A stretch of 64,000 bases of DNA from assembly GCA_944358305.1 (NCBI GenBank), contig CALVQK010000005.1, positions 16,385 to 80,384 on the forward strand. The letters are read 5' to 3'. The notes below the pieces were generated by a model, which had not been told where the DNA came from, ran no database searches, and was given only the letters and a program-made list of their open reading frames with translations. Origin of the DNA: an uncultured Bacilli bacterium (GTDB taxonomy: Bacteria; Bacillota_I; Bacilli_A; RF39; UBA660). This document shows positions 1 through 64,000 of this stretch, piece by piece (position 1 is the stretch's first letter; the number at the start of each line of letters is the position of its first letter). A program made the translations under genes and the position numbers.

Positions 1-2016
1 TTTGTTTTAGAAATAAAACAAGTAAGCGATGTTAATAATTTAAAAGAGATATATGATGTTATAGATGATGAAGTAATACTAAATAAAGAATTATTAGAAT
101 TAGGACAGTATTTACATAAAACAACTCTTGCATCCTTAATTAGTTGTTATCAAGTTATGCTTCCTAAAGCTTTAAAAGCTAGTATTAAAAGTAATGTTAA
201 TAAAAAATATAGAAAAGTTTATTATTTGAATGATTTTTCTAATAAGAAAATAACGGAGAAACAACAAAAAGTTATAGATTTATTTAAAGATAAGGATAAA
301 TTGAATCGAGATGAGTTGAAAGATGTTTCTTTATCTATTCTTAATACTTTGGTAAAGAAAGATATTTTAAGAGTAGAGGAAGAGGAAGTTTATAGACTAG
401 ATTATGAGAAAAAAGATCAAAAAATAAAAAAACTTACATCTTTGCAAGAGTCATGTGTTAATAATATCTTAAGTACGGAAAAATTAGTCTCTTTACTTTT
501 TGGAGTTACTGGTAGTGGTAAGACGGAAGTATATATGGAGTTAATAGCTAGATATCTTGAGAAAGGTCTTAAGAGTATTGTTTTAGTACCGGAAATATCT
601 TTAACACCTCAACTAATTAAGAGGTTTCAAGAAAGATTTGGAGAAAGAATAGCTTTGTTACATAGTTCTTTATCTGATGGAGAAAAGTATGATGAATATA
701 GACGAATTGTAAGAGATGAAGTTGATATTGTAATAGGTGCTAGAAGTGCTGTTTTTGCACCTATTAAAAATCTGGGCCTTATTATTATAGATGAGTGTCA
801 TAGTGATGCTTATAAACAAGAAAATAATCCTAGGTATAATGCTAAAGAAGTAGCGATAAAACGAGCAGAAGTAAATAATGCTAAAGTTGTTTTAGGTAGT
901 GCTACACCAATGCTTGAAGAATATGCTAGAAGTTTAAAGAATGTTTATAATCTTGTAACTTTAAAAAGTAGGGTTAATGGCAGTTTGCCTAAAGTAGAGT
1001 TAATTGATATGAATAAAGAAATTAAACGGTCTAAAGGGCATTTTTCGCTACCTTTAATTAAAGAAATTAATAGTGTTATCGAAAAGGGCGAGCAAGTAAT
1101 ACTTTTGTTAAATAGAAGGGGATATTCATCTTTTGTTACTTGTTCTAATTGTGGAGAGAGTATTAAATGCCCTAACTGCGATATTACTTTAACATATCAT
1201 AAAAGCAGTAATATTTTAAGATGTCATTATTGTGGTTATGCTACTAAATATCAGGTTACTTGTCCTAGTTGTCATGAGAATTCTTTAAAGGATTTAGGAG
1301 TAGGCACTGAAAGAATCGAAGAAGAGCTTAATACTATTTTTCCTAATTATAAAGTAATTAGAATGGATGTTGATACTACTAGTAGAAAAGGGGCTCATAA
1401 GAAAATGATAGATGCTTTTAGTAGGAGGGAAGCAGATATTTTACTTGGAACGCAAATGGTTGCCAAAGGACTTGACTTTCCTAATGTTACTTTGGTGGGA
1501 GTTATTAATGCGGATACCTCTTTAATGTTACCTGACTTTAGAAGTAGTGAGAAAACTTTTGCTTTGCTTAATCAAGTAGCAGGAAGAGCGGGTAGAAGTT
1601 TAAAACCTGGTAAAGTTATATTTCAAACATATAATGAAGACCATTATGCCATTAAATATGCAAAAGAAAATGATTATGAATCTTTTTACAAAGAGGAAAT
1701 GAAAGCAAGAAAACTAATGAAATATCCACCATATTATTATTTGGTTTCTTTAAATATATCTAGTAAAGATAGTAAACAAGCTTTGATAGAAGCAAAAAAA
1801 TGTGAAAAGGTTTGTCTTAAATATTTAGATAAAACTATTATATTAGGACCTAGTCCTGCTACTGTATTTAAAAAACAAAATATTTATCATTATCAGTTAA
1901 TACTTAAATATCAGTATCAAGATAATATATATGAGGTATTAGAGAAATTAGTAGAATATTATGTATCTATTAGTAAAGTTAATTTAGAAGTTGATTTTAA
2001 TCCTATTCATTTGTAG
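1..2016 (+). CDS. priA: Primosomal protein N' (PriA helicase), 5'-partial. Reading frame is open from base 1 with no stop before the annotated M at 157.
   Basis: Walker A GVTGSGKTEVY, DExH-like IIDECH, Cys-rich zinc motifs CSNCGE..CPNCD..CHYCG..CPSC, helicase C-terminal motifs. The frame upstream of 157 is stop-free to the window edge. Confidence 0.9.
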   Translation, partial: FVLEIKQVSDVNNLKEIYDVIDDEVILNKELLELGQYLHKTTLASLISCYQVMLPKALKASIKSNVNKKYRKVYYLNDFSNKKITEKQQKVIDLFKDKDKLNRDELKDVSLSILNTLVKKDILRVEEEEVYRLDYEKKDQKIKKLTSLQESCVNNILSTEKLVSLLFGVTGSGKTEVYMELIARYLEKGLKSIVLVPEISLTPQLIKRFQERFGERIALLHSSLSDGEKYDEYRRIVRDEVDIVIGARSAVFAPIKNLGLIIIDECHSDAYKQENNPRYNAKEVAIKRAEVNNAKVVLGSATPMLEEYARSLKNVYNLVTLKSRVNGSLPKVELIDMNKEIKRSKGHFSLPLIKEINSVIEKGEQVILLLNRRGYSSFVTCSNCGESIKCPNCDITLTYHKSSNILRCHYCGYATKYQVTCPSCHENSLKDLGVGTERIEEELNTIFPNYKVIRMDVDTTSRKGAHKKMIDAFSRREADILLGTQMVAKGLDFPNVTLVGVINADTSLMLPDFRSSEKTFALLNQVAGRAGRSLKPGKVIFQTYNEDHYAIKYAKENDYESFYKEEMKARKLMKYPPYYYLVSLNISSKDSKQALIEAKKCEKVCLKYLDKTIILGPSPATVFKKQNIYHYQLILKYQYQDNIYEVLEKLVEYYVSISKVNLEVDFNPIHL

Positions 2017-2311
2017 AATAAAAATATCTTTTATGATATTGTAAATATGTAAGAGAAATTTCATAAATAAAAAAAGAGAGCATTCAATGTCTTAAGTGTT
2101 GAGTGCTTCTCTTGTAACGGGTTCGCACCTAATTAAACAGAGTGTGTTTGTTAGGTGCTTGATTTTTGTTTTATATGAATATTATTTAAATTAGATCTGA
2201 CTATTCAATAAAGTCGAATAAATTATTAATGACAATTTATGGTAAAACATTGCAATGATTCTTGACATTATTTCTTATAATAAGTAGAATATTAAAGCAT
2301 TTTAAGAAAGG

Positions 2312-2902
2312 ATGATTAGATTGAATATTAATGATTTTAGATATAAGGAATGGAGAGAATTATTAGAAAACGAATATGGTAGGGATTATATGATGGCTGT
2401 AGCTAAGTTAAGTGCTAAAGATGCTTATACTGCAGAAGGGTCTTTAAAGAAGGCTTATACTTTAACAGAAGCTGAACATATTGCTTTACTTAAACATCAT
2501 GAGGAGCCATATAGAAGGTTTCTTGACGATGTTTCTAAATATACTAAAGAAGTAGCAGAGCTATATAAATATAATCAAGGTAAAGATGTAACTTGGGAAA
2601 TAGTTGGTGTAGACTATAATGGAGTATTTTTAGTAGAAAAATATGGCGTTGCAGTGTATAAGCAAGCTAATGATGAAGTACCATATAAACCATATAGTAA
2701 TGAACGAGATTTTTTAAATGCTAATAGAAAGTTAGGCCATTTAGTGCATGAGGGTATATCTGCTTCTTCAGTAATTGATTTAGACTTATTACAAAAATCG
2801 CTTGCTAGTAAAGGGATTCCTTCTTATATTGATTATGAAGAAAAAGTTTTCCATTTTAATGCTATTAACCATGTTAAAAAGAAGACGCAAGATATAGGTT
2901 AG
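2312..2902 (+). CDS. Hypothetical protein (196 aa), flanked on both sides by similar ~150-nt two-hairpin intergenic modules.
   Basis: ORF with an RBS-like aagaaaggatg upstream. No recognisable motifs. Confidence 0.4.
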   Translation: MIRLNINDFRYKEWRELLENEYGRDYMMAVAKLSAKDAYTAEGSLKKAYTLTEAEHIALLKHHEEPYRRFLDDVSKYTKEVAELYKYNQGKDVTWEIVGVDYNGVFLVEKYGVAVYKQANDEVPYKPYSNERDFLNANRKLGHLVHEGISASSVIDLDLLQKSLASKGIPSYIDYEEKVFHFNAINHVKKKTQDIG

Positions 2903-3055
2903 ATACTTGCATAAACATAACATTTATGATATTATGAATATGTAAAGAAAATTTGCATAAACTAAAAAAGAGGAACATTTGATTTGCTAGCGAATGTCTC
3001 CTCCGTTTAATTAGGTTTGGACACTCTTCTCAAAAGTTGATTAGAGTGTCGTTAT

Positions 3056-3139
3056 TTATATTTTAATTGCAAGTATTAATAAAGCAAGACTAATTAGGAT
3101 AAGAGGAAGTTGTTTTAATATAAAAGTTTTTAACTTCAT
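3056..3139 (-). CDS. Possible 27-aa hydrophobic peptide (MKLKTFILKQLPLILISLALLILAIKI).
   Basis: Strong SD aaaggaggtagaagg then ATG on the minus strand. A single TM-like peptide. A bidirectional terminator hairpin lies immediately downstream. Confidence 0.25.
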   Translation of the reverse strand: MKLKTFILKQLPLILISLALLILAIKI

Positions 3140-3322
3140 TTCCTTCTACCTCCTTTCTGGAGGTACGACACTCATATCAAATGTTCCTTGTACATATAGT
3201 ATCATATTGTAATCTATATAACAATCGAACAAGAGTTAATTTTAATTGTTAATTTATGGTAATAAAGGGTTTAGATATTCTAACTTCTTTTTTTTGACAT
3301 AAAATTTATTAGGTGATATTTT

Positions 3323-4033
3323 ATGTTGTTTAATTTATTTGATAGTTTAAGAGGCTTTTTTACTTTTACAGCTAGTTATTCTAATCAAGTTTTTAAAGAG
3401 CCACTATCAAAAGAAGATGAAGAAGAATGTATTAAAAAGATGGGAGAAGGTGATCTTTTAAGCCGTAATAAATTAATTGAACATAATCTTAGATTAGTTG
3501 CGCATATTGTTAAAAAATTTGATTATAAAAATGTTGATCAAGATGATCTTATTAGTGTGGGAACAATTGGCCTTATTAAGGGAGTAGATACTTTTGTTCC
3601 TAATAAAGGAAATCGTTTAACTACATACTGTGCTAAATGTATTCAAAATGAGATATTAATGTATTTTCGCGCTAATAATAAGAATAATAAAAATATATCT
3701 TTAAATGAACCAGTAGGTTTTGATAAAGAAGGGAATGAAATATCAATACTTGATGTTATAAAAGCACCTAGACCTGACTTTATAGAAGAAATTAATTTGA
3801 AAGACAATGTTAAACTCTTAAATGATTATTTAAAAGTTTTAAGTAAAAGAGAAAGAGAGATAATAGTTAAACGTTATGGCTTAGAAGGAAATGATTTTTG
3901 GACTCAGAAAATGATTGCAGATAAGCTTAATATTTCTAGAAGTTATGTATCGCGGATTGAAAAGAGAGCTTTAACTAAGATACTGAGAGAGTTTATTAAA
4001 AATAACAAGTATAATGATGAAGATTTCAGTTAA
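3323..4033 (+). CDS. sigK: Sporulation sigma factor, SigK-like (pro-sigma with an N-terminal leader).
   Basis: LIEHNLRLVAHIVKKF, DLISVGTIGLIKG, DKEGNEISILDV, ISRSYVSRIEKRAL match region 2/4 motifs of SigK-type sigma-70 factors. It has a short N-terminal pro-sequence. The gene appears intact. Confidence 0.75.
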   Translation: MLFNLFDSLRGFFTFTASYSNQVFKEPLSKEDEEECIKKMGEGDLLSRNKLIEHNLRLVAHIVKKFDYKNVDQDDLISVGTIGLIKGVDTFVPNKGNRLTTYCAKCIQNEILMYFRANNKNNKNISLNEPVGFDKEGNEISILDVIKAPRPDFIEEINLKDNVKLLNDYLKVLSKREREIIVKRYGLEGNDFWTQKMIADKLNISRSYVSRIEKRALTKILREFIKNNKYNDEDFS

Positions 4034-4093
4034 AAATATTAGTGTGTTGTTAATTATCTTTTAACTTGATATACTAATATTAGGAGTGAAATT

Positions 4094-5482
4094 ATGCAAA
4101 GGAAAATAAAGAAAAGACGTATTTCTAAAGGTACTATTTTTTTAAATGTTATTTTTAGTTTTGTATTTGTCTTTTTGTTTTTCCTTTTTTTATTTGTACC
4201 TAAGGTATATTTAAAGGGTGATTATATTGTTAATATTAATGTAGGATCTGTCTATCATGATAAAGGGGTTAAAACTTTAAAAAAGATAAAAACTATTAAT
4301 GAGGTTGATACATCTAAGATAGGAAGTTATGAAGTTAAATATATTTATAGAGATAATTTGTTTAAGTATAATTTTAGTAGAATAGTTAATGTTAAAGATT
4401 TAGAAAAACCTAAAATAGTTTTAGAAGGCGAAGATGTAGAATATTATTGTCCTAACGGAAAGTATCAAGAAAAAGGTTTTAAAGCTTATGACAATGTTGA
4501 TTTGGATATTACTGATAAAGTTAAGATAAAACATGAAAAAGATAACATTACTTATGAAGTTGAAGATAGTAGTGGTAATAGAACTAAAATTATAAGAAAA
4601 CTTAGAGAAGAAGATGTAGAAGCTCCTAGTATTAGTTTAAATGGTGATGATAATGTGTTTATTTCTCTTAATGAATCTTATAATGATACAGGCGTTTTAG
4701 TAACTGATAATTGCGAAGGCGATTTATCTTCTAAAGTTAAAGTAACTAATGAGGTTGATACGACTAAAATAGGCGATTATAAAGTTATTTATGAAGTAGA
4801 AGATAGTAGTAATAATAAGAGTAAAATAGAAAGAAATATTAAGGTTAGAGAGCCTTTAAAAGCTAATACAATTTATCTTACTTTTGATGATGGACCAAGA
4901 GATGGTACTACGGATAAGATATTAGATATTTTGAAAGAAAAAGATGTTAAAGCAACATTCTTTGTTACTAATAATGGTAGTGATCTTTTAATTAAAAGGA
5001 TTGTTACAGAAGGACATTCTATTGGTATTCATACAGCTAGTCATAAATATGATATTATCTATGCTTCAGCAGAAAATTATTTTAATGATTTAGAATTAGT
5101 CCAAAAAAGAATTTATGATAATACAGGTGTTGCTACAAAATTAATTAGATTTCCAGGTGGATCTAGTAATACTATTTCTAAAAAGTATAGTGAAGGGATT
5201 ATGAGTACTTTAACTAGAGAAACTTTAGATAAAGGTTATCAGTACTATGATTGGAATATTGATAGTGGTGATTCATCTTTTGCTACTAATTCTCATAAAT
5301 TATATAATAGTGTTATAAATAGTTTATCTCACGATAAGTATAATGTAATTTTAATGCATGATACAAAAACTTATACAAGAGATGCTCTTTCAAAAATAAT
5401 AGATTATGCTAAAAGTGAAGGATATAGTTTTGATGTTTTAGATATAAATAAAATGCCTTTAAGACAAAAGGTAAATAACTAG
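4094..5482 (+). CDS. Membrane-anchored polysaccharide deacetylase (NodB/CE4 domain) with two Ig-like repeat modules.
   Basis: N-terminal TM. Duplicated NEVDTSKIGSYEVKY / NEVDTTKIGDYKVIY modules. CE4 motifs TFDDGP and H-containing HSIGIHTASH. Confidence 0.75.
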   Translation: MQRKIKKRRISKGTIFLNVIFSFVFVFLFFLFLFVPKVYLKGDYIVNINVGSVYHDKGVKTLKKIKTINEVDTSKIGSYEVKYIYRDNLFKYNFSRIVNVKDLEKPKIVLEGEDVEYYCPNGKYQEKGFKAYDNVDLDITDKVKIKHEKDNITYEVEDSSGNRTKIIRKLREEDVEAPSISLNGDDNVFISLNESYNDTGVLVTDNCEGDLSSKVKVTNEVDTTKIGDYKVIYEVEDSSNNKSKIERNIKVREPLKANTIYLTFDDGPRDGTTDKILDILKEKDVKATFFVTNNGSDLLIKRIVTEGHSIGIHTASHKYDIIYASAENYFNDLELVQKRIYDNTGVATKLIRFPGGSSNTISKKYSEGIMSTLTRETLDKGYQYYDWNIDSGDSSFATNSHKLYNSVINSLSHDKYNVILMHDTKTYTRDALSKIIDYAKSEGYSFDVLDINKMPLRQKVNN

Positions 5483-5548
5483 AAAAACTTAAAAAAATAT
5501 TATATACTAGTTATAAGGGGTATAAAGAGTTATAGAGAGGTGTAGTCT

Positions 5549-6067
5549 ATGAGTAAATATTTACCTGATATTTATAGGAAGAATATTTTTGATATTGACT
5601 ATAATAAATTAAAGAAAAAGGGAATTAAATGTTTAATTTTTGATTTAGATAATACCTTAGCTTTAATTGATTCTGTTAAAGTAGATGTTAAAGTTAAAGA
5701 ATTAATTACTAAACTAAAAAAAGATTTCTTAGTAGTTATAGTATCTAATAGTCCTAAAAAACGAGTTTTAAAGTTTAGTAGTGATTTAGAAGTTGATTCT
5801 TATCCATTTGCATTAAAGCCTACTATTAGAACACTAAAGAAAATAAAATCTAAATATAATTTAGAATCTAAATCTATTGCAATTATAGGGGATCAATTTA
5901 TTACTGATATGGGATATGGCTATAAAGGAAAAATTACAAAAATATTTGTAGATCCTCTTGCTACTAAAGATTTAAAGATTACTAATGTTAATAGGTATTT
6001 AGAAGAAAAGATTATGAATAAATATGATAAAAATAATCTTTTCAAGAAAGGAAATTATTATGAATGA
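5549..6067 (+). CDS. yqeG: YqeG-family HAD phosphatase.
   Basis: LIFDLDNTL HAD motif I, IIGDQ motif. Sits in the conserved yqeG-yqeH pairing. Confidence 0.7.
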   Translation: MSKYLPDIYRKNIFDIDYNKLKKKGIKCLIFDLDNTLALIDSVKVDVKVKELITKLKKDFLVVIVSNSPKKRVLKFSSDLEVDSYPFALKPTIRTLKKIKSKYNLESKSIAIIGDQFITDMGYGYKGKITKIFVDPLATKDLKITNVNRYLEEKIMNKYDKNNLFKKGNYYE

Positions 6068-7064
6068 TGAGAAGTATTGTCTTGGATGTGGGGTTAAACT
6101 TCAAGACGAAAATGTTTTATCTGAGGGGTATACGACTAGTTTAGATAAAGATTATTGTCAAAGATGTTTTAGAATAAAAAATTATGGAGAGTATCAAGTA
6201 GTTACTAAGAGTAATGATGAATATATAGAGATTCTTAAAAGTGTAGGAGAAACTAAAGATTTAGTTCTTTATATAACAGATTTACTTAACTTAGAAGAAG
6301 ATCTTAAAAGAATAAGAGATATTATTCCTAATAAGATGATATTAGTTTTAAATAAAAAAGATGTTTTACCTAAGTCAGTAAAAGATGAAAAGATAATAGA
6401 GTATTTTAATAAGTATGATAATGAATTTTCTAAAGTAGTAGTTATAAGCAGTGAGAAAAATTATAATATAGATTATTTGTTAAAACAAATAAAACTATAT
6501 CAAACTACTAATAATGTTTATGTAGTTGGTCATACTAATGCAGGTAAGAGTACTTTGATTAATAAACTTTTGAGAAATTATTCTACTAGTGATAGAGAAC
6601 TTACTATATCACCACTTCCTTCTACTACTTTAAATACAGTTAAAATAGAAATTAATGAATATTTAACACTTATAGATACTCCTGGACTTCTTGATAGTGG
6701 TAGTATAGTTAATTATATAAATGATGATGATTTTAAGAAAATAAATCCTAAGAAAGAAATAAAGCCTAAGACTTTTCAAGTTAAGAAAGGGCAAAGTATT
6801 ATTGTTGATAAGTTTTTTAGGATAGATTATGTAGAAGGTGAGAAAAATAGCTTTACTTTTTATGTTTCTAATAATTTAAAAGTAAGAAGAATCTCTAGTA
6901 AGCATGATGATTTAAAAGATTTACAGAAAAGAACTTATGAGATGGGATATAATGAAGATTTATGTGTTAATGGGTTAGGCTTTATTAAGATGGTTAATAA
7001 GGGTACTGTTAATATTTATTTAGATTCTAGAGTGAGTACTTATAAAAGAGATAACTTAATTTGA
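6060..7064 (+). CDS. yqeH: Ribosome biogenesis GTPase YqeH. The ORF track start at 6024 is probably too long; ATG at 6060 is more likely.
   Basis: N-terminal zinc ribbon CLGCG..CQRCF, circularly permuted GTPase with NKKD then GHTNAGKSTLIN. Confidence 0.8.
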   Translation: MNDEKYCLGCGVKLQDENVLSEGYTTSLDKDYCQRCFRIKNYGEYQVVTKSNDEYIEILKSVGETKDLVLYITDLLNLEEDLKRIRDIIPNKMILVLNKKDVLPKSVKDEKIIEYFNKYDNEFSKVVVISSEKNYNIDYLLKQIKLYQTTNNVYVVGHTNAGKSTLINKLLRNYSTSDRELTISPLPSTTLNTVKIEINEYLTLIDTPGLLDSGSIVNYINDDDFKKINPKKEIKPKTFQVKKGQSIIVDKFFRIDYVEGEKNSFTFYVSNNLKVRRISSKHDDLKDLQKRTYEMGYNEDLCVNGLGFIKMVNKGTVNIYLDSRVSTYKRDNLI

Positions 7065-7242
7065 CAAGGAATTTTCCTTGTTTTTAGTGCGGATTCTATG
7101 TGTTAAAGAAAAGTGTAAATATGTCGAATATTTTTATTGAAAGGGTCTGCTTATTATGGTAATATTGAGTTAACTATAATAGAAAGAGGAGATATAAATA
7201 TAGAAATGAATATATTTTATCTTTTATTTATAAGGGCTTTGG

Positions 7243-9006
7243 GTGTTAGTCTTTATTAATATTATAGAGGAAGAAGGAGAGGTAAAAGTGAAAAGACGTG
7301 AGAATGTAGTAATAATAGTAATATTAGTGTTAATGCTAGTAGCAATAATAGGTGTAAGTTATGCAGCTTTTAGCTTTAGTCAGCAAGGTAATACACCAAA
7401 TACAATAACAACAGGATCAATAACAATGACATATACAGAAAGTGATAATAAAATAAGTTTGAATGGGGCCTTACCAACAACAGATAAGACAGGAACAGTA
7501 AGATTAACAGCAGGAGAATATTTTGATTTTAATGTTTCAAGTCAAATAACAGGTGATGTAAATATCAATTATGAGATAAGCGCAAAAGAAGTAGGAGATG
7601 GGACGATAGACGGTTCTAATATCAAACTTTATCTAACCAAACTTAATGATGATGGAACTGAAGAAGCCCTAATGGTACCAGAAGTATATAATGTAGAGGC
7701 TAATGCTAATGATTATACAGGTCGTCCTTCAGGAGAGATGAGTTTATATACAAGTAGCATGAACTCTAGTGAATCTAATAATTATAGACTTAGAATGTAT
7801 GTAGATGAAGGATATAATCCTCAAGGAGATGGAGGTAACCTAACCTTTACAGTACAGATAAATGTGTATGGAAAAGCAGGGGACAAGTATGTACCTGAGA
7901 CAACACAAGATATACTTGAAGATAATGAAGTACAAGTAGAAAAAACGCAGATGTTTGATTATGCCAGTAATGGTAGTTATTTAGAGTCTTTTACACAGCA
8001 AGCACCTCAATATGGAACTGATCCTAGTCAGATTACTAGTGGTGTTTATAGTATAGAAGATGCAGATGGAACAAGTTATTATTATAGAGGAAATGTAACA
8101 AATAATAATGTTCAATTCGGCGAATATACAGAAGATTATTATGTATATGATGATGGATATGGTTCTTATTATCAAAGCTTAGAAAGTTGTTTAGAAGCTA
8201 ATGGTGGTAGTGCAGATTGTACTCGAGTTAAGTTAGCGTCAGCTGGTGATAAAATGTACTGGAAGATAGTAAGAGTAAATGGGGATGGAAGCTTAAGACT
8301 AATATATAATGGAACAAGTGCAACACCTGATTTTAGTGATTTAGCTCATTCGTATGCAGTAGGAATAGCACCATATAATTTAGAGTATAACGATCCAAAA
8401 TATGCAGGATATACTTATGACAATGGAACAGATAGTTTTGCAAAAAGAGAAGTAGATACCTGGTACGAAAATTCCTTAGGAGATACAATATATGATAGTA
8501 AGGTAATGGGTGGAAGATTCTGTAGTGATAGTAGTGGCTATAAACTAGCTAGTGAATATGACTTAAATCCAGTTCTATTTGGAGGAGATATAGAAGGTAT
8601 ATATTTGTATTCAAGTTGGGGTGAAAGATTAGGAGGAAGAGTAAAAAATAGTTTTACAGTTAATACTCCGACATTGAGTTGCCCAGATACAGATGAAACA
8701 TATGGAGGAAGTTATAGACTAAAAGCGGGTCTTATTACAGCAGATGAGTTAGCTTTAGCAGGAGAAAGTTTTGGAGTTGTAGGCAATAGTTATTTAAATC
8801 CTGGCGATTTTGAAATGTATTACTGGACTATGACGCCGGCTGCGTTCACGTATGGTGATGCTTATGTTTGGAATGAGTATGTTAGTCTGTTTAACGGCAA
8901 TGTCGTCAACAGTGGTGACGCCGTGCGTCCAGTTATCAATGTGACAACTGATAACGGGTTTGCTAGTGGAGATGGAACTGCTAGTAGTCCATATGTAATT
9001 TCTTAG
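7243..9006 (+). CDS. Secreted TasA/camelysin-like protein with a SipW-cognate-type signal peptide and a DUF1566-like C-type-lectin-fold C-terminus carrying the DGR variable repeat. Likely true start is GTG at 7288.
   Basis: N-terminus KRRENVVIIVILVLMLVAIIGVSYAAFSF matches the SipW-cognate signal class (basic-hydrophobic-GxxYAxF). RBS aggagaggtaaaaGTG. C-terminus YYWTMTPAAF...NGNVVNSGDAVRPVIN resembles DUF1566-type DGR targets. VR lies at 8834..8932. Confidence 0.7.
   Translation: MLVFINIIEEEGEVKVKRRENVVIIVILVLMLVAIIGVSYAAFSFSQQGNTPNTITTGSITMTYTESDNKISLNGALPTTDKTGTVRLTAGEYFDFNVSSQITGDVNINYEISAKEVGDGTIDGSNIKLYLTKLNDDGTEEALMVPEVYNVEANANDYTGRPSGEMSLYTSSMNSSESNNYRLRMYVDEGYNPQGDGGNLTFTVQINVYGKAGDKYVPETTQDILEDNEVQVEKTQMFDYASNGSYLESFTQQAPQYGTDPSQITSGVYSIEDADGTSYYYRGNVTNNNVQFGEYTEDYYVYDDGYGSYYQSLESCLEANGGSADCTRVKLASAGDKMYWKIVRVNGDGSLRLIYNGTSATPDFSDLAHSYAVGIAPYNLEYNDPKYAGYTYDNGTDSFAKREVDTWYENSLGDTIYDSKVMGGRFCSDSSGYKLASEYDLNPVLFGGDIEGIYLYSSWGERLGGRVKNSFTVNTPTLSCPDTDETYGGSYRLKAGLITADELALAGESFGVVGNSYLNPGDFEMYYWTMTPAAFTYGDAYVWNEYVSLFNGNVVNSGDAVRPVINVTTDNGFASGDGTASSPYVIS
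8834..8932 (+). repeat. DGR variable repeat (VR) within the 3' end of CDS 7243..9006, ending in a GC-rich IMH-like 16-mer gacgccgtgcgtccag.
   Basis: 99-nt alignment to 9119..9217 with 18 mismatches. 17 of them fall at positions where the other copy has adenine. Confidence 0.85.
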
Positions 9007-9118
9007 ATAGAATGAGGCAAATGACTCTTCATTTGCCTCGGGGGATTAAACTGTATGTGATGCAGCGTTCTGCTTTGGTATGCTCGTTCGTTGGATCGCG
9101 GAGTGTGGTGAGTGTTCT

Positions 9119-9217
9119 CGCCGGCTGCGTTCAATAATGGTAATGCTAATGTATGGAATGAGAATGATAATCTGAATAACAACAATGTCAACAACAATAA
9201 TGACGCCGTGCGTCCAG
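9119..9217 (+). repeat. DGR template repeat (TR). It is non-coding, adenine-rich (AAT/AAC at the variable positions) and shares the GC-rich 3' 16-mer with VR.
   Basis: In-frame reading gives SPAAFNNGNANVWNENDNLNNNNVNNNNDAVRPD. AAY codons correspond to ACG/TAT/GAT/GTT/AGT/TTT/GGC/GTC/GGT in VR. Confidence 0.85.
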
Positions 9218-9400
9218 ATTCCTACTAAGGTTAGATTAGATCTAATGCCACCGCATTTTGTCGGCTACGGCTTGCAAATAGAGGAAGTTTGAATGGAAAC
9301 AAGTTTAATTCCCGGGTTATTCCCAAATATATAATATAGATGTTCATTGACTTAGAATAAAGTTCTTGGACTATCCCTATATTTCTTTTGATTATAAAAG

Positions 9401-9430
9401 ATAGTGCTAGTGTACTATCTTTTTTATATG
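9401..9430 (+). terminator. Rho-independent terminator about 185 nt downstream of TR (agatagt..actatct plus T-run).
   Basis: 7-bp stem, short loop, then tttttta. Confidence 0.5.
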
Positions 9431-9711
9431 AGGAAGATATATTTTTGAAAGAAAAATTCTTGACCGATTCTATCTTGTATGATACATTAAAGCTAGATGG
9501 GAGACTTGTAAAAAGATGGAAAAGGAAGGAGGAAGAAAAAAGTTAAAAAAGTATGAATTTTGAAAATTGGATATGTATTAAAATAACAATATTTTAAATT
9601 GAACTAGTGAATTAAGAAAATTGATAGGTATTTTTAAGCCTAATTTTCAAAATTATCTTTTTGCAATAACTTTATGTATTTGATAACTTAATTGCAGAAA
9701 GGAGAAATCTT

Positions 9712-10530
9712 ATGAATAAAGTACCTAGATTTATATCATTAATGGCAGATACAACTGCAAAAGCTTTAATTAAAGATGATAACTATAGATGGTTTTACGA
9801 AGACTTAATAAAATTCAAAACAGGTATTATCTTAAATGGTTATAAAGCAATAGATAATGAGCTTAATACTGGTAATAAAGTTAAGGATTATAGAGCAGAT
9901 ACTATATTTCTAAAAAATAATAATTTAGTTAATATAGAATTTAATCAATTTGTTTATGTTCATACTATGATAAAAAACATTAAATATGCTTTAAGGATGG
10001 CTGGCAACGGTTTTTTACAAGGAAAGGATTATTTTCATAGATTTGTAGTTCAAATAAATCTAAATAATAAGGTAATGAGTAGTAATGTCAAGAAATGGAA
10101 TGAAAAAGATTATAAGTTAGAAGATTATAAATCTAAATTATTTTTAAAAGATATAAGAATAATTACTATAGATTTAAGAAAATATAAAGGTATTTGTTAT
10201 GACGGTACTAATAAATATGAAGCGTATCTATCAATGTTAACAGCGGAGTCGTATGAAGAAATGGAAAAAATAATTGGAGATTTAAAGGAGGGTAAAATAA
10301 TAATGGAAAAGTTAAAAGAATTAGGATTAGATGATGAGTTTGGTATGTATTATGATGCTGAGATAGTACATAGAAAAGAATTAAACTCTGTAAAAAAGGA
10401 GGGCAGAAAGGAAGGTAAAATAGAGACAACTACTTCTATTGCTAAAGTAATGCTAAAAGCTGGGGAGAGCGTTAATAAAATAAAGGAATATACTGGCCTT
10501 TCAGAAAAACAAATAAGTATGCTAATGTAA
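9712..10530 (+). CDS. Rpn-family recombination-promoting nuclease/putative transposase (PD-(D/E)XK, YhgA-like), copy 1.
   Basis: C-terminal EGRKEGKIETTTSIAKVMLKAGESVNKIKEYTGLSEKQISML tail (DUF4351-like TGLS..I..L motif) and N-terminal FKxLF-like region. Confidence 0.65.
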   Translation: MNKVPRFISLMADTTAKALIKDDNYRWFYEDLIKFKTGIILNGYKAIDNELNTGNKVKDYRADTIFLKNNNLVNIEFNQFVYVHTMIKNIKYALRMAGNGFLQGKDYFHRFVVQINLNNKVMSSNVKKWNEKDYKLEDYKSKLFLKDIRIITIDLRKYKGICYDGTNKYEAYLSMLTAESYEEMEKIIGDLKEGKIIMEKLKELGLDDEFGMYYDAEIVHRKELNSVKKEGRKEGKIETTTSIAKVMLKAGESVNKIKEYTGLSEKQISMLM

Positions 10531-10714
10531 GGATGATGCAAAAAGTTAAAAAACTTGTAATTTTTAAAATTGACTATACTTTTAAAGACCAATATCTTAA
10601 ATTGAACTAGCCAATTAAGAAAATTGATAGGTATTTTTAAGATCAATTTATAAAATTGTCTTTTTGCAATATCTTTATGTATTTGATAACTTAATTGCAG
10701 AAAGGAGAAATCTT

Positions 10715-11545
10715 ATGAATAAAGTACCTAGATTTATATCATTAATGGCAGATACAACTGCAAAAGCTTTAATTAAAGATGATAACTATAGATGGTTTTA
10801 TGAAGAGGTTATTAAGTTTAGAACGGGTGTTGACTTGAAAGGTTATCAGTTAATGGATCCTGAACTTAATACTGGTAATAGGGGTAAAGATTATAGGTTA
10901 GATTTAATATTTATCAATAAGACTAAGTTATTTAACTTAGAATTAAATAGGTTTGTTTATCCACATACCTTTATTAAAAGTCTTAAATATGCTTTAAGGT
11001 TAGCGGGCAATGGTTATATTAAAGGAGATCAATATTATCAAAGATTTGTAACACAACTTAATCTAAATTATAAAATAATGAGTGAGAAAGTAAAATGGCA
11101 AAACTCGAGAGATTATAAGTTAGAAGACTGTAAATACAAAGATAAATTAAAAGATATAAGAGTATTAACAACAAATTTATTAGATTATAAGGGAATAGTT
11201 TATGATGGTACTAATAAATATGAAACATATTTATCAATGTTAACAGCTGAATCATATGAAGAAATGGAGAAAATAATTGGAGATTTAAAGGAGGGTAAAA
11301 TAATTATGGAAAAGTTAAAAGAATTGGGACTTGATGATGAGTTTGGTGCAATATATGATGAAGAGATAGTACATAAGATGGAGATAAACTCTGCTCGAAG
11401 TGATGGCAGAAAAGAAGGAAGAAAGGAAGGCAAAATAGAGACAACTACTTCTATTGCTAAAGTAATGTTAAAAGCTGGAGAGAGTGTTAATAAAATAAAA
11501 GAGTATACAGGCCTTTCAGAAAAACAAATAAGTATGCTAATATAG
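10715..11545 (+). CDS. Rpn-family nuclease/putative transposase, copy 2. The true start is the second M; the ORF track start at 10664 lies in the duplicated leader.
   Basis: Same N-terminus MNKVPRFISLMADTTAKALIKDDNYRWFYE and the same C-terminal TGLSEKQISML tail. Confidence 0.65.
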   Translation: MNKVPRFISLMADTTAKALIKDDNYRWFYEEVIKFRTGVDLKGYQLMDPELNTGNRGKDYRLDLIFINKTKLFNLELNRFVYPHTFIKSLKYALRLAGNGYIKGDQYYQRFVTQLNLNYKIMSEKVKWQNSRDYKLEDCKYKDKLKDIRVLTTNLLDYKGIVYDGTNKYETYLSMLTAESYEEMEKIIGDLKEGKIIMEKLKELGLDDEFGAIYDEEIVHKMEINSARSDGRKEGRKEGKIETTTSIAKVMLKAGESVNKIKEYTGLSEKQISMLI

Positions 11546-11654
11546 GTTAATAGTGTTTCTATTCTTTAAAAGTTTTAAATATTTCTTTATAATTTGTAAG
11601 AATATAGAGGAGATAGCGAATATATATTTAAAATAGCTAAAGGAGATAATTATT

Positions 11655-11882
11655 ATGGAAAAGTTAAAAGAATTAGGACTTGATGATGAGTTTGGTATGT
11701 ATTATGATGCTGAGATAGTACATAGAAAAGAATTAAACTCTGTAAAAAAGGAGGGCAGAAAGGAAGGCAAAATAGAGACAACTACTTCTATTGCTAAGAA
11801 TCTTCTTAATATGGGTCTTTCTAAACAAGATGTAATGAAAGCGACAGGTTTATCTAAGAAACAACTAACTATGTTAATGTAG
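11655..11882 (+). pseudogene. Truncated third Rpn copy. Only the C-terminal ~75 aa (DUF4351-like tail) is retained.
   Basis: MEKLKELGLDDEFGMYYDAEIVHRKELNSVKKEGRKEGKIETTTSIAK is near-identical to the tail of copy 1. A terminator hairpin follows at 11908..11930. Confidence 0.6.
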
Positions 11883-12025
11883 ATTGGTGGTGTTTTTTAT
11901 ATATTAAGCAGTTTATGACTGCTTTTTTCATGTTAAAAAAATTACTACCAAAAATTGGTAATTTGTTGTACAATAGTATTTGATAAAAATAGAGTAAGGC
12001 TATAGCGATATTTTGGAGTAAAGGC

Positions 12026-12376
12026 TTGGTGGAATTTATGAAGAAGTATACACCTTTAAATATATATAATTTCTATAAAAGAGATTATGCTAAGTACTTG
12101 TTGCTGGTTAAGAAAAAAGATAAACTTATAACTTATAATACTGACGCTAAAATAGTATCTTATCTTTTTAAAATATATTATTTTGAAGAACTTAGTTTAG
12201 ATCAAAATTTGTTAACAGAGTTATTAGAACTTAAAGAAATACATCATTTTAATATTGCTGTAGTCGTCTCCTCTAAAATAAGAGAATATTATTGTTATAA
12301 AAATAGTGATTATTTGAAACTTAAAAATAATAGTAAAAGATATGTTAAAGAATTAGAGGTGATTTCTAATGGATAA
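12026..12376 (+). CDS. Hypothetical 116-aa protein, translationally coupled to avd (stop overlaps the avd start). Possible DGR accessory gene.
   Basis: Overlapping ORFs 12026..12376 / 12369..12728 / 12709..13824 suggest one operon. Confidence 0.35.
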   Translation: MVEFMKKYTPLNIYNFYKRDYAKYLLLVKKKDKLITYNTDAKIVSYLFKIYYFEELSLDQNLLTELLELKEIHHFNIAVVVSSKIREYYCYKNSDYLKLKNNSKRYVKELEVISNG

Positions 12377-12728
12377 GAATGACTCTTTTAAAATTATGAA
12401 GAATACAAAATTACTTGTTTTTGATGTAGTAGAATTTTCTAAGAATTTTCCTAAAGGAGAAGCGGTGTTAAAGAAAAATCTACAGGAAGAGTTATTTAAT
12501 CTTGTTAAATTATTAAATTCATATATTGTTAATAAAGGAAGTGCAAGAATTAAAGAAAAACATGTTAAAGACTTTATTGTTAGTCTTTCGATGGTAGATT
12601 TTTATTTTGAGTATTTATACTTAAATAAAATTATTAGTTTTAAAAAATATAAAGCTTTGGTTGATGATGTTATTACAATTAGAAAGCTTGCTTATGGAGT
12701 ATTAAAAAATGAAAAAGAGTTATCTTAA
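12369..12728 (+). CDS. avd: Accessory variability determinant (Avd)-like protein (four-helix bundle, 23S rRNA IVS protein family).
   Basis: 119 aa, basic. FSKNFPKGE resembles the KFPKxE(R/K) motif of Avd/IVS proteins. Immediately upstream of and overlapping the DGR RT gene. Confidence 0.6.
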   Translation: MDKNDSFKIMKNTKLLVFDVVEFSKNFPKGEAVLKKNLQEELFNLVKLLNSYIVNKGSARIKEKHVKDFIVSLSMVDFYFEYLYLNKIISFKKYKALVDDVITIRKLAYGVLKNEKELS

Positions 12729-13824
12729 ATATGATGTTTTAGTTGATTATGAAAAAGTATTATCTAGTTATAAAGATGTAGTTAGGAATACAGAACACAA
12801 AGAGAAATTGTTTAAATACAATTTGTTTTTGTCTAGTAATTTAATAGAAATATATAATGATTTAAAGAATAAAAAATATCATCATGGTAAATATAATATA
12901 TTCTTAATTAAAGATCCTAAATATCGGGTTATTATGAGTGAAAACTTAAATGATAAGATAGTTAATCAAATGGTTAGTGAACATATTTTAAAGCCAGTTT
13001 TAGAGCCTAGACTTATAGATAGTAATACTGCTACTAGAAAAGATATGGGAAGTAAACATGCCTTTAATTTATGCAAGAAGTATATTATGAAATTAAAAAG
13101 AGAAAATAAAGATATTTATGTTCTTAAGTTTGATATAAAAAAATATTTCTATAATATAGATCATGATATTTTGTTATCTAAGTTAGAGAAGATCTTTGTA
13201 GATAAGGATATTATGGCTTTATTAAAAGATATTATATATAGTTCTAATCTTGCTTATGTTAATAGGGAAATCGATACAATTATAAATAGAGAATTAAAGA
13301 AAGATTTATCTAGTTATCATAAAAGTGAACTTTTAAAAGTACCTAGATATCAATATCATAAAGGACTTGCTATTGGTAATGTTACAAGCCAAATACTTGC
13401 TATCTTTTATTTGAATAGAATAGATCATTTTATTAAAGAAAATTTAGGTTGTAAGTATTATATTCGTTATATGGATGATGGTATTATTTTTGATTATGAT
13501 AAAGAGAAATTAAAACGTATTAAGAGTGCTATTGAGAAGGAACTTTTAAAAGAAAAATTGGAACTTAATAAAAAAACAAATATTTATAAACTTAGTAATG
13601 GTTTTACTTTTATAGGATATAGATTTATTTTAAGAAATAATAAACTTGTTATTAGAATCAATAATAAAGTTAAGACTAGAATTAAGAGAAAGATTAAATA
13701 TTTGAGTGTTTATGATAAAGAGAAACTTATTAGAGTTAAAGCAAGTTACTATGGTTATATGAAAAGAGCATCTACTAAATTCTTACAGCATAAACTTGCT
13801 ATTAAAGATAAGCAAAGTTATTGA
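12709..13824 (+). CDS. DGR-type reverse transcriptase.
   Basis: RT motifs FDIKKYFYNIDHD, the DGR-specific GLAIGNVTSQ (I/LGxxxSQ in place of QGxxxSP), and YIRYMDDGIIF (YxDD). 371 aa with no maturase or endonuclease domains. Confidence 0.85.
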   Translation: MKKSYLKYDVLVDYEKVLSSYKDVVRNTEHKEKLFKYNLFLSSNLIEIYNDLKNKKYHHGKYNIFLIKDPKYRVIMSENLNDKIVNQMVSEHILKPVLEPRLIDSNTATRKDMGSKHAFNLCKKYIMKLKRENKDIYVLKFDIKKYFYNIDHDILLSKLEKIFVDKDIMALLKDIIYSSNLAYVNREIDTIINRELKKDLSSYHKSELLKVPRYQYHKGLAIGNVTSQILAIFYLNRIDHFIKENLGCKYYIRYMDDGIIFDYDKEKLKRIKSAIEKELLKEKLELNKKTNIYKLSNGFTFIGYRFILRNNKLVIRINNKVKTRIKRKIKYLSVYDKEKLIRVKASYYGYMKRASTKFLQHKLAIKDKQSY

Positions 13825-13869
13825 TATTTTTCTTTCTTTATAGTAAAATCTTGTTAAAGGAGAAATGAT

Positions 13870-14415
13870 ATGAATAGTGAATTTATAAATGAAGTAGAAA
13901 ATAAAATGAAAGGGGCTCTTAATAACCTAGAAAAACGTTTTACAACTGTTAGAGCAGGACGTGCTAATCCTTCTAGTTTAGATGGTGTATCTGTTGATTA
14001 TTATGGTTCTATGACGCCTTTAAAAAGTCTTGCTACTATATCTGTTCCAGAGGCAACTCAATTATTAATTAAACCTTTTGATAGAGGTTGTTTGAATGAT
14101 ATAGAGAAAGCAATTATAGCAGCTAATCTTGGTTATAATCCTTCTAATGATGGAGAAACTATTAGAATAGTTATACCAGCTTTAACTGAAGAAAGAAGAA
14201 AAGAACTTACTAAGCAAGTTAAAGCTATGGCTGAGGATGCTAAAGTAGTAATTAGAAATATTAGACATGAAGCTAATGAGAAAATAGAAAAGATGGAATT
14301 ATCTGAAGATGAAGAAAAAGGTATGATGAAGGATGTTCAAGATTTAGTTAATGAATATAATAAAGATATAGATAATCTTTATAAGGATAAAGAGAAGGAA
14401 TTAATGACAGTTTAG
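13870..14415 (+). CDS. frr: Ribosome recycling factor.
   Basis: RANPSSLDGVSVDYYGSMTPLKSLATISVPEA and RNIRHEAN motifs. Confidence 0.9.
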   Translation: MNSEFINEVENKMKGALNNLEKRFTTVRAGRANPSSLDGVSVDYYGSMTPLKSLATISVPEATQLLIKPFDRGCLNDIEKAIIAANLGYNPSNDGETIRIVIPALTEERRKELTKQVKAMAEDAKVVIRNIRHEANEKIEKMELSEDEEKGMMKDVQDLVNEYNKDIDNLYKDKEKELMTV

Positions 14416-14427
14416 AGGTATGTTAAT

Positions 14428-14456
14428 TTGACATTTTCTTTTTAACATGTTATATT
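14428..14456 (+). promoter_or_regulatory. Sigma-A-type promoter (TTGACA, 17 nt spacer, TATATT) driving the repeat RNA and toxN-like gene.
   Basis: ttgacattttctttttaacatgttatatt. Confidence 0.5.
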
Positions 14457-14480
14457 ATGGATACATAAGAGATTATGTTT

Positions 14481-14584
14481 AAAAAAGCTGGTGATTCCAA
14501 CCATAATAGGAACTTAAAAAAGCGGTGATTCCGACCATAACAGGAACTTAAAAAAGAAACTAGAGATGCAAAACTCTAGTTTTT
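14481..14584 (+). ncRNA. Type III antitoxin-like RNA. Two tandem direct repeats (35 nt and 34 nt, aaaaaagc(t)ggtgattccRaccataaYaggaactt) plus a partial third, followed by an intrinsic terminator.
   Basis: Units at 14481..14515 and 14516..14549. Terminator hairpin aactagag/ctctagtt with a T-run at 14558..14584, directly upstream of a ToxN-like ORF. Confidence 0.55.
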
Positions 14585-14646
14585 ATAAATTTCCTATTGC
14601 GAACATTTGTTCTTTTATGTATAATAATTAACTAAGTAAAGGAGGA

Positions 14647-15024
14647 ATGTTTGTGAAACAAGAATTACGTTTAGTTAAAATTGATTCTAATTATTGTGAT
14701 TATTTAAGAAAATATGATTCAAAAGTTCCATATAATTTTGATAGAAAAAGAAATAGACCTTTTGTAGGTGTATTGTTTGAAGTTAATGGGTGTAAATATT
14801 TTGCACCACTTGCTAGTCCTAAGACTAAATATTTAAAAATGCATAATAGTATTGATTTCTTTAAGTTGAAAAACGGAGAACTTGGAGCGATTAATTTTAA
14901 TAATATGATTCCTGTAACATTAAATAATGTTATTATGTTAGAACTTTTGGAAGATAATAAAACAAAAGAGGAAAGAATATATATAAAGATGTTAAAAGAG
15001 CAATTATATTTTGATTGTAAATAA
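14647..15024 (+). CDS. ToxN/AbiQ-family endoribonuclease toxin (type III TA / abortive infection). Likely start is GTG at 14653.
   Basis: KVPYNFDRKRNRPFVGVLFEVNGCKYFAPLASPK closely parallels the ToxN N-terminal core (KVP...F(I/V)G(I/V)..E..G.KY.APL.SPK). AGGAGG lies 9 nt before the GTG. Confidence 0.6.
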   Translation: MFVKQELRLVKIDSNYCDYLRKYDSKVPYNFDRKRNRPFVGVLFEVNGCKYFAPLASPKTKYLKMHNSIDFFKLKNGELGAINFNNMIPVTLNNVIMLELLEDNKTKEERIYIKMLKEQLYFDCK

Positions 15025-15183
15025 AAAACTTCCTATTAATATCTATAATAGATGTTGTAATTTTCTTTTGTTAGAGGAGAAATGTAAAGTTTATAATAAA
15101 TATTTTGAAAATCAAGTATTAAATTGATTTTATTACAGTTATATGTTATAATATAAAGCGTTTTATAAAGGGGTGATGGTACT

Positions 15184-15738
15184 TTGGAAAGAAATATGGA
15201 TGAAGATTTTGATTTGCCTTCAAAAATGCAAAAAATGAGAAAAGATATTGTTTCGGATAGAATAAGAAGTAAAATTAGTATATCTTCTACTGATCTTGAT
15301 CATTTATTAAGAGGGATTAATAAAGATGTATATGATACGATGGATGATTTAGAAGAATGGAATAGTTTAAGAACTAAAATATTATTAAATTTTAATTTAG
15401 GTTTAACTTATGTTTTGCCTAATCGTGAAAATTTTAGAGATATGATATTTGTTGGTAAGCGCAGTGTTGATTTATCTGTTGATAATTATAGAAGAGTATT
15501 AACTGCTGTTGACTTTGTTCATGAGTATAGTATGACAAAAAATATTTATACTTTAATTGATCAGTTATATTATGCCGAAACTCATGCTAGAAATTGCCTT
15601 TATTATATGGATGATTTAAAGGTGAAAATAAATACTAAATACTATGATGGTAAGTTTAATGAAAGATATGTTAAAGAAATGGAAAATAGTAGAGAAAAAG
15701 TTTTATCTTTAGAAAAAAACTATGTGAAGGGGGAATAA
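15184..15738 (+). CDS. Hypothetical protein (184 aa), first gene of a two-gene unit.
   Basis: ORF only. TTG/ATG start with aaagggg RBS. Confidence 0.35.
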   Translation: MERNMDEDFDLPSKMQKMRKDIVSDRIRSKISISSTDLDHLLRGINKDVYDTMDDLEEWNSLRTKILLNFNLGLTYVLPNRENFRDMIFVGKRSVDLSVDNYRRVLTAVDFVHEYSMTKNIYTLIDQLYYAETHARNCLYYMDDLKVKINTKYYDGKFNERYVKEMENSREKVLSLEKNYVKGE

Positions 15739-15740
15739 AA

Positions 15741-16280
15741 ATGCAAGATATGAATCAAGTTGCAGATTTGTATGTTGAAACTACAAAGGCATATTTAGAT
15801 ATTTTAATAGAAAGAGGAGATTTAAAAGCGTGCGAAAAACATTATTTAGAAATATTGGATAAAGTAAAAAAAGAAACTTTAGAAGTTTCTAAAGAGTTTT
15901 CTAAAACTAGAATTATGACTTTAAAAGCTCTTGCTTTTGTTAGTAGAAAACTAAATATTGGTGAAGATTTGAATATTGTAGGTAATGTGGCTCCAAGCCT
16001 TGCGGATACTTTATTAGATAATTATGATCGAGTTAGGAAAGGAATTGCTGTTACTAGTAAAAATATGAGTTATGATAATATTTGTACTTTGATAAGCCAA
16101 AAAGCAGAATCAGATAAATATCTTGTTAGTTTTTCATCATTTCTAGGTGATACAGTTCATGGTTCTGATGGCTTAGGGCCTAGTTACAATTATTATTTAG
16201 CTTGTCAAAATTCTAGAGATAAAATTTTAGAACTTGATTCTAAGTATTGTACAGAAAAGACTAAAGATTTACATTATTAG
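15741..16280 (+). CDS. Hypothetical protein (179 aa), separated from the upstream ORF by 3 nt.
   Basis: ORF only. Confidence 0.35.
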   Translation: MQDMNQVADLYVETTKAYLDILIERGDLKACEKHYLEILDKVKKETLEVSKEFSKTRIMTLKALAFVSRKLNIGEDLNIVGNVAPSLADTLLDNYDRVRKGIAVTSKNMSYDNICTLISQKAESDKYLVSFSSFLGDTVHGSDGLGPSYNYYLACQNSRDKILELDSKYCTEKTKDLHY

Positions 16281-16349
16281 TATTTACAATAAGCTTTTAA
16301 ATGTGGTATAGTAATTTTTGAAATGACTATGATTAAGAAGTAGTAGTAA

Positions 16350-16548
16350 ATGATTTTTTTAAAGAGAGTCTGTGGTTGGTGGAAACAGATAAAAATAGTT
16401 TATGAATTCGTCTTAGGAGTTCCTATAACAAAATTATAGGCGTTGTTTATCGCGTTAAGATTTTAGAGAAATAGTTAATAACTATAAATTAAGGTGGTAC
16501 CGTGTAGAAAACTACGCCCTTAAGTTATAGTTATTTTTTATTTTAGGA
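16350..16548 (+). promoter_or_regulatory. T-box riboswitch leader (tRNA-Phe specifier likely) with terminator/antiterminator, upstream of HAD-pheS-pheT.
   Basis: Conserved T-box sequence aattaaggtggtaccgtg at 16488..16505. Terminator aactataa..ttatagtt plus T-run ends around 16548. A TTC triplet is present in the upstream stem region (gaattcgtc). Confidence 0.7.
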
Positions 16549-16555
16549 GGATTTT

Positions 16556-17188
16556 ATGACTAAACGATTTATTTGGGATTTTGATGGTACTATTGTAGAT
16601 GGAGATTTTTCTCTTGAAGAGAAGTTATTTAAAGATAATTTAAGTGAAGAAGATTTTTTAAGGTTTAATGAGAAGTGGCCTATGTTACTTAGTGTTTATG
16701 AGAAAGAGTTTCCTAGATATGATAGAAGAATGCTTAGTGAATTTCTTAGTACTAGTACCGGTGTTAATATTAGTAAAGAATTAATTGATGAGTGGTCTAG
16801 ATATATGATTAATGTTAATGAGACTATTCATCCTGGTGCTTTTGAAGTGCTTGATTATTTACAGAGTAAAGGAATAGAAAATGTAATTTATTCTAATGCT
16901 TTTACTGATACGCAAATAGGAAGAGTTAAAAAAATAGGACTTGATTCTTATTTTAAAGAAATAATAGGGGCGGAGGTTGCTGTAAAACCAAATTCTTTAG
17001 GATTTATTGCAGCTTGTGGGTCATATAGCCCTAGAGAATGTGTTGTGATTGGAAATGATTATGAGAAAGATATTTTAGGCGCGAAGAAAGCAGGGTTAGA
17101 TGCTATTTATTATTGCCCTAAAGGTTTAGATAAGAAAGTAGATATTCCTAGTGTAAAAAGATTAATTAAGATAAAGGAGATGTATTAA
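16556..17188 (+). CDS. HAD-superfamily hydrolase.
   Basis: IWDFDGTIVDG motif I; GNDYEKD motif IV region. Confidence 0.7.
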   Translation: MTKRFIWDFDGTIVDGDFSLEEKLFKDNLSEEDFLRFNEKWPMLLSVYEKEFPRYDRRMLSEFLSTSTGVNISKELIDEWSRYMINVNETIHPGAFEVLDYLQSKGIENVIYSNAFTDTQIGRVKKIGLDSYFKEIIGAEVAVKPNSLGFIAACGSYSPRECVVIGNDYEKDILGAKKAGLDAIYYCPKGLDKKVDIPSVKRLIKIKEMY

Positions 17189-17189
17189 T

Positions 17190-18239
17190 ATGAATATAGA
17201 AGATATTAAAAAAGAGATAGAAAAAGAAATAGATGCTGTTAAAGATTTAAAAAAATTAAATGAATTACACGTTAAATACTTAAGTAAAAAGGGAATTATT
17301 ACAGAACTTAATAGTAAAATTAAAGATGTTCCTAATGATAAGAAAAAAGAATTTGGAATGGAAGTTAATTCACTAAGAACTTACTTTAATGAAAAGTATA
17401 ATGCCCTAAAAGATAAGTTTGAAGAAGATGAGTTAAATAAAAAACTTGAAAGTGAAGCGATTGATATTAGTTTACCTAGTACTAAGGTAGAAGTTGGGAC
17501 TCCTCATATATTAGAAAAATTAATAGAAGAAGTCGAAGAGATCTTTATGTCGATGGGTTATGATGTTGTTGATGGCCCTGAAGTAGAAGAAGATAAATAT
17601 AATTTTGAAATGTTAAATATACCTAAAGGTCATCCGGCAAGAGATGCTCAGGATACTTTCTATATTGAAGGAGAAGAGATCTTGCTTAGAAGTCAAACAT
17701 CGCCTGTACAAGTTCGTAGTATGTTAAAAGCAGAAGGTAAAAAACCAGTTAGAGTAATTTGCCCTGGTAAGACTTATAGAAGAGATGATGATGATGCAAC
17801 TCACTCTCATCAATTTATGCAAATAGAAGGATTATTAGTTGATAAGGATATTTCTTTAGCTGATTTAAAAGGGACTTTTGAAGTAGTATTTAAAAAACTA
17901 TTTGGAGATAGTGTTGAGGTAAGACTTAGACCTAGTTATTATCCATTTACAGAGCCTTCTGTTGAAGTAGATATTAGTTGTTTTAATTGTAAAGGTGAAG
18001 GATGTAATCTTTGCAAAAATACAGGATTTATTACCATTTGTGGAGCAGGTGTTGTTCATCCTGATGTTCTTCGTATGGGAGGATATGACCCTAAAGTGTG
18101 GAGTGGCTTTGCTTTTGGTTTTGGAGCAGAACGTGTAGCCATGCTTAAATATGGTATTAATGATATTAGAGTTTTCTATAATACAGACTTAAGAGAAGCT
18201 CGTGTATTTGATAGAAAGGAGATTAGTAGTAATGATTAA
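17190..18239 (+). CDS. pheS: Phenylalanine--tRNA ligase alpha subunit.
   Basis: Class II aaRS motifs: HPARD, FRPSYYPFTEPS, GAGVVHP, GFAFGFGAERVAM. Confidence 0.95.
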   Translation: MNIEDIKKEIEKEIDAVKDLKKLNELHVKYLSKKGIITELNSKIKDVPNDKKKEFGMEVNSLRTYFNEKYNALKDKFEEDELNKKLESEAIDISLPSTKVEVGTPHILEKLIEEVEEIFMSMGYDVVDGPEVEEDKYNFEMLNIPKGHPARDAQDTFYIEGEEILLRSQTSPVQVRSMLKAEGKKPVRVICPGKTYRRDDDDATHSHQFMQIEGLLVDKDISLADLKGTFEVVFKKLFGDSVEVRLRPSYYPFTEPSVEVDISCFNCKGEGCNLCKNTGFITICGAGVVHPDVLRMGGYDPKVWSGFAFGFGAERVAMLKYGINDIRVFYNTDLREARVFDRKEISSND

Positions 18240-20598
18240 TTTAGAATGGGTAAAAGATTATATTGATATAAGTGATCAAGATTTACATGAATTATCGGTT
18301 AAAATAACAGAAGCAGGTATTAATGTTGAGAAGGTTATTACTAATAAGATAGATAATCTAGTTATTGGTGAAGTTAAATCTTGTGTAGATCATCCTGATA
18401 GTGACCATTTACATTTATGTCAGGTTGATGTAGGTAATGATAAATTACAACAAATAGTTTGTGGAGCGCCTAATGTAAGGGAAGGTATAAAAGTAATAGT
18501 AGCTTTACCTGGGGCAGTTTTGCCAGGAGATTTTGCAATTAAAGCTAGTAAGATTCGTGGAGTAGAATCTAATGGTATGATTTGTGCTTTATATGAACTT
18601 GGCCTTGAAGAGAAAAATGATGAAACTTATGCTAAGGGAATTGAAGAGTTAGGAAGCAATGCTGTTGTAGGAAGTGATCCTTTAGTGTATTTGGGACTTG
18701 AAGATACTTTATATGAGTTAGATATTCATAAACATCGTAATAATGATTGTTATTATCATATTGGTTTTGCTTATGAAATTTCTGCAATACTAAATAGAAA
18801 AGTAAAATTACCTGATTTATCTTATAGCGAAGATAAAGACAATATTAATAATCATTTTAAATTAAAGGTAGAAACTTCTAAATGTCCTTATTATTTAGCG
18901 AAGATGGTTACTAATGTAGAAATAGGTGAATCACCTGACTTTATTAAAAGAAGATTATTATCAGTTGGAATGAGACCTATTAATAATGTTGTTGATATTT
19001 CTAATTATGTTATGTTAGAGTTCGGTCAACCACTTCATTTCTTTGATAAAGATTCTTTGGGTGATGAAATTTTAGTAAGAGATGCTAAAGAGGATGAAAA
19101 AATAGTTACTTTAGATGGTAAGGAAAGAACTCTTAAAGCTAGTGATATTGTAATTACAGATGGAAAGAAACCTGTATGTGTTGCTGGGGTTATGGGAGGA
19201 CTTACTACTGAAGTTGAGCCTACTACTAAAACTATTTTAATTGAGTCTGCTATTTTTGATCCTGTTAGTATTAGATATACAGCTAGTCACTTAGATCTTA
19301 GAAGTGAAGCTAGTATAAGATATGGTAAAGGTCTTAGTTATGAATATACTAACTATGCTATTAATAGAGCTTGCCATTTGCTTGAAAAATATGCTAATGC
19401 GACAGTTTTATCTGGAATGGTTAGTTATGAAAATATTGATAAGACTCCTAAAGTTGTAGAGTTTTATCCAATAGAAGTAGATAAAATGTTAGGTATTAAG
19501 ATAGATGAAAAAGATATGATTCATGAGTTAGAGAGACTTGATTTTCCTTATACTATTACTGATGGTAAGTTTAGGGTAACTATTCCTAGTAGGAGACTTG
19601 ATATTGAATCTAATGTTAATGATATTGCTGAAGAGATTGGAAGACTTTATGGCTATCAAAATATTAAAGGGACTCTTCCTAAAGTAGAAATGAGAGATGG
19701 AAATTATATAGGTGATGTTAAATATCGTAAAGAAATATCTAAAAGACTTAGAAGTTTAGGATTAAATGAAGTTAAAACTTATACTTTAGTATCACCTAGT
19801 ATGGCTAGTATGTTTGATTATGAAGACAAGGAAAGAATTGTTTTGCCTAATCCGATGAGTGTTGATAAAAGTGTTATTAGAACTAGTTTATTACCATCAC
19901 TATTAAATGTTTATAATTATAATAAAGCTCGTAAGGTTGATGATATTAATATTTATGAGATTGCTAAAACATATGATAAAGATTATAATGAAGAGTCAAA
20001 AATTGCTTTCTTAATGAAAGGTAATTATGTTGTTAATTCTTGGAAAGGCTCAATGAAAGTAGACTTTTATTTAATAAAAGGAATTGTCGAAAGTATTCTT
20101 GATTATTTAGGTTTTAAAAACCGTTATAGTTTTGTTAAGAGTACAGTTAAAGATTTACATCCAGGAGTATCTGCAGATATCCTTCTTGATCGTAAAAGAA
20201 TTGGTATTGTAGGTAGAGTTCATCCTAAAAAATGTAGCGATGAAGTATATGTGTGTGAGTTATCTTTAAATGCTTTAATGACTAAGGTTAAACCGCTAAA
20301 ATATAAAGAAGCTTCAAAATATCCAACTATTGTTAAAGATGTTGCATTTATTGTTCCTAAAGATATGGCTTCAAGTGAGGTAGAATCTGTTATTAAAAAA
20401 ACTGGTGGAAGACTACTTAATGATATAAAAGTATTTGATGTTTATGAAAAGCTTGATAATAATAAAAAATCTATTGCTTATAATCTTACATTTATGGATA
20501 GTAGTAGAACTCTAACTGATGATGAAGTTATGAGTGTATTTGATAATATTATTAAGAAAGTAACTACTACTTTAGAGGTGGAATTAAGAGATAAATAA
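18232..20598 (+). CDS. pheT: Phenylalanine--tRNA ligase beta subunit. The internal ATG at 18232 is likely; the track start at 18202 overlaps pheS.
   Basis: tRNA-binding domain GEVKSCVDHPDSDHLHLCQVDVG, B3/4 and B5 domains, C-terminal FDV anticodon-binding domain. Confidence 0.9.
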   Translation: MINLEWVKDYIDISDQDLHELSVKITEAGINVEKVITNKIDNLVIGEVKSCVDHPDSDHLHLCQVDVGNDKLQQIVCGAPNVREGIKVIVALPGAVLPGDFAIKASKIRGVESNGMICALYELGLEEKNDETYAKGIEELGSNAVVGSDPLVYLGLEDTLYELDIHKHRNNDCYYHIGFAYEISAILNRKVKLPDLSYSEDKDNINNHFKLKVETSKCPYYLAKMVTNVEIGESPDFIKRRLLSVGMRPINNVVDISNYVMLEFGQPLHFFDKDSLGDEILVRDAKEDEKIVTLDGKERTLKASDIVITDGKKPVCVAGVMGGLTTEVEPTTKTILIESAIFDPVSIRYTASHLDLRSEASIRYGKGLSYEYTNYAINRACHLLEKYANATVLSGMVSYENIDKTPKVVEFYPIEVDKMLGIKIDEKDMIHELERLDFPYTITDGKFRVTIPSRRLDIESNVNDIAEEIGRLYGYQNIKGTLPKVEMRDGNYIGDVKYRKEISKRLRSLGLNEVKTYTLVSPSMASMFDYEDKERIVLPNPMSVDKSVIRTSLLPSLLNVYNYNKARKVDDINIYEIAKTYDKDYNEESKIAFLMKGNYVVNSWKGSMKVDFYLIKGIVESILDYLGFKNRYSFVKSTVKDLHPGVSADILLDRKRIGIVGRVHPKKCSDEVYVCELSLNALMTKVKPLKYKEASKYPTIVKDVAFIVPKDMASSEVESVIKKTGGRLLNDIKVFDVYEKLDNNKKSIAYNLTFMDSSRTLTDDEVMSVFDNIIKKVTTTLEVELRDK

Positions 20599-20631
20599 AA
20601 TAATTACTAGAGATTTAGTTCTCTAGTTTTT

Positions 20632-21135
20632 TTGCGTAGAAAAAAGATCAAAAATAAAAATATCGTTAATAATATAGTAGACACAAGTATTTCTTATTGT
20701 GTGAATATTAAAGAAAGGAGGGTATCTATGTGTAGAGTTGGAGATATAATCGTTGTTAAAGAGTTTAAAGATAAGAATGGTATTGTTGTCCCTAGACATT
20801 CTTTTGTGGTAATTAGTGATGAAGCAGGTATAATTGAAAGTTATTCATATGATTTTATTTCTAATGTTATGTGTAGTTTTCATAGTGAAAGCCATAAGAA
20901 AAAGAAATTAAATATTAAAAGCAATCTAGAAATAGTACCTAATAAAATCAAAGGTAGAAATGTTAACAATAAAAGTGGCTATATTAGGGTAGGTGATTTA
21001 TTTTATTTTAAGAAAGATAAAATAGATTATGAAGTCATTGGTCGTTTAAGTGATGATATGTTAGACAAATTAATAAAGCTAATAATAAAATTAAACCTTG
21101 AAAATGAAACGAAAAATTTAATCAATAATTTATAA
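20632..21135 (+). CDS. Hypothetical protein, probably starting at ATG 20729. Weak resemblance to PemK/MazF-type SH3-barrel N-termini.
   Basis: VGDIIVVKEF...RHSFVVISDE loosely resembles the MazF/Kid GD(I/L)..V.F......RP.VV(I/L)S pattern. RBS aaggagggta. Confidence 0.3.
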   Translation: MRRKKIKNKNIVNNIVDTSISYCVNIKERRVSMCRVGDIIVVKEFKDKNGIVVPRHSFVVISDEAGIIESYSYDFISNVMCSFHSESHKKKKLNIKSNLEIVPNKIKGRNVNNKSGYIRVGDLFYFKKDKIDYEVIGRLSDDMLDKLIKLIIKLNLENETKNLINNL

Positions 21136-21230
21136 TTTGTTTTGTTAATAGCATTTAAAAATATTGACTGTTTGTTACATTAATGATAATATTTGATTGT
21201 ATTAAATTTTATATAAGGAGGAAATATTAT

Positions 21231-21407
21231 ATGGTAAAGAAAAGCATACCAAAGTTTCCTGAAGGGTTCTTTCAACAGAAAAGACCTATACTTAATGCAT
21301 CAGAAGTCCTTAAGGATTTAAAACCTTTTGAATGGGAAGATATTATTGATTTTGATAATGAAAAACCTAAAAAAACAAAAAATAAATTGAGGAGAAATAA
21401 AAAATGA
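21231..21407 (+). CDS. Small hypothetical protein (about 58 aa from the internal M). Its stop overlaps the racemase start.
   Basis: RBS aaggaggaaatattatATG. Confidence 0.3.
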   Translation: MVKKSIPKFPEGFFQQKRPILNASEVLKDLKPFEWEDIIDFDNEKPKKTKNKLRRNKK

Positions 21408-22120
21408 AAACAATTGGTATTATTGGTGGAATGAGTTATGAGTCATCAATTCATTATTATGAAAGAATTAATAATGGAGTTAATGCGATATGTGGTGGTT
21501 TAAACTGTGCTAAAATGATTATTTACAATGTTAATTTTGAAGAGATTAGAAAATTAATGTTAAATGATGAATGGGATAAAATTGGTGTAGAGCTAGCTTC
21601 TATTGCTAAAACTTTAGAAAATGCTGGTGCTGATTATATAGTTATTGCAACTAATACAATGCATAAATTAGCCGATTATATAGAAAGCCAAATAAATATT
21701 CCTATAATTCACATTGCTGACTGTGTTGCTGATAAATGTAAAGAGAATGAAGTATTAAACGTTGGACTTTTAGGTACTGGTTATACAATGAGAGAAGACT
21801 TTTTAAAAGACAGATTAAGAAAAAATGGCTTAACAGTTAGCATTCCAAATAGTGAAAATGAGATTAATGAAATAGATAGAATAATATTTGATGAGCTATG
21901 TAAAGGCAGAATTAATGATAATTCAAGGGATTATTATATTGATGTAATAAATAATATGAAAAAACAAAGTGATATTAAAGGTATAATATTAGGATGTACT
22001 GAAATAGAAATGTTAATTAGTCAAAATGATTTAGATATTCCTGTATTTGATACTACTCAATCACATATTGACTCTATTGTAGATTATTCTTTAGAAAAGA
22101 AATTATTATTAAAAAGATAG
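21404..22120 (+). CDS. Aspartate/glutamate racemase family protein (aspartate racemase-like).
   Basis: IGIIGGMSYESS at the N-terminus and ILGCTEI second catalytic Cys region. Confidence 0.75.
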   Translation: MKTIGIIGGMSYESSIHYYERINNGVNAICGGLNCAKMIIYNVNFEEIRKLMLNDEWDKIGVELASIAKTLENAGADYIVIATNTMHKLADYIESQINIPIIHIADCVADKCKENEVLNVGLLGTGYTMREDFLKDRLRKNGLTVSIPNSENEINEIDRIIFDELCKGRINDNSRDYYIDVINNMKKQSDIKGIILGCTEIEMLISQNDLDIPVFDTTQSHIDSIVDYSLEKKLLLKR

Positions 22121-22398
22121 TGTGTACTATGAAAAAAATCCAAGAAAAATTATAAAAATAGCTTTATATGTTAGTATCGTTTATGATATAGCCAAAATAT
22201 ATTAGATGAGAGGAACTTCATATAATATATGTAAGATGATTTTCTTTTTATGCAGATGTTCTCGCTTGTAGATGGCTGCGAGTAATAAATTATTCTACCA
22301 GAAAATCATATAAACTGTAAAAAAGTATCTAATTTTTCATAAATTATTTACTTTTTTCTTTAGCTTTTCTATACTTTAGTTAGAAAGGTAGGATTTGT

Positions 22399-23280
22399 AT
22401 GAAAGATTATTTTGGTTATAAGGATAAAGTTTGTATTGTAACAGGGGCTTCTAGTGGTATGGGAAAAGCAACAGTAGAAATGTTAGTGGATTTAGGAGCT
22501 ATTTGTTATGCTATTGATTTAAATTCTTGTGAAGTTAAAGGAATAAAAGAGTTTATTAAGTGTGATTTGTCTAAAAAAGAAGAGATAGATAATTTATTTA
22601 GTAAACTTCCAGAACATATTGACTGTTTCTTTGGAGTAGCAGGACTATCTGGATCTAAAACAGATTATATGACAACATTTAATTGTAATTATACGGCTAA
22701 TTTTTATATTACAGAAGAATATTTAACTAAGAGAATGAGTAAAGGTGGTTCTATTGTCTATGTTACTAGTACAGCAGGACTTAATTGGAAAGAGTTTAGA
22801 AAAGAACAGAGTAAGATTGTAAATGTTAATACTTGGGAAGAAGTAGAGAGGGTAGTAGAACCTCTTGCCAAGATTTCTCCTTCAACTTTCGCTTATATGT
22901 ATTCTAAGAGATGTTTATCAGAATATGCAGCTATGGCGGCAGTTAAATTAGGTAAAATGGGAATTAGAGTTAATAATGTAATGCCAGGATCAACTGATAC
23001 AGGTATGAAAGATGAATTTGAAAAAATGGCTGGTGGGGAAGAGGCTCTTTTAGCAGAAACTGGTGTTGCTCATCGTCTTGCAGAAAGTGAAGAAATGGCA
23101 GGGCCTATTGTTTTCTTAAATTCTGATATGGCTAGTTTTGTTTCTGGAGTTGATTTGTGTGTTGATTATGCTGATAATTCCTTGAAAACTTTAGGGTTAA
23201 AAAATGATAGAGAAAAAGTACCTGCTACTAATAAGTTTATTTTAAAGATGGCAAAGAAAATGATGGAGAAGAATAAATAA
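22399..23280 (+). CDS. SDR-family oxidoreductase.
   Basis: VTGASSGMGKA Rossmann motif; YSKRC (YxxxK-like) active-site region. Confidence 0.75.
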   Translation: MKDYFGYKDKVCIVTGASSGMGKATVEMLVDLGAICYAIDLNSCEVKGIKEFIKCDLSKKEEIDNLFSKLPEHIDCFFGVAGLSGSKTDYMTTFNCNYTANFYITEEYLTKRMSKGGSIVYVTSTAGLNWKEFRKEQSKIVNVNTWEEVERVVEPLAKISPSTFAYMYSKRCLSEYAAMAAVKLGKMGIRVNNVMPGSTDTGMKDEFEKMAGGEEALLAETGVAHRLAESEEMAGPIVFLNSDMASFVSGVDLCVDYADNSLKTLGLKNDREKVPATNKFILKMAKKMMEKNK

Positions 23281-23285
23281 TTGTT

Positions 23286-24377
23286 ATGTTTTTAGATCAA
23301 AATGAAACGATGCTTGGAGTAAGCGTTAATTATCAGTTAATAGAGTTATTTAATATAATGAATAAGGTTAAGTCTATTGATGAGTATAATATTTTGAAAG
23401 AAGAATTTTTAAAGTCTCAAGATTTTATTTTTCCTGGTATTAGTGAAAGTAGTTATGAAGAAGTTGTTAATATATATAATAATATAGTTAAATATTGTAA
23501 TATTATTACTCCAGAAGCTGAAGGAAAGATGGGAGCAACAGTAAAAAATAATGTTCCTTTGGTTAAAAATGGGAGTATTAATAAAGATGTGTTTGATTTT
23601 ACATATTTAGATAAAATTGTTCTTTTTGCTAAACAAAATAGGTTGAAAGTTAGATTACATACTTTAGTTTGGCATAAATATTTTCCAAAAATTCTTGATG
23701 ATTGTTCCAAAGAACAGGTTACCAGGTTTTTAGATTCTTATTTTTCTTGTATTGCTTCGAGATATGGAAATGATTTTTTTCCTTGTATTGATGTATTAAA
23801 TGAAATAGCTAGTGAAAATTTTGAAGCTGGAGCAATATTACGAGAGTCTAAGTGGAAAGAAAAACTAGGTAATGATTATTATTTAACAGTGTTAGGGTTG
23901 GCGAGAAAATATTTTCCTAAGGCTTTATTAGTTTATAATGAATATGATGAGTCAGTTAAAGGTAAAAGAGATTGTATAATTAAAATTGTTGAGAAAATTA
24001 AAGAAGAAGAAAAAAGGTCAGGTTTATTACTTTTAAATTGTTTAGGATTACAATCTCATTATCATGAATTTGTTCAAGCCTTTAAAATAGAAGAAGTATT
24101 TCAGTACTTATCTTTAATTAATAAAGATTTACAAATTACAGAGTTAGATATAGTTAAAGTTAACAATAATAATTCTGATAAGATTTTTAATACAATTTTA
24201 GAGTGTTCTTTAAAATATAAAGTTAAATATTTTAGTTTTTGGGGGCCAACTTCAAAGGTTTCTTGGAAATCTTTAAAAGTTAGAACTTTTTTAGATGATA
24301 AAGGTAATATTGATGCTGCTTGTAGAAAAATTGTAGAAGCATTTAGTTTTAAAAATAAAAATGTTAGGAGTTCCTAA
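23286..24377 (+). CDS. Putative glycoside hydrolase family 10-like protein (endo-xylanase-like).
   Basis: LQITELDI (GH10 nucleophile ITELD), LGLQSHY (GxQxH), VLNEIASEN. Weak. Confidence 0.35.
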   Translation: MFLDQNETMLGVSVNYQLIELFNIMNKVKSIDEYNILKEEFLKSQDFIFPGISESSYEEVVNIYNNIVKYCNIITPEAEGKMGATVKNNVPLVKNGSINKDVFDFTYLDKIVLFAKQNRLKVRLHTLVWHKYFPKILDDCSKEQVTRFLDSYFSCIASRYGNDFFPCIDVLNEIASENFEAGAILRESKWKEKLGNDYYLTVLGLARKYFPKALLVYNEYDESVKGKRDCIIKIVEKIKEEEKRSGLLLLNCLGLQSHYHEFVQAFKIEEVFQYLSLINKDLQITELDIVKVNNNNSDKIFNTILECSLKYKVKYFSFWGPTSKVSWKSLKVRTFLDDKGNIDAACRKIVEAFSFKNKNVRSS

Positions 24378-24382
24378 CATTT

Positions 24383-25294
24383 TTAAGTTGCAAGTTCTTT
24401 GTATACATTTTTATCATAATTATGTTGTTCTGCTTCTAAGGCATCTAACTCACTAGTTGTTATTAAGAAAAAGTTATATTCTAGGATGTCACTACCATCT
24501 GTTGTAATAGGATCATCCCAAGTTAAATCTAAATGATACCAAGCATTATTTAAATTAACAGCATTCCAAACATGATTTTCTGAAGATATTTTATAACTTT
24601 TAATATTCATATCTTCTAAGAATAATTCCATAGCATCAGTGTAACCGCCACATAGACTATAGCCTTCTAAAAGTGTTCCATAGGCAGTATCTGATTTGTA
24701 TTTAACAATATTATTATCGCTTCTATCACTATCATATTTGCTATTATTGATAATATAATTATGAGCTTCTTTAATTTTATCTTCATTAGTCATAGTATCT
24801 TGCCAAATTTCTTCTTCGATTTTCTTGACTTTGGCTTCAATTAATTTAATATCGCTGTTACTGTAAATATGATCAATTTTTAGTGTTACTTTGCCATAAT
24901 CATCATAGCTTGTTTCTAGATGTCTAAAACTATTAAATGGATGAACAAAATTATTTATAGTTGAAAGTACAGTTTGATTATTTGCAAGACTATTAACATC
25001 AGTTAAACAGTTAGTATACTCATCAGGACAATAGAAGGAAAATTCTGTTTCTCCAGAGTTTAGAACTGTATAATAGATATTTAATAAGTCTTGATAATTA
25101 TTTGGTGAAAAATCATCAGTTAATTGAACATAATTAAAATCATAATCTCTAGTATAATCATTTGAAGCGGTTAAAGTAACATCTTTATCTTCATTAATAA
25201 AATAAGTTCTATATAAATTATATAATGGCTTTCTAAAAGCAAAGGTAAAGCCAAATAAAATAATTAGAAATATTAAAACAATGTATTTTTTCAT
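24383..25294 (-). CDS. Transglutaminase-like cysteine protease domain protein, N-terminally anchored.
   Basis: N-terminal TM. Core LCGGYTDAMELF...HVWNAVNL..WYHLDLTWDD (Cys-His-Asp). Confidence 0.6.
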   Translation of the reverse strand: MKKYIVLIFLIILFGFTFAFRKPLYNLYRTYFINEDKDVTLTASNDYTRDYDFNYVQLTDDFSPNNYQDLLNIYYTVLNSGETEFSFYCPDEYTNCLTDVNSLANNQTVLSTINNFVHPFNSFRHLETSYDDYGKVTLKIDHIYSNSDIKLIEAKVKKIEEEIWQDTMTNEDKIKEAHNYIINNSKYDSDRSDNNIVKYKSDTAYGTLLEGYSLCGGYTDAMELFLEDMNIKSYKISSENHVWNAVNLNNAWYHLDLTWDDPITTDGSDILEYNFFLITTSELDALEAEQHNYDKNVYKELAT

Positions 25295-25406
25295 AGTAGC
25301 CTCCTATTTAATTCTAGCAAGGATGGTTTATTTTGTAAATGTAAAACCAATTAAATTATTTCAATCTATGTAAATAGTGTTATACTAATAGGAATGGAGG
25401 ATAAAG

Positions 25407-26168
25407 ATGAAAAATAATATATTAAAGCAATATTATTTGGATACAGAAAAATATTATTTAGACATGAATAAGGAAAAAGCTTCAGCTATTTTAGAAGAAT
25501 GTAAAAAGTTTAGAATTTACCATAAATATGATAAAGATAATCCACTTAATAATTTGCTTTTAAATTATATGAAAATGAAGGAAAAGAATAAAGAAGCTGT
25601 TTTAGATGATATTTTAGATAAGTATGGTATTAATTATAATTCATCTGTTCAAAGTGCTATTTCTTATCTTTTAAATGATAGTCCTTATACTTTGTTATGG
25701 CCAGGGATTATATCTAAAGATAAAGTAAATTCTAAATATATATTAGAGACAAAACATGGGAAGATTTGTGTTTATAAAGCTAGTGAATTTTTTAGCCATA
25801 GTAAAATTGGCTATGTTTTTAGAAGGCGTTTACGAGGACAATGTTTTGATAGAACTTTAGAGTTTATCGAAGAAAAAAGAGATTATAGAGCAGTTTTATC
25901 TTTTGAAGATAATTTGTTAGGGGGAGGACATTTCCATACTTATTTAGAAAAAGGTAATATTACCCTTGATATTTCTAGTAATGCTTTGTATATAGATGAA
26001 GAGGAAAAAAATAAAGTGCTTAATGGTCAAGTTTTGGAAAGAATTAATTATGATGAGATTCTATCTTCTTTTGATAAAGTAAGGGAAGAGATACCTAATA
26101 TATCTAGTAATGCTAATAAACTAGCAGTGTTAGCTTTATATCATGGTATGAAAAAAGGAATAAAATAA
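25407..26168 (+). CDS. Hypothetical protein (253 aa).
   Basis: ORF with an RBS ggaggataaagATG. Confidence 0.4.
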   Translation: MKNNILKQYYLDTEKYYLDMNKEKASAILEECKKFRIYHKYDKDNPLNNLLLNYMKMKEKNKEAVLDDILDKYGINYNSSVQSAISYLLNDSPYTLLWPGIISKDKVNSKYILETKHGKICVYKASEFFSHSKIGYVFRRRLRGQCFDRTLEFIEEKRDYRAVLSFEDNLLGGGHFHTYLEKGNITLDISSNALYIDEEEKNKVLNGQVLERINYDEILSSFDKVREEIPNISSNANKLAVLALYHGMKKGIK

Positions 26169-26187
26169 AAAACAGGTAAAACCTGTC

Positions 26188-26736
26188 TTAAATTGCTCTA
26201 TATTTATCACTATCTTTATAAGGATTTTTAGGATCAATATAATCTGTAAACATAACACCATTTAAGTGATCAATTTCATGTTGGAAGGCAATAGCTAGTT
26301 CTTCTCTTGCTCTTATTTTTATTTTGTTGCCTTTAGTATCATATCCTTCGACGGTAACTCTTGCATATCTTGGAACTATTCCATCAACTTCTCTATTAAC
26401 AGAAAGACAACCTTCTCCCATTTCGACATAGATTTTTTCAGCTGAATTACTAACAATTTTGGGATTACAAATAATATAAGTATCAAATTCTTCTTCGTCT
26501 ACTTCATGAACAATGGTTAAATATCTTTTAGGTATACCTAATTGAATAGCAGCCATACCCATACCAGGACGTAAGTTGTATTTTTCTGATAATCTTTCGA
26601 TTTGGCTATTAGTTAAATATTCTACCATTAAGTCAATAGTTTTTAAATCTTCTTTGTCTAGTGGGAAAGTAACATCTTTACTAACTGTTCTTAATCTTTT
26701 ATCTTTTTCATCTAATATATCTTTATTTCTTAACAT
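26188..26736 (-). CDS. def: Peptide deformylase.
   Basis: GxGxAAxQ (MGMAAIQLG), EGCLS, QHEIDHLNG motifs. Confidence 0.9.
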   Translation of the reverse strand: MLRNKDILDEKDKRLRTVSKDVTFPLDKEDLKTIDLMVEYLTNSQIERLSEKYNLRPGMGMAAIQLGIPKRYLTIVHEVDEEEFDTYIICNPKIVSNSAEKIYVEMGEGCLSVNREVDGIVPRYARVTVEGYDTKGNKIKIRAREELAIAFQHEIDHLNGVMFTDYIDPKNPYKDSDKYRAI

Positions 26737-26801
26737 CTAAAATACCCCATTTCTTGCTATATTTTAACATAAATCTAAAAAAAAAGAAAGGGAAACCTTT
26801 C

Positions 26802-26981
26802 TTAACGGGTAAATCTGGCACCAATTACAATAACTAGTAGTATAAATAAAACTAAGATTATGGCATAGTTATTGTTATTATTACCCCAGCCCCAACCACA
26901 ACTGCAACTAGGGAACCACCACTGGTTAGAGCATCCGCAGCTTGGGAATGAATTAAATGATCCACCACCATAATAATACAT
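26802..26981 (-). CDS. YjcZ-like small sporulation protein (Gly/Cys/Trp-rich N-terminus plus C-terminal TM). Likely start is the internal M.
   Basis: MYYYGGGSFNSFPSCGCSNQWWFPSCSCGWGWGNNNNNYAIILVLFILLVIVIGARF. Composition typical of the YjcZ family. Confidence 0.5.
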   Translation of the reverse strand: MYYYGGGSFNSFPSCGCSNQWWFPSCSCGWGWGNNNNNYAIILVLFILLVIVIGARFTR

Positions 26982-27127
26982 AGTTAAAAACCTCCTTTTT
27001 CTATTATAGAATATGAAAAAATATGTCAAATTGTTAATGAATTCGACTAGGTAACTTTAAACTATCTTAAATTTGTGTTATTCTTAAAGAAAAAGACTAA
27101 ATAATATACGAAAGGGGTAGTTTTAGA

Positions 27128-28267
27128 ATGACTAAATTTAAAGACATTATAAAGAATCTTGATAAGCCTTTATTTTTTCTAACTCTAGTTCTTTTTGTAT
27201 TAGGCCTTGTAATGGTTTTTTCTGCTAGTAGTGTTACTTCTTATATGAATGGAGGAAGTCCATATGCTTACTTTTTTAGACAAGGTTTATTTTTAATAGT
27301 AAGTTTTATTTTTTGTATATTTATGGTTAAATTTAATACAAAGCTTTATGGTATTATTTCTAATTTGTTATTAGTGGCCTTTGTAGCTGTTTTAATATTA
27401 CTACTTATTTATGGTAGTGCTACCAACTATGCAATTAGTTGGATTCCTATAGGGCCTTTTACTTTACAACCTAGTGAATTTATTAAAGTAATTATGATTG
27501 TTTTTATGGCAAGGTTTTATGAAGTGCATGAGAAAAGATTAGATAATTTCTTTATAGCTATTATTCCTTTAATTATAGGAGTAGTAATTACTTTTTTAAT
27601 TATGTTACAGCCTGACTTAGGAACAGCGATTATTTTTGCTGTTTTAACAGGTTTAATGTTTTTTTCTTCACCTGTTTCTAAAACAATAAAGCTTAAGGTT
27701 GTGGGACTATTTGCTGGAATGGTTGTTATTGTTGCTCTAGTACTCATTATGAGTGGTGGTAGTATTTTACAAGCTAGACAGTTAGAACGTTTTAATTTTA
27801 CAAGACCTTGTGATAGACTTCTTGATACAGGGAATCAAGTTTGTAATGGTTATATTGCTATTAATAATGGAGGATTAACAGGAATAGGGTTAGGTAATAG
27901 TACTCAGAAATATTTGTATTTGCCTTATCCTTATACAGACTTTATTTTTGCTGTTATTGTGGAAGAGTTAGGCCTTGTTGTTGGCATTTTAATAATAATT
28001 GCTTATTTATATTTACTTTATAGAATTTTAAAAATAGGTAGAGAAAGTTATACTAATAGAGGAGCTTTACTTTGTTATGGTGTTGCTGTTTATATTTTCT
28101 TACATATTTCTATTAATTTAATGGGCTTGTTTGGACTTATGCCAATGACAGGTGTTCCTTTACCATTTATGAGTTATGGTGGTAGTTTTACGTTGTGTTT
28201 AATGGTTTCTCTTGCCATGGTTCAACGAGTTAATATTGAAAATAAACTTCGAGATAAAAAAAGTTAA
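27128..28267 (+). CDS. SEDS-family peptidoglycan glycosyltransferase (FtsW/RodA/SpoVE).
   Basis: 10 TM segments. QPSEFIK, MLQPDLGTA, GLMPMTGVPLPFMSYGGS motifs. Confidence 0.85.
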   Translation: MTKFKDIIKNLDKPLFFLTLVLFVLGLVMVFSASSVTSYMNGGSPYAYFFRQGLFLIVSFIFCIFMVKFNTKLYGIISNLLLVAFVAVLILLLIYGSATNYAISWIPIGPFTLQPSEFIKVIMIVFMARFYEVHEKRLDNFFIAIIPLIIGVVITFLIMLQPDLGTAIIFAVLTGLMFFSSPVSKTIKLKVVGLFAGMVVIVALVLIMSGGSILQARQLERFNFTRPCDRLLDTGNQVCNGYIAINNGGLTGIGLGNSTQKYLYLPYPYTDFIFAVIVEELGLVVGILIIIAYLYLLYRILKIGRESYTNRGALLCYGVAVYIFLHISINLMGLFGLMPMTGVPLPFMSYGGSFTLCLMVSLAMVQRVNIENKLRDKKS

Positions 28268-28436
28268 AAAAGTATGGATTTTGTAAATTGGTCTTAAATT
28301 TGAGGACCAATTTTTTAATTTCGTGGGGTCAATTTGGTAAATTGAGGCTCTTTTTTGAGGTGAATTTTTAATTTTTGCTTTTTGCACTTCTTTTCTAGTT
28401 TTGTTAGTATCGTAACTGGAAAGGAGGTTATTAGAA

Positions 28437-29141
28437 ATGACTTTTACTTATCGTCATAAGAAAGAAATTATTCTTTGTGTTTTAGGACTTGTTTTGCTAT
28501 TAGTCATTGGAACTATTTTAATATATAGAAGTTTTAATTCTAATAATAGTTCTAAAGAAAATATTGTTTTAAATACAAAGAAAACTGAAGAGAAAGAGAA
28601 ATTAGATGAAGAAGAACAAGAAGAGGTATATTATCAAGTAGATATTAAAGGAGAAGTTAATGTTCCTGGTATTTATACGGTAAAAGAAGGCAGTAGAGTA
28701 GTTGATGTTATTAGATTAGCAGGAGATTTAACAGAAGTTGCAGATACTTCGGTGTTAAACTTATCTAAAAAAGTAACAGATGAAATGGTCATTATTGTTT
28801 ATAGTTACGATGAGGTAGAGTCTTTTACTGAGACTTTAGAAAAAGAGAAAATAGAACAAGAAGCTTGTGTAAATCAAAATGGTATTACAAATGATGCTTG
28901 TATTGAAGATAGTGATGAAGAAGCTAATTCAAGTAGTGTGGTTATTAGTGGTAAAGTTTCTCTAAATGAAGCAACTAAAGAAGAGCTTATGATGCTTCCT
29001 GGAATAGGCGAAGCGAAAGCAGAGTCTATAATTCAGTATCGGGAAGAAGTAGGAGCATTTCAAAGTATTGAAGAGTTAAAAGAAGTTAGTGGTATAGGAG
29101 ATGCTATCTTTGATCAAATTAAGGAAAATATTACTATTTAA
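28437..29141 (+). CDS. comEA: Competence protein ComEA (SLBB plus helix-hairpin-helix DNA-binding).
   Basis: N-terminal TM. GEVNVPGIYTV SLBB domain. LNEATKEELMMLPGIGEAKAESII..SIEELKEVSGIG tandem HhH. Confidence 0.85.
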   Translation: MTFTYRHKKEIILCVLGLVLLLVIGTILIYRSFNSNNSSKENIVLNTKKTEEKEKLDEEEQEEVYYQVDIKGEVNVPGIYTVKEGSRVVDVIRLAGDLTEVADTSVLNLSKKVTDEMVIIVYSYDEVESFTETLEKEKIEQEACVNQNGITNDACIEDSDEEANSSSVVISGKVSLNEATKEELMMLPGIGEAKAESIIQYREEVGAFQSIEELKEVSGIGDAIFDQIKENITI

Positions 29142-31179
29142 ATCTATTTATATTACGTTATTTATAATTAGTTTAATTTATCTTGTTATTTATATAAATA
29201 TAGATTTTACTTCTTCGTTAGAGGGGAGTGAAACTAAAGTAGAGGGAGTTGTAGAGTCTATTAAATACCAAGGTAATAAAATGACACTGACACTGAAAAC
29301 CAATGAAAAACTTATCGCCACTTATTATTTTGATACTAAAGAAGAATTAGAAAAAGTAAAAAAAGAACTTTCATTAGGTGATATGCTTGTTTTAGAAGGA
29401 GAGTTATCTAAACCTTCTTCTAGTAAGAATTTTTATAGTTTTTCCTACCCAACCTATTTAAAATACCAAAAAATTTTCTATATAATGAAAGTTACAGATT
29501 TTTCTATTAAACAAAAGAATAGTAATGTTTTAACGAGTATTAAGAATACTATTAGAAACAGTATTGCTAGTGATAAAGTAGGAAGTTATATTAGAGTTTT
29601 CTTTTTAGGAGATGATACTTCTTTTGATACTACTTTAGAAGATGATTTCAGAAAACTAGGAATTTCTCACCTTTTTGCACTATCAGGCACACAAATTAGT
29701 TTTATATTATCAATCATTTCTTTTCGAAAAAGTTCTCTAAGTATTAAACACTTGGTATTCTCCTTTTGTTTTCTAGTAAGTTATTATTTAATAATTGATA
29801 AAAACGCTGCCATTGATAGAGCTTTGATTTTTAGTTTAGTATTTTCTATAAATAAAACTTTTAATTTCAATATTAAACCTCTTTTCTTAATTCTATTATC
29901 TTTAAGTATTCTTTTCTTTATAAATCCTTATTATATTTATGATGTAGGTTTTGAGTATTCTACAGTTATAAGTTGTGTACTTATGCTTTATATGAATAAT
30001 AAGAAAAGTAAAGGCAAGATAATAGATTTATTAGAAGTATCATGGGTAAGCTTTTTAGCTAGTTTACCCATTTCTTTATATCATTTTTCTTATATCAATC
30101 CTCTTAGCATAATTTATAATCTTTTTTATGTACCTTTTATTAATATTATTATATTTCCTCTAGCGATGCTTTGCTTTTTTATACCATATTTATCTTTTAT
30201 CTTAGAGTTTTTTATAAATATTTTTGAAGGAAGTGTAGCATTTTTATCTAGTATTAATATAGGTTATATAACTTTGGCAAGATTTAATATATTTTATTAT
30301 TTCTTATATTATATTTTTATATTTAGTTATCTTTTTAAAAACAAAAAAATATTTTTATTTTTAATTTTATTAATGATATTAATTCATTACTCTTATCCTA
30401 AAATATTTCCTAAAGATGCTTTATATATGATAGATGTAGGACAAGGAGATTCTTTTTTAATAACTTCTAATAATAAAACTATGTTAATAGATACAGGAGG
30501 AGTTATGTCTTATTATCAAGAAGAGTGGATGAAGTACGAAAGGAATAGCGGGGGGAAATATTTAGTTACATTTTTAAATCAGTTAGGAATAACAAAATTA
30601 GATTATTTAGTCTTAACTCATGGAGATTATGATCATGCAGGAGAAGCATTAACGATAATGAAGGAGATAGATGTAGAAACTATTTTCTTTAATGGTAATG
30701 AACTAAATTCATTAGAAAAAGAGATTTGGAATAATTCTTCTTGTCATTATAAATTAATAGAAGGAGATAGATTTAGTCTTGGGGACTTTAATTTCTTAGT
30801 TATTTCTAATACATATAAGGACGAAAATGATGGTAGTTTAGTTTTATATGGTACTATTTTTGATAAGAGTCTATTATTTATGGGTGATGCTAGTATTAAA
30901 AGTGAAGAGTATATATTAGATAATTATGATATAAGCGACATTACAATACTAAAGATAGGACACCATGGCTCTAGAACTAGTAGCAGTGAAGAGTTTATTA
31001 AAAGTGTTAATCCTACTTATGCGTTAATATCAGCAGGGGTTAATAATAAATTTAATCATCCTCATCATGAAGTATTAAAAAGACTAGAGGATAGTGGTTC
31101 TATAATCTTTAATTCGCAAATTGATGGTATGGTTATGTTTGATTTTACTAATAATGAAATAAAAACTTATACACTATAG
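29101..31179 (+). CDS. comEC: DNA internalization competence protein ComEC/Rec2 (with metallo-beta-lactamase domain).
   Basis: Polytopic competence domain LFALSGTQISF. MBL motif LTHGDYDHAG. The tandem terminator hairpin module at 31184..31250 follows. Confidence 0.85.
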   Translation: MLSLIKLRKILLFKSIYITLFIISLIYLVIYINIDFTSSLEGSETKVEGVVESIKYQGNKMTLTLKTNEKLIATYYFDTKEELEKVKKELSLGDMLVLEGELSKPSSSKNFYSFSYPTYLKYQKIFYIMKVTDFSIKQKNSNVLTSIKNTIRNSIASDKVGSYIRVFFLGDDTSFDTTLEDDFRKLGISHLFALSGTQISFILSIISFRKSSLSIKHLVFSFCFLVSYYLIIDKNAAIDRALIFSLVFSINKTFNFNIKPLFLILLSLSILFFINPYYIYDVGFEYSTVISCVLMLYMNNKKSKGKIIDLLEVSWVSFLASLPISLYHFSYINPLSIIYNLFYVPFINIIIFPLAMLCFFIPYLSFILEFFINIFEGSVAFLSSINIGYITLARFNIFYYFLYYIFIFSYLFKNKKIFLFLILLMILIHYSYPKIFPKDALYMIDVGQGDSFLITSNNKTMLIDTGGVMSYYQEEWMKYERNSGGKYLVTFLNQLGITKLDYLVLTHGDYDHAGEALTIMKEIDVETIFFNGNELNSLEKEIWNNSSCHYKLIEGDRFSLGDFNFLVISNTYKDENDGSLVLYGTIFDKSLLFMGDASIKSEEYILDNYDISDITILKIGHHGSRTSSSEEFIKSVNPTYALISAGVNNKFNHPHHEVLKRLEDSGSIIFNSQIDGMVMFDFTNNEIKTYTL

Positions 31180-31261
31180 AAAGTCCCGACAATGTCGGGA
31201 AAATTAAATATTTAATAAGAAACGACAAATTATTCGTTTCTTTTTTTATATACTTGAAACG

Positions 31262-32056
31262 GTGGTAGGAATGAAAGTATATTTAGATCTAATATTCTTT
31301 ATTAATTTCATGTTTGATTTACTCCTTTTAATGACGGTTAGTATTGAATGTAAAGTTTTTTCTAAAAAAAGAAAACTATTTACTTCTGCTTTTTTAGGAA
31401 GCCTTAGTACATTTCTTTTATTCCTACCCTTAAATAATATTTCTTTGTTTCTTTTTAAATTAGTAATTAGTATTATTATGATTTTTGTAGGGTTTAAGGT
31501 GACATCTAAAGAATTGTTTTTTTCTTTAATAAAGAGTCTTTATGGGAATAGTATTATCTTAGGAGGTCTTATCTACTTTTTAAATAATCAATTTAGTTAT
31601 AAACAGAAAGGTTTTATCTTTATTCATGATGGTACTAGTATTAATTTAATTATTATTTTGATAAGTAGTCCTATTATCTTTTATTTATATCATAAAATGA
31701 TGGTAGATGAGAAAAAGAAAAGAGATCTTCTTTATAAGGTGACTATTAAATGTAAAAAGGGTATTATTAATACTTTAGGCTTTTTAGATACAGGTAATAA
31801 TATTAAAGATCCTTATCAAAAACGAAGTGTTATTCTTATTGATTCTAGTCAAATTAACCTAAATATAGAAGAGGCGATTTTGGTACCATTTAAAACTGTA
31901 GATTCCAATGGCTTGCTTAAATGTGTAGAAATAGAAGAACTTAGAATTGATGATAAGCTGATTACTAATAAATATTTGTTGGGGGTTAGTCCTAAAACTA
32001 TAGAAATAAAGGGAGCATCTTGTATACTTCCTAATAAATGTGAGGAGGAACTTTGA
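31262..32056 (+). CDS. spoIIGA: Sporulation sigma-E processing peptidase SpoIIGA.
   Basis: Multi-TM N-terminus. Aspartic protease motif GFLDTGNN. Position immediately upstream of sigE. Confidence 0.85.
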   Translation: MVGMKVYLDLIFFINFMFDLLLLMTVSIECKVFSKKRKLFTSAFLGSLSTFLLFLPLNNISLFLFKLVISIIMIFVGFKVTSKELFFSLIKSLYGNSIILGGLIYFLNNQFSYKQKGFIFIHDGTSINLIIILISSPIIFYLYHKMMVDEKKKRDLLYKVTIKCKKGIINTLGFLDTGNNIKDPYQKRSVILIDSSQINLNIEEAILVPFKTVDSNGLLKCVEIEELRIDDKLITNKYLLGVSPKTIEIKGASCILPNKCEEEL

Positions 32057-32749
32057 ATGATTAGTTTACTTTATTTAGTAGCATTTTTACTTGATAAATC
32101 TTGTGAGATTTTTTATGTAGGTAGTAGTGATATTTTACCAGAACCTTTATCCAGGGAAGATGAAGAGGCATATCTTGTAATGGCTTTGGACGGAGATATT
32201 CATGCTAGAGATGTTTTGATTGAACATAATTTGAGATTAGTAGTTTTTCTTGCTAAAAAGTACGAAAATACAAAAGTTGATTTAGAAGATTTGGTTAGTA
32301 TTGGTACAATTGGTCTTATTAAAGGCATAAATACTTTTAAACCTGATAAAAATATTAAACTTGCTACATATGCTTCACGTTGTATTGATAATGAAATACT
32401 TATGTATTTAAGAAAAATTAAAAAGTCGAAAACAGAAGTTAGTATAGATGCTTCTTTAAGTTTAGATGCTGAAGGTAATGAGTTACATCTTGAAGATATT
32501 TTAGGGACTGATTCTGATATTGTGACTAAGGGACTTGAAGAGGAGACGGATAAAAAGTTAATGTTAGATGAAGTTATGAAACTTAATCCAAGAGATAGAG
32601 ATATTATTATATTAAGATATGGACTTATGGGGCATAATGAATTAACCCAAAAAGAAGTAGCAGAACTTCTTGGTATTAGTCAGTCTTATATATCAAGGAT
32701 TGAGAAAAAAGTAATTAGAAGATTAAAAAATATAGTTAAGTATTCTTAG
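32057..32749 (+). CDS. sigE: Sporulation sigma factor SigE (pro-sigma E).
   Basis: ILPEPLSREDEE, LIEHNLRLVVFLAKKYEN, KLATYASRCIDNEILMYLRK, ISQSYISRIEKK. Near-identical motif set to B. subtilis SigE. Confidence 0.9.
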   Translation: MISLLYLVAFLLDKSCEIFYVGSSDILPEPLSREDEEAYLVMALDGDIHARDVLIEHNLRLVVFLAKKYENTKVDLEDLVSIGTIGLIKGINTFKPDKNIKLATYASRCIDNEILMYLRKIKKSKTEVSIDASLSLDAEGNELHLEDILGTDSDIVTKGLEEETDKKLMLDEVMKLNPRDRDIIILRYGLMGHNELTQKEVAELLGISQSYISRIEKKVIRRLKNIVKYS

Positions 32750-33000
32750 GGAGGACACTATGAGAAGTGATAGAGATTGTTTGATGAAGATTAGATATTT
32801 GTATAGATTGAAATTTGCTAAAGAAAGTTTGGGGTTAGTTAATAATGATATTGACTTTAAAAATAAGTACTATAAAGATATGGAAGAATTTAAAAGAAAA
32901 TTTATAGGTACTAAGTAGAAATATTTAGTTCTTTTTAGTTGACTTGTGATTATAATTTTACTATAATTTTATTGATAATAATTATCAATAAGGTGATAGT

Positions 33001-33372
33001 ATGGAGAGAAATACATTACAAAGACAAGAGATAATAGAAACATTAGAATCATGCTATGATCATCCTACTATTAAAGAATTATATGAACTTGTAAATAAGA
33101 AAAATAAGAATATAGGACAAGCGACTGTTTATAGAACAGTAAAAAGTTTAGTTAGTGATGATATAGTTAAAAGAATTGATTGCCCTGATGGTGTTCACTA
33201 TGATTATAGAAAAGATCATTATCATTTTTATTGTCTTAATTGTGGTAAAATTACTGATGTTTTTCTAGATACTAATTTGATTGATAATTTATTATCTGCT
33301 TCTAATTTAAATGATATTAAACATATTAACTTAGTGTTTGAAGGTATATGTGATAGTTGTAAAGGAAAGTGA
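33001..33372 (+). CDS. Fur-family metalloregulator (PerR-like).
   Basis: QATVYRTV HTH motif. HH..C..C...C..C zinc site (HYHFYCLNCGK, CDSCKG). Confidence 0.75.
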   Translation: MERNTLQRQEIIETLESCYDHPTIKELYELVNKKNKNIGQATVYRTVKSLVSDDIVKRIDCPDGVHYDYRKDHYHFYCLNCGKITDVFLDTNLIDNLLSASNLNDIKHINLVFEGICDSCKGK

Positions 33373-33376
33373 AGTT

Positions 33377-34681
33377 ATGGAGCTTAATAAAGCGGTTAGG
33401 ATTGATGATAGTAATCCTAGTATTGAAAGAATTAAAGAAAGATGCATTAACTGTGGCAGATGTAAAACAATATGTATGGATGTTGTAGGGATTAACTATA
33501 ATGAAAAGTGTAAGGAAGCAGTGTGTATAAACTGTGGTCAGTGTATTTTAAATTGTCCCGTTGGGGCATTAAGTCCAAAATATGAATATAAAAAAGTCTT
33601 GGATTATTTACATGATACTGATAAAATCGTTACTATTTCAGTTGCACCTGCGGTTAGAACTTCAATTGGCGAAGGATTTGGCTTAGAACCTGGTACTTTT
33701 TTAGAAAAAGAGTTAGTTGGAGCATTAAAAAAGGTAGGCTTTGATTATGTTTTTGATGTAACTTTTGGAGCTGATATGACCGTTATGGAAGAAGCGATGG
33801 AATTAGTTAATAGATTAAAAAATAAAGGTACTCTTCCAATGTTTACTTCATGCTGTCCATCATGGGTTAAATATCTAGAAATATATCATCCTGAAAAGAT
33901 AGGTCATCTATCTACTGTTAAAAGTCCTATAGGAATACAAAGTTCTATTATAAATACTTACTTTTTAAAGATGATGAATATACCGAAAGAAAAAATAGTT
34001 AATGTGGTAGTGGTACCTTGTACTGCTAAAAAGTTTGAAATTAGAAGGACAGAAATGGGTATGGATATTGCAATTACTACTAGTGAGTTAGTTATGCTTT
34101 TAAAAGAATCTCTTATCGATATTAAAAAGATAGAACCTCAAGAATTTGATTCGCTTTTATCAAAAGGAAGTGGAGCGGGTTTAATCTTTGGTAGAAGTGG
34201 AGGAGTAGCAGAGTCTGTTTTAAGATGTGTTAACTATATAATTACTGGTGAAGATAAGATTACAGACTTTTTATCCCTTGTAGAAAATGAAAAAAGTGGT
34301 ACAATAAAGAAGACTACTGTTAATATAGGTCCTTATAAATTAAGAGTAGCCGCTATACAAGGTATGAAAAGCGTAGAGGAAGTTCTTAAGGATTTGGATA
34401 ATTATGACTTTATTGAAGTTATGAACTGTAGTGATGGTTGTGTTTCTGGAGGTGGCCAAGTACTTGGTTCTATTAGTAAAATGAAAGAGACAAGTCTTGC
34501 AAGAGCGAGAGCTTTAGAAGAAGATGATAAAAAGAATAAAGTCAGATTTTGTTATAAGAATCCTGATGTTATAGATATTTATAAAACATATCTTGATTAT
34601 CCTAATAGTCCTAAAGCATTAAAGATTATTCATACTAATTTTAAAGATAGAAGTAGTATATTAAGAGAGAAATCTCTTTAA
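33377..34681 (+). CDS. [FeFe]-hydrogenase (short monomeric type) with two N-terminal 4Fe-4S ferredoxin motifs.
   Basis: CINCGRC..CINCGQCILNCP. H-cluster motifs TSCCPSWV, VVPCTAKKFE, MNCSDGCVSGGGQ. Likely start ATG 33377; the track start at 33338 overlaps the fur-family gene. Confidence 0.8.
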   Translation: MELNKAVRIDDSNPSIERIKERCINCGRCKTICMDVVGINYNEKCKEAVCINCGQCILNCPVGALSPKYEYKKVLDYLHDTDKIVTISVAPAVRTSIGEGFGLEPGTFLEKELVGALKKVGFDYVFDVTFGADMTVMEEAMELVNRLKNKGTLPMFTSCCPSWVKYLEIYHPEKIGHLSTVKSPIGIQSSIINTYFLKMMNIPKEKIVNVVVVPCTAKKFEIRRTEMGMDIAITTSELVMLLKESLIDIKKIEPQEFDSLLSKGSGAGLIFGRSGGVAESVLRCVNYIITGEDKITDFLSLVENEKSGTIKKTTVNIGPYKLRVAAIQGMKSVEEVLKDLDNYDFIEVMNCSDGCVSGGGQVLGSISKMKETSLARARALEEDDKKNKVRFCYKNPDVIDIYKTYLDYPNSPKALKIIHTNFKDRSSILREKSL

Positions 34682-34712
34682 TATAAATATTTAAAAGAAA
34701 GAAGGTATAAAT

Positions 34713-35255
34713 ATGGAATTAAAAGGTTCAAAGACTGAACAAAATTTAATGACTGCATTTGCAGGAGAGAGCCAAGCTCGTAATAAGTATACTTACTATG
34801 CTTCAAAAGCTAGAAAAGATGGTTATGAACAAATAGCAGCTATATTTGAAGAAACTGCTAATAACGAGAAGGAACATGCTAAACTTTGGTTTAAAGAACT
34901 TCATGGTGGGGATATTCCTGATACTATGACTAACTTAGAGGATGCAGCTGCTGGTGAAAACTATGAATGGACTGATATGTATAAAGGATTTGCTGAGACT
35001 GCTCGTGAAGAAGGATTTGATCGTTTAGCATTCTTATTTGAAAGTGTAGCAAAGATTGAGAAAGAACATGAAGAAAGATATTTAACACTTCTTAAGAATG
35101 TTAAAGATGATAGAGTATTCCATAAAGATGGAGATAAGATTTGGATTTGTCGCAATTGTGGACATGTATATGTTGGTAAAGATGCTCTTGATGTTTGTCC
35201 AGTATGTAATCATCCACAAAGCTTTATGGAAGTTAAAGCTAATAATTATGAATAA
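34713..35255 (+). CDS. rbr: Rubrerythrin.
   Basis: Di-iron ferritin-like E..H motifs ([16 protein letters not shown]) and C-terminal rubredoxin fold CRNCGH..CPVCNHP. Confidence 0.9.
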
Positions 35256-35381
35256 AAGGACTTGTTTAAGTTCTTTTTATTTATGTAATTAAATGGATAC
35301 TAGATAGAAATATCTAGTATTTTTTAAATTGAAATATTGGACTCTATGTGTTAATATTATTAATAGATAGAATATAAGTAT

Positions 35382-37214
35382 ATGAAAATGGGTAACCTAA
35401 GTAGTAAAGGAGTTACAGATATGACAAAGAAAAAATATATAGTAATATCAGTAGTAATAATATTAATAAGTATAATAGCATTAATAGGTGCAAGTTATGC
35501 CTTATTAACAATGACTATAGAGGGAGATAAAGAAATAACTCTAACAGCAGGAATACTAAAAGTTGATTTTAGTGAAGGTGATAATATAAGTATAGAAAAT
35601 AGCGCTCCTATGTCTGATAAAGAAGGTCTACAAACAACTCCTTATACTTTTACAGTAACAAATACAGGAAATATAAATGCTTATTACCATGTATCATTAG
35701 AAGAAGATAGTAATAATACATTAAGTAATTCAAATTTAAAGATGAAAATAACAGGAAATAATGGCTATGATAGTGGAGTAATAAGAGTAAGTGATTATGG
35801 GATAGGTTCTTTTGAAATAATAGGAGAAGATGTATTAGAGCCAAGCGATACAGTAACATATACTTTGTATATGTGGTTAGATGAGGATGCAGGGAATGAG
35901 GCACAAGGAACAATATATCAAAGTAAGATAGTAGTAACAAGTTATGATAGAGAACAGAATAGTCCAAATGCTCCAATGTTAGATGAAGGAATGATACCAG
36001 TAACATATGATGGAAGTAATTGGGTAAAAGCAGATAGAACAAATATAAATAATAGTTGGTATAACTATAATGATTTAATGTGGGCAAATGCTGTAACAGT
36101 ATCAGAATCAACAAGAAGCACATATAAGAGTGCAGCAGTAGGAACAGTAGTAAATATGGATGATATAGAGACAATGTGGGTATGGATACCAAGATATTCA
36201 TATACAATAGGAAGTGAAGATGGGACTAATTACTATGGAAAACAAGGGACATTTCTAGATACAACACCTACTCAGGCTTTACCAGGAGAAATAGATGTAA
36301 AGTTTGTTAGTGAGAATACAAAAGATAGAGGAAGTGCAAAATACATAGTAAGTGAAGGAATAAGTGATGATAGTTGGTATACGCCAGATGCTTTTACATT
36401 TGGAGATGAAGAGTTAAGAGGAATCTGGGTAGGAAAATTTGAGACAAGTAGCAGTAATCCAAATGAAGAAGATGGCGGAGGGAATACTACCGAGTTAGAT
36501 CCAATGATTAAACCAAATGTCACAAGTTGGAGAGGAATAAATGTAAGTAATGCCTTTAATGTGAGTTTAAAGATGAATAATAATGGAAATAGATATGGAA
36601 TAGAGAGTACAACCGATACCCATATGATGAAGAATAGTGAATGGGCACTAGTGGCATATCTTACACAATCAAAATATGGAAAATTAGGGAATAGTAATTT
36701 TACAGGTGCAAATAAAGAAATATATGTTAATAAGTCGAACGATTTGATAACAGGTTGTAGTTATGGAGCACCTAGTAATAGTAATACAGATTATGGATGT
36801 CAATATCAATATAATGTAGAGATAAATGGAACAGGAGCCTCAACCACAGGAAATATCTATGGAATATATGATATGAGCGGTGGTGATTGGGAATATGTTA
36901 TGGCAAATTATAATGATGTAGTAGGAGAAAGTGGATTTACTTCGATGCCTGATGCAAAATATTATGATAAATATACAAGTAATAATATAAATACAGCGTG
37001 TGATGGAAATATATGTTTATCACATAATTTGTTAGAAACAAAAAAATGGTATAATGATTTTCACACTTTAGTTTCTGAGGAGTATCCTTGGTTAGCAAAT
37101 GGGGGTAGTTGTATTCAGGATAATACAAATGCTGGAATATATGCTATTTCTAGAACTCTTAATAAAGGTGCTGCAAGAGATTCAACTTTCCGTTTAGTAG
37201 CAACAATAAGGTAG
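35382..37214 (+). CDS. Paralog of the DGR target family: SipW-cognate/TasA-like N-terminus with an FGE-sulfatase-like C-type-lectin-fold C-terminus. Likely start ATG 35421.
   Basis: LIGASYALLTMTIEGDKEITLTAGILKVDF matches the TasA-like N-region. C-terminus YGIYDMSGGDWEYV and NGGSC...RDSTFRLVATIR parallel the FGE-domain GNVWEW / RGGSW...GFR signatures. Confidence 0.6.
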   Translation: MKMGNLSSKGVTDMTKKKYIVISVVIILISIIALIGASYALLTMTIEGDKEITLTAGILKVDFSEGDNISIENSAPMSDKEGLQTTPYTFTVTNTGNINAYYHVSLEEDSNNTLSNSNLKMKITGNNGYDSGVIRVSDYGIGSFEIIGEDVLEPSDTVTYTLYMWLDEDAGNEAQGTIYQSKIVVTSYDREQNSPNAPMLDEGMIPVTYDGSNWVKADRTNINNSWYNYNDLMWANAVTVSESTRSTYKSAAVGTVVNMDDIETMWVWIPRYSYTIGSEDGTNYYGKQGTFLDTTPTQALPGEIDVKFVSENTKDRGSAKYIVSEGISDDSWYTPDAFTFGDEELRGIWVGKFETSSSNPNEEDGGGNTTELDPMIKPNVTSWRGINVSNAFNVSLKMNNNGNRYGIESTTDTHMMKNSEWALVAYLTQSKYGKLGNSNFTGANKEIYVNKSNDLITGCSYGAPSNSNTDYGCQYQYNVEINGTGASTTGNIYGIYDMSGGDWEYVMANYNDVVGESGFTSMPDAKYYDKYTSNNINTACDGNICLSHNLLETKKWYNDFHTLVSEEYPWLANGGSCIQDNTNAGIYAISRTLNKGAARDSTFRLVATIR

Positions 37215-39077
37215 GTGAATGTAATGAAAGAAGCAATAAAGAAAAATAAGAAATATATAATAATAGGGCTTGTAATAATAATTCTTCTTTTAATAGGAAT
37301 AGCATTCGCTTACCTAACAACAACACTACAAGGAGATAAAGAATATTTAGTAAGAGCAGGAACATTAGACCTAGTATTAGATGAAGGAAATGAACTTGCT
37401 TTAGAGAAACAAATACCACTTTCAGATAATGAAGGAATGAATCTTAATGGTTTTAGCTTTAGTATAGTAAATAATGGAAAGATAGATACAGATTATACAA
37501 TTTATTTAGATGATATGGAATTAAGTGAAGGAGAAAGTAGAATACCAGACTCTAGTATAAGATATAGTCTAACAAAAAATGATGAAACATTTATGACTAG
37601 GAATATGACAACCATGGGAAGTAATCCAAATAGAAGAGTAGACTTTGGAACAATCGCACCTGATGAAACTATTAACTACACCTTAAAGATCTGGATAGAC
37701 TATGATGCAACAACTGAAGAAGCAAGTGGTAAAGTATTTAAAGGGAAGTTAAGAGTAGTAGCAACTCAATCAGTAGGAGAAGCAGCAGGTACAGTATTAC
37801 TTGATAATATTCCAGAAGAAAACCAATATGATGATGGAACAGATACTTTTATTACAGGAGAAGATCCAGATAATTACATTTGGTATTCTGGTAAACTATG
37901 GAGAGCAGTATCAGTTAATAATGAAGCAAAGACAGTAAAATTAGTAACTCATGGGAATATAAGTTTTATGTCATATGATGACGATAGTACTGCTTTTGAA
38001 GGTAGTTATATGGAAGAGTGGTTAAATGATACAACAGTAGATGGTTTTCTTGGTAATTTAAGAAATTATGAAAACTTTATAGTAACCGATGCAAAGTGGG
38101 ATGCCACTGAGGATAATAGAGAATTAGGTAATATAACAAGACCTAATGGGACTACAATTGTGACAGATGCTGTAGGGTTACTTAACATATATGAATACCA
38201 GATGAGTTACAGAGGAGCTGATTATAGTAATGGATATTTAAATAATGGACTTGACTGGTGGATTATTACTCCTTATAGCTCAGTATATCCTAGATGCATT
38301 GCTAGTGGAGGAAATAGTAGTAATGTCTCTAATTTGAATTATAGATATGGAATTCGTCCAACAATAAATTTAAAAAGTGATGTAAAGATAGTATCAGGGA
38401 ATGGAACAGAAGACGATCCATATAGATTAATGAGCGATAGTGATGAAGACTTATCAGGTGTTAAGTTAAATACAAGATACAGTGGAGAATATATTCGTTT
38501 TGGAACAGGAGAAAATTATTTGTATAGAATAGTAAGTCATGAAACAAGAGGCTTAACAAAAATAACCAGTGCTGAACCATTAAAAGAAAATGGTGTATTT
38601 AAAACTATTTCTTTTGGCAATGATACCTATTATTCTAGTACTAATACTATTGGAACCTTTTTAAATGGTGAATATTTATCTTCTTATATCGATAGTAATC
38701 ATATTAATATGATAGAAGATAGTAGTACTTGGTATTTGGGAGAAGTGCGCAGTAGAGCGAGTTATAAACTAGCCAAATATGCTAATTATGATATGGCAAA
38801 CTATGCTAAGAGCACTAATGCAAAAATCGGTTTATTGAGATTTGGAGAATTAATGTCAGGACAATTCAATGTTTTTAGTAGTAATACTGATTATTGGTTA
38901 TTAACTCCATTTGAAAATGGACTCAATTATGTTAATGTGTATTCTGGGAATACAACAAATCCCAATCCGTATAATAATTATTTTGGTATTAAACCATCTC
39001 TAAACCTAAAATCAAATGTCATCATAATATCTGGCATAGGTACGAAAGAAGATCCATTTATTATTACTTTATCATAA
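37215..39077 (+). CDS. Paralog of the DGR target family: SipW-cognate/TasA-like N-terminus plus two DUF1566-like modules each ending in (I/V)RPxINLKSxV..SGxGTxxDP.
   Basis: LIGIAFAYLTTTLQGDKEYLVRAGTLDLVLDEGNELAL resembles the TasA signal/N-domain. WWIITPYSS..YGIRPTINLKSDVKIVSGNGTEDDPY and YWLLTPFENG..FGIKPSLNLKSNVIIISGIGTKEDPF repeats. Confidence 0.6.
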   Translation: MNVMKEAIKKNKKYIIIGLVIIILLLIGIAFAYLTTTLQGDKEYLVRAGTLDLVLDEGNELALEKQIPLSDNEGMNLNGFSFSIVNNGKIDTDYTIYLDDMELSEGESRIPDSSIRYSLTKNDETFMTRNMTTMGSNPNRRVDFGTIAPDETINYTLKIWIDYDATTEEASGKVFKGKLRVVATQSVGEAAGTVLLDNIPEENQYDDGTDTFITGEDPDNYIWYSGKLWRAVSVNNEAKTVKLVTHGNISFMSYDDDSTAFEGSYMEEWLNDTTVDGFLGNLRNYENFIVTDAKWDATEDNRELGNITRPNGTTIVTDAVGLLNIYEYQMSYRGADYSNGYLNNGLDWWIITPYSSVYPRCIASGGNSSNVSNLNYRYGIRPTINLKSDVKIVSGNGTEDDPYRLMSDSDEDLSGVKLNTRYSGEYIRFGTGENYLYRIVSHETRGLTKITSAEPLKENGVFKTISFGNDTYYSSTNTIGTFLNGEYLSSYIDSNHINMIEDSSTWYLGEVRSRASYKLAKYANYDMANYAKSTNAKIGLLRFGELMSGQFNVFSSNTDYWLLTPFENGLNYVNVYSGNTTNPNPYNNYFGIKPSLNLKSNVIIISGIGTKEDPFIITLS

Positions 39078-39092
39078 TAAAAAGAATTTCTG

Positions 39093-39794
39093 TTATTTAG
39101 AAATTCTTTTCTTATGAATTAATATAGGTAATTTGACTTTAGGTGTAACTTGGTTATTTATTATTTCTACTTCATCTTGATATTCTTCTTTGATAGCAGA
39201 ACAGAAGTCTACTGCCCAATAATCTCCAAACCAGTGGGGATACTTTTCTGTACTATGATCACAATTACAAAAAGCGATTAGTAGGTTTTTATTTTCTTCT
39301 ATACCTTTTAAAGTCATATCAATAGAAGCTTCACATGGATATAAGCCAAATATAGTGTCTATACTTTTAATATTGGTACTTTCTGTAAATTTATCTTTAA
39401 CTATTTTAATCTTTTTATCTATACTAAATACATCTCTTTTTTCGTATATTGTTAAATTATAATCATTAGTTTTATGATTATCTCTTATAATTTCTGCAAG
39501 CCTTGGATAAGGCCCACTTCCTACTTCTAAGATATTTCCTTTGATAAAACCTAGTTGTTCAAGTAATTGATAAAATTTAAAGTATATATCATTTCCTTGC
39601 TTTAAAATGCCAAATTTTGAAGCAAGAGCGGCCATTTCTGTGTGCATAATATTTTTAGCATTTAAAAGTTGATCAAAAAGAAAAGTAAAATAGAGCATTT
39701 CAAATTCTTGATCATGATATAACTTATCATTTTCTAATATAAATTTAATAATATTTTCTTTTTCTTTAAAATATTTTTCCTCATCAATAACCAT
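39093..39794 (-). CDS. Hypothetical protein, possibly a class I SAM-methyltransferase-like fold.
   Basis: ILEVGSGPYPRLAE resembles MTase motif I. Otherwise unassigned. Confidence 0.3.
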   Translation of the reverse strand: MVIDEEKYFKEKENIIKFILENDKLYHDQEFEMLYFTFLFDQLLNAKNIMHTEMAALASKFGILKQGNDIYFKFYQLLEQLGFIKGNILEVGSGPYPRLAEIIRDNHKTNDYNLTIYEKRDVFSIDKKIKIVKDKFTESTNIKSIDTIFGLYPCEASIDMTLKGIEENKNLLIAFCNCDHSTEKYPHWFGDYWAVDFCSAIKEEYQDEVEIINNQVTPKVKLPILIHKKRISK

Positions 39795-39924
39795 TTTTAT
39801 AGTCCCCCTTTTTGATGGGACATATTATATCATAATTTAAGTAAAATGGCAAATAAATAAGACATTAAGACTTGACGATTACTTTAATTTTTACTATTCT
39901 ATATTATGTAGATAGGAGATATTT

Positions 39925-40461
39925 ATGGAGATAAAAAAGATAGTAACAGGTGCATTAGAAGAGAATTGTTATGTTTTAAGTAAGGATGGTACATGTTTAA
40001 TTGTAGATCCTGGAAGTGATAGTAAAAATATTAAGGAATTAGTTGGTGAAGATAAGATTATAGGAGTTTTAGTTACTCATGCTCATTTTGATCATATCGG
40101 AGCATTAAGAGATTTTTTAAATTCTAATAGAAGATTAAAAATATTTAAAAAAAGTAATCTTACTGATATGAAGGAAGTTGAAGTAGGGGCATTTAAATTT
40201 ATTCCTATTTTTACACCAGGACATAGCAGTGATTCAGTTACATTTTATTTTAAAGATGATAATGCAATGTTTGTAGGGGATTTTGTTTTTAGAGATACAG
40301 TTGGTCGTTGTGATTTACCTACTGGAAGTAGCAGTGAGATGGATAAATCTATTGAAAAAATAAAGACTTATGATGATAATATAAATTTATATCCAGGACA
40401 TGGAGATGAAACTACTTTAGGTAGGGAAAAGCAATATAATTTATATTTTATGGAAAAATAA
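39925..40461 (+). CDS. MBL-fold metallo-hydrolase.
   Basis: VTHAHFDHIG, GHS, GHG motifs. Confidence 0.75.
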   Translation: MEIKKIVTGALEENCYVLSKDGTCLIVDPGSDSKNIKELVGEDKIIGVLVTHAHFDHIGALRDFLNSNRRLKIFKKSNLTDMKEVEVGAFKFIPIFTPGHSSDSVTFYFKDDNAMFVGDFVFRDTVGRCDLPTGSSSEMDKSIEKIKTYDDNINLYPGHGDETTLGREKQYNLYFMEK

Positions 40462-40476
40462 AAAGGGGTGTAATTT

Positions 40477-40791
40477 ATGTATATAGATTTAGTGGTATTA
40501 GTAGTTTTAATTTTAATAGTTATAATGTATTTTAGACGCTTTTCAAGCTTTGTTTACTTTGTAGCGATTGTTGATATATTTTTAAGAATATTAACATTTA
40601 TTAAAAATAATATTGGTCTTCCTGACCTTGCTGCTGTTATTGATAATTATATACCTGAAAGTATTCTTGCGATTGTAGGTAATTATACTGATGGTATTCT
40701 TTACACTATTATTGCCTGGGCTTATATTGTGATAATGGCTATATTCTTATTTTATAATACTAAGTTCTTTATTAAAAAGAAAAAGATATAG
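40477..40791 (+). CDS. Small membrane protein (3 TM).
   Basis: Hydrophobic segments. ORF only. Confidence 0.35.
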   Translation: MYIDLVVLVVLILIVIMYFRRFSSFVYFVAIVDIFLRILTFIKNNIGLPDLAAVIDNYIPESILAIVGNYTDGILYTIIAWAYIVIMAIFLFYNTKFFIKKKKI

Positions 40792-40799
40792 GAGGGTTT

Positions 40800-41447
40800 A
40801 TGAAGAAAAATAATACTTGGATAAAAGTTGTCATTGCAATTATCATTTTAGAGTTAGTTGTTGGAGGTATTATATTTGCATATAAAAAACTAAATGCAGA
40901 AAATGATAATAATATTTCTACTGATGATAAAGAAGTGGTAGAGTTATATGAAAAGATTGCATATTATGATATAGAATCACTTGATGTGATGAGTCCTAGA
41001 GTTATGCTTTATTATGCTTATAAAAATATTGATGTTACAGGGTCTATAAATTGTGAAGTTGTTAATACAACCGATGATACTTCTGGATATAGTTGTGATG
41101 GTATTGTTGATTTTGTTTCTTATGATGCTTTAGCAGATGAAGTTAAAGATATATATGGGCCTACTGTTAATGTTGAAGCTGTATCTTTTGAAATAGATCC
41201 TAATCATTATGCCTTTTATGATGAAGAAAGAGGAGGCTATGCAATATATACGAAAGATGAAGAGGTTAGTGTAGATCCAGTTAATTTGAAGTTAAGTGAT
41301 GCTAATTTAGATGATGATGGAAATATTATTTTAACTGTAGAAATATTAAATGGTGTTTATGGTACTGTTGAAGATACATATAATTTTAATTTTACAAAAG
41401 ATGGAGATAATTATTATTTAACAAGTAAGGAGCTTGTTACAAGTTAG
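40800..41447 (+). CDS. Hypothetical membrane-anchored/exported protein.
   Basis: N-terminal TM helix, acidic body. Confidence 0.35.
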   Translation: MKKNNTWIKVVIAIIILELVVGGIIFAYKKLNAENDNNISTDDKEVVELYEKIAYYDIESLDVMSPRVMLYYAYKNIDVTGSINCEVVNTTDDTSGYSCDGIVDFVSYDALADEVKDIYGPTVNVEAVSFEIDPNHYAFYDEERGGYAIYTKDEEVSVDPVNLKLSDANLDDDGNIILTVEILNGVYGTVEDTYNFNFTKDGDNYYLTSKELVTS

Positions 41448-41895
41448 GAGGAGTTTTATGTTTGATAGAATTAAAGATGATATGATTAAAGCGATGAAAG
41501 AGAAAGATAAGTTTAAACTTTCTGTTATTAGAATGATTAAGGCATCTATTGATATGATGCGAATTGATAAAAAAATTGAGATTACTGATGAAGTAGTTAT
41601 TGATGTTCTTGCAAAAGAGCTTAAGACTCGTGAAGAGTCTAGATTAGAGTTTAGTAAAGCAGGAAGAAATGATTTAGTAGAAAATTTAGATAAAGAAATT
41701 GCAATAATTAAAGAATATTTACCAGAACCTTTAAGTGAAGAAGAAATAGATAAAATAATAGATGAGGCTTTCGATTTAACAGAAGCATCTTCTATTAAAG
41801 ATATGGGTAAAGTAATGAAGGAAGTTACTCCTAAAGTTAAAGGTAGATGTGATATGAAAGTAGTATCTAATAAAATAAAAGCGAAATTAAGTTAA
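41434..41895 (+). CDS. GatB/YqeY domain protein.
   Basis: MIKAMKEKDKFKLSVIRMIKA...YLPEPLSEEE typical of YqeY. Confidence 0.7.
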   Translation: MLQVRRSFMFDRIKDDMIKAMKEKDKFKLSVIRMIKASIDMMRIDKKIEITDEVVIDVLAKELKTREESRLEFSKAGRNDLVENLDKEIAIIKEYLPEPLSEEEIDKIIDEAFDLTEASSIKDMGKVMKEVTPKVKGRCDMKVVSNKIKAKLS

Positions 41896-41932
41896 AAAAA
41901 CTATCCTTTCTACATATTCTATAGAAGAAAGG

Positions 41933-42649
41933 ATGGTTTTTATTATGAAGATTATCGCTTATAAAAGTAATTTGTATAATAATAAAACCTTTATAGAGTC
42001 TGTTAATAGCATAGAAGGCTTAACTGGTGTTATGTTAGATATAGTGATGACTAGGGATAAACAAGTATTGGTGTTTTCGCCTGTTACTACTAATAAGATA
42101 ACTATTAATACAATACAAAATAATAATTTAAGTGAGTTAACTTATTATGATATTTTAACTTTAGGTGATGCTCTTACTATGTTAAATAACTTTGATGGAA
42201 AGATTATTATTAATTTACTGCCTTTGAATGAAGCTTTACTCATAGAAGACTATGAAAAGGTAATTTCTAATAATTTAAGTTATACTGAAGAAGTTAAGAA
42301 GGTAACAGATAAATTTCCTAATTTAAATATTTATGTTTGTAGTAGTAGTTATAATCTTTTGTATCAAATTATTAGAGTATTTACTAATAGAAAAAATGGA
42401 GTAGTACTAAGTGAAGATAGTGGTAGTTATATAGATGTAGATTTTTATATCTTTATACCTAGTATGTTAAATGAAAAGATAATGGCTGAACAGTTAAGTA
42501 TAGGTAAAGAAGTAATGGTTATAATGGAAGATGCTGATGATATATCTATAGTAATAAATTTTTTAGAAAAGAATAGAAAAAATAAAGAAAATTATCAATA
42601 TATTACAAATCATGCAAAAATATTTTATTATTCAGTTAATAATATATAG
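41933..42649 (+). CDS. Hypothetical protein (238 aa).
   Basis: ORF only. Confidence 0.3.
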   Translation: MVFIMKIIAYKSNLYNNKTFIESVNSIEGLTGVMLDIVMTRDKQVLVFSPVTTNKITINTIQNNNLSELTYYDILTLGDALTMLNNFDGKIIINLLPLNEALLIEDYEKVISNNLSYTEEVKKVTDKFPNLNIYVCSSSYNLLYQIIRVFTNRKNGVVLSEDSGSYIDVDFYIFIPSMLNEKIMAEQLSIGKEVMVIMEDADDISIVINFLEKNRKNKENYQYITNHAKIFYYSVNNI

Positions 42650-42677
42650 CGAAAAGGAAAGATAGGTAGATGTAGTT

Positions 42678-43652
42678 ATGAATAAAATTGAGATTTTTCA
42701 AGCGTTAGAGAAATTAGCTTTGCCAAAAGATAAATATATAGTAATTAGTGGTGCTTCTTTAGTATGTCAAGATTTACTTGATGAGACTGATGATATAGAT
42801 CTTGCTTGTTCTAAAGAATTTTTTGATGAGTTAGATTGGAAAGTAAGAGTGGAATATAATTCTTTGATTAAATATAAAGATATTTTTGATATTGATTATG
42901 ATTTATATGATTTAGATAATACTGTAGAAATTAATGGTTATAAATTTATGAATATAGAATCTTGTTATGAATTAAAAAAAGCTATGAATAAACCTAAAGA
43001 TAAGAAATTAATAAAAGAATTAGAATTAAAAGTATGTCTTAGTGATAATTATTACTTTGAAAGAAAATTAAGGAATACTGGCATTAACTTTATTGCAGGA
43101 GTTGATGAAGTAGGAAGAGGGCCTTTAGTAGGGCCTGTTGTCGCTGCCTGTGTTGTTTTACCAGAACATTTTAATTTAGATGGTTTAACTGATTCTAAAA
43201 AACTTAGTGAAAAGAAGCGAGAGTATTTTTACGATGAGATTATGAGGCAAGCCTTAGGAGTTGGGGTTGGAATAATATCAGAAAAAGTAATAGATGAAGT
43301 AAATATTTATGAAGCGACAAAGATGGCAATGAAGGAAGCGATTAATAATTGTTCTTGTAAAATAGAACATGTCTTAATAGACGCTATGAAGCTTGATATA
43401 TGTATTCCTACTACTTCTATTATTAAGGGTGATTTAAAAAGTATTACAATAAGCGCTGCTTCTGTTATTGCTAAAGTAACAAGAGATAGAATGTTAGATC
43501 AGCTTGATTTAAAATATCCAATGTATGATTTTAAAAATAATAAAGGTTATCCTACTAAGAAGCATTTAGAAGCGATAAAAAAATATGGCATAATAGATGA
43601 ACACCGGAGAAGTTATGGACCTGTTAGTGAATATTTGGAGTTGACAAAGTAA
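42678..43652 (+). CDS. rnhB: Ribonuclease HII with an N-terminal extension, as in Firmicute RnhB.
   Basis: [56 protein letters not shown]. Confidence 0.9.
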
Positions 43653-43691
43653 AAATTGTAAGGTATAAGTTTGTATGAAAGAAGGGATTAG

Positions 43692-45716
43692 ATGTCTAAA
43701 AACTTGGTAATTGTCGAAAGCCCTAGTAAAAGTAAAACTATTGAAAAATACTTAGGTAAAGATTATAAAGTAGTAGCTAGTCAAGGCCATATAAGGGATT
43801 TAGCGACTAGTGGACCTTTAGGGCTTGGTGTTGATATAGAAGATGGATTTAAACCTAATTATGTTCCTTTAAAGGGAAAGAAAAAGATTATTAGTTCTTT
43901 AAAAAAAGACGTGAAAGATGCAACTCATGTAATACTTGCAACCGACCCTGATCGTGAGGGAGAAGCGATTTCTTGGCATTTAAAAGAGTCTTTAGGAATT
44001 AATGATAAAGATTATGATAGAGTACTTTTTCATGAAATAACTAAAGATAAAGTACTTGATGCGATTAAACATCCTACTAAAATAGATGATAATTTAGTTA
44101 AGAGTCAAGAGACTAGGAGAATACTTGATAGAATAATAGGGTTTAGATTATCTAAACTTTTACAAGCGAAAATAAAAGCGAAAAGTGCAGGACGTGTTCA
44201 AAGTGTAGCTTTAAAACTTATTGTAGATAGAGAAAGGGAAATAGAAGCTTTTGTACCAGAAGAATATTTTACGATTACAGCTATTATTGAAGATACAGAG
44301 AGTTTGCTTTTTAAATATAAAGATGAAGAGATAAAACTACATAATGAAGCTGATGCTAATAAAGTATTAGAGGCTTTGGGTGATGATTATAATTTAAGTA
44401 GTATAGAGAAAAAGAAAAGAAAGAAAGCGAGTCGTGCTCCTTTTATTACATCAACTCTACAACAAGAAGCTTCTACTAAACTAGGTTTTACTGCTAAAAA
44501 GACTATGTCTATCGCTCAAAGACTTTACGAAGGTATAGATTTAGGTGATGAGACTGTTGGTCTTATTACTTATATGAGAACTGATTCTATTAGACTTTCT
44601 GATGAATTTGTAGGAAGTGCTTTTCATTATATTGAAGAGAACTTTGGTAAAAAGTATATTGGCTATACTAAACATGCTAAGAAGACAGATAATGTTCAAG
44701 ATGCTCATGAAGGAATTAGGCCTACTAGCATTTTAAGGGAGCCATTAAAAGTAAAACAGTATTTATCAAATGATGAATTTAAACTTTATAGTCTAATTTA
44801 TAAAAGAGCATTGGCATCACTTATGGCAGATGCTATTATGGATAGTACAACTTTAATATTTGATAATAATGATTATAAGTTTAAAGCGACTGGAAGTATT
44901 TTAAACTTTGATGGTTACTTAAAAGTATATAGTGATTATGAGAAAAATGAAGATAAAATTATTCCTGAACTTATAGAAGGTAATAATTATAAAGCTAGTG
45001 ATATACTAAGTGAGCAACATTTTACTAAACCACCTGCTAGATATACAGAAGCTAAATTAATTAAAGAGATGGAAGACTTAGGAATAGGACGCCCTTCTAC
45101 ATATGCTAAAACTATTGATACTATTAAAGAGAGAGGATATGTAAAGGTAGAAGATAAAAAGTTTGTACCTACAGAAATAGGTGTTGAGACAACTGATAAA
45201 CTCCAAGAGTTCTTTAGTGATATAATAAATGTAGAATACACTAAAAATATGGAAGAAGAACTTGATAAGATAGCAGAAGGTAATCTTGTTTGGAATGAAG
45301 TCTTAAAAGAGTTTTATGATGTTTTTGAACCTCGTGTTAAAAAAGCATTTAGTGATATGGAGAAAAAGGAAGCAGAAGAAACTGGAGAATTATGTCCAGA
45401 TTGTGGTAGTCCTTTAGTTAAAAGACAGGGGCGATATGGAGAGTTTGTGGCATGTTCTAATTATCCAGAATGTAAATATGTAAAAAAGGAAGAAAAACAA
45501 GTAATAGAAGTGTGTGATTGTCTAAAATGTGATGGAAAAATCTTAGAAAGAAAGACAAGACGTGGTAAAATATTTTATGGTTGTAGTAACTTTCCTAAGT
45601 GTAAAGAAGCTTTTTGGGATAAGCCAATAGGAGAAAAATGTCCTAATTGTGGAGGAATGCTTGTAGAAAAAAATAATACAATTAAATGTAGTAAATGTGA
45701 TTATGAGAAAGCCTAA
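43692..45716 (+). CDS. topA: DNA topoisomerase I with three C-terminal zinc ribbons.
   Basis: Toprim LVIVESPSK, DPDREGE. Active-site region YITYMRTDS. CPDCGS..C..C / CLKCDG..C..C / CPNCGG..C..C. Confidence 0.95.
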   Translation: MSKNLVIVESPSKSKTIEKYLGKDYKVVASQGHIRDLATSGPLGLGVDIEDGFKPNYVPLKGKKKIISSLKKDVKDATHVILATDPDREGEAISWHLKESLGINDKDYDRVLFHEITKDKVLDAIKHPTKIDDNLVKSQETRRILDRIIGFRLSKLLQAKIKAKSAGRVQSVALKLIVDREREIEAFVPEEYFTITAIIEDTESLLFKYKDEEIKLHNEADANKVLEALGDDYNLSSIEKKKRKKASRAPFITSTLQQEASTKLGFTAKKTMSIAQRLYEGIDLGDETVGLITYMRTDSIRLSDEFVGSAFHYIEENFGKKYIGYTKHAKKTDNVQDAHEGIRPTSILREPLKVKQYLSNDEFKLYSLIYKRALASLMADAIMDSTTLIFDNNDYKFKATGSILNFDGYLKVYSDYEKNEDKIIPELIEGNNYKASDILSEQHFTKPPARYTEAKLIKEMEDLGIGRPSTYAKTIDTIKERGYVKVEDKKFVPTEIGVETTDKLQEFFSDIINVEYTKNMEEELDKIAEGNLVWNEVLKEFYDVFEPRVKKAFSDMEKKEAEETGELCPDCGSPLVKRQGRYGEFVACSNYPECKYVKKEEKQVIEVCDCLKCDGKILERKTRRGKIFYGCSNFPKCKEAFWDKPIGEKCPNCGGMLVEKNNTIKCSKCDYEKA

Positions 45717-45768
45717 TTAGGTCTTTTTTTCTATACCTTTTTGGTATATAATATAATAAGGTGATAAT

Positions 45769-46641
45769 ATGAAGAATAGAAAAACTCCTTCTAGATATAA
45801 ATATCAAAAAGTAATAAGAAAGAAGAAGAGAAAGTTACGTCTTAGAAAATGGGTTATAGTTTGCTTTTTTATTTTCTTTTTGGGAGTTTTTCTGTTTTCT
45901 TTGTATCAATTATATGCTTGGTTTGTTGATAATAAAGAAATAGAGACAATGCAAGATGAGATTAAAGAGGAAGTTAAAGTAACAGAAAAAGAGGATACGG
46001 AGAATACAGAAACTGTTAATCCACCTGTCGATGAGAAAGATGATTATTGGGATTATATTAAAATGAATCTTTTAGAAGTTGATTTTAATGAGTTGCTTAC
46101 TAAAAATAGTGATACAGTTGGGTGGGTTCAAGTTAAAGGAACAAATATAAATTATCCTATAGTTCAAACTACAGATAATAGTTATTATTTATCTCATGCT
46201 TTCGATAAAAGTGTTAATGATGCTGGTTGGGTTTTTATGGATTATAGAAATGATGCTATTAATTTTAATCAGAATACAATAATTTATGCTCATAGTCGTT
46301 ATAATGGTACGATGTTTGGAAGTTTAAAGAATATTCTTAATAGTTCTTGGTATACCAATAAAGAAAATCATATTATAAGATTATCTACACCAACAGAGAA
46401 CACCATGTGGCAAGTATTTAGCGTTTATACTGTACCTAAGGAAAGTTATTATATTACACCAAGTTTTAATACAGAGGAAGAGTACTCAGAATTTTTGGAT
46501 ACTGTTAAAAGCAGAAGTGAAGTGGATTTTTCTGGTACTGTCAATACAAGTGATAAAGTGTTAACTCTGTCAACTTGTAAGGATAATTATGGTAATAGAA
46601 TCGTTATGCATGCTAAGTTAATTAAGAAAGAGACAAGATAA
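45769..46641 (+). CDS. Sortase (class B-like).
   Basis: N-terminal TM. Catalytic His region IIYAHS. LTLSTC with catalytic Cys. Conserved Arg region. Confidence 0.75.
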   Translation: MKNRKTPSRYKYQKVIRKKKRKLRLRKWVIVCFFIFFLGVFLFSLYQLYAWFVDNKEIETMQDEIKEEVKVTEKEDTENTETVNPPVDEKDDYWDYIKMNLLEVDFNELLTKNSDTVGWVQVKGTNINYPIVQTTDNSYYLSHAFDKSVNDAGWVFMDYRNDAINFNQNTIIYAHSRYNGTMFGSLKNILNSSWYTNKENHIIRLSTPTENTMWQVFSVYTVPKESYYITPSFNTEEEYSEFLDTVKSRSEVDFSGTVNTSDKVLTLSTCKDNYGNRIVMHAKLIKKETR

Positions 46642-46746
46642 GTAAAAAAAATGTAGCTTTTTATAGATTGACTTACTTTTAAATATTTAGTATGCTTATT
46701 ATGAAGATAGGAAAACTATCTAATATATTCAAAAAGAGGAGGAAAT

Positions 46747-47718
46747 ATGAAAAAAATTAATTTTTTTGCTACATTATTTATTGCTGTTTTTGCATTAGGT
46801 GTAGTAAATGTTAGTGCAAAGGAAATACCTGTTACTGATGAGGCAACATTTAGGGATGCTTTAAATTCAGCAGTTACAGGTGATACTGTTGTTCTTAATA
46901 ATAGTATTACGTTATCTAAAAAAGATAATTCTCCAGGTGTTGCTGATAAAGAGATTACTATTGATGGTAATGACTTTACTATTACAGGTTGGAGAGATGA
47001 AGCTGGTTCATTATCATCAGATCAAAGTATTATTACTGCTGGTGCTAATGGTATTGTTCATCTTAAAAATGTTACTTTAACAAATGCTCAAAAATATGGT
47101 GTACAAGCTTTTAATGGTGGTTATGTTAGTTTAGAAAATGTAACTATTAATGATTGCCGTTATGGAGGTATATTACTTAATGCGGGTACTATCGAAGTTA
47201 TTAGTTTAAATTTAGGTTTCAATGGTCAAAATCCTGATGGCCAAGGTGGAATCCTAAATAATGGTATTGAAGTATCAACATCAGTTAAATTAAATGAACC
47301 AAATGCTATACCTAGTATAATTATGAATGGTACTATAAATTCTACAGAAAAGGATAATGTAATTTATTTTGCATCAGATGCTAATGATAATACAAAAGGT
47401 TTTATTGTAGAAAATACTGATACTACTACTGATAAAATATTAGTAAATGGTACTACTGCTGTAATTACTGATGCTAATAATGAAGTAAAATATGAAAGTA
47501 ACGAATTAAAAGAAGGTACTGTTTTTGAAGGAGAAGATTATACTCCAAATATTGAAGTAACTGATCCAGTTGAACCAACTACTCCAAGTGAAGAAGCAAA
47601 TAGTGATACTAATGGTGAAGAAAATCCAGAAACTAGTGATGGAATCTTATTATTCTTAGGTTTAACAGTTGTTGGTTTTGCTGGTGTTGCTTTAACTTAT
47701 AAAAAACTTCATAATTAA
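46747..47718 (+). CDS. Cell-wall-anchored surface protein (beta-helix-like repeats) with a C-terminal NPETS sorting signal, TM and KK tail. Likely substrate of the adjacent sortase.
   Basis: Signal peptide. NVTLTNA/NVTINDC repeats. C-terminus EENPETSDGILLFLGLTVVGFAGVALTYKKLHN. Terminator at 47728..47760. Confidence 0.65.
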   Translation: MKKINFFATLFIAVFALGVVNVSAKEIPVTDEATFRDALNSAVTGDTVVLNNSITLSKKDNSPGVADKEITIDGNDFTITGWRDEAGSLSSDQSIITAGANGIVHLKNVTLTNAQKYGVQAFNGGYVSLENVTINDCRYGGILLNAGTIEVISLNLGFNGQNPDGQGGILNNGIEVSTSVKLNEPNAIPSIIMNGTINSTEKDNVIYFASDANDNTKGFIVENTDTTTDKILVNGTTAVITDANNEVKYESNELKEGTVFEGEDYTPNIEVTDPVEPTTPSEEANSDTNGEENPETSDGILLFLGLTVVGFAGVALTYKKLHN

Positions 47719-47995
47719 TAATAATTTAAGCATTGCTTTAGGCAATGCTTTTTTTCTAACAAAATTGTAAGAAAATAAACTTTGAAGTTATGCTATTATT
47801 TATTTAGGTGATAAATAATGAGACAAAGAATTAGAGATATAATATTTTTAATATTTGGGGTTAGTTTAACAATTATTTTCTTTACAATAGTTATACCTTT
47901 TCTTGTGATTATAGGTTTGATTAGAGTAATTTCTACTATCAGACACTTTAAAATTAGACATAAATATGCTAAAGTAAATACATAAGGATTGTGAT

Positions 47996-48616
47996 TTGAT
48001 GGAATATTTGGATTATTATGATGAGAATGGTAATTATTTAGGTTATAAAAGCCGAGATGAAGTTCATAAAGAAGGTTTGTGGCACAATACTGTTCATTGT
48101 TGGTTATATGAGATGGATGGCAGTATCTACTTTCAAATACGAAGTAGTAGTCATAAATTTTATACGACTGCTTCGGGTCATGTTTTAAAAGATGAGGGTA
48201 TTAAAGAGGCTTTTAGAAGAGAGATAAAAGAAGAAATAGGGCTTGATATAAATAGTAATGATGCGACATTAGTAGATATTGTCCCTTGGCGAATGGATAA
48301 AATGAAAAATGGGATTCTTATTAAAGATAGAGCGAAAGCACATGTTTATGTGGATTTATTTGAAGGTGATATTAATAGTTTTAAATTTGATCCTAATGAA
48401 GTATTAGGCGTTGTTAAGGTAAAAGCTAAAGAGGCATTGGATTTATTTAAAAAAGGTAATGGAGAAATAAAAGCACTTATTATTACTGCTAAAGATAATA
48501 AGAATTTTAGTGAAAATAAATTAGTTAGTATTGGTGATTTTCTAGTTCAAGATCATGAAAATGCTTATGATAAATATAAAGATGTGTTAAGTAAGGTAAT
48601 AGAAATTACTAAATAA
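47996..48616 (+). CDS. NUDIX hydrolase.
   Basis: Nudix box GHVLKDEGIKEAFRREIKEEIGL. Confidence 0.75.
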   Translation: MMEYLDYYDENGNYLGYKSRDEVHKEGLWHNTVHCWLYEMDGSIYFQIRSSSHKFYTTASGHVLKDEGIKEAFRREIKEEIGLDINSNDATLVDIVPWRMDKMKNGILIKDRAKAHVYVDLFEGDINSFKFDPNEVLGVVKVKAKEALDLFKKGNGEIKALIITAKDNKNFSENKLVSIGDFLVQDHENAYDKYKDVLSKVIEITK

Positions 48617-48673
48617 GTAGTAATTTCTTTTCTTTTTGTGATAAAATAATTTTAAGATAGGAGATAGTGATTA

Positions 48674-51274
48674 ATGAAAGAGGCATATACGATTAGTAGT
48701 GATGAAGTAGTTAAGAATTTAAATAGTTCTATAGAAGGATTAGCGGATACTGAAGTAAAGATTCGACTAGAAAAGTATGGATATAATGTAATTGCTAGTC
48801 ATAAAAAGAAAACTGTTTTAGAAATGATTTTAGAACAATTAAAAGATAGGATGATCTTAATACTTTTACTTGCTTCTGTTCTTTCTTTTATTTTGGGGGA
48901 GATGGCTGAAGGAATTGTTATTTTAATTATTATTTTTATTAATGCGCTTATTAGTATTATTCAAGAGAAAAAAGCACTTTCTGCTATTGAAGCTTTGAGA
49001 GATATGAATGCACCTCATGCTACAGTTATAAGGAATGGTAAGAAAAAGACTATTTTGACTAAAGATTTAGTAGTTGGTGATATTGTTTATTTAGAAGATG
49101 GTAATATTGTTCCAGCAGATATTAGATTAATAGAAGAACATCAGTTAAAGGTTGATGAATCTTCTCTTACTGGTGAGAGTGTTCCTGTAGAAAAAGATGC
49201 TAATGTTATACTTGATGAGACTACTCCTTTAGCAGATAGAGTTAATATGGTTTTTTCATCTACTATTGTTTCTTATGGTACAGCGACTGGAATAGTAACT
49301 TCTATAGCAAGTGATACTGAAGTTGGTAATATTGCTAATATGTTAAATGATACTGATAGTTTAGATACACCCTTAAAAAGAAAGTTAAATAAAGTAGGTG
49401 AAGTTTTAAGTGTTATAGGTGTAGTTATTGCAATACTTATATTTATTATAGGCCTTTTATATGGTAGGGATTTTATATCAATTTTAATGATTGCTATTTC
49501 TCTTGCTATTTCTGTAATACCTGAAGGTTTACCTGCTACTGCTACTATAGTTATGGCTTTAGGGGTATCTCGTATGGCTAAGAAAAATGCTTTAGTAAAA
49601 AAACTTACAGCAGTTGAAGCACTTGGTAGTTCAACAGTTATTTGTACTGATAAAACAGGGACACTTACTTTAAATAAAATGACAGTTGTTAAAAGTACTT
49701 TATTTGATGATATTAAAAATAAAAATGATAAGAATAATTATAGTGAGGAATTAATAAAAGCGGCAGTTATTTGTAATAATGCTTATCTTGATAAAGAAAA
49801 AGTTTTAGGTGATCCTACAGAAGGGGCATTATTAAATTATGCTAAAGATAATGGTTATGATGTTAAGAAAATAAAAGATAATAGAGTATTGTTTGAACAA
49901 CCATTTGATTCAATTAGAAAAAGAATGAGTGTTGTAGTTAAAAATAAGAAAGGTTATTTAATTTATAGTAAAGGTGCTCCTGAAGAGTTGATTGACGTGT
50001 GTAGTTATGCTATATCTGGTGGTAAAATAATTAAACTTTCAAGCGATGATAAAAATTTAATAAAAAAATACTGTACGACTTTATCTAGTAAAGGTTTAAG
50101 GTTATTAGGCTTTGCTATGAAAAGTATAGATAATGTTCCTAAAGAGGAAGATGTAGTGGAAGAATCTCTAACTTTTATTGGTATTATGGGAATGATTGAT
50201 CCACCACGTGAAGAGGTTAAGCATGCAATTAATACTTGCCATGAAGCTGGAATTAGAGTAATTATGATTACAGGTGATCATAAATTAACAGCTACTTCTA
50301 TTGCTAAAGACTTAGGAATTTATAAAAAAGGTGATTTAGTTGTTGATGGCGAAGAATTAAGCAAAATGAGTGATCTAAAACTTCGTAATACTATTAAAAA
50401 TATTTCTGTTTTTGCTAGAGTTACTCCTAAAGATAAACTTAGAATTGTTAATGCTTTAAAGAAAAATAAAGAGGTAGTAGCTATGACTGGTGATGGAGTT
50501 AATGATGCTCCGGCCTTAAAGAAAGCTGATATAGGGGTTGCTATGGGAATAAATGGTACTGATGTGGCTAAAGATGCAGCGGCTATGATTCTTTTAGATG
50601 ATAATTTTACAACAATTGAAGCAGCAGTTAAAGAAGGAAGAAGAGTTTATCGTAATATTCAAAAAGTAATTCAATATCTTTTAGCAGGTAATATTGCGGA
50701 AGTTTTAACTATTTTTGTTACAATGCTTTTTAATTTACATACACCATTACTTGCAGTACATATTCTGTTTATTAATCTTGTAACGGATACTCTACCTTCA
50801 CTTGCTCTTGGAATAGATCCAGCTAGTCCTAATATTATGCGTCATAAACCAGTTAAAGAAGGTAGCCTATTTGAAAAGGGATTAGTATTTAGAATAGCTT
50901 TTTATGGAGTTTATCTTGCTATTATTACTTTAATCGCTTATTTAATAGGTAGTCGTGATAATTATACGTTGGCATTAACTATGGCTTTTACGGTTTTATG
51001 TTTATCACAAATTTTCCATTCTTTAAATCAAAGCTCAAGTAAAGTATCTTTATTTAGTAAAAATTATCCAAGAAATAAAATGCTATATCTTGCTATTATA
51101 GGTTCAATTTTCTTTCTTAGTTTAGTTTTATTTATAGATCCATTAAGAAAATTTTTCTCGCTTGGTGTATTAAGTATTAATGAGTGGATAATAGTTATGA
51201 TTTTATCGCTATCACCAATTTTAGTAGTTGAAGTATTTAAGGGTATTAAAAGAAAATTAGGGGTTGATAATTAG
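48674..51274 (+). CDS. P-type ATPase, Ca2+-transporting (type IIA-like).
   Basis: ICTDKTGTLT phosphorylation site, TGES, MTGDGVNDAPAL, 10 TM. Confidence 0.9.
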   Translation: MKEAYTISSDEVVKNLNSSIEGLADTEVKIRLEKYGYNVIASHKKKTVLEMILEQLKDRMILILLLASVLSFILGEMAEGIVILIIIFINALISIIQEKKALSAIEALRDMNAPHATVIRNGKKKTILTKDLVVGDIVYLEDGNIVPADIRLIEEHQLKVDESSLTGESVPVEKDANVILDETTPLADRVNMVFSSTIVSYGTATGIVTSIASDTEVGNIANMLNDTDSLDTPLKRKLNKVGEVLSVIGVVIAILIFIIGLLYGRDFISILMIAISLAISVIPEGLPATATIVMALGVSRMAKKNALVKKLTAVEALGSSTVICTDKTGTLTLNKMTVVKSTLFDDIKNKNDKNNYSEELIKAAVICNNAYLDKEKVLGDPTEGALLNYAKDNGYDVKKIKDNRVLFEQPFDSIRKRMSVVVKNKKGYLIYSKGAPEELIDVCSYAISGGKIIKLSSDDKNLIKKYCTTLSSKGLRLLGFAMKSIDNVPKEEDVVEESLTFIGIMGMIDPPREEVKHAINTCHEAGIRVIMITGDHKLTATSIAKDLGIYKKGDLVVDGEELSKMSDLKLRNTIKNISVFARVTPKDKLRIVNALKKNKEVVAMTGDGVNDAPALKKADIGVAMGINGTDVAKDAAAMILLDDNFTTIEAAVKEGRRVYRNIQKVIQYLLAGNIAEVLTIFVTMLFNLHTPLLAVHILFINLVTDTLPSLALGIDPASPNIMRHKPVKEGSLFEKGLVFRIAFYGVYLAIITLIAYLIGSRDNYTLALTMAFTVLCLSQIFHSLNQSSSKVSLFSKNYPRNKMLYLAIIGSIFFLSLVLFIDPLRKFFSLGVLSINEWIIVMILSLSPILVVEVFKGIKRKLGVDN

Positions 51275-51277
51275 ATT

Positions 51278-52492
51278 ATGGTAGTAAATAAGAAAAGGAT
51301 AGTTTTAAGTAATAAGATTTATCCTCTTTTTGCGGGTTTATCTGGAGATTTAATTTTCTATATTGCAATTAATACATTGTTTTTAACAGAAGTTAAGCAT
51401 TTAAGTGCTTTAGAAATTAGTTCTCTTACGACGATTAGTTTATTTGTTATGATTATTTTAAACCCTTTAGTCATGAAAATAATTAATAAAATAGGAGCTT
51501 TAAAATCGGTAAAAGTTGGAGTTCTTCTTCTTTTTTTAGGGGCTTTTCTAATTACTTTTTCTAGTAGTTATTTAGGTATTTTAATAGGTTCTATTCTTTA
51601 TGAATCTTACTCTTATTTTAAGAAAATGGATACAGTTATTCTTAGAAGAAACTTAGCTTTCTTAAAAGAAGAAGATAAGTATTTACAAATAGAAAGTAAG
51701 TATACTTTGATTTATGCAGTTGTTACTATGTTTACTGCTTTTATTTCAGGTTTTCTTTTTAATTTAAACCCTTATTTACCAATGATAGGATGTTTAACTT
51801 TTTGTCTTATAAGTATTTTTTTGTCTAATTTTCTTTATGAAGTTAAAACTTTTAATAAAGTAATAAAGAAAGACAAAAGAAAAGTTAAACTGGCACATCT
51901 TATTTACTTGATTTTACTTCTTTTTGCTCTATGCTATTCAATTATTGATTTAGGGCAAAATAATAGTAAACTTTTTATTCAGTATAAGTTAGATAGTTTC
52001 TTATCACTTGAAGCTGTTTCAATTTATTTAACTATTGTTGTCAGTATATCAAGAATTGTTAGAGTGATAGCAAATTATTTCTTTATTTCTATTTATGATA
52101 AATATAAAAGTAAAATTTTATCTATTATTGGGTATAGTCTTCTTTTTTCGTTTGTTTTAATTCTTATTGGTAATTTTATTCCTTTTAAAATTTTAGGCAT
52201 TGTTTTAATGAGTATTGGTTTTTGTGTATTTCTTGCTGTTAGAGATCCTTTTGATAATTATATTAAAGAATTATTACTAAATAATACTAATCCTAATGAT
52301 CATGAAATAATGATAAATAAACTTAATTTTACAAGAAAAATAGGTAAATTAATAATTAGTAGTTTAATTACTTTGATATTATTAAAAGATTCTCTTACTT
52401 ATGTAATGGTATTTTTATTAGGACTTTCTTTCTTCTCATTAGTTATAATATATGAGATATATAAGATATTAAAGAAAAAGAAATATGCTTAA
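51278..52492 (+). CDS. Polytopic membrane protein (transporter-like).
   Basis: About 11 hydrophobic segments. ORF only. Confidence 0.4.
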   Translation: MVVNKKRIVLSNKIYPLFAGLSGDLIFYIAINTLFLTEVKHLSALEISSLTTISLFVMIILNPLVMKIINKIGALKSVKVGVLLLFLGAFLITFSSSYLGILIGSILYESYSYFKKMDTVILRRNLAFLKEEDKYLQIESKYTLIYAVVTMFTAFISGFLFNLNPYLPMIGCLTFCLISIFLSNFLYEVKTFNKVIKKDKRKVKLAHLIYLILLLFALCYSIIDLGQNNSKLFIQYKLDSFLSLEAVSIYLTIVVSISRIVRVIANYFFISIYDKYKSKILSIIGYSLLFSFVLILIGNFIPFKILGIVLMSIGFCVFLAVRDPFDNYIKELLLNNTNPNDHEIMINKLNFTRKIGKLIISSLITLILLKDSLTYVMVFLLGLSFFSLVIIYEIYKILKKKKYA

Positions 52493-52517
52493 AATATCTT
52501 GAAATATAATTTTTTTG

Positions 52518-52565
52518 TTCGCGTTCATGCACAAAAAAATAGAAATATTATGCATGAACGCGAAA
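52518..52565. promoter_or_regulatory. Perfect 14-bp inverted repeat (ttcgcgttcatgca ... tgcatgaacgcgaa) with a 20-nt A-rich spacer, upstream of the abiE pair.
   Basis: Seen directly; GC-rich relative to surroundings. Candidate operator or terminator. Confidence 0.4.
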
Positions 52566-52620
52566 ATACTCTTTACCTTAATAAAATATGATGATACAAT
52601 AATGATGTGGGTGGGATATT

Positions 52621-53214
52621 ATGAAAAAGAAAGAAGAAATTTTAAATATTGCTAGTAAAAATGGTGGTTATATCACAACCAAAGAGTTGACTAAATATAA
52701 TATAAATAGTCGTTTTTTGACATCTTTAGTAAAAGAAAAAAAACTAAGTAGAGCATCAAGAGGTTACTATATTTTACCAAATGTTTTTCCTGATGATTTC
52801 TATATTATTCTTTCAAAATGCAAGAAAGCTGTTTTTTCAGATGCTACTGCACTTTATTTTCATAATCTTTCTGATAGAATACCTTTAGTATATGATATTA
52901 CGTTGCCTTATGGTTATGGTAATTGTTATAAAGATATGTCTAATGTTTCTCTTCATTATGTAAAAAATGCGAATATTGATTTAGGTATGATAGAAATAGA
53001 GTCTCCTTTTGAAATGAAAATTAAAACTTATGATATAGAAAGAACTGTTTGTGATATTATTAAAAATAAAAATAAAATGGATATTGAAGTTTTTACTAAA
53101 GCTTTAAAAGAATATTCAAGATTAAAAAATAAAGATCTTAATAAATTAATGAAATATGCTAAAAGATTAAATGTAGAGAAGAAAGTAAGAGAATATATGG
53201 AGGTGTTGTTGTAA
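52621..53214 (+). CDS. AbiEi-family antitoxin/transcriptional regulator (type IV TA).
   Basis: N-terminal wHTH ILNIASKNGGYITTKELTKYNINSRFLTSLVKEKKLSRASRGYYIL typical of the AbiEi N-domain. Confidence 0.6.
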   Translation: MKKKEEILNIASKNGGYITTKELTKYNINSRFLTSLVKEKKLSRASRGYYILPNVFPDDFYIILSKCKKAVFSDATALYFHNLSDRIPLVYDITLPYGYGNCYKDMSNVSLHYVKNANIDLGMIEIESPFEMKIKTYDIERTVCDIIKNKNKMDIEVFTKALKEYSRLKNKDLNKLMKYAKRLNVEKKVREYMEVLL

Positions 53215-53291
53215 TTAATCAAGACAAATTAAAAAGTTTAGTTTCTAAAAAGACGTTAGGAGGTACATATAAATCACAAATATACTTTCAA

Positions 53292-54065
53292 TTGTTTTAT
53301 TTTGAACGACTATTAGAAAGAATTTCTAAAAGTAAATATAAAAATTATATTATATTAAAAGGTGGATTAGTTTTAACTTCAATTATTGGTAGTGATGATA
53401 GAACTACTAAAGATATGGATGCAACGGTAAAAGGTATTCCTCTTTCTGAAAATATAATTAAAGAAATATTTAAGGAAATATTTAGCATTGATTTGGATGA
53501 TGGTGTTACTTTTGAACTTATTAGTATTAAAGATATTAGGCTAGAAGATAAGTATGGTGGTTTTAGATTAAATATTTTATCAAAATTAGGTAATAATAAA
53601 ACATATATTACAGTTGAACTAACAACTGGTGATGAAATAACTCCTAGAGAGATAAAATTTAGTTATAATTCGATTTTTGAAGATAAAAAAATAACTATTA
53701 TGGCATATAATATAGAAACTATACTAGCAGAAAAATTTCACTCTATTGTTTTTAGAGGTAGTTTGAATACAAAGTTGAAAGATTTTTATGATGTTTATAT
53801 GTTATTTAATTTTAAAGAAGATATTATAGATAAAAAATTATTGGTAAAAGCAATCGAGAACACTTTTAAAAAGAGAGATACTTTAATAGATATAGATGAA
53901 TTTGTTAATCTTATAGACGATTTATATAATAATGATTCTCTTAAAAAGTTATGGAGTGAATATCAAAATAAAAATACATATGCCAAAGGTATAAGTTTTG
54001 AAGATACAATAGATTCTGTTAAAATAATAGTTAATATACTAGAAGAAACATTAGTTACTGTTTAA
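53292..54065 (+). CDS. AbiEii/AbiGii-family nucleotidyltransferase toxin.
   Basis: ILKGGLVLTSIIGSDDRTTKDMDATV (KGG..L......R.S.D(I/M)D) NTase signature. Paired with the upstream abiEi. Start uncertain (TTG). Confidence 0.6.
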   Translation: MFYFERLLERISKSKYKNYIILKGGLVLTSIIGSDDRTTKDMDATVKGIPLSENIIKEIFKEIFSIDLDDGVTFELISIKDIRLEDKYGGFRLNILSKLGNNKTYITVELTTGDEITPREIKFSYNSIFEDKKITIMAYNIETILAEKFHSIVFRGSLNTKLKDFYDVYMLFNFKEDIIDKKLLVKAIENTFKKRDTLIDIDEFVNLIDDLYNNDSLKKLWSEYQNKNTYAKGISFEDTIDSVKIIVNILEETLVTV

Positions 54066-54101
54066 AAAGTTTTGATAAAATTAGAAAGGGTTTTGAACTA
54101 T

Positions 54102-54557
54102 GAAAAAAGTTAGGAATGCTGTAAGAGCATTTGTAGTTGATGGTAATAAAGTTTTATGCATACAATATAAAGAAGAAAACATAGGGTATATTGATATTCC
54201 AGGAGGAAAAATAGAAAGGGTGAAACAGGTGTAGAAGCAGCAATTAGGGAAGTTAAAGAAGAAACTGGAATAGAAGTTAGTAATTTTAAAGAAGTAGGTA
54301 ATGTCATTATTGAATATCCGGATAGAATTTATAATATGGAAGTGTTTGTTACAAATAACTATATGGGGAGTGTTAGAAATAATGAGGAAAATGATGCTTT
54401 CTTTATTGATATAGAAGATTTACTAAAAGAAAAGAAGAGGTATGCTATTACATACTTGTTAGATACTGAGTTTGAAGATTATTTTAATAATAGAAAAATT
54501 AATGTTAAATTTAATGTTGATAGTAATCATAAAGTTATTAATTATGATAAGATATGA
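54102..54557 (+). pseudogene. MutT-like NUDIX hydrolase disrupted by a -1 frameshift in an A-run near 54215..54222.
   Basis: Frame 1 gives MKKVRNAVRAFVVDGNKVLCIQ...IPGGKIE then a stop. Shifting by one base restores GETGVEAAIREVKEETGIEV (Nudix box) and continues into ORF 54336..54557. Confidence 0.6.
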
Positions 54558-54618
54558 AATCTAATCAGCTTCAATAATAAATAATGTTTTAAAACATAAA
54601 CTTACTACTGGAAAGGTA

Positions 54619-56535
54619 GTGAGGCATATGTTTACAAGAGGAATAGATAAGAGAATGAAAATTATTCTTTTAATATTTAGTAGTATTTTATTAGTAATAG
54701 TCTTAAGAGTATTTTATGTTCAAGTAGTAGATTATAAAAAACTATCAAATCTTGCTAGTGACCTTTGGAGTAGGAATTTACCTATTGAAGCTTCTCGTGG
54801 AAGAATACTTGATAGAAATGGAGTAATTTTGGCGGATAATATTACAACTACATCTTTAGTCTTAATTCCTAATCAGATAAAGAATAAAAAAAAGGTTACA
54901 GAAAAACTTGCAGAAATTTTAGGAGTTAGTTTTGATGAGATGAAAGAACATGTTTATAAAGAGACATCTATTGAAAGAGTTCATCCAGAGGGAAGAAGAT
55001 TATCTTATGAAGTAGCAGATAAAATAGAAGCCTTAAACTTTGATGGAGTTTATTTAGTTAAAGAGTCTAAAAGATATTATCCATATGAAGAGATGTTATC
55101 TCACGTTTTAGGTTATGTCGGAATAGATAATCAAGGCTTATCTGGAATAGAGTTACAGTATGATGATTATTTAACTGGTGAAAATGGAGCAATTAAGTAT
55201 TTTAGTGATGCAAAGGGTAATAAATTAGAGCTTACAGATTTATATATTGAACCTCAGGATGGCATGGATTTGCAACTTACTATTGATATAAATATTCAAA
55301 AGTCAATTGAAAGGGAACTTGATAATGTTGTAGACATGTTTAATCCGGATATGGCTCTTGCTGTTGTAATGGATCCTAATACAGGCGAGATATTAGCGAT
55401 GAGTTCTAGACCTAATTATGATCCTAATAACTATCAAGATTATACAACAGAAGAGCTATCACGTAATTTACCTATATGGGCAAGTTATGAGCCTGGTTCT
55501 ACCCAGAAGATTGTTACAACAGCGGCATCAGTAGAAGAAGGGGTAATTGATTTATTTAAAGATGAATTTACAGATACAGGATCTGTTCAGGTGGATACAG
55601 CAAGAATTAAATGTTGGAAAGCAGGAGGACATGGTCATCAGACATTCCTTCAAGTCTTACAAAACAGTTGTAACCCTGGTTTTGTGAGGATGGGACAATT
55701 ACTTGGAAAGACGCGATTATTTCATTATTTAGATTTATTTGGTTTTGGTTCTAAGACGGGGATAGATCTTAATGGTGAAGGGGAAGGTATAATATTTCCA
55801 CTGGACCAAGTTGGTAATATAGAACTTGCTACTACAGCTTTTGGGCAAGGTATTAGTGTTACACCTATTCAACAAGTAAGAGCTATTTCAGCAGTTATTA
55901 ATGGTGGTGTTTTATTAAAGCCTTATGTTTTGAAAAACATTTTAGAGCCAGAGACCGGTAATGTTATGGAGCATAATAGTAAAACGGAGATTAGAAGAGT
56001 AATAAGTGAAGAAACTAGTGAAATTATGAGATATGCTTTAGAGACTGTAGTAGCACTTGGTGGTGGTAAAGCTGCTTATATTGATGGTTATAGAATAGGT
56101 GGTAAGACAGGTACGGCGCAAAAGGCTGTTAATGGTAGTTACCTTGCTAATAATTATATAATGTCTTTTGTTGGTATTGTGCCATCTAATGATCCTGAAG
56201 CTGTTCTTTATATTGCTATAGATAATCCAAAAGATACAGCATTGTTATCAAGTTATACCACAACTCCTATTGCAAGAAGAATACTTCTAGATATAATTGA
56301 TGCTTTAGGAATAGAAAAGCAAGAAGGTGGAGTAGAAAAAGACTATGAATGGAGTGATAAAGTTTATTATGAGGTTGCTGATGTAGTAGGTAAAACTCCA
56401 GATGAAGCTAAAGAGTTGCTTGAACATTTTTCTATAGAATACTCTGGTAGTGGAGAGAAAATAATAAGTCAATCACCTGAAGCTGGGATGCGTCTTGAAG
56501 ATGGAAGTACTGTTAAATTAATGCTAGGTAATTAG
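54619..56535 (+). CDS. Class B penicillin-binding protein (FtsI/SpoVD-like) with a C-terminal PASTA domain.
   Basis: Dimerisation domain. Transpeptidase motifs STQK (SxxK), SCN, KTGTA. PASTA VADVVGKTPDEAKELL. Confidence 0.85.
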   Translation: MRHMFTRGIDKRMKIILLIFSSILLVIVLRVFYVQVVDYKKLSNLASDLWSRNLPIEASRGRILDRNGVILADNITTTSLVLIPNQIKNKKKVTEKLAEILGVSFDEMKEHVYKETSIERVHPEGRRLSYEVADKIEALNFDGVYLVKESKRYYPYEEMLSHVLGYVGIDNQGLSGIELQYDDYLTGENGAIKYFSDAKGNKLELTDLYIEPQDGMDLQLTIDINIQKSIERELDNVVDMFNPDMALAVVMDPNTGEILAMSSRPNYDPNNYQDYTTEELSRNLPIWASYEPGSTQKIVTTAASVEEGVIDLFKDEFTDTGSVQVDTARIKCWKAGGHGHQTFLQVLQNSCNPGFVRMGQLLGKTRLFHYLDLFGFGSKTGIDLNGEGEGIIFPLDQVGNIELATTAFGQGISVTPIQQVRAISAVINGGVLLKPYVLKNILEPETGNVMEHNSKTEIRRVISEETSEIMRYALETVVALGGGKAAYIDGYRIGGKTGTAQKAVNGSYLANNYIMSFVGIVPSNDPEAVLYIAIDNPKDTALLSSYTTTPIARRILLDIIDALGIEKQEGGVEKDYEWSDKVYYEVADVVGKTPDEAKELLEHFSIEYSGSGEKIISQSPEAGMRLEDGSTVKLMLGN

Positions 56536-56654
56536 TATAAATCTTGAATTTAGTCATAAAATTAAATGACAAGAGAAAGTCAAATAATAAAATACATATA
56601 GAATAACAAAAATACTTATGCTATAATACTTAGAGAAACGAGAGGCGATAAGTC

Positions 56655-57635
56655 ATGTTATTACTTACAAAAGCAGTATTTGCAATTATGATTGGATTTT
56701 TATTTAGTGTAGTTTTAGGCCTTGTTCTTTTACCTCTTTTAAGAAAATTGAAAGTAGGACAAAGGATAAGTAGTTATGTAGGATATTCGCATCGTAAAAA
56801 AGAAGGAACTCCTACGATGGGTGGCTTAATCTTTATTATTCCTACAGTTGTTATTACATTAGGATTATTGATTACGGGGAAAATATCTTATTCTGATAAT
56901 TTAGCAATAGTGTTATTAGTATTTTTAGGTTTTGCCATTATTGGATTTTTAGATGATTTCTTATCACTTAAAAAGCATAACAACGAAGGGCTTACTACTT
57001 ATCAAAAATTATTAGGGCAAGTTATAATATCGACAATATTTTTCTATATTTATATGAAAAATGGAGGTCAGACATCTTTTGTGGTTGGGACTCTTGGTAT
57101 TGATATTGAACTTACTTGGCTATATGGATTATTTATATTATTTATTTTGATTGGTGCTTCTAATGCTGTTAATTTGACAGATGGTTTAGATGGACTTGCA
57201 GGGAGTTTATCTGCTGTTGCTTTCATTGCTTTTGCTCTTATTTCCTTTGTAGTTGGTTTTGAAGATATTGGTATATTTTGTTTAGTGTTAGTTGGTTCTT
57301 TGATTGGTTTCTTAGTTTATAATACTCATCCTGCGAAAATATTTATGGGAGATACTGGTTCTCTTGCTCTTGGAGGTGTTATGGGTGCCGTTGCTATACT
57401 TACTCATAGAGAACTTACTTTACTTGTAGTAGCAGGAGTCTTTGTAATAGAAACATTATCAGTTATTTTACAAGTGTTTTGGTTAAGGTTTTTCCATAAA
57501 AAGTTATTCTTAATGACGCCTTTACATCATCATTTTGAAAAACTTGGTTGGCAAGAGACAGATATTGTTAAATTATTTGTAGTCTTTGGATTACTACTTG
57601 CGATGAGTGGCATTATTTTTGGAGTATGGTTATAG
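56655..57635 (+). CDS. mraY: Phospho-N-acetylmuramoyl-pentapeptide transferase.
   Basis: KEGTPTMGG, NAVNLTDGLDGLA, MGDTGSLALGG motifs. Confidence 0.9.
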   Translation: MLLLTKAVFAIMIGFLFSVVLGLVLLPLLRKLKVGQRISSYVGYSHRKKEGTPTMGGLIFIIPTVVITLGLLITGKISYSDNLAIVLLVFLGFAIIGFLDDFLSLKKHNNEGLTTYQKLLGQVIISTIFFYIYMKNGGQTSFVVGTLGIDIELTWLYGLFILFILIGASNAVNLTDGLDGLAGSLSAVAFIAFALISFVVGFEDIGIFCLVLVGSLIGFLVYNTHPAKIFMGDTGSLALGGVMGAVAILTHRELTLLVVAGVFVIETLSVILQVFWLRFFHKKLFLMTPLHHHFEKLGWQETDIVKLFVVFGLLLAMSGIIFGVWL

Positions 57636-57649
57636 AAAAGAGTGATTAG

Positions 57650-58744
57650 ATGAAGAAAAAAGGTTTATCTTTGCCTTTATTAATCACAGTAATACTTTTA
57701 GTAACATTTGGACTTATAATGATATATTCCGCTTCAAGTATTTGGGCCGAATATAAGTTTCATGATAGTTTTCACTATGTGAAACAACAAGCATTATTTA
57801 CAGTAATAGGATTTATAATAATGTATATAGTTAGTAAGATAGATTATAATATCTATTTTAAGAAGGCAAATATCATCTTAGGTATTTGCTTTTTATTATT
57901 AATTTTAGTTTTAATACCTGGTATAGGTAGTATTAGAAATGGTAGTAGGAGTTGGTTTGGAATAGGGCCATTTGGAGTACAGCCTAGCGAGTTTATAAAA
58001 CTGGCATTAATAATATTTACTAGTAAATACTTAGTTAATAGTAATAAGTTTTTAAAGAGTTATAAGAAAGGTGTAATTCCAATACTTGGAATTGCCTGCT
58101 TTGCTTTTGGTCTTATCATGTTACAACCTGATTTAGGAACAGGTTTAGTTTTAATGGTTTCAATTATTGCCTTACTTTTTATCGCTGGGGTTAATATGAA
58201 GTTTTTCTATATTTTGGGAGTAATAGGAATAGTTGGAGTTATAATACTTATCGCTATCGCTCCATATCGTATGGATAGAATAACATCGTTTTTAGATCCA
58301 TGGAGTGATCCTTTGGGAACAGGTTTTCAAATAATTCAGTCTTTATATGCCATAGGTCCAGGAGGACTGCTTGGTACAGGTTTTTTAAATTCAAGACAAA
58401 AACATTTTTATTTGCCAGAACCTCAAACTGACTTTATCTTTTCAATAATTTGTGAAGAGTTCGGTGTAGTAGGTGCGATATTTATTGCTTTACTTTTCTT
58501 CTTACTTTTATATTTTGGTGTTAAGATTGCTTTAAAATCAAACGATTTATTTGCCAAGTATTTAGCTTTTGGTCTTATTTTTCAAATGATTTTTCAAGCC
58601 TTAATGAACTTAGCTGTGGTGATTGGTCTAATACCTGTGACTGGAGTAACCCTACCATTTTTATCTTATGGAGGAAGCTCTTTATTAATAAGTTTATTAA
58701 GTATTGGAATTCTTCTTAATATAGCGAGAAAAAATAATCAGTAA
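57650..58744 (+). CDS. SEDS-family protein FtsW/SpoVE.
   Basis: QPSEFIKL, MLQPDLGT, GLIPVTGVTLPFLSYGGSS motifs. Lies downstream of PBP-mraY. Confidence 0.85.
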   Translation: MKKKGLSLPLLITVILLVTFGLIMIYSASSIWAEYKFHDSFHYVKQQALFTVIGFIIMYIVSKIDYNIYFKKANIILGICFLLLILVLIPGIGSIRNGSRSWFGIGPFGVQPSEFIKLALIIFTSKYLVNSNKFLKSYKKGVIPILGIACFAFGLIMLQPDLGTGLVLMVSIIALLFIAGVNMKFFYILGVIGIVGVIILIAIAPYRMDRITSFLDPWSDPLGTGFQIIQSLYAIGPGGLLGTGFLNSRQKHFYLPEPQTDFIFSIICEEFGVVGAIFIALLFFLLLYFGVKIALKSNDLFAKYLAFGLIFQMIFQALMNLAVVIGLIPVTGVTLPFLSYGGSSLLISLLSIGILLNIARKNNQ

Positions 58745-58883
58745 TGGTATATTATATTAATAGAGATACTTATAAATTTGAGGTTTCAGTCTGAAACCTC
58801 AAATTTAATAATAGTTATTATTAAAAAAGTCTCTAAGGTTTCAATTTGAAACCTTGAAAGAAAATATATAGTTGTAGGAGGTT

Positions 58884-59261
58884 ATGCTTATAAACGATTT
58901 AATAGAAAAAGAAGATATTAAAATTGAAAACATGATATATGAAATTAGAGGCAAGCAGGTAATGCTTGATAATGATTTGGCGAGACTTTATAAATGCAAA
59001 AATGGAACTAAGACTATTAATCAAGCGGTTAAAAGACATATTAATAGATTCCCAGAAAGATATATGTTTCAATTGAGTGAAAGAGAATATGATAATTTGC
59101 GGTCCCAAGTTGGGACCACAAAAGAAAATAATAAGTCTAGAACTCTACCTTATGTATTTACAGAACAGGGTGTCGTCATGCTTGCTACTATACTTAGAAC
59201 ACCTATTGCAGAAGAAGTGAGTATAAGAATAATGGATGCTTTTGTAGCTATGAGAAAATAA
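58884..59261 (+). pseudogene. ORF6N-domain (KilA-N-like DNA-binding) protein, N-terminal half of a split gene. An in-frame TAA at 59259..59261 replaces the Tyr codon present in the intact paralog.
   Basis: EIRGKQVMLDNDLARLYKCKNGT...FPERYMFQLSEREY...PYVFTEQGVVMLATIL is the ORF6N signature. The downstream frame continues in phase into 59307..59747. Confidence 0.55.
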
Positions 59262-59306
59262 ATATCAACTAATCTAATTGAGCAAAAGTATATAAATGAT
59301 TTAGTT

Positions 59307-59747
59307 TTGAAGGATTCAAAAAGAATAGATGTGTTAGAAAATGCATTTTCTAGTTTTAACGATAAAAATAATCATATTTTTTTTGAAGGACAGATTTATG
59401 ATGCTTATTCTTTAATGATAAAGATATTTGAAAAAGCTTTAAGCAGTATCATTATAATAGATAATTATATAGATAAGAATATATTAGATATATTATCTAA
59501 AACTAATAGAAAAGTTACTTTTATTACTAATAAGTATAACAACGTAGATTATGAAAAGTATAAAGAACAATATAATAATGTAACCTTAGTAGTTAATAAC
59601 TCATTTCATGATAGATTTATTATTTTAGATAAGAAAATTTTATACCACTTTGGAGCAAGTTTTAAAGACTTAGGAAAGAAATGTTTTGCTATCACTAAGA
59701 TAGAAAGCAAAGAACTTTTAGATAGTTTGTTAGATAAGTTAGAATAA
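59307..59747 (+). pseudogene. C-terminal half of the split ORF6N paralog. Possibly independently translated from a TTG start.
   Basis: About 85% identical to residues 147..288 of ORF 59815..60681. Confidence 0.5.
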
Positions 59748-59814
59748 CAACTTTTATTAGAAATATGTTAATGTTCAAGGTTTCAACTTGAAACCTTAAA
59801 AGAAAAATATGTAA

Positions 59815-60681
59815 TTGAAGGAGGTTATGCTTATAAACGATTTAATAAATAAAGAAGATATTAAAATTGAAAACATGATTTATGAAATTAGAGGAAAACA
59901 AGTGATGCTTGATAGTGATTTGGCTAAACTATATCATGTTGAAACAAAGAGGATTAATGAGGCTGTTAAGAATAATATGGAAAAATTTCCTGAAAGATTT
60001 TCTTGGAAGTTAACAGATGAAGAAAGTAAAATGTTTTTGGTCGAAATTTTCGACCAAAAACATATGGAAACTCGTGGAGGTAGATATAGATGCCCTAGAG
60101 TTTTTACTGAACAAGGTGTTGCGATGCTTGCCACAATACTGAAATCTAAAATCGCTATACAAGTAAGTATCAGAATAATGGATACTTTTGTAGCAATGAG
60201 AAAATATATTTCAAATGATTTAATGGACTATAGTAAGATGTTAATTAATCATGAAAATAGACTTTCTTTATTAGAGAATACCTTCGATAGCTTTAAAGAT
60301 AAAAATAATCATATCTTTTTTGAAGGACAGATTTATGATGCTTATTCTTTAATGATAAAGATATTTGATAAAGCTGAAAGTGGTATCATTATAATAGATA
60401 ATTATATAGATAAGAATATATTAGATATATTATCTAAAACTAATAGAAAAGTTATTCTTATTACTAATGAGTATAAAATACAAGATTATGAGAAATATAA
60501 AGAACAGTATGATAATGTTAACTTAGTAGTTAATAACTCATTTCATGATAGATTTATCATTTTAGATAAGAAAATTTTATATCACTCTGGAGCAAGTTTT
60601 AAAGATTTAGGTAAGAAGTGTTTTGCAATTACTAAAATAGAAAGTAAAGAGCTTTTAGACGGTTTGTTAAACAAATTATAG
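59815..60681 (+). CDS. Intact ORF6N-domain protein (288 aa) with an uncharacterised C-terminal domain.
   Basis: EIRGKQVMLDSDLAKLYHVETKRINEAVKNNMEKFPERFSWKL...VFTEQGVAMLATILKS. C-terminal half matches 59307..59747. Confidence 0.6.
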   Translation: MKEVMLINDLINKEDIKIENMIYEIRGKQVMLDSDLAKLYHVETKRINEAVKNNMEKFPERFSWKLTDEESKMFLVEIFDQKHMETRGGRYRCPRVFTEQGVAMLATILKSKIAIQVSIRIMDTFVAMRKYISNDLMDYSKMLINHENRLSLLENTFDSFKDKNNHIFFEGQIYDAYSLMIKIFDKAESGIIIIDNYIDKNILDILSKTNRKVILITNEYKIQDYEKYKEQYDNVNLVVNNSFHDRFIILDKKILYHSGASFKDLGKKCFAITKIESKELLDGLLNKL

Positions 60682-60857
60682 TTGTAATCGGTTTAATACC
60701 TATTATATAAGTTACATTACCTACTAAGTGCTCTAATCTTCCAAACACTTGGTTACATGAGTTTTATCTAATCTAAAGAAAGGTCTGGTATTATAAAATA
60801 CTATTTGTTTTTTGATAATTATTATGATAATCTATAGACTGTGAAAAGAGTGATTAT

Positions 60858-61316
60858 ATGATTAAATATTATTATGCAAGAATAACAGATAGTAATTTAT
60901 ATATGGATGATATTAATCTTTTAGAGTATCTTAGTAAGTATTTTCCTGCTGTTTATACATATTATCAAGATATGATTAAGAAAAGTGAAATAGTTAATTT
61001 TAATAGATACAAAGAATCTAGAATATCTTTTAATAGAAAAGTTATGGAAGAGGGCTTATCGCCTTATTTGTTATTAAAAAAGGAAAATGGAGAGGTAAGA
61101 GAAATTAATACTAATAGTCTTTTAGTTTTATCTAACCTTAAAAAACCTAAACTAAAAAGATTAACTATTGAAGAAGTAGAAACTTTATATACTGATGATT
61201 ATAGAACAAGAACTAATAAATATGTATACTTTCCTTCAGTTTTGGATGATAACCCTATTTTTGATTTGGATTGCGTAGAAGAGGAACAATTTAAAATAAT
61301 AAAGAAAACAAACTAA
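60858..61316 (+). CDS. Hypothetical protein (152 aa).
   Basis: ORF only. Confidence 0.3.
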   Translation: MIKYYYARITDSNLYMDDINLLEYLSKYFPAVYTYYQDMIKKSEIVNFNRYKESRISFNRKVMEEGLSPYLLLKKENGEVREINTNSLLVLSNLKKPKLKRLTIEEVETLYTDDYRTRTNKYVYFPSVLDDNPIFDLDCVEEEQFKIIKKTN

Positions 61317-61792
61317 GCTTTTTTACTTAGTCTGTTTTTAAATATAATTTTAAATATAAATCTAACAATTGGTCCAGCATAAAATAACTGAAAGCACATA
61401 GCCATAGGAAAACTTAAAACCATAGATTGTAACCAACTAGATATAAAAATATCAAGACTGGGTTTATTTATAAATATAGTTGCTATTAAACTCATAATAG
61501 GACACATAAAAGTAACTATTACAATAGAGATTCCATAACTTATAAGAATACTAGGTGTTTTCTTAGGATCAAACACTTTAAAAGCTAGTTTGTGGGCAAT
61601 TTTCCCTATTAAGAAAAATTCTAAAATAATAGCAACAATCCACATAAAAGGTAATTCTTTAAAAGCTTCTAAAAATATAAGGTTATTTAAGCCGCCAGTA
61701 TGAATAGAAATATTATAGCAAATCATAACATATACCATTAAAAAAGCCATTATTAAAGTATAGATAAAGTCTTGTAATTTAGTTTGTGGCAT
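61313..61792 (-). CDS. Hypothetical membrane protein (4 TM).
   Basis: Hydrophobic profile. RBS ggaggataattATG on the minus strand. Confidence 0.4.
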   Translation of the reverse strand: MPQTKLQDFIYTLIMAFLMVYVMICYNISIHTGGLNNLIFLEAFKELPFMWIVAIILEFFLIGKIAHKLAFKVFDPKKTPSILISYGISIVIVTFMCPIMSLIATIFINKPSLDIFISSWLQSMVLSFPMAMCFQLFYAGPIVRFIFKIIFKNRLSKKA

Positions 61793-62000
61793 AATTATCC
61801 TCCTTTCCTACAATATAAAAACAGCATCATTTTTCAATGTGTTGTTCGTTAGCATCTTAGAGATGTTTCGTTTCCAATTTAACCATTAAATCTGTTTCCT
61901 TAGTGATTTTAGCACAGTTTAGAAAAATATGTAAGAAAAAATTTATTTTTGTAGTAATTTTTATAAATTTATAGTATATTTTAGGTAAGGAGGAAGTATT

Positions 62001-62429
62001 ATGACACTTTTTTGGTTAGTATTATTTGTTATTTTATCATTATTTGAACTTGCTACTGTAAATTTGGTATCTATTTGGTTTGCAATAGGAGCAATTATCA
62101 CAACATTTGTATCTTTAGTAACTGATAATGTAATGATACATTTAGCAGTATTCACTATTGCGTCAATTCTTTTATTACTTTTAACAAAACCATTTGTTAA
62201 GAAAATAAAAAAAAGAGAAGTTGTTCCTACTAACTTAGATAGAGTTATTGGTAAAGTTGGAGTGGTTACAGAAAAGGTTCTACAGGATGGAATTGGTGAA
62301 GTTAAAGTTCTAGGTAAGAAGTGGAGTGCATATAGTGATAAAGAAATAAAAGAAAATAGTAAAGTAAAGGTATTATCTATTAATGGAGTAAAACTTAAAG
62401 TAGAAGAGATTAAGGAGAGTGATAAATAA
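62001..62429 (+). CDS. NfeD-family membrane protein (OB-fold C-terminus), partner of the SPFH protein.
   Basis: Two N-terminal TMs, then a beta-rich C-terminus GKVGVVTEKVLQDGIGEVKVLGKKWSA. Stop overlaps the downstream SPFH start. Confidence 0.65.
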   Translation: MTLFWLVLFVILSLFELATVNLVSIWFAIGAIITTFVSLVTDNVMIHLAVFTIASILLLLLTKPFVKKIKKREVVPTNLDRVIGKVGVVTEKVLQDGIGEVKVLGKKWSAYSDKEIKENSKVKVLSINGVKLKVEEIKESDK

Positions 62430-63313
62430 TGTTTTGGGTTATATTAATAGTAATTATTGTTATTGTAATATTAGGAGTAAAAGTAATTCCACAATCACAA
62501 GCGAAAGTAATAGAACGTCTTGGGACTTATTATAAGACGCTTGGAACAGGTCCTCATTATGTAGTACCATTTATTGATAGAGTGGCATCTACTGTTTCTT
62601 TAAAGGAAATAGTTAAAGATTTTGCACCACAACCTGTTATTACTAAAGATAATGTTACGATGCAAATTGATACAGTTGTTTATTTTCAAATAACTGATCC
62701 TAAACTTTATACTTATGGAGTAGAAAATCCTATTAATGCCATTGAAAATTTAACAGCAACAACACTACGTAATATTATTGGTGAGTTAGAACTTGATCAA
62801 ACCTTAACATCAAGAGATATTATTAATTCAAAGATGAGATCAATTTTAGATGAAGCGACTGATCCTTGGGGTATTAAAGTAAATAGAGTTGAAGTTAAAA
62901 ATATTATTCCACCACGTGATATTCAAGATGCTATGGAAAAACAAATGCGTGCTGAACGTGAAAGACGTGAGAAGATATTGCAAGCAGAAGGAGAGAAAAA
63001 AGCTGCTGTATTAATCGCTGAAGGTGAGAAAGAAAGTACAGTTTTAAGAGCAGAGGCTCAGAAGGAAGCAGCAATTAAGAAGGCAGAAGGAGAAGCTGAA
63101 GCAATTATTAAAATTAAAAATGCTGAAGCTGAAGGTATTAAATTACTTAAAGAGGCTAAAGCAGATGCTTCAGTTTTAAAACTAAAGAGTTATGATGCAA
63201 TGGTAAAAGTTGCTAATGGACAATCTACTAAGATAATAGTTCCTAGTGAATTACAAAGTTTAGTAACAGCAGGAACGGTATTAAGTGAAACATTTAAAGA
63301 AGGAAAGAAATAA
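62429..63313 (+). CDS. SPFH/band-7 (stomatin/flotillin-like) protein.
   Basis: N-terminal TM. SPFH core VIERLGTYYKTLGTGPHYVVPFID..TKDNVTMQIDTVVYFQITDP. C-terminal coiled-coil (Ala/Glu-rich). Confidence 0.8.
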   Translation: MFWVILIVIIVIVILGVKVIPQSQAKVIERLGTYYKTLGTGPHYVVPFIDRVASTVSLKEIVKDFAPQPVITKDNVTMQIDTVVYFQITDPKLYTYGVENPINAIENLTATTLRNIIGELELDQTLTSRDIINSKMRSILDEATDPWGIKVNRVEVKNIIPPRDIQDAMEKQMRAERERREKILQAEGEKKAAVLIAEGEKESTVLRAEAQKEAAIKKAEGEAEAIIKIKNAEAEGIKLLKEAKADASVLKLKSYDAMVKVANGQSTKIIVPSELQSLVTAGTVLSETFKEGKK

Positions 63314-63503
63314 TTTGCATTTCTTTCTTTTATTAATATGAATTCATAATGATACTAATTAGTAGATATTTGTAAAGTAATAGTGATTATAATAATAAGC
63401 ACTATTTTTTTATTTGAATAATTGGACTCCATGTGTTAGAATTGTAATAGATAAAGTATAAGAATAAAAGATAAAGGTAAGCTAAATAGTAAGGAGAATA
63501 TTT

Positions 63504-64000
63504 ATGAAGAAAAAAGAGAATATAGTAATAATAGTACTATTAGTGTTAATGTTAGTTGCTATAATAGGTGTAAGTTATGCAGCGTTTAACTTTAGTCAGC
63601 AAGGTAATACACCAAATAAAATAACAACAGGATCAATAACAATGACATATACAGAAAGTGATAATAAAATAAGTTTGAATGGGGCATTACCTACAACAGA
63701 TAAGACAGGAATGGTAAGATTAACAGCAGGAGAATATTTTGATTTTAATGTTTCTAGTCAAATAACAGGTGATGTAAATATCAACTATGAGATAAGTGCA
63801 AAAGAAGTAGGAGATGGGACGATAGATGGTTCTAATATCAAACTTTATTTAACAAAGTTAAATGATGATGGAACAGAGGAAGCCCTAATGGTACCAGAAG
63901 TGTATAATGTAGAGGCTAATGCTAATGATTATACAGGAAGACCATCAGGAGAGATGAGTTTATATACAAGTAGCATGAACTCAAGTGAATCTAATAATTA
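63504..64000 (+). CDS. 3'-truncated paralog of the DGR target gene (window edge). The N-terminal 165 aa are about 95% identical to the 7288..9006 protein.
   Basis: MKKKENIVIIVLLVLMLVAIIGVSYAAFNFSQQGNTPNKITTGSITMTYTESDNK... Nucleotide identity to 7288..7780 is high throughout. Confidence 0.7.
   Translation, partial: MKKKENIVIIVLLVLMLVAIIGVSYAAFNFSQQGNTPNKITTGSITMTYTESDNKISLNGALPTTDKTGMVRLTAGEYFDFNVSSQITGDVNINYEISAKEVGDGTIDGSNIKLYLTKLNDDGTEEALMVPEVYNVEANANDYTGRPSGEMSLYTSSMNSSESNN

Follow-up and report, generated by a model that had tools for sequence, protein, structure and literature searches.

Organisation of the locus

The window (the whole 64,000-nt stretch of DNA that was analysed) carries the parts of a diversity-generating retroelement (DGR) on its forward strand, comprising a target gene with a variable repeat (VR) near its 3′ end, a non-coding template repeat (TR) embedded in a structured RNA, and an operon of a MutS-like (MSL) gene, avd and a reverse transcriptase (RT) gene (Table 1).

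Table 1. Features of the DGR locus and its surroundings in the window
Feature	Position	Strand	Remarks
Target (variable protein) gene	7288..9006	+	572 aa, acidic, pI 4.2; VR 25 codons before stop; start most likely GTG 7288
VR	8834..8932	+	99 nt; 18 mismatches to TR, 17 on TR adenines
GC-rich 3′ end of VR, IMH-like	8917..8932	+	GACGCCGTGCGTCCAG; internal palindrome GACGC-CGT-GCGTC
11-bp hairpin directly past target stop	9014..9039	+	stem-loop; in MFE and centroid folds
TR 5′ flank, adenine-poor, sequence-variable	9060..9118	+	5–16% A (15 loci) vs 37.6% A window-wide
TR, non-coding	9119..9217	+	35 A in 99 nt; 15 AAY codons in VR frame
Structured RNA 3′ of TR	9218..9383	+	166 nt, seven helices, covarying
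Lineage-specific insertion	9384..12036	+	2.65 kb; relatives have ~60 nt there
Terminator-like hairpin and T-run	9397..9425	+	predicted to close the TR-containing transcript; stem in 9007–9430 fold
Rpn-like (PD-(D/E)XK 'putative transposase') gene 1, full	9712–10530	+	
Rpn-like gene 2, full, tandem	10715–11545	+	
Rpn-like C-terminal fragment	11655–11882	+	
Terminator-like site in insertion	11906–11924	+	
MSL, stand-alone MutS-domain-I-like	12038..12376	+	112 aa, pI 9.3
avd	12369..12728	+	119 aa, basic, pI 9.5, contains NFPKGE
DGR RT	12709..13824	+	371 aa; IGNVTSQ at residue 222, YMDD at residue 254
Target paralogue, 5′ part	63504..64000	+	complete copy, P0017, has 560 aa and 78% identity with the target

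The preliminary description of this DNA had opened the target gene at 7243, but the GTG at 7288 is the more likely start because the gene callers, the 100% identical 572-aa protein P0001 and the ATG of the paralogue agree on it. The predicted protein begins with a basic stretch followed by a hydrophobic helix (signal or anchor). Sequence searches against Pfam, NCBIfam and PDB returned nothing for it, and its family has more than 5307 relatives in the database. The variable domain was modelled by AF2 with a pLDDT of only 40 and matched DUF6273 no better than at an E-value of 0.024. We propose that the target is a secreted or membrane-anchored protein with putative ligand-binding variants.

Template and variable repeats

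An ungapped comparison of 8834–8932 with 9119–9217 revealed 81 identities over 99 nt, and all mismatches except a single T>G coincided with an adenine in the TR. Given the number of adenines in the TR, the chance under a binomial model that 17 or more of the 18 mismatches fall on A is 2.5e-7, and the adenine-specific pattern claimed earlier thus survived realignment. Homology was absent on either side of the 99-nt repeats, in line with the complete divergence past the shared 16-mer that had been described. This 16-mer, GACGCCGTGCGTCCAG, occurs window-wide at the two repeat ends only (8917–8932 and 9202–9217), even with 3 mismatches tolerated, and was not found in 100 shuffles. The GC content is 27.8% for the window, 51.5% for the VR and 41.4% for the TR. 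Because the GC-rich 3′ end is common to both repeats and is followed by immediate divergence, information probably flows from TR to VR.

The altered VR codons were ACG, TAT, GAT, TAT, GTT, TAT, GTT, AGT, TTT, GGC, GTC, AGT and GGT. The AAY codon design noted in the preliminary description was borne out by the 15 AAY codons of the TR, but not for the two GTT codons, which derive from GTA and GAT.

A structured RNA surrounds the template

Directly past the target stop codon, the hairpin at 9014–9039 was nearly invariant in 15 related loci, in which the flanking genes are only ~80% identical; it may act as a terminator, be associated with retrohoming, or both. The embedding of the TR in a conserved structured RNA had been missed previously. 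Across the related loci, conservation of the segment 3′ of the TR (9218–9383) exceeded that of the coding genes, and RNAalifold yielded a structure of 46 pairs in which 99.3% of cells were paired. Compensatory changes supported 7 pairs, versus 0–1 in slid controls, and none of 500 shuffles scored as high. This RNA is conserved and covarying, and it matched no Rfam family. The single-sequence fold of 9007–9430 had a z of –4.6. In relatives, a different hairpin, located directly before MSL, takes the place of the terminator-like hairpin at 9397–9425. A consensus scan for promoters gave no more sites than shuffles.

An insertion separates the template from the accessory genes

Between the TR and the accessory genes lies an insertion that had likewise gone unnoticed, with two full Rpn-like genes in tandem and a C-terminal fragment. 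The Rpn-like genes matched NCBIfam TIGR01784 with E-values of 4e-10 to 1e-10, under the curated cutoff. The insertion was found in all conspecific contigs and in none of 17 related cassettes. As it splits the TR RNA from MSL-avd-RT, the RNA would have to act in trans.

Accessory proteins and reverse transcriptase

The first ORF of the operon had been left uninterpreted. Judging from its sequence, it encodes a MutS-domain-I-like MSL accessory protein, although the window MSL itself fell short of the Pfam MutS_I threshold (E 0.36). Its clade is narrow: 1.8 billion proteins contain only 21 clusters of it when grouped at 50% identity. The family profile retrieved no full-length MutS. In the profile alignment, the MSL carries Lys-Leu-Ile in place of the mismatch-contacting Phe39-X-Glu41 of Taq MutS. 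As a speculation, its likeliest role might be to handle or shield mismatched cDNA/target heteroduplex.

The avd ORF shares 8 nt with MSL and 20 nt with the RT gene, and encodes the basic 119-aa protein with an FPKGE motif that had been described. Its Avd-like nature is supported at the family level: 9 of 9 relatives matched NCBIfam DivGenRetAVD (best E 1.1e-11), with the window protein below the cutoff (E 2.5e-4), and hhalign against BPP-1 Avd gave a weak match (E 0.011).

The RT matched Pfam RVT_1 (E 7e-20), and its best solved-structure match was the BPP-1 RT (bRT, 8ub7; E 1.5e-24), followed at a distance by the best group II RT (1.8e-9). Its IGNVTSQ motif aligns with IGSLTSQ of bRT, so that, together with YMDD, the earlier designation as a DGR-type RT stands. 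Among 48 loci found by RT similarity, 29 had their own A-biased TR/VR pair, and 17 related species-level loci carried the same cassette, each with such a pair. Relatives were also seen in which a genuine group II intron RT sits inside the RT gene.

Variation among strains

Two conspecific contigs from other samples, L050 and L051, differed from the window at 20 and 23 positions over 19,000 nt (1–19000), all of them within the VR. The TR was unchanged in both, and identical in every contig with a complete TR. Across 7 VR alleles, 33 of the 35 TR adenines were variable, plus just 2 other positions, which is the hypervariability at TR adenines that the preliminary description had proposed looking for in related genomes. 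The substitutions comprised 139 A>N (85 G, 39 T, 15 C) versus 3 T>G, the latter at two TR thymines, suggesting either that the mutagenesis is not strictly adenine-only or that the T>G changes arose independently. No allelic variation was seen among the 7 alleles in the IMH-like 3′ end of the VR (8917–8932), the A at 8931 included. L056 and L057 were separated by 3 VR differences, each on a TR adenine. An identical Avd was found on 39 contigs and an identical RT on 11, but the target allele of the window on only 2.

The mutagenesis is adenine-specific and diversification is ongoing in natural populations, in agreement with the active or recent diversification claimed before, since otherwise identical 19-kb backgrounds differ only in the VR. 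As all VR-varying strains carry the Rpn insertion, diversification postdates the insertion.

The target paralogue, absent from the preliminary description, lies 56 kb from the target. Its full copy (L052/L053) keeps an IMH-like 19-mer and has a VR one codon shorter, with 15 of 24 mismatches to the TR on A; this VR was identical in two samples, without any variation. The paralogue VR has decayed, and this second target is apparently inactive.

Proposed mechanism and alternative explanations

We consider it highly probable (about 0.95) that the region is a chromosomal DGR of the MSL architecture (target–TR RNA–MSL–avd–RT), hosted by an uncultured low-GC gut member of the Bacilli related to Candidatus Onthousia and working as follows. 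A non-coding RNA of ~9040–9425, containing the 99-nt TR and the conserved seven-helix 3′ domain, would be transcribed and bound by RT and Avd into an RNP, in which the TR would be primed and reverse-transcribed with misincorporation opposite template adenines only. The mutagenised cDNA would then replace the VR in the target gene, presumably guided by the IMH-like end. In this way the 15 AAY codons and a few GAY, GAG and GTA codons near the target C-terminus would be recoded, giving a repertoire of at least ~1e18 potential ligand-binding variants on a constant scaffold and from a constant TR. The MSL, a putative homologue of the MutS mismatch-binding domain without Phe-X-Glu, may act as a conserved third accessory factor.

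The insertion raises two other readings. One is co-option of its nucleases, which might, for instance, nick the target or recombine there and thereby help the cDNA to integrate. Rpn families are named as recombination-promoting nucleases, and the block lies precisely between two functional modules, disrupts neither and is kept in all diversifying conspecific strains. We nevertheless regard co-option as unlikely, since the 17 related cassettes have A-biased TR/VR pairs and no such block, tandem copies with one truncated are typical of selfish or decaying insertions, and the family matches are below cutoff. The other reading, less likely still, is that the signature is a relic whose diversification ended, for example when the insertion, with terminator-like sites on both sides, uncoupled the TR from the RT operon. 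The paralogue does resemble such a fossil VR; however, all ORFs of the system are intact, the TR is invariant, and insertion-sharing strains differ at 20–23 VR adenine positions, or at the 3 that separate L056 from L057.

Gene conversion or homologous recombination among paralogous surface-protein genes, instead of reverse transcription, might be suspected from the 78% identical paralogue in the same genome and the large target family. It would, however, copy all four bases and run past the repeat, whereas 139 of 142 changes fell on TR adenines within the 99 nt, and the non-A differences between paralogue VR and TR were shared by 0 of 7 alleles; we regard its probability as negligible. Hardly any weight falls either on the RT being that of a group II intron, a retron, an Abi/DRT defence system or another non-DGR retroelement and lying next to the repeats by coincidence. 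Its strongest NCBIfam matches were indeed group_II_RT_mat (E 5e-29) and Drt3a (E 5.5e-16); neither came near its cutoff, and no DGR RT model in that library matched. Yet the RT lacks a maturase/X domain, intron RNA is absent, and the RT, avd, MSL, TR and target are conserved together in the 17 related loci. Its structural match to bRT is 15 orders of magnitude better than to group II RTs, and BLASTP gave 105 bits to bRT but only 50 to the true group II intron RT of a related locus. The grouping with DGR RTs that had been put forward is thereby upheld.

Comparison with known systems

The chromosomal DGR described here is a well-documented example of an already known kind, and the MSL class has likewise been described for DGRs. 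It shares with the prototype, the BPP-1 DGR (mtd-avd-TR-brt), the adenine-specific flow from TR to VR, a VR at the 3′ end of the target (in BPP-1, a ligand-binding protein gene), the GC-rich 3′ segment ending both repeats, a basic Avd-type protein, and an RT with [I/L]GxxxSQ and YMDD whose best PDB match is bRT. The structured RNA 3′ of the TR has a position similar to that of the BPP-1 spacer, which has a priming role. Unlike the phage-borne BPP-1 element, this one is chromosomal, flanked by a yqeH-like gene and frr, and no close relatives were found in IMG/VR. Its TR is 99 nt (134 nt in BPP-1) and lies upstream of avd instead of between avd and the RT, an MSL gene is added, and the 2.65-kb insertion parts RNA from protein genes. 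The RT shares only 25% identity with bRT across 350 aa, similarity between the Avd proteins is barely detectable, and none was detected between the target and Mtd.

Compared with domain I of MutS (PF01624), the MSL is stand-alone, without connector, clamp or ATPase domains. MSL-containing DGRs form 'Architecture D', with 16 published (Wu et al. 2018, Nucleic Acids Res 46:11; PMC5758913), in which a small MutS-like protein (112–283 aa) likewise occurs with avd and without HRDC. Differences are the basic pI of the MSL here, against a near neutral 7.2 ± 1.7 in Architecture D, and its narrow clade, with the window member under the Pfam threshold.

Compared with DGRs on the chromosomes of other human and animal gut residents, such as the Bacteroides pilus-tip DGRs (bioRxiv 10.1101/2024.11.15.621889), the host is an uncultured member of the Bacilli ('Tenericutes' MAGs), the target belongs to a different family without a known domain, and the accessory genes differ. 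Both systems are nonetheless chromosomal in gut bacteria, diversify a cell-surface target (a putative one here) and have VRs that differ from strain to strain.

Natural diversification of the variable repeat

The two near-identical 99-nt segments from which the preliminary description had proposed a diversity-generating retroelement (DGR) were present exactly as reported, one being the variable repeat (VR) inside the target gene and the other the template repeat (TR) downstream of it. In DGRs, the VR lies inside a protein-coding gene, typically at its 3′ end, and the TR is a separate, constant copy. Here, the VR shared the reading frame of the target ORF and ended 25 codons ahead of its stop codon, close to the 3′ end, and the TR was non-coding and intergenic, 186 nt downstream of that ORF. 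Ungapped comparison of both segments yielded the adenine bias initially claimed, with 17 of the 18 mismatches at TR adenines and one T>G change; given 35 adenines in the 99-nt TR, the probability of at least 17 out of 18 mismatches falling on A is 2.5e-7. Homology ended abruptly on either side of the segments, and the GC-rich 16-mer GACGCCGTGCGTCCAG was indeed common to the 3′ end of TR and VR, with the sequences diverging right after it. This 16-mer, which contains a palindrome (GACGC-CGT-GCGTC), was found at only 2 sites in the window (permitting up to 3 mismatches), corresponding to both repeat ends, and at none in shuffled sequences. DGR repeats carry a directional marker at their 3′ end, referred to as IMH in the VR and IMH* in the TR. 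When read in the VR frame, the TR contained 15 AAY codons, and 33 of its 35 adenines occupied codon positions 1 and 2. A self-BLAST screen of the whole window revealed no A-biased repeat pairs or VRs other than the reported pair.

Positions of the DGR cassette and of surrounding features in the window
Feature	Position	Remarks
Surface-protein gene	4094-5482	Bact_surface_Ig-like repeats and polysaccharide deacetylase domain; 1.8 kb upstream of the DGR target
Internal direct repeats	4537-4841	Within the surface-protein gene
Target gene	7288-9006	572 aa; pI 4.2
VR	8834-8932	99 nt
Hairpin	9014-9039	11 bp, nearly invariant; directly after the target stop codon
Conserved box GGGGATTAAACTGTA		Between the hairpin and the A-poor stretch
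A-poor variable stretch	9060-9118	~60 nt; just 5′ of the TR
TR	9119-9217	99 nt
3′ domain	9218-9383	166 nt; conserved more than the adjacent protein genes
2.65 kb insertion		Rpn-like (PD-(D/E)XK 'putative transposase') genes: two full copies in tandem plus a C-terminal fragment; terminator-like hairpin at either end
MutS-like ORF (MSL)	12038-12376	112 aa; first ORF of the accessory operon, these being its most likely bounds
avd	12369-12728	119 aa; pI 9.5
RT gene	12709-13824	
Type III toxin-antitoxin-like module	14479-15024	Just downstream of frr
34-nt tandem repeat	14479-14556	2.3 copies, 93% matches; followed by a terminator-like hairpin
ToxN_toxin gene	14647-15024	Pfam E 1.9e-32; 115/159 profile positions
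T-box leader	16320-16524	Rfam RF00230, 119.8 bits; upstream of pheS/pheT
Tandem duplication	58832-60650	Copies 77-88% identical, repeating every ~940 nt; near 62302, a third copy, partial and weaker
Target paralogue gene	63504 (start)	

Seven database relatives of the target protein (97-100% identity) were near-identical to it except for the VR-encoded stretch, where they differed strongly. Moreover, two conspecific contigs from different samples (L050 and L051) equalled window positions 1-19000 at all positions save 20 and 23 differences, respectively, every one of which was located within the VR, and the TR was identical in all conspecific contigs in which it was complete. Among seven VR alleles, 139 of the 142 changes occurred at TR adenines, in line with the hypervariability at these positions for which the preliminary description had proposed to compare related genomes. 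The spectrum consisted of A>G (85 changes), A>T (39), A>C (15) and T>G (3), distributed over 35 of the 99 positions, 33 of which were TR adenines; of the two adenines that never changed, one belonged to a GAG codon and the other to the final CCAG. The non-adenine changes were exclusively T>G, at window positions 8850 and 8888 (TR positions 16 and 54), and the change at TR position 16 recurred in two alleles (those of the window and L050), suggesting either that misincorporation has a second, low-level mode or that the alleles share an ancestral event. Exact matches to Avd were present on 39 contigs and to the RT on 11, and the target allele of the window was present on only 2.

This VR variation between otherwise identical genomes is the population signature of ongoing mutagenic retrohoming. 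A fossil element is excluded by the VR-confined differences between otherwise identical 19-kb backgrounds, and gene conversion as the source of VR diversity is excluded by the same signature, with its changes at TR adenines. Several metagenome contigs with the target gene end at the VR/TR region or just beyond it, L055 and L056 doing so ~190-370 nt past this gene; contig breaks of this kind would be expected where the TR/VR repeat, or VR heterogeneity within a sample, confronts the assembler.

Reverse transcriptase and Avd

RTs of the DGR clade are recognised by a motif 4 of the form [I/L/V]GxxxSQ, which replaces QGxxxSP, together with YxDD. The IGNVTSQ and YMDD motifs from which a DGR-type RT had been proposed were both present, aligning over IGSLTSQ and YMDD of bRT from the prototype DGR of Bordetella phage BPP-1, and the RT also matched Pfam RVT_1. 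Among all PDB sequences, the best match was the BPP-1 DGR RT (8ub7 series; E 1.5e-24 versus 1.8e-9 for group II intron RTs), and comparison with Brt from the BPP-1 genome record revealed 25% identity over 350 residues, with a bit score of 105 versus 50 for a genuine group II intron RT, all of which supports the predicted DGR type. Scanning genomes for this RT yielded 48 loci, 29 of which had their own A-biased TR/VR pair, including loci with an RT identity of only 30-48%.

At least two related species had their DGR RT gene split directly after RYMD by a ~1.9 kb group II intron (L011:10775-12689 and L012:3838-5753, equivalent to window position 13480). With a 438-aa RT/maturase ORF of its own (TPQGSIVSP and YADD motifs), this intron is a retroelement lodged in the codons for the catalytic site of a second retroelement's RT. 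The split RT matches (residues 1-260 and 258-367) in several MAGs are accounted for by this interruption. Since the RT gene of L011 and L012 is interrupted in frame, an intein was considered, but it was ruled out when translation revealed stop codons together with the RT of a group II intron.

Avd-type accessory proteins of DGRs are small, basic four-helix bundles encoded beside the RT, and a complex of RT, Avd and RNA makes the adenine-mutagenised cDNA intermediate of these elements. The Avd-like identity attributed to the 119-aa protein was borne out at family level: all nine aligned relatives matched NCBIfam DivGenRetAVD (best E 1.1e-11), with scores under the curated equivalog cutoff. The protein of the window itself matched this family weakly (E 2.5e-4), its profile comparison with BPP-1 Avd (hhalign) was marginal, and a direct search of PDB sequences gave no meaningful match.

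A structured RNA flanking the template repeat

Alignment of the intergenic region across 15 related loci delineated the RNA elements around the TR (see table). The stretch just 5′ of the TR and its equivalents in 14 related loci varied in sequence and were T/G-rich, with 5-16% A versus 37.6% in the window; this A-poor flank may matter for stopping reverse transcription or for avoiding mutagenised run-on cDNA. For the 3′ domain, RNAalifold predicted seven helices, with pairing in 99.3% of the alignment cells. Compensatory double changes were found at 7 pairs, versus 0-1 when partners were slid by 1-3 columns, and 0 of 500 shuffles reached the observed value, with the predicted structure underlying these covariation figures being derived from the same alignment. 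The RNA fold of region 9007-9430 had a z-score of -4.6, and Rfam contained no family for the TR-flanking RNA. In the BPP-1 DGR, an RNA spacer binds RT-Avd and supplies the priming site, and by position the 3′ domain would correspond to this spacer.

An insertion separating the template from the RT operon

In 17 related species-level loci, the cassette was ordered as target, TR RNA, terminator-like hairpin, MSL, avd and RT, with only ~60 nt between the RNA domain and MSL. In the window, homology to these cassettes stopped at 9383 and restarted at 12037, with the 2.65 kb insertion in between. Its Rpn-like genes, named for a family of recombination-promoting nucleases or putative transposases (YhgA-like PD-(D/E)XK core), matched TIGR01784 with E-values of 4e-10, 2.5e-8 and 1e-10 (34-42 bits, under the 52.1-bit curated cutoff), and the 75-aa fragment had a precomputed HTH_Rpn_C match. 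Because the insertion was present in all conspecific contigs, whose VRs still differ, the element works with a TR RNA that acts in trans and originates 2.7 kb upstream, which agrees with the statement that co-transcription of TR and RT is not required (Wu et al. 2018, PMC5758913). A sigma-70 consensus scan yielded 46 sites versus 44.7 expected and was uninformative in this AT-rich DNA. Since the Rpn-like block was absent from every other cassette, we regard the insertion as a passenger; its co-option by the DGR has a low probability.

Genomic context and host

The cassette was flanked upstream by a YqeH-like GTPase gene and downstream by frr and, further on, by pheST, which is preceded by a T-box leader. 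A search of IMG/VR revealed no close RT relatives, with identities of 26-27% only. These housekeeping flanks and the lack of close IMG/VR relatives indicate that the element is chromosomal, and the latter led us to reject a prophage as the carrier of this DGR. The closest loci stemmed from MAGs of faecal and gut samples labelled as uncultured Bacilli, Tenericutes or Candidatus Onthousia. Two of the related loci (L012 and L013) shared the frr side, and the other relatives had no nucleotide similarity in their flanks, so that the cassette occupies more than one genomic context. Our search for literature on DGRs in this host lineage (RFN20) found none. In the conspecific contig L049, the toxin gene of the module next to frr was in two pieces.

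The target protein and its paralogue

The N-terminal sequence of the target protein, MKRRENVVIIVILVLMLVAIIGVSYAAF, consists of a basic stretch and then a hydrophobic helix, and the family to which the protein belongs numbers more than 5307 database members. DGRs typically display their variable residues on a C-type-lectin or Ig-like fold, although such a fold does not strictly define them. Profile searches of Pfam, NCBIfam and PDB with the target gave nothing significant, hhalign revealed no similarity to the BPP-1 target protein Mtd, and the VR region gave only a hint of DUF6273 (E 0.024). The AF2 model, built from 66 close homologues, was unusable (pLDDT 40.5) and beta-rich at low confidence, and no distant target homologues that could deepen the alignment were found in the distant RT loci. 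With 15 AAY codons that each give access to 15 amino acids, and two to three other A-containing codons, the repertoire would amount to ~1e18-1e19 sequences. The target is probably a host- or partner-binding adhesin.

The gene starting at 63504 encodes a paralogue that is 96% identical to the target across the 165 N-terminal residues within the window, and that corresponds to a 560-aa database protein (P0017). Full-length copies retain the GC-rich 3′ end, and their VR-like stretch is one codon shorter and has 24 differences from the TR, only 15 of which are at adenines. As 9 of these 24 differences lie off adenine and the stretch is identical in two samples, a currently active second target was rejected, and we read the paralogue as a former or foreign-TR target that is not now being rewritten by the TR of the window.

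A MutS-like accessory protein

The MSL gene was located beside avd in all close relatives and was absent from more distant DGRs. Its family is a small one, for which one search recovered 59 proteins and a second, covering 1.8 billion proteins, 21 clusters at 50% identity. The window MSL yielded only a sub-threshold match to Pfam MutS_I, and divergent members exceeded the gathering score of this family (23.9-35.6 bits versus a cutoff of 20.6). Among PDB sequences, the MSL family profile matched only domain I of Thermus aquaticus MutS, and no full-length MutS was retrieved by this profile. The AlphaFold2 model of MSL (26-sequence alignment; pLDDT 92.9) formed a single domain, for which the best 50 Foldseek matches in PDB were all MutS, MSH2, MSH3 or MSH6 chains. 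Alignment with Taq MutS placed Lys-Leu-Ile where that protein contacts mismatches through Phe-X-Glu. A multi-domain MutS mismatch-repair ATPase is rejected for this 112-aa, one-domain protein with its replaced Phe-X-Glu, and MSL is MutS-like in fold only.

MSL might, as a speculative and rather unlikely role, be a functional third DGR component that binds the mismatched cDNA/target heteroduplex or competes with host MutS, such that adenine-derived mismatches escape repair and become fixed. This reading draws on its clade-wide co-conservation with avd-RT and on a MutS mismatch-domain fold without Phe-X-Glu. In engineered E. coli DGR systems, a dominant-negative mutL was added or mutS was deleted in order to keep the substitutions, and since mismatch repair is inactivated in those systems, shielding of the mismatched intermediate by MSL would be a reasonable idea. 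If true, this compact and naturally active cassette would provide a direct test bed for the retrohoming step of cDNA integration and fixation. The function of MSL is the point of greatest interest here, and the cassette would be well suited to studying it.

Comparison with known DGRs

Both the original observation and its interpretation as a DGR proved correct. The element is an active DGR whose architecture class (MSL/Architecture D) is known, in a new host lineage and with an uncharacterised target family. As an example from nature of a DGR at work it is very clean, in that otherwise identical 19 kb backgrounds with differences only in the 99-nt VR offer a natural time-lapse of mutagenic retrohoming. 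Its host belongs to a little-studied small-genome gut Bacilli lineage, and the diversified protein to a large surface-protein family without known domain. The rare MSL accessory gene and the compact covarying RNA domain beside the TR make it mechanistically useful, as does its natural 'split' layout, with TR RNA and RT operon 2.7 kb apart and still working. These features leave the current picture of DGRs unchanged.

None of the cassette ORFs matched HRDC. The MSL of the window matches the MSL (MutS-like) accessory class, described for 16 of 372 DGRs, all of which had avd and none HRDC, in an arrangement named Architecture D (Wu et al. 2018, PMC5758913). The cassette resembles these Architecture D DGRs in its small MutS-like ORF, the adjacent avd and the absence of HRDC.

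Follow-up and report, generated by a model that had tools for sequence, protein, structure and literature searches.

The 64,000-nucleotide stretch of DNA analysed here, referred to as the window, carries a DGR and its target gene. The relevant features are as follows, with residue numbers referring to the target protein.

7273..7282, + strand: ribosome-binding site GAAGGAGAGG, as read from the sequence
7288..9006, + strand: DGR target gene, 572 aa
7288..7365, + strand: residues 1-26, putative TasA-type signal peptide
7366..7887, + strand: residues about 27-200, N-module, predicted beta-sandwich
7900..8238, + strand: residues about 205-317, middle region, mostly beta, with a conserved cysteine
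8239..9003, + strand: residues 318-572, C-module, an enlarged DUF6273-type C-type-lectin-like domain ending in GDGTxxxPYxI
8834..8932, + strand: variable repeat (VR), residues 516-549
9014..9039, + strand: hairpin directly after the stop codon
9119..9217, + strand: template repeat (TR)
9218..9410, + strand: conserved non-coding spacer 3' of TR
9712..11882, + strand: two tandem Rpn-family genes (PD-(D/E)XK, TIGR01784) and a C-terminal fragment
12038..12376, + strand: orf116, 112 aa as called, upstream of avd
12369..12728, + strand: Avd accessory protein
12709..13824, + strand: DGR reverse transcriptase (RT), 371 aa

The longest open reading frame at the target locus spans 7243-9006 (+) and contains a basic stretch, a hydrophobic helix with IIGVSYAAFSF and the C-terminal string YYWTMTPAAFTYGDAYVWNEYVSLFNGNVVNSGDAVRPVIN, all present as an earlier, sequence-only reading had quoted them. 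That reading took 7243 as the gene start. Translation most likely begins at GTG 7288 instead, because GAAGGAGAGG lies 5 nt upstream of this codon and the starts of homologues agree with it. Among the matches listed, close homologues are mostly 550-580 aa long and start where GTG 7288 does, which places 7243 45 nt too early. One match, P0001, is 100% identical to the target and has the same 572-aa length.

VR pairs with TR as a 99-nt direct repeat with 19 mismatches, 18 of which are located at TR adenines (TR-A to VR-N). The single mismatch outside TR adenines is a T to G change. TR contains 14 AAY codons in the VR frame, and VR is hypervariable among homologues. The ends of the repeat have no further copy in the window, where 0 matches are expected by chance. 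RT matches RVT_1 (E 7e-20) and phrog_1423 (E 2.6e-76), and its translation carries IGNVTSQ and YMDD, corresponding to the (I/L)GxxxSQ and YxDD motifs used as the DGR criterion. The Avd reading frame matches phrog_3206, annotated as 'Avd protein of DGR', at E 3.5e-6; its match to NF033474 is weak, scoring 21.3 bits where the cut-off is 80 (E 2.5e-4). Avd lies immediately upstream of RT and overlaps it, which is the typical arrangement. The repeat with its adenine-specific mismatches, together with the DGR-type RT and Avd downstream, bears out, beyond chance, the proposal that the gene at 7288-9006 (+) is a DGR target.

Diversification can be followed across related loci. L086, a locus from a separate sample, is 100% identical to the window from the stop codon to the end of RT, a span of 4818 nt that includes TR, and a second locus, L085, also has the identical TR. 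The target gene of L086 differs from that of the window at 21 nt, every one of them within VR. Six database proteins with 97-98% identity to the target likewise show differences almost confined to residues 516-549. In 12 related cassettes, the VR/TR pairs have 10-23 mismatches, nearly all from A. Using the window's own TR as the query across related loci gave almost no matches because TRs differ between species; when each MAG's own TR was the query, remote paralogues in the same MAGs agreed with TR at non-A positions. These comparisons show that DGR mutagenesis is adenine-specific and that diversification is ongoing.

Two non-coding elements accompany the repeats. The hairpin at 9014..9039 has a perfect 11-bp stem and a 4-nt loop without a T-run, folds as DNA with -12.5 kcal/mol (z = -6.6) and is kept in related cassettes. 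We consider it a candidate DGR target-recognition hairpin, or possibly a terminator stem. A four-way cassette alignment has 86% mean column identity overall, and the spacer at 9218..9410 is mostly invariant, probably representing the 3' portion of the DGR RNA. A search of Rfam with the TR/spacer RNA region returned no matching family.

The AF2 model of the target has a pLDDT of 83 overall and 93-97 across VR. Residues 516-549 form a beta-hairpin and loop region, with strands at 512-521, 524-530 and 534-538, and the model places VR within a C-type-lectin fold. Structure prediction and structure comparison thereby agree with the sequence-only reading on a C-type-lectin C-terminus. Its assignment of this domain to DUF1566, in contrast, did not stand: there is no PF07603 match even at E<=10, and the lectin domain is instead a divergent DUF6273. 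The target scores 14.7 bits against DUF6273 (PF19789; E 0.028), below the gathering score of 23.5, in a match that covers the VR region at profile positions 129-171 of 172. DUF6273 also matches 13 of the 26 diverse C-module relatives (best E 3.8e-7), and a paralogue within the window (37215-39077) exceeds the gathering score with 26.5 bits. Consistent with this, the C-module fold agrees with a solved DUF6273 domain, the N-terminal domain of the IgA protease 9qa6. The middle region, modelled at pLDDT 86-96 and with conserved alignment columns, may extend the lectin module. The C-module profile had no match among PDB sequences. A whole-family profile gave arginine-kinase matches only, which we put down to chance, and a model from close homologues alone (68-83% identity) reached a pLDDT of 45, with Foldseek matches to a generic beta-sandwich; both were set aside.

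DUF6273 is already known as a DGR-target domain in gut phages (PMC10743442). It occurs in the tentaclin and target2 proteins of gut phages; in tentaclins it is N-terminal on a phage fibre, whereas here it is a C-terminal module. In the Thomasclavelia ramosa IgA protease (9qa6) it is the N-terminal domain and is not diversified, and protease constructs without it have comparable activity. The likeness suggests that this protease domain may be a similar ligand-binding module. Compared with DUF1566 and the Legionella Lcl C-terminal domain (8q4e), the target ends in VRPVIN, not VRCVR, and its domain is much larger.

At the opposite end of the protein, the signal peptide consists of MKRRE followed by an 18-residue hydrophobic stretch and GVSYA, and cleavage is predicted, probably at SYA↓AF. 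When the 49-aa N-terminus is searched alone, the top NCBIfam match is to TIGR04088 with 18.7 bits, marginally under the cut-off of 19 (E 0.0015). In a 221-aa context the score is 13.8 bits, and the full protein has no TIGR04088 match at E<=1. Four of 51 family N-termini match this model at E<=0.01, the best (E 1e-5) above the cut-off. Again utilizing profiles, hhalign aligned the N-module to a genuine TasA alignment across 77 columns that take in the signal peptide (93.3% probability, E 2.7e-7), with SYA↓AF opposite TWA↓AF of TasA. Removing the signal peptide lowers the match to ~30% (E 5e-4) and leaves the register unchanged. Similarity to TasA is not detectable past about residue 93 and covers approximately the first 55 mature residues. 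Scans at E<=0.1 and E<=10 gave no match of Peptidase_M73 (PF12389) or TasA models to the protein or its N-terminal 221 aa. Two distant relatives, P0214 and P0260, do score 30.5 and 29.7 bits with PF12389 against a threshold of 22.5, and the N-module HMM reaches both at E 1e-12 to 1e-13, indicating transitive homology. The motif G[VIT][ST]YA[AYV][FWY] is conserved among diverse relatives.

The TIGR04088 near-miss, the 93% hhalign probability and the relatives passing the camelysin threshold support, at the level of sequence, a divergent TasA-like export module at the N-terminus, in which the N-module would be divergently related to the N-terminal region of TasA/camelysin. The sequence-only reading had gone further and assigned the target to the SipW-cognate/TasA class. 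Its TasA/camelysin style is retained by profile comparison, but the target itself falls below every TasA, camelysin and TIGR04088 threshold. The target resembles TasA and camelysin in its signal-peptide architecture, in the cleavage motif (TWA↓AFND in TasA, SYA↓AFSF in the target), in the first beta-strands (ASGTLDLS and TTGSITMT, respectively) and in a predicted beta-sandwich of similar size. Unlike them, it has a 370-residue C-terminal extension with the lectin domain, and no sipW or tapA adjoins its gene. Other signal types were also considered. The target does not have the G↓FTLxE motif of a type IV pilin signal, though some relatives have one, and a lipoprotein signal was rejected since the N-terminal signal is without a cysteine. 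In a PDB sequence search with the N-module profile, the best matches were weak ones to archaeal pilins (E 0.013 and 0.053), probably driven by the hydrophobic helix.

The same earlier reading dismissed a Sec/signal peptidase I signal, which is unjustified because the residues at -3 (S) and -1 (A) satisfy the usual rule for signal peptidase I. The target could therefore be exported by Sec and processed by the housekeeping signal peptidase I at SYA↓A, with the SipW-cognate likeness reflecting N-module ancestry only and no dedicated SipW. The TIGR04088 score under the cut-off is consistent with this. In Bacillus, sipW adjoins tasA. Here, a regex scan found no S26 SGSMxP-type motif, and a phmmer search seeded with SipS and SipW was likewise negative, over a total of 1.14 Mb made up of the window and 80 related loci around family members. 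Both searches uphold the statement that the window has no sipW. However, the searchable DNA represents a minor fraction of each genome concerned, and relatives do exceed the cut-offs for TIGR04088 and camelysin. We regard processing by signal peptidase I without a dedicated SipW as unlikely, albeit with an appreciable chance of being correct.

Alternatively, the hydrophobic stretch could serve as an uncleaved signal-anchor, making the target a type II membrane protein with a beta-sandwich stalk, without SipW processing or TasA-like behaviour. The 18 residues are modelled within a single helix (residues 3-21), the motif scan and phmmer found no signal peptidase gene nearby, the archaeal pilins weakly matched by the N-module have N-terminal membrane helices, and TIGR04088 misses most family N-termini. 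On the other hand, the strictly conserved G-[VI]-S-Y-A-A-F at the helix end has small residues at -3 and -1 and resembles a peptidase site. TasA is cleaved between A27 and A28, and SYA↓AF is in register with this known site. Moreover, the hydrophobic region of TasA is just as long. An anchor of this kind is rather unlikely in our judgement.

At E<=1e-3, the family to which the target belongs comprises 3,988 cluster representatives, and no Pfam domain or source name is present among the matches listed. This large family lacks annotation and occurs in multiple copies in Ca. Onthousia-like gut Bacilli; in the window, one further paralogue begins at 63486. One member, P0166, is a complete gene that encodes the N-module alone, as a protein of about 200 aa. 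In some relatives the same C-module is fused to type IV prepilin N-termini, making filament display a recurring theme. Both kinds of relative raise the possibility that the cleaved N-module polymerises by donor-strand exchange like TasA, displaying the DGR-diversified lectin head on every subunit or on a minor or tip subunit. After cleavage, the freed N-terminus would insert into the adjacent subunit and give rise to a fibre or pilus-like stalk, for which P0166 has the form expected of a major subunit. AFSFSQQGNTPNTITTGSITM, the predicted mature N-terminus, lies opposite the donor-strand region of TasA in the alignment, and this segment has a pLDDT of 33-39 in the AF2 monomer. A flexible tether would fit the low-confidence segment equally, however, and the TasA likeness is limited to ~55 mature residues with a generic fold match. 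Fibre assembly by the target is conjectural, and donor-strand polymerisation appears doubtful. It is similarly improbable that N-module-only paralogues form the shaft of a TasA-like fibre and lectin paralogues decorate it, some of them rewritten by one DGR in trans. If true, a gut bacterium with a small genome would build an adhesive fibre that is hypervariable.

It is highly improbable that the DGR comes from a prophage or phage and has a phage receptor-binding protein as target, as the precedent of DUF6273-type DGR targets in gut phages and the PHROG matches of RT and Avd are outweighed by housekeeping flanks (priA, a YqeH-like GTPase, frr and pheST), which speak against prophage origin and contain no phage genes, structural genes included, by synteny conserved across strains, and by a target that has a secretion signal, many chromosomal paralogues and no PHROG match. 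The DGR is chromosomal.

Our preferred reading, at a probability of about 0.78, is an active chromosomal DGR varying a TasA-type-exported DUF6273-type lectin protein in an uncultured anaerobic gut bacterium of the Bacillus class, related to Candidatus Onthousia. In the proposed mechanism, TR would be transcribed along with the conserved spacer, RT and Avd would copy TR with adenine-specific errors, and the cDNA would replace VR. About 14 AAY-templated codons would be randomised in this way, at residues 521-543 of the 572-aa target. The protein would be laid out as a TasA-type export signal, a beta-sandwich N-module and an enlarged DUF6273-type lectin C-module bearing VR. It is most likely a secreted or surface-displayed binding protein with a continuously varied ligand-binding face. 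Proteins of this kind make up a large paralogous family, to which it belongs.

DGRs are common in gut microbes, and most of their cellular targets are 'hypothetical proteins'. The locus links a large unannotated family with a TasA/camelysin-related N-terminus to a chromosomal DGR that is demonstrably active. It also shows the variable head to be a lectin domain of DUF6273 type, a type shared with the T. ramosa IgA protease N-terminal domain, and offers a hypothesis for how this head is presented, namely on a cleaved, possibly polymerising surface protein. The literature searched gave no report linking DGRs with TasA, SipW or camelysin, in line with the view that this is an unusual target class. 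Within that literature, it is the TasA-like front end that is unreported among DGR targets; neither the mutagenesis system nor the tip is out of the ordinary for a DGR. Among cellular DGR targets with a C-type-lectin fold, TvpA of Treponema denticola and LdtA of Legionella are lipoproteins whose lectin domains are of the FGE-sulfatase type. Here, in contrast, a TasA-like export signal is followed by a beta-sandwich N-module, and the lectin domain is of DUF6273 type and about twice the usual size. Because identical cassettes occur with different VRs, the lineage is a good natural system in which to follow DGR-driven variation in the gut.

The cassette further differs from those of TvpA and LdtA in its extra conserved orf116 and an insertion of Rpn genes. 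orf116 is found in 12 of 12 related cassettes and has no Pfam, NCBIfam or PHROG match. The Rpn insertion (9712..11882) sits between the TR spacer and orf116 and is missing in all 12, which, judged by this comparison, puts it outside the canonical cassette. Strains whose VR keeps changing also carry the insertion.

The sequence-only reading placed the target of a diversity-generating retroelement (DGR) in an open reading frame at 7243-9006 on the forward strand. That frame is present and all strings quoted from it occur in its translation, but the true start is more likely GTG 7288, judging by the position of the ribosome-binding site (GAAGGAGAGG, 5 nt 5' of this codon) and by homologue starts. 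Close database homologues have starts matching 7288, and one of them is 100% identical over 572 aa; residue numbers here count from 7288. The elements of the cassette are as follows.

8834-8932, variable repeat (VR), in the 3' end of the target gene; 99-nt direct repeat with the template repeat
9014-9039, hairpin directly 3' of the target stop codon; perfect 11-bp stem, 4-nt loop, no T-run
9119-9217, template repeat (TR), intergenic, 285 nt downstream of the VR copy; 99-nt direct repeat with VR
9712-11882, Rpn insertion (TIGR01784, PD-(D/E)XK), between the TR spacer and orf116
12038-12376, orf116, a small gene directly upstream of avd, in 12 of 12 related cassettes

VR and TR differ at 19 positions, 18 of them TR-A to VR-N and one T to G, and TR read in the target-gene frame contains 14 AAY codons. 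Each repeat end is unique within the window, where zero chance matches are expected. Downstream of TR lie an accessory protein, Avd (119 aa; NF033474 E 2.5e-4, below cut-off; phrog_3206, 'Avd protein of DGR', E 3.5e-6), and then a reverse transcriptase, RT (371 aa; RVT_1 E 7e-20; phrog_1423 E 2.6e-76), whose translation contains IGNVTSQ and YMDD motifs. The adenine-biased repeat pair, together with Avd and RT, bears out the assignment of this protein as a DGR target.

Replacement of VR is adenine-specific, TR-templated and ongoing in nature. Six database proteins 97-98% identical to the target carry 13-16 residue differences each, confined to residues 516-549 except for two substitutions in one protein. 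At L086, a related locus from a different sample, 4818 nt from the stop codon through RT are 100% identical to the window, and all 21 nt that differ between the two target genes fall within VR. The same cassette occurs in 12 related loci with 10-23 VR/TR mismatches each, nearly all from A. Paralogues on other contigs of several MAGs agree with the TR of their own MAG at 95-100% of positions other than A, with scrambling where TR has A; therefore, one RT/TR appears to serve several targets.

The DGR is chromosomal and cellular, lying among housekeeping genes (priA, a sigma factor, a YqeH-like GTPase, frr and pheST). In relatives the cassette usually runs target, TR, orf116, avd and RT. The hairpin (DNA fold z = -6.6), TR and a non-coding spacer of ~190 nt 3' of TR (9218-9410) are all kept in related cassettes. 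In a four-way alignment most of this spacer does not vary between species, and it is probably a structured 3' part of the DGR RNA; an Rfam search of the TR/spacer region matched no family. Orf116, which has no match in Pfam, NCBIfam or PHROG, may be an extra DGR accessory factor. The Rpn insertion, absent from the 12 related cassettes, consists of two tandem paralogous Rpn-family genes and a 75-aa C-terminal fragment. It has not disabled the DGR, because insertion-bearing strains still differ in VR. In two related MAGs (L001 12835-15861; L023 3067-6087) the DGR RT gene is broken after residue ~260 by an insert of about 1.9 kb encoding another, distantly related RT (26-27% identity); the insert resembles a group II intron or other retroelement.

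VR sits in a lectin fold. A first structure model, built with close homologues only, reached pLDDT 45; adding distant relatives raised it to 83 (pTM 0.72), with 93-97 over VR. Residues 516-549 lie on modelled strands 512-521, 524-530 and 534-538 and their intervening loops. The target's own DUF6273 match is weak (E 0.028) and lies exactly over the VR region. DUF6273 is matched by 13 of 26 diverse C-terminal modules of the family (best E 3.8e-7), with no other family recurring, and an in-window paralogue that passes the DUF6273 gathering score aligns to the VR region. DUF1566 did not match the target at any threshold. Thus, from the model and the sequence matches, the predicted lectin fold is confirmed, while the family is DUF6273-like and not, as had been proposed, DUF1566-like. 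DUF6273 domains are known DGR targets in gut phages (PMC10743442).

The N-terminus had been read as SipW-cognate and TasA-like, and not as a Sec/SPase I signal. TIGR04088, the SipW-dependent-type signal peptide model, is the top NCBIfam match for the isolated 49-aa N-terminus, at 18.7 bits, narrowly below its cut-off of 19; in longer context the score is 13.8 bits. Of 51 N-termini from diverse family members, only 4 match this model at E<=0.01, the best of them at 1e-5. Where the hydrophobic stretch ends, the family keeps a motif, G-[VIT]-[ST]-Y-A-[AYV]-[FWY], which in distant members shades into canonical versions, for example GGTYAWFSS and GASYAYFTT. Using hhalign, we compared an alignment of the N-module (residues 1-200) with a genuine TasA-family alignment, all of whose members carry PF12389. 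The two aligned over 77 columns (93.3% probability, E 2.7e-7), pairing TasA TWA/AFND, ASGTLDLS and KDFQFENNGS with target SYA/AFSF, TTGSITMT and YFDFNVSSQ; without the signal peptide the register was the same at E 5e-4 and ~30% probability. An HMM iterated from the window's N-module finds the relatives P0214 and P0260 (E 1e-12 to 1e-13), which pass Pfam Peptidase_M73 at 30.5 and 29.7 bits against a threshold of 22.5. The target itself has no match to Pfam or NCBIfam TasA/camelysin models. The N-module therefore appears to be related to the TasA/camelysin export module but divergent from it, a relationship supported at profile level and unproven as strict family membership. Excluding Sec/SPase I was unjustified, because SYA/A also satisfies the ordinary -3/-1 rule. 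In line with the earlier remark, no sipW was found in the window: a motif regex and phmmer with SipS/SipW seeds detected no S26 peptidase there or in the related loci (1.14 Mb).

The family is very large: one search gave >5,300 matches, and representatives at 50% identity number 3,988 (E<=1e-3). Among the matches listed, none has a source name or Pfam domain on record. Its setting is chromosomal and multi-paralogue. Relatives in genome collections come from uncultured 'Bacilli'/'Tenericutes' gut MAGs, Candidatus Onthousia among them, and a single MAG has as many as nine loci. The description 'sporulating gut-type anaerobe' is reasonable, since one relative's contig carries genes for sporulation (SpoIIIAH, Germane/GerM-type and GerE) and the window encodes an Fe-only hydrogenase and rubrerythrin. 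In representative searches the N-module is joined to many different C-termini, and the C-module (residues ~320-571) recurs, with as many as 13-15 matched stretches per protein, in giant proteins of 2,500-3,500 aa; in some relatives it stands behind type IV prepilin (N_methyl) N-termini (arrays and fusions: P0128, P0223, P0175, P0202, P0241, P0243, P0245, P0258). Further family members lie in the window, as follows.

35382-37214, first gene of a tandem N-module family pair
37215-39077, second gene of the pair
63486-63998, start of a paralogue running off the window end; its N-module is almost identical to that of the DGR target (MKKKENIVIIVLLVLMLVAIIGVSYAAFNFSQQGNTPN...)

In the gene at 35382-37214 the C-terminal region is of another kind, has no Pfam match and contains a GIYDMSGGDWEYV motif that recalls FGE-sulfatase-type lectin domains; the gene at 37215-39077 encodes a pair of DUF6273-like modules, of which one exceeds the gathering score. 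TR matches neither gene. Because its C-terminus falls outside the window, the paralogue at 63486 may be another target, one that this TR serves in trans. In a related locus, L082 7582-8609, an ORF for a membrane-anchored protein of 139 aa is followed by a complete gene that encodes an N-module by itself (P0166, 202 aa) and overlaps the ORF's stop codon; the two may form an operon for a shaft subunit and partner.

We infer that the target is exported through Sec, is cut after SYA by signal peptidase I, possibly of SipW type, and displays a variable binding surface extracellularly. More speculatively, the N-module could polymerise by TasA-like donor-strand exchange, with P0166 supplying shaft subunits. 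In hhalign the donor-strand region of TasA is the counterpart of the mature N-terminus, which the monomer model predicts with very low confidence. In the prepilin-fused relatives, the C-module is attached also to filament-forming N-termini. DGR machinery with a lectin-fold VR is standard, and DUF6273 as a DGR target is already published. The literature searched gave no connection of DGRs to TasA, SipW or camelysin, and the N-module/C-module family has no annotation among the matches listed.

Right after frr, 14479-15024 resembles a toxin-antitoxin locus of type III (ToxIN-like). A 34-nt tandem repeat of 2.3 copies (14479-14556) precedes a ToxN toxin gene (14647-15024; Pfam E 1.9e-32), which is split in two in strain L085.

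Follow-up and report, generated by a model that had tools for sequence, protein, structure and literature searches.

The window, by which we mean the whole 64,000-nt stretch of DNA analysed, carries a chromosomal locus that we hold, with a probability of about 0.85, to be a toxIN-family (ToxN/AbiQ) type III toxin-antitoxin or abortive-infection cassette that is being lost by decay. Judged from its sequence, the cassette is true kin of the ToxIN and AbiQ systems and is now a decaying relic, not a working system. A preliminary description of the same DNA had recognized a type III toxin-antitoxin architecture here. The elements are present and the family is real, but the module is not intact: the toxin gene is a truncated, frameshifted pseudogene, and the Ala at its catalytic Ser/Thr position also counts against an intact module.

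Family assignment

The reading of the ORF as ToxN/AbiQ-like was borne out by profile searches, which matched it to Pfam ToxN_toxin PF13958 with an E-value of 1.9e-32 and 113 bits (cut-off 25), its sole significant Pfam match, and to the PADLOC AbiQ model at 1.1e-26. Among solved proteins, sequence matches were found to ToxN_Bt (4ATO, E 2.7e-23), ToxN_Pa (2e-17) and AbiQ (1.7e-10). An AlphaFold2 model, built from a full-length allele and not from the window ORF, had a pLDDT of 88.8 and matched 4ATO, 2XD0, 7D8O and 4GLK with TM scores of 0.72-0.77, as against 0.48 for CptN 4RMO (E 0.04, 14% identity); the HMM search and the structure prediction that had been proposed as checks were thus both positive. 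Because the window copy covers only positions 1-115 of the 159 in the Pfam profile, these profile and structure matches are best taken to establish homology only. The preliminary description had missed this partial coverage, as well as the premature stop at 15024.

We judged toxIN membership by the criteria of Blower et al. 2012 (PMC3401426), in which an upstream promoter is preferred but not strictly required. The locus has a toxin homologous to ToxN/AbiQ, an upstream repeat array, a terminator, a promoter by consensus match and an H-type pseudoknot in each repeat; it does not have an intact, catalytically competent toxin (Lys33, Thr52, Ser53 and Lys55 in ToxN numbering, and the full C-terminal helices). 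We therefore file it, as far as the sequence allows, as a decayed member of toxIN by descent.

The subfamily, previously called ambiguous, is toxIN, nearest to B. thuringiensis ToxIN, and not cptIN. Repeats of the toxIN family are 31-62 nt long and present in 1.9-5.6 copies, and units of cptIN and tenpIN are 40-48 nt and 39-57 nt long (PMC3401426 Table 2); the 34-nt unit lies inside the first range and outside the other two. We rejected cptIN on the unit length (34-35 nt) together with the poor fold match to CptN, and tenpIN on the unit length together with the single significant Pfam match. A count of about two repeats had been taken as cptIN-like, but the count is a derived, shrunken one: a full-length allele from the same species has 3.3 repeats, and relatives typically have 3.2-3.3.

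Promoters, leader hairpin and terminator

The elements that flank the repeat array on either side, all on the forward strand, are as follows.

14428..14456, + strand: toxI promoter, with -35 TTGACA at 14428..14433, a 17-nt spacer and a TG-extended -10 TATATT at 14451..14456
14463..14478, + strand: 5' leader hairpin ACATAA-GAGA-TTATGT, a GNRA tetraloop on a 6-bp stem where the transcript is predicted to begin
14555..14588, + strand: intrinsic terminator, an 11-bp stem (14555-14565/14574-14584) with an 8-nt loop and a U-rich tail
14597..14625, + strand: candidate internal promoter TTGCGA-17-TATAAT between terminator and toxN, 10 of 12 consensus matches

The TTGACA-17-TATATT promoter had been noticed before, and a consensus scan agreed, finding 11 of 12 matches and a TG before the -10 hexamer. 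Its TTGACA and TGTTATATTAT blocks are conserved in relatives L006-L012 and in all alleles of the same species, a pattern that suggests a functional promoter. Upstream of the first repeat, a 6-bp GNRA-capped hairpin occurs in 49 of 79 related loci, compared with 1.5% of shuffled controls, and its stems covary (ACATAA/TTATGT, ACTTAA/TTAAGT, GCATAA/TTATGC, GCTTAA/TTAAGC); it may serve as a 5' stabiliser. The strong terminator of the preliminary description was confirmed. The hairpin, which is followed by UUUUUAU, folds at -12 kcal/mol with z = -5.4, and none of 200 shuffled sequences folds as well. All 83 of 83 related loci have a homologous ACTAGAG..CTCTAGT hairpin and T-rich tail (6 or more T within an 11-nt span that takes in the last 3 stem bases) between repeats and toxN.

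The candidate internal promoter contains the palindrome AACATTTGTT. Its hexamers are conserved and its spacer is variable in L006-L012, and similar elements are found in L019, L042 and L049, so that a promoter function seems plausible; in the most decayed alleles the -10 is altered. To our knowledge, neither the 5' GNRA hairpin nor a promoter between terminator and toxN has been described as a regulatory feature of ToxIN. If both are regulatory, the toxin:antitoxin ratio in this clade would not be set by terminator read-through alone.

The ToxI repeat array

Tandem Repeats Finder reported a repeat at 14479..14556 with period 34, 2.3 copies, 93% matches and a score of 135, in agreement with the two tandem repeats and 7-nt partial third that had been noticed. 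No other tandem repeat of the 64-kb window scores as high or has a period above 27: six more were reported, with scores of 50-73. The units and their pseudoknots are placed as follows.

14481..14515, + strand: toxI repeat unit 1, 35 nt with an A6 tract (Tandem Repeats Finder)
H1 14489-14492/14500-14503 and H2 14495-14499/14507 + 14509-14512, + strand: unit 1 pseudoknot (covariation)
14516..14549, + strand: toxI repeat unit 2, 34 nt (Tandem Repeats Finder)
H1 14524-14526/14534-14536 and H2 14529-14533/14541 + 14543-14546, + strand: unit 2 pseudoknot (covariation)
14550..14556, + strand: partial third unit AAAAAAG (0.3 copy), which gives unit 2 its 3' A-tract flank

Instead of the four differences counted earlier, the two units differ at three positions, by one extra T and two substitutions. 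A14499 and T14507 in unit 1 correspond to G and C in unit 2, a compensatory pair, and unit 2 is the same as the consensus unit of the closest relatives, whose arrays end in the same partial unit AAAAAAG. Repeats of 33-40 nt lie upstream in 83 of 86 related loci, the remaining three being without upstream DNA.

A test for pseudoknot-forming repeats, also among the checks proposed, was positive: in 56 distinct 34-nt units from relatives the covarying positions form an H-type pseudoknot of the kind known from ToxI RNAs. MAFFT on all 148 distinct units put gaps at the ends and not in the loop, and the pair count was therefore restricted to the 34-nt units, which align without gaps. In statistics that rest on phylogenetically related units, 88.5% of cells were paired compared with 77.4% in shuffles (0 of 500 reached the observed value), double-change cells numbered 64 versus 22, and the covariation score was 0.354 versus at most 0.078 for slid registers. 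Individual pairs illustrate this: pair 10-22 is GC in 38 units, AU in 16 and GU in 2; pair 12-20 is UA in 30, CG in 20 and UG in 5; pair 19-27 is GC in 30, CG in 17, GU in 2 and AU in 1. A simple hairpin, TGG/CCA versus CGG/CCG, drawn from the two window units, was dropped because the covarying pairs of the relatives are GGT/ACC and CCN/N(A)GG, those of the pseudoknot. Folding single units by minimum free energy was uninformative, with z about 0, as expected for a pseudoknot. A search of the repeat region against Rfam at a permissive E-value returned neither ToxI nor any other credible family; the best match, sraA, scored 22.7 bits where the gathering score is 56, was driven by the terminator and was rejected.

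The toxin gene

The toxN gene lies in two fragments in different frames.

14640..14645, + strand: ribosome-binding site AGGAGG, 7 nt before the GTG at 14653, read from the sequence
14653..15024, + strand: toxN 5' fragment, 120 native codons followed by Asp-Cys-Lys and a premature stop, carrying Ala54 (GCT)
15012..15013, + strand: deletion junction, net 53 nt missing relative to full-length alleles (alignments A1 and A3)
15017..15127, + strand: 3' remnant of toxN in another frame than the 5' fragment (+1), encoding residues 140-175 with the conserved RCCNF.LLEEKC motif

Translation most likely starts at GTG 14653 and not at ATG 14647; the public collection holds the 123-aa GTG-start product (P0121) and not the 125-aa ATG-start form. 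By tblastn, residues 1-120 of the full-length protein P0001 map to 14653..15012 and residues 140-175 to 15017..15124 in frame 2 with 89% identity; the 3' remnant also matches Pfam profile positions 139-159 (E 0.0056). Residues 121-139 are thus gone with the net 53-nt deletion, and the final 36 codons are shifted out of frame. Direct repeats AATTATATTT of 10 nt, 51 nt apart, flank the lost segment in full-length alleles, which suggests a slippage deletion at the repeats and a further 2-nt loss.

Truncation costs the protein the invariant R123, R151, C152, C153, L157, L158, E159 and K161, the likewise invariant RCC..LLE.K motif and three C-terminal helices (placed from the model). Gln117 and the MazF-like beta core are retained. 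Read from its frames, the ORF ending at 15024 is a truncated toxN pseudogene and its toxin is dead, although residual RNA binding or activity of the truncated ToxN is formally conceivable. Whether partial type III toxins keep activity is unclear according to Blower et al. 2012 (PMC3401426).

Position 54 is Ala in every allele of this species, full-length ones included, and Ser or Thr in 110 of 111 homologues. It corresponds to ToxN Thr52 and AbiQ Ser51, where Thr52Val abolishes the toxicity of E. coli ToxN (PMC8860590) and Ser51Leu the RNase activity of AbiQ (PMC5086642); since those mutations are Thr to Val and Ser to Leu, the effect of Ser to Ala is argued by analogy.

Alleles of the same species

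Metagenome contigs of the same species hold a nested decay series at this locus. The full-length toxN allele encodes 175 aa and has 3.3 repeats, the three full units being seen in L106, the only full-length locus with a complete upstream region. At least 18 contigs carry the window allele, which has the 53-nt deletion and 2.3 repeats, and two full units are found in every 53-nt-deletion locus with a complete upstream region (the window and 7 loci), the second unit of L091 being degenerate. An allele with both the 53-nt and an 11-nt deletion has one repeat unit in 10 of 10 loci; it is the most frequently observed allele, and 57 blocks of the collection list it. P0126 has the 53-nt deletion too, on a different background. 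Repeat copy number may be mis-assembled from short-read metagenomes, but here it consistently tracks the allele class.

That the locus is an orphan antitoxin, its ToxI RNA retained against the ToxN of a paralogous locus or of incoming mobile elements and phages as anti-addiction or immunity, is improbable. Full-length and truncated alleles do not differ in promoter, leader hairpin, the two perfect units or terminator, and cross-neutralisation is plausible because the ToxI core is unusually conserved across toxins that are only 55-77% identical; one related MAG, Lapin-033__bin60, even has two toxIN loci (L036 and L076) on different contigs. Against this, the unit number falls with toxin decay from 3 to 2 to 1, and in the most decayed alleles the H2 of the last unit is weakened (GGATTT for GGAACT, with G.U for G-C). 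In addition, the precursor would go unprocessed without ToxN, the specificity of ToxI RNAs for the cognate toxin is high as a rule (PMC5086642), and no second toxN or ToxI-like unit was found within the 64-kb window.

Less probable still is a functional type III toxin-antitoxin or abortive-infection module with a naturally short toxin and a two-repeat antitoxin. Such small systems have precedents, as the toxIN range reaches down to 1.9 repeats and to 70-aa toxins (PMC3401426) and 1.8 antiQ repeats suffice to neutralise AbiQ (PMC5086642), and all cis elements in the window are intact. However, the C-terminus that the ORF lacks is encoded immediately downstream in another frame, which marks a disrupted gene and not a short one, and the loss of invariant residues and of three helices, together with the Ala at the catalytic position, argues the same way. 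The most frequently observed allele moreover adds a second frameshift and has less antitoxin, a combination that would be lethal were the truncated protein toxic.

A sequencing or assembly artefact, that is a collapsed repeat or mis-join at the AATTATATTT direct repeats that flank the deleted segment in full-length alleles, can be dismissed, since the exact 123-aa product recurs in independent samples and different assembly sources (ENA metagenome assemblies and Logan assemblies), a recurrence across samples and assemblers that argues against error, the same deletion is found in the further-decayed allele, and a simple collapse would take 51 nt and not 53.

Proposed course of decay

We return to the preferred reading, a toxIN cassette in decay. 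Going by the characterised family, the ancestral locus would have had a strong promoter giving a transcript that starts in the GNRA-capped hairpin and then carries about 3.3 repeats of the 34-nt unit, the terminator passing only part of the transcription to toxN and the second promoter perhaps adding to toxN expression. ToxN, a MazF-like endoribonuclease, would release 34-nt H-type pseudoknots from this precursor by cutting within the A6 tracts; each of them would bind ToxN and keep it inactive until a phage infection disturbed the balance.

In this lineage the active-site replacement of Ser/Thr by Ala would already have been present before the truncation. The array then appears to have been contracting from 3.3 copies to the 2.3 of the window and to 1 in the most decayed alleles, as there was no toxin left to neutralise. 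With promoter, leader hairpin, two ToxI units and terminator intact, unprocessed ToxI RNA may still be made, probably as a residual RNA without function; the same intact elements could alternatively mean retention, and the surviving unit may be an expressed orphan RNA able to neutralise related ToxN.

The allelic series could conceivably be a natural record of the loss of a type III module without killing of the host, in which Ser-to-Ala came first, the antitoxin-binding C-terminus was lost next and the array contracted step by step after that. That the series is such a record and that, jointly, the GNRA hairpin and the internal promoter are new regulatory features of ToxIN is a doubtful proposition, if less so than the alternatives above.

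Comparison with known systems

ToxIN_Bt of B. thuringiensis plasmid pAW63 is the best sequence match of solved structure (fold TM 0.76). Its antitoxin has a unit of equal length, 34 nt, in about three copies (the literature gives 2.9, and a B. thuringiensis plasmid has 3.1) and the same layout of A6 tract, GGTG..ACC helix, CC/GG helix and H-type pseudoknot, and the A-rich tract in the window fits the ToxN_Bt cleavage preference A^AAAA (PMC7781912). Protein identity is only about 36%, however, and unlike plasmid-borne ToxIN_Bt the window locus is chromosomal, belongs to uncultured low-GC gut Bacilli/'Tenericutes', has the GNRA leader hairpin and the candidate promoter between terminator and toxN, and encodes a truncated toxin with Ala at the Thr52 equivalent.

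AbiQ/antiQ of Lactococcus lactis (4GLK) falls in the same Pfam and PADLOC family (fold TM 0.72) and likewise has repeats (35 nt, 2.8 copies), a terminator and then the toxin, which cleaves in an A-rich tract. Of the four solved ToxN-family proteins it is the furthest removed (26% identity), and it is a functional plasmid-borne abortive-infection system, whereas the window copy is a pseudogene. ToxIN_Pa of Pectobacterium atrosepticum pECA1039 (2XD0/2XDD) and E. coli ToxIN (7D8O) share the fold (TM 0.74-0.77), the locus logic and the active-site motif APL(T/S)SPK, but their units are 36 nt long and number 5.5, their cleavage sites are AA^AU or GAAAU, only a single promoter is described for them, and identity at the protein level is 30-34%. 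The partial toxins of Blower et al. 2012 (PMC3401426) are likewise shortened ORFs behind repeat arrays and terminators, mostly cptIN with full repeat sets and of unknown status; unlike those cases, the truncation in the window is shown by same-species alleles to be a deletion and frameshift with array shrinkage.

These findings leave the understanding of how type III systems work unchanged. For annotation, the ORF should be recorded as a toxN pseudogene and the locus as a degenerate toxIN cassette, not as an active defence system. Alleles with three, two and one units are a clear case of selection being relaxed on an RNA antitoxin after toxin inactivation, and their nesting makes the order of events in toxin-antitoxin loss testable. 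The strikingly conserved ToxI core, terminator and leader provide a large natural data set for RNA-protein co-evolution. Related ToxN toxins are very widespread in this gut clade; uncultured gut Bacilli/'Tenericutes' very commonly carry this toxIN clade, and in species-representative genomes a relative is encoded by at least 579 stretches.

Neighbouring genes

The downstream ORFs 15184..15738 and 15741..16280, which had no PADLOC, Pfam or NCBIfam match, were rejected as parts of the system, as their presence is confined to loci of the same species, and no other species has them next to toxIN. The upstream reverse transcriptase was likewise rejected, since some strains have a different gene there with toxIN unchanged. 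This reverse transcriptase looks like a component of a diversity-generating retroelement.

A degenerate toxIN cassette

The locus is a degenerate toxIN cassette, a decaying relic of an already known kind of system. The preliminary description of a type III toxin-antitoxin module is right as to descent, but here the toxin gene is pseudogenised and the antitoxin array is contracting. The promoter, repeats, terminator and ORF that it described are all present in the window.

Features of the toxIN locus
14428..14456, toxI promoter, TTGACA-17-TATATT, 11 of 12 consensus positions, TG preceding the -10 hexamer
14463..14478, GNRA hairpin ACATAA-GAGA-TTATGT at the predicted transcript 5' end
14481..14515, ToxI unit 1, 35 nt
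14516..14549, ToxI unit 2, 34 nt
14550..14556, AAAAAAG, start of a third ToxI unit
14555-14565 paired with 14574-14584, terminator hairpin, then UUUUUAU; -12 kcal/mol, z = -5.4
14597..14625, second promoter-like site, TTGCGA-17-TATAAT, between terminator and toxN
14653..15024, toxN ORF

As the preliminary description had suggested, the ORF was searched with HMMs, and it matched Pfam ToxN_toxin (PF13958, E 1.9e-32) and the PADLOC AbiQ model (1.1e-26). The structure prediction it also suggested, run on the full-length allele of the same species, gave TM scores of 0.72-0.77 to the solved ToxN_Bt, ToxN_Pa, E. coli ToxN and AbiQ, and only 0.48 to CptN. Sequence matches of this allele to the solved structures were 2.7e-23 (ToxN_Bt, 4ATO), 2e-17 (ToxN_Pa), 2.1e-16 (E. 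coli ToxN) and 1.7e-10 (AbiQ). The subfamily had been called ambiguous; we assign it to toxIN, since a 34-nt unit lies within the range of that family only (toxIN, 31-62 nt and 1.9-5.6 copies; cptIN, 40-48 nt and 1.9-3.4; tenpIN, 39-57 nt and 1.9-3.0; Blower et al. 2012, Table 2, PMC3401426).

Relatives are encoded in at least 579 stretches of species-representative genomes. The best 80 of these are at most 77% identical and nearly all from MAGs of uncultured gut Bacilli/'Tenericutes'. Among annotated plasmid or phage proteins, the closest relatives reach no more than 40% identity. Members of this clade already carry the NCBI name 'type III toxin-antitoxin system ToxN/AbiQ family toxin'. The chromosomal context of the cassette differs between species, as expected of a mobile defence island. 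In a different species (L039, 2889..4975; ToxN 59% identical), pheS (66% identical to the window pheS) likewise follows toxIN at a distance of a few hundred bases, and the two species may share an insertion neighbourhood.

The toxin gene is broken

The likely toxN start is GTG 14653, 7 nt downstream of AGGAGG; the public collection holds the 123-aa GTG-start product and lacks the 125-aa ATG-start form. The ORF covers only positions 1-115 of the 159 in PF13958; positions 139-159 match the next frame, in a 38-codon ORF (15011..15127). The nearest database protein, P0001, has 175 aa and is 98% identical across the matched part; by tblastn, frame 1 carries its residues 1-120 at 14653..15012, and frame 2 carries residues 140-175 at 15017..15124. 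Alignment with two full-length loci, the P0001 contig (L001) and L106, places a net absence of 53 nt after 15012. Direct repeats AATTATATTT, spaced 51 nt apart, flank the lost segment in full-length alleles, and the loss looks like a slippage deletion with 2 nt more removed. AlphaFold2 modelling of the full-length protein (pLDDT 88.8) places helices at 105-123, 125-140, 146-149 and 155-174, and by this model the last three are missing from the window product. Also missing are R123, R151, C152, C153, L157, L158, E159 and K161, which are invariant among 40 homologues. The window toxN is a pseudogenised toxin gene.

A decay series within the species

The 90%-identity cluster of P0001 was divided into three product classes, which share one chromosomal slot: frr, toxIN, two unknown ORFs and a T-box HAD-pheS operon.

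Product classes of toxN in the species
Full-length, 175 aa: P0001, P0124 and P0129; 6 contigs
Window allele, 123 aa: P0121, identical to the window product; at least 18 contigs
Split, 43 + 78 aa: P0122 with variants; 57 blocks of the collection list this class

An artefactual truncation was rejected, the exact 123-aa product occurring on those contigs from independent samples and assemblers. We aligned the window with 24 same-species loci, 25 sequences in all, and scored them by script. The full-length allele has three full ToxI units (in L106, the sole full-length locus with complete upstream DNA). Alleles with the 53-nt deletion have two in every case with complete upstream DNA (the window and 7 loci), the second unit being degenerate in L091, a contig at 2.7x coverage. 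The allele with an additional 11-nt deletion has one unit in 10 of 10 loci, half of which also have a degraded candidate internal -10 hexamer. On this alignment the truncation appears as one step of a nested decay series, and the series is itself evidence that the truncated product would be harmless, because a still-toxic protein could not bear stepwise loss of its antitoxin.

Another truncated 123-aa allele of the cluster, P0126, has 'EKN' at 101-103, typical of full-length alleles, where the window has 'EDN'; so either recombination moved the 53-nt deletion to a different background or it arose more than once. In one sample (L100, 2935..4332) an inserted minus-strand UPF0236-family transposase gene separates the toxN remnant from the two unknown ORFs.

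The active site may have failed earlier. Ala54, Ser55 and Lys57 align (HMMER) with the ToxN_Pa active-site residues Thr52, Ser53 and Lys55; E. coli ToxN loses its toxicity with Thr52Val (PMC8860590), and AbiQ RNase activity is abolished by Ser51Leu and kept in Ser51Thr (PMC5086642). Of 111 aligned full-length homologues, 103 have Ser and 7 have Thr at position 54, with Ala confined to this species cluster, where codon 54 is GCT in all alleles, full-length included. By analogy with these Thr-to-Val and Ser-to-Leu mutations, which differ from the Ser-to-Ala change here, attenuation of the toxin probably preceded its truncation. Attenuation first would explain how deletion of antitoxin-contacting helices was survivable.

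The toxI repeats and their pseudoknot

Tandem Repeats Finder reports the array at 14479..14556 (period 34, 2.3 copies, 93% matches, score 135) as the top tandem repeat of the entire window (27.8% G+C); six others score 50-73 with periods of at most 27. Arrays of 33-40 nt, usually 3.2-3.3 copies with consensus AAAAAAGCGGTGATTCCGACCATAACAGGAACTT, precede toxN in 83 of 86 loci examined, the other three being without upstream DNA. Rfam has no family matching the repeats.

The pseudoknot test named in the preliminary description used 56 distinct 34-nt units in a gap-free alignment, with structure ........((((..[[[[[))))...].]]]].., and supported the fold. Paired cells made up 88.5% against 77.4% in shuffles, none of 500 of which attained the observed value; double-change cells numbered 64 against 22, and the covariation score was 0.354 against 0.173 in shuffles and at most 0.078 in slid registers, counts that are not independent events as the units share descent. 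Pair 10-22 is GC in 38 units, AU in 16, GU in 2 and unpaired in none; pair 12-20 is UA in 30, CG in 20 and UG in 5; pair 19-27 is GC in 30, CG in 17, GU in 2 and AU in 1. Apart from one extra T, two substitutions separate the window units, both on pair 19-27 and compensatory (A14499/T14507 in unit 1, G14533/C14541 in unit 2). From this covariation the window repeats are predicted to encode a ToxI-type H-type pseudoknot with A-rich tails, the same as in the crystal structures of ToxI_Pa and ToxI_Bt, whose tails are single-stranded (PMC5086642). A ToxI from a B. thuringiensis plasmid (34 nt x 3.1) has the A6 tract, GGTG..ACC and the CC/GG core in common with the window repeats. Since ToxN_Bt cuts A^AAAA and AbiQ A^AAA (PMC7781912), the A6 tract is a probable processing site.

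Units are position-specific in the related arrays upstream of toxN (L006-L085). The first is mostly GCTGGTG or GCTAGTG, the extra T giving a 4-bp H1 (the first pseudoknot helix) as in window unit 1, and H2, the second helix, is often degenerate in the last full unit (CAGTGAAC). Units inside a single array may differ by compensatory changes, as in L016.

Terminator, leader hairpin and candidate internal promoter

None of 200 shuffles folds as well as the terminator hairpin, and ACTAGAG..CTCTAGT with its T-rich tail is kept in 83 of 83 loci. A GNRA-capped 6-bp hairpin follows the -10 hexamer and precedes the first repeat in 49 of 79 loci (1.5% of shuffled controls); its stems covary among related loci, and it may be a 5' stabiliser.

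The candidate internal promoter keeps its hexamers with a variable spacer in L006-L012, and more distant loci have like sites. It remains a candidate because AT-rich DNA commonly yields promoter-like matches (15 found against 7.2 expected in a consensus scan). If functional, toxN expression would not be by read-through alone, unlike in the ToxIN_Pa model. A palindrome, AACATTTGTT, at 14603..14612 overlaps its spacer and the end of its -35 hexamer; kept in L006-L012, with like sequences in L042 and L049, it could be an operator.

Neighbourhood of the locus

A T-box leader, the sole window match at the Rfam gathering score, precedes the HAD-hydrolase and pheS genes. The two ORFs between toxN and this leader have no match in Pfam, PADLOC or NCBIfam; among the fetched loci they occur in same-species loci only and have no toxIN linkage in other species. 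They are adjacent, of about 180 aa, and weakly similar to each other (24% identity, E 8e-4).

Neighbouring features
7243..13824, diversity-generating-retroelement-like cassette
8834..8932 (3' end of ORF 7243..9006) and 9119..9217, 99-nt repeat pair, 82% identity
9516..11881, tandem duplications of about 1003 nt (families D1-D4, 71-95% identity)
12369..12728, Avd-like ORF (NCBIfam DivGenRetAVD, E 2.5e-4)
12709..13824, reverse transcriptase
15184..15738 and 15741..16280, the two ORFs
16320..16524, T-box leader (Rfam RF00230, 119.8 bits)

Mismatches in the 99-nt pair fall mostly where the second copy has A, a VR/TR-like pattern. The duplications span paralogous ORFs 9712..10530 and 10664..11545, in the stretch that separates the TR-like repeat from the reverse transcriptase. 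DNA upstream of frr is strain-variable, since in two same-species loci (L096 and L098, 396..1997) a 533-aa ORF with no Pfam match replaces the reverse-transcriptase cassette (window 12026..13824).

Follow-up and report, generated by a model that had tools for sequence, protein, structure and literature searches.

Two adjoining genes, P1 and P2, lie in the 64,000-nt stretch of uncultured Bacilli DNA that we analysed (hereafter the window), and are probably former DGR targets whose loops are now frozen, so that their products would serve as surface binders with fixed specificities; we put the probability of this reading at about 70%. What is new here is that their VR-equivalent segments vary more among orthologues than any other part, yet the window copies are AT-rich, identical between strains and devoid of an IMH, the GC-rich targeting sequence at the end of a VR. 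We infer that both genes descend from a diversified ancestor, a case that is stronger for P2 than for P1, and that their products are surface-located and bind ligands. In all, the window holds one active DGR target, a fourth paralogue whose VR is partly decayed, and P1 and P2, both fully AT-ameliorated.

Table. Features of the window that bear on P1 and P2 (window coordinates)
Feature	Position	Strand	Details
Active DGR target, reference paralogue	7243..9006	+	VR at 8834..8932
TR of resident DGR	9119..9217	+	Pairs with VR 8834..8932; without match in P1 or P2
Avd-like accessory gene	12369..12728	+	NCBIfam DivGenRetAVD, E=2.5e-4
DGR reverse transcriptase	12709..13824	+	Group-II-intron/Drt3a-type RT matches; RVT_1 in precomputed annotation
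P1 gene	35382..37214	+	610-aa ORF; probable start ATG 35421, giving 597 aa
P1 N-terminal hydrophobic helix and beta-sandwich domain	35421..35951	+	Common to P2 and the DGR target
P1 C-terminal module, FGE/TaqVP-like lectin fold (predicted)	35967..37211	+	About 415 aa; motifs, profile match
P1 VR-equivalent segment (putative fossil VR)	37107..37187	+	aa 576-602, SCIQDNTNAGIYAISRTLNKGAARDST; orthologue entropy peak
P2 gene	37215..39077	+	620-aa ORF from GTG; probable start ATG 37224, giving 617 aa
P2 DUF6273 module 1	37812..38429	+	End is GIRPTINLKSDVKIVSGNGTEDDPY
P2 VR-equivalent segment 1 (putative fossil VR)	38277..38348	+	aa 355-378, SSVYPRCIASGGNSSNVSNLNYRY; entropy peak
P2 DUF6273-like module 2	38472..39074	+	End is GIKPSLNLKSNVIIISGIGTKEDPF
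P2 VR-equivalent segment 2 (putative fossil VR)	38913..38984	+	aa 567-590, ENGLNYVNVYSGNTTNPNPYNNYF; second entropy peak
Fourth paralogue (start only, exits the window)	63504..64000	+	560 aa in L001, 11076..12758

Both ORFs are present as a preliminary description of this DNA had delineated them. Annotators start P1 at M14, and this shorter form (P0001) is present in public assemblies, just as P2 orthologues are annotated from the ATG equivalent to 37224; at least 7918 homologues of P1 were scored. The preliminary description had also proposed an N-terminal region common to P1, P2 and the protein encoded by the active target (the VR protein), and this was borne out: BLASTP joins P1 to P2 (E=3e-19) and the VR protein to P1 (E=2e-7) over this region, and hhalign aligns the VR protein with the P1 family over 194 columns (probability 99.6%, E=9e-24) and with the P2 family (probability 85%, E=6e-6). 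The further proposal that this region is of the SipW/TasA type held only in part, as the VR protein and the fourth paralogue come close to the TIGR04088 (SipW-type signal) cutoff of 19 with 17.3 and 17.8 bits, whereas neither P1 nor P2 matches this model. For PF12389 (TasA-camelysin; Peptidase_M73), weak matches alone were found, in 3 of 46 P1 orthologues and 2 of 66 distant relatives. The AF2 model of the P1 N-terminal domain reaches pLDDT 70-89 over residues ~39-175, and Foldseek ranks the archaeal bundling pilin 7ueg first (E=5.6e-4, TM 0.40), just ahead of generic jelly-roll carbohydrate-binding modules. The region resembles TasA/camelysin, AbpA and SipW-dependent proteins in its N-terminal hydrophobic helix and its (S/A)(Y/F)A(A/L/Y)(F/L) and ..TxGxL motifs, but differs from them in passing no curated threshold and in the TM-score of 0.40. 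Distant relatives of P1 carry type IV pilin N-methylation motifs instead.

P2 continues with two internal modules that are related to each other (E=4e-11), as had been described; their earlier DUF1566 label was wrong, with PF07603 giving no match to the isolated modules (E<=10) or the whole proteins (E<=1) and Pfam assigning DUF6273 (PF19789) at 26.5 bits in two stretches, above the gathering cutoff of 23.5. Most P2 orthologues (64-98% identity) carry PF19789 in precomputed annotation. At their ends the modules align with the VR protein's C-terminus (E=8e-5 and 0.013), in agreement with the shared ending noted previously. DUF6273 is a lectin-like domain and a known DGR target, and DGR VRs map to its C-terminal end. 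P2 shares this domain with the DUF6273-type gut-phage DGR proteins (tentaclins and the Faecalibacterium prophage targets Lelie, CP11, Roos and Pioen), and similar module ends are found in P2 and the window's VR protein. Unlike these phage proteins, P2 is chromosomal and cellular, has a hydrophobic anchor and beta-sandwich rather than Ig or Fn3 tails, contains two tandem DUF6273 modules, and has no TR here, whereas one TR serves the two modules as VRs in related genomes.

The C-terminal module of P1 is of a different type, without a match to PF19789. It contains the motifs DAFTFG..GIWVGKFE, HMMKNSEW, GIYDMSGGDWEYV and GG...FRLV, and it has 3476 representative relatives at E<=1e-3. The FGE-like signature noticed earlier in this module is real but weak: residues 196-610 score 15.4 bits against PF03781 (FGE-sulfatase; E=0.016), below the gathering cutoff of 23.3, and sub-threshold matches occur in 24 of 46 P1 orthologues and 12 of 66 distant relatives (best E about 4e-4 to 4.9e-4). 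The P1 family profile (A6) has a sole PDB match, 5vf4_A (E=6.5e-4), which is TaqVP, the DGR variable protein of Thermus aquaticus, and the motifs HPAF..G..W.GKF, H.M.N.EW.A.A.L and G.YD..G..WE.V align with TaqVP residues 58-76 and 109-208. Sequence ties P1 to the FGE-type lectin fold, yet it is no member of PF03781 by the curated test. Treponema TvpA is another FGE-type C-type-lectin DGR variable protein. As in these proteins, the variable segment of P1's phage homologues, and likewise of P1, sits at the extreme C-terminus, between RGG and FR(L/V)V; P1 differs in having a much longer module with large insertions, in its fusion to an anchor and beta-sandwich, in falling below the PF03781 cutoff and in having no TR. 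The phage homologues are 31-45% identical to P1 (at best 45% over 240 residues); six of the seven adjoin a reverse transcriptase and all but L090 have a C-terminal TR/VR pair, with an adenine bias of 90-100% in L089, L091 and L093 and 74% in L087/L088. The VR of L087 aligns with the variable tail of P1 (37107..37187). The phage homologues are thus bona fide DGR targets. Template-carrying relatives of P1 were found only in phage, and no TR was found among 13 chromosomal copies of P1-like genes.

The preliminary description had named domain searches as the test for unrelated C-terminal folds, and these returned DUF6273 above the cutoff in P2 and a weak PF03781 match in P1. A purely superficial likeness to DGR targets, with unrelated folds and motifs arising by chance or from composition, is scarcely credible. 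Single-sequence searches against the PDB gave no matches, P1 stays below the PF03781 cutoff, and the AF2 models of all lectin modules (pLDDT ~25-45) are too low in confidence to show a fold, so these models are of no use over the C-terminal modules, and the predicted C-type-lectin fold draws on sequence together with the literature. Against this stand the curated DUF6273 match, the P1 profile whose only PDB match is a DGR variable protein with aligning canonical motifs, the DGR-target status of the phage homologues, and P2-like relatives, ~50% identical and found in related gut Bacilli MAGs, that bear TR/VR pairs.

The resident DGR provides the reference for an active system. Its VR is 82% identical to the TR, 17 of the 18 mismatches coincide with TR adenines, and in a second sample with identical TR and RT all 23 nucleotide differences in the target gene (23/23) fall inside the VR; this cognate VR is demonstrably active. 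It has a GC content of 0.45 and GC-rich ends, the 3′ end being GACGCCGTGCGTCCAG. The codons of the resident TR are AAT. When we scanned the 64 non-A positions of the TR across the whole window, only the cognate VR matched (63/64) and all else reached at most 34/64, consistent with the earlier statement that P1 and P2 do not match this TR. The template search extended over 64 kb of the genome and ~10 kb beyond one end. Within the 64-kb window, blastn of both genes detected no template-like copy of either, including the A-rich imperfect copies of their 3′ ends that it had been suggested to look for; no template-like copy of P1-like tails was present in any fetched locus, and the conserved flanks of the P2-type TR were not found in the window. 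The three VR-equivalent segments have a GC content of 0.28-0.36 (0.33 and 0.28 for P2 segments 1 and 2) and end in GGAATTCGTCCAACA, GGTATTAAACCATCT and ACTTTCCGTTTAGTA. None has a GC-rich IMH-type 3′ end, as already remarked in the preliminary description, unlike GACGCCGTGCGTCCAG in the active target and GGCGTGCGACCA and GGCGTGCGACCATC, the GC-rich VR 3′ ends in active P2-like copies.

Orthologue variability, measured as alignment entropy, nevertheless peaks exactly at these segments, with P2 segment 1 reaching 2.7 bits against a mean of 0.88. Within close groups the same segments are static. In the seven-member cluster that includes the window's P2, both segments are identical and 38 columns vary elsewhere; because only ~3 variable columns would be expected by chance in the 48 segment columns, seeing none says little by itself. 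The tail segment is likewise invariant in four clusters of homologues further removed from P1 (57-75% identity to it, 7-15 members per cluster), and near-identical pairs in the P2 family almost always have identical segments too. The cognate VR differs between samples with identical TR, so such a comparison would detect activity. Of the options that had been left open earlier, namely that the genes are decayed targets, that they are ancestral ones or that a TR elsewhere serves them, the first is favoured, and the third fits poorly with such static segments. Continued diversification of P1, P2 or both from a TR outside the 64-kb window, by the resident RT or a second DGR, is a reading to which we assign very little weight. 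DGRs are able to reach distant targets, for most of the GC-rich P2-like genes of related genomes no TR lies within 10 kb, which makes remote templating plausible in the P2 family, and a TR with AAT codons could conceivably yield an AT-rich VR full of NNT codons, with T occupying 71% of third codon positions in P1-family segments. The static segments seen in these comparisons weigh against it, as do the lack of a 3′ end like GACGCCGTGCGTCCAG or GGCGTGCGACCA, the absence of the P2-type TR flanks from the window and the variation that the same method does pick up in the cognate VR.

Relatives of P2 show what the templated state looks like. The P2-like gene at L049 has two GC-rich VRs with 16/16 and 15/16 mismatches at TR adenines, and L054, L069, L070 and L085 likewise have two GC-rich VRs with the cognate TR directly 3′; RT genes are present at L054, L069 and L070. 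The P2-type TR encodes roughly SSSNVRNVNNNGNANNNSPSSNSNGVR. Two relatives, P0267 and P0269, differ at 83 nucleotides, 49 of them inside two VR segments that stand out as GC-rich islands (GC 0.55-0.62; locus mean 0.26). By composition, the modules of the family comprise 77 GC-rich, 17 intermediate and 74 AT-rich cases, and the genes at L023 and L042 each combine one GC-rich with one AT-rich module. In an NJ tree of 76 genes, which carries no bootstrap support, every major clade includes GC-rich members, and the AT-rich clades, including that of the window, are nested among GC-rich ones. A GC-rich VR might in principle also be restored by retrohoming, which blurs the direction of change.

The family's AT-rich segments keep traces of AAY-templated mutagenesis. 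Specifically, K, E, Q and M together make up 4.7-5.7% of their residues against 13.9% elsewhere in the proteins (1 of 48 residues across the two segments of the window's P2), and pyrimidine-ending four-fold degenerate codons are enriched at the family level in both P2-type segments (61% vs 37%, p=2e-35) and P1-type segments (72% vs 34%, p=3e-17). A degraded form of the TR-encoded scaffold (S.S.VR.V...G.A) is also still visible in many AT-rich modules. These observations bear on the possibility that P1 and P2 were never DGR targets but are ancestral-type paralogues, with loops that vary through diversifying selection or relaxed constraint and DGRs recruited later by sister lineages. We consider this unlikely, though it accounts for several findings: the window copies and the 13 chromosomal P1-like genes alike lack a TR, an IMH and a GC-rich island; wherever a P2-like gene lies immediately 3′ of a P1-like gene and has had its modules scored, it is AT-rich; and the codon bias is not significant in the window's P2 alone (8/18 vs 79/203). 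Selection on a binding loop would not predict a bias at synonymous sites, however, and the depletion of K, E, Q and M, the TR-compatible GC-rich state across all major clades, the intermediate and mixed genes and the degenerate scaffold likewise speak for former targets.

P1 and P2 form an essentially gapless two-gene unit, a cassette found at three distinct loci of one MAG, and belong to a large multicopy surface-type family of uncultured gut Bacilli, in the lineage of Candidatus Onthousia and its relatives. In both proteins a short, basic N-terminus precedes a hydrophobic helix that would act as membrane anchor or SipW-type signal; the beta-sandwich and the predicted ligand-binding lectin-like modules follow, one of FGE/TaqVP type in P1 and two of DUF6273 type in P2. 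The site rewritten by DGRs in this family is the loop just ahead of the conserved end of each lectin module, and in related genomes a single TR directly 3′ of the P2-like gene feeds both VRs through mutagenic retrohoming that is specific to adenines. Under the retired-target reading that we prefer, the window's P1 and P2, with no TR, GC-rich scaffold or IMH, would have been disconnected from templating, and their loops would have drifted to the AT-rich composition of the genome and become fixed in the population. The frozen binders would most likely act beside the product of 7243..9006, which is still diversified by the resident DGR. More speculatively, a cycle of diversification and freezing can be imagined in which a DGR samples binding specificities in one or a few copies, and those whose specificities prove useful escape templating through loss of TR homology and IMH, are retained, and are duplicated again as fixed paralogues; we regard this extension as somewhat improbable.

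Multi-target DGRs with paralogous targets have been reported in Treponema denticola, Stenotrophomonas and others, duplicated DGR targets are discussed in the DiGReF survey and the introduction of the tentaclin paper, and a few genes with two or three VRs are on record. The family described here resembles multi-target DGRs in that one TR serves several paralogous VRs, but the window shows the other end of the process, from active to fully ameliorated, and the family forms a graded decay series. To our knowledge, DGR surveys have counted active TR/VR pairs and said little about the later fate of targets. P1 and P2 offer a useful if unsurprising case of probable DGR-target retirement. The ~170 family modules, ranging from GC-rich VR to AT-rich remnant, constitute a data set for the rate of VR decay and its lasting signatures, and allow testing whether frozen copies are kept by selection, while NNY codons combined with K/E/Q/M depletion provide a practical marker of former DGR targets in retroelement-free genomes. 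This uncultured, small-genome gut Bacilli lineage appears to maintain a large lectin-type surface repertoire, probably for attachment. Were the cycle of diversification and freezing true, its genome would accrue a hard-wired archive of DGR-evolved binders beside the diversifying member, with P1 and P2 as functional end products favoured by selection, not debris.

P1 and P2, two ORFs carrying one FGE/TaqVP-like lectin module and two DUF6273 modules, respectively, belong, without being diversified themselves, to a family of lectin-type surface proteins of which other members, one of them in the window, are DGR targets. As the preliminary description held, both ORFs are real and directly adjacent, and BLASTP and profile alignment show that they share an N-terminal region with the resident DGR target, referred to here as the VR protein (P1 vs P2, E=3e-19; VR protein vs P1, E=2e-7). 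The P1-family profile aligned to the VR protein over 194 columns with 99.6% probability (E=9e-24), and the P2-family profile with 85% probability (E=6e-6). The description of this N-terminus as TasA/SipW-like stood only in part, as the VR protein and a fourth paralogue score slightly short of the TIGR04088 cutoff, and P1 and P2 gave no match to this model. In a Foldseek search covering the N-domain only, the closest match of the model was a TasA-like archaeal bundling pilin at a marginal TM of 0.40, and we regard the TasA/SipW-like reading of P1 and P2 as a reasonable lead only. Some distant P1 relatives carry type IV pilin N-termini instead. A promoter and terminator scan of 35200..39200 returned sites not in excess of those in shuffled sequence.

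Coordinates of P1, P2 and the resident DGR cassette in the window
Feature	Position	Details
VR	8834..8932	inside ORF 7243..9006 (VR protein)
TR	9119..9217	82% identity to VR; 17/18 mismatches at TR adenines
Tandem Rpn-family genes	9712..10530 and 10664..11545	
Third Rpn-family C-terminal fragment	11655..11882	
Avd-like gene	12369..12728	
DGR reverse transcriptase	12709..13824	
P1	35382..37214	public annotation starts at 35421
P1 VR-equivalent segment	37107..37187	
P2	37215..39077	public annotation starts at 37224
P2 VR-equivalent segments	38277..38348 and 38913..38984	

The two modules of P2 are mutually related (E=4e-11) and end in a way that recalls the VR protein C-terminus (E=8e-5 and 0.013), both as first noticed. 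The modules had been assigned to DUF1566, for which Pfam searches gave zero matches; P2 instead matches DUF6273 above the curated cutoff in two stretches (26.5 vs 23.5 bits), and this model also gives a weak match in the C-terminus of the VR protein. In published work (PMC10743442, PMC11792537), DUF6273 is described as a C-type-lectin-like domain that DGRs target, the VR lying at the C-terminal end of the domain. An NCBIfam scan of the whole proteins placed neither P1 nor P2 in any family.

The FGE-sulfatase-like domain proposed for P1 scores below the Pfam cutoff (15.4 vs 23.3 bits), but these weak matches recur in 24 of 46 P1 orthologues, and a match to TaqVP, the DGR variable protein of Thermus aquaticus, points the same way. 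The C-terminal module (415 aa) has 3476 representative relatives (E<=1e-3). PDB searches with single sequences and whole-protein profiles found nothing, and TaqVP was reached only when a profile built from diverse relatives was cut down to the P1 module; the sole PDB match of that profile was 5vf4_A (5VF4, TaqVP; E=6.5e-4), aligning the motifs HPAF..W.GKF, H.M.N.EW and G.YD..G..WE. AlphaFold2 models built from a 46-sequence orthologue alignment for each protein were unusable in the C-terminal half and lectin modules (pLDDT 22-45), so the probable lectin fold of these modules is assigned from sequence and literature. Among seven relatives of the P1 module on viral contigs, six adjoin a reverse transcriptase (RT), and all of these except L090 have a TR/VR pair. 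L089 (19/20), L093 (20/21) and L091 (10/10) show a clean bias toward TR adenines, which is less marked in L087/L088 (23/31). The VR of these phage relatives occupies the C-terminal ~50 residues and aligns with the P1 tail between GG and FRLV. The P1-type module also occurs in the giant proteins P0315, P0316 and P0333 (3713-4516 aa, 5-8 matched stretches) and is joined to a type IV pilin N-terminal methylation motif in 17 of 66 aligned distant relatives (best E=2e-8).

The DGR of the window itself is genuine and active. The window has a GC content of 27.8% and stems from a lineage of uncultured gut Bacilli, and the named homologues belong to Candidatus Onthousia. In another sample, whose RT and TR are identical, the 1719-nt target gene differs by 23 nt, and every one of these differences falls inside the VR, between gene positions 1561 and 1627. 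Two tandem Rpn-family (PD-(D/E)XK transposase-like) genes split the cassette between the TR and Avd/RT (9516..11882); the Rpn-family copies are direct repeats 1003 nt apart with 71-92% identity, and several public assemblies of the strain end just upstream of this region. The fourth paralogue (560 aa, from 63504..64000 into 11076..12758 of the overlapping locus L001) has an N-terminal stretch of ~200 residues almost identical to that of the DGR target and holds a half-decayed VR, whose 3' 17 nt (TGACGCCGTGCGTCCAG) equal the TR end and which further upstream differs at 17 of 64 non-adenine positions and has a 3-nt deletion. Elsewhere in the window, 14479..15024 resembles a type III toxin-antitoxin locus of the ToxIN kind: a 125-aa ORF (14647..15024), whose counterpart in locus L094 is annotated PF13958 ToxN_toxin, is preceded by 2.3 copies of a 34-nt tandem repeat (14479..14556). 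The region 52621..54065 holds an AbiEi/AbiEii-type pair of 197-aa and 257-aa ORFs (precomputed Pfam on identical L001 genes).

P1 and P2 indeed lack a match to the resident TR: across its 64 non-adenine positions the cognate VR scores 63/64 and the background maximum is 34/64. Searching the window with both genes by blastn found no template-like copy. The VR-equivalent segments also lack a GC-rich end, as first reported (GC 0.28-0.36), and 13 chromosomal P1-like genes all lack a GC-rich tail, with no TR-like partner for any of them in the fetched loci. Across 46 aligned orthologues of each protein, column entropy rises to sharp maxima at P2 residues 355-378 and 566-592 and at P1 residues ~565-590 (597-aa numbering), reaching ~2.6-2.8 bits against alignment means of 0.88 and 0.98, and these peaks coincide exactly with the VR-equivalent positions. 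Near-identical protein pairs mostly have the same segments, with some exceptions. The homologues P0267 and P0269 differ by 83 nt, of which segment 1 accounts for 25 and segment 2 for 24, and their segments are GC-rich islands of NNC codons (0.55-0.62 vs a locus mean of 0.26). The seven-member cluster containing P2 of the window has 38 variable columns, none within the segments, and the tail is equally invariant in each of four clusters of 7-15 more remote P1 homologues (57-75% identity to P1). The preliminary description had left decayed targets, ancestral targets and a TR elsewhere in the genome as options. We disfavour a TR elsewhere because of the segment composition, the missing GC-rich targeting sequence at the VR end (IMH) and the stasis across strains. 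Fossil VRs are the best reading of the VR-equivalent loops of P1 and P2.

A scan of species-representative genomes recovered 326 family members, often many per MAG, and 80 of their loci were fetched and inspected for TR/VR pairs and RTs. Five loci (L049, L054, L069, L070 and L085) contain clear A-biased TR/VR pairs; in each, a single gene carries both VRs and is followed 90-270 nt later by the TR. In L049, TR adenines account for 16/16 and 15/16 mismatches, and the other four are similar. RTs occur in three loci (41-43% identity to the RT of the window), and a conserved TR-flanking motif, absent from the window, is common to seven. The TRs of the relatives encode SSSNVR(Y/N)VNNNGNANNNSPSSNSNGVR. 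In L004, the contig of a P2 orthologue with a switched module-1 segment, neither TR nor RT lies within 18 kb, and L005 has its TR as a truncated fragment only, with no RT among neighbouring unannotated ORFs. A single TR serving all paralogues in one MAG is unsupported, because the L049 TR matches no other GC-rich paralogue there (>=80%, ungapped). In L069 (11907..18703), an element with three tandem tyrosine recombinases interrupts a P2-type TR, leaving the pieces 11907-11944 and 15351-15394; the break point is the palindrome AATTATAAGACATGTCTTATAATT, a second recombinase trio lies between TR and RT, and the L005 fragment (11953..12020) is truncated at the same boundary. Chromosomal P1-like genes sit directly upstream of P2-like genes, making the P1-P2 cassette conserved and multicopy. 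One MAG, BRZ_IG__bin14, has the pair at three separate loci (L007, L008 and L009), and L084 holds two pairs in tandem; segments are AT-rich in every scored pair copy except one L008 module of intermediate GC.

Decay was measured as the GC of the 87 nt preceding the G(V/I)RPSxNLK motif in 168 modules, and the distribution is bimodal (77 GC-rich, 17 intermediate, 74 AT-rich), with the P2 modules of the window at 0.33 and 0.28. When 76 two-module genes are placed on an NJ tree, each major clade includes GC-rich members, among which AT-rich clades are nested; P2 of the window falls in an AT-rich clade beside a GC-rich one, and mixed genes occur. A relic of AAY-templated mutagenesis persists in the AT-rich segments. 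K+E+Q+M make up 4.7% of AT-rich segments, 1.1% of GC-rich segments and 13.9% of the remainder of the proteins, and 61% vs 37% of four-fold degenerate codons in AT-rich segments have a pyrimidine as their last base (p=2e-35). P1-family tails show the same two signatures (pyrimidine-ending, 72% vs 34%, p=3e-17; K+E+Q+M, 5.7% vs 14.4%). Restricted to P2 of the window, the codon test was non-significant (8/18), and K, E, Q or M occupies 1 of its 48 segment residues. We have good confidence that P2 descended from a diversified ancestor, and moderate confidence that P1 did, on the basis of its phage relatives and the family-level codon signature.

Paralogous and remote DGR targets and the occasional multi-VR gene are on record, and DGRs are known to use the DUF6273 and FGE-type lectin folds as scaffolds, so P1 and P2 add to a known kind. 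What they contribute is a clean decay series, within one genome and across the family, together with simple sequence signatures that reveal former DGR targeting.
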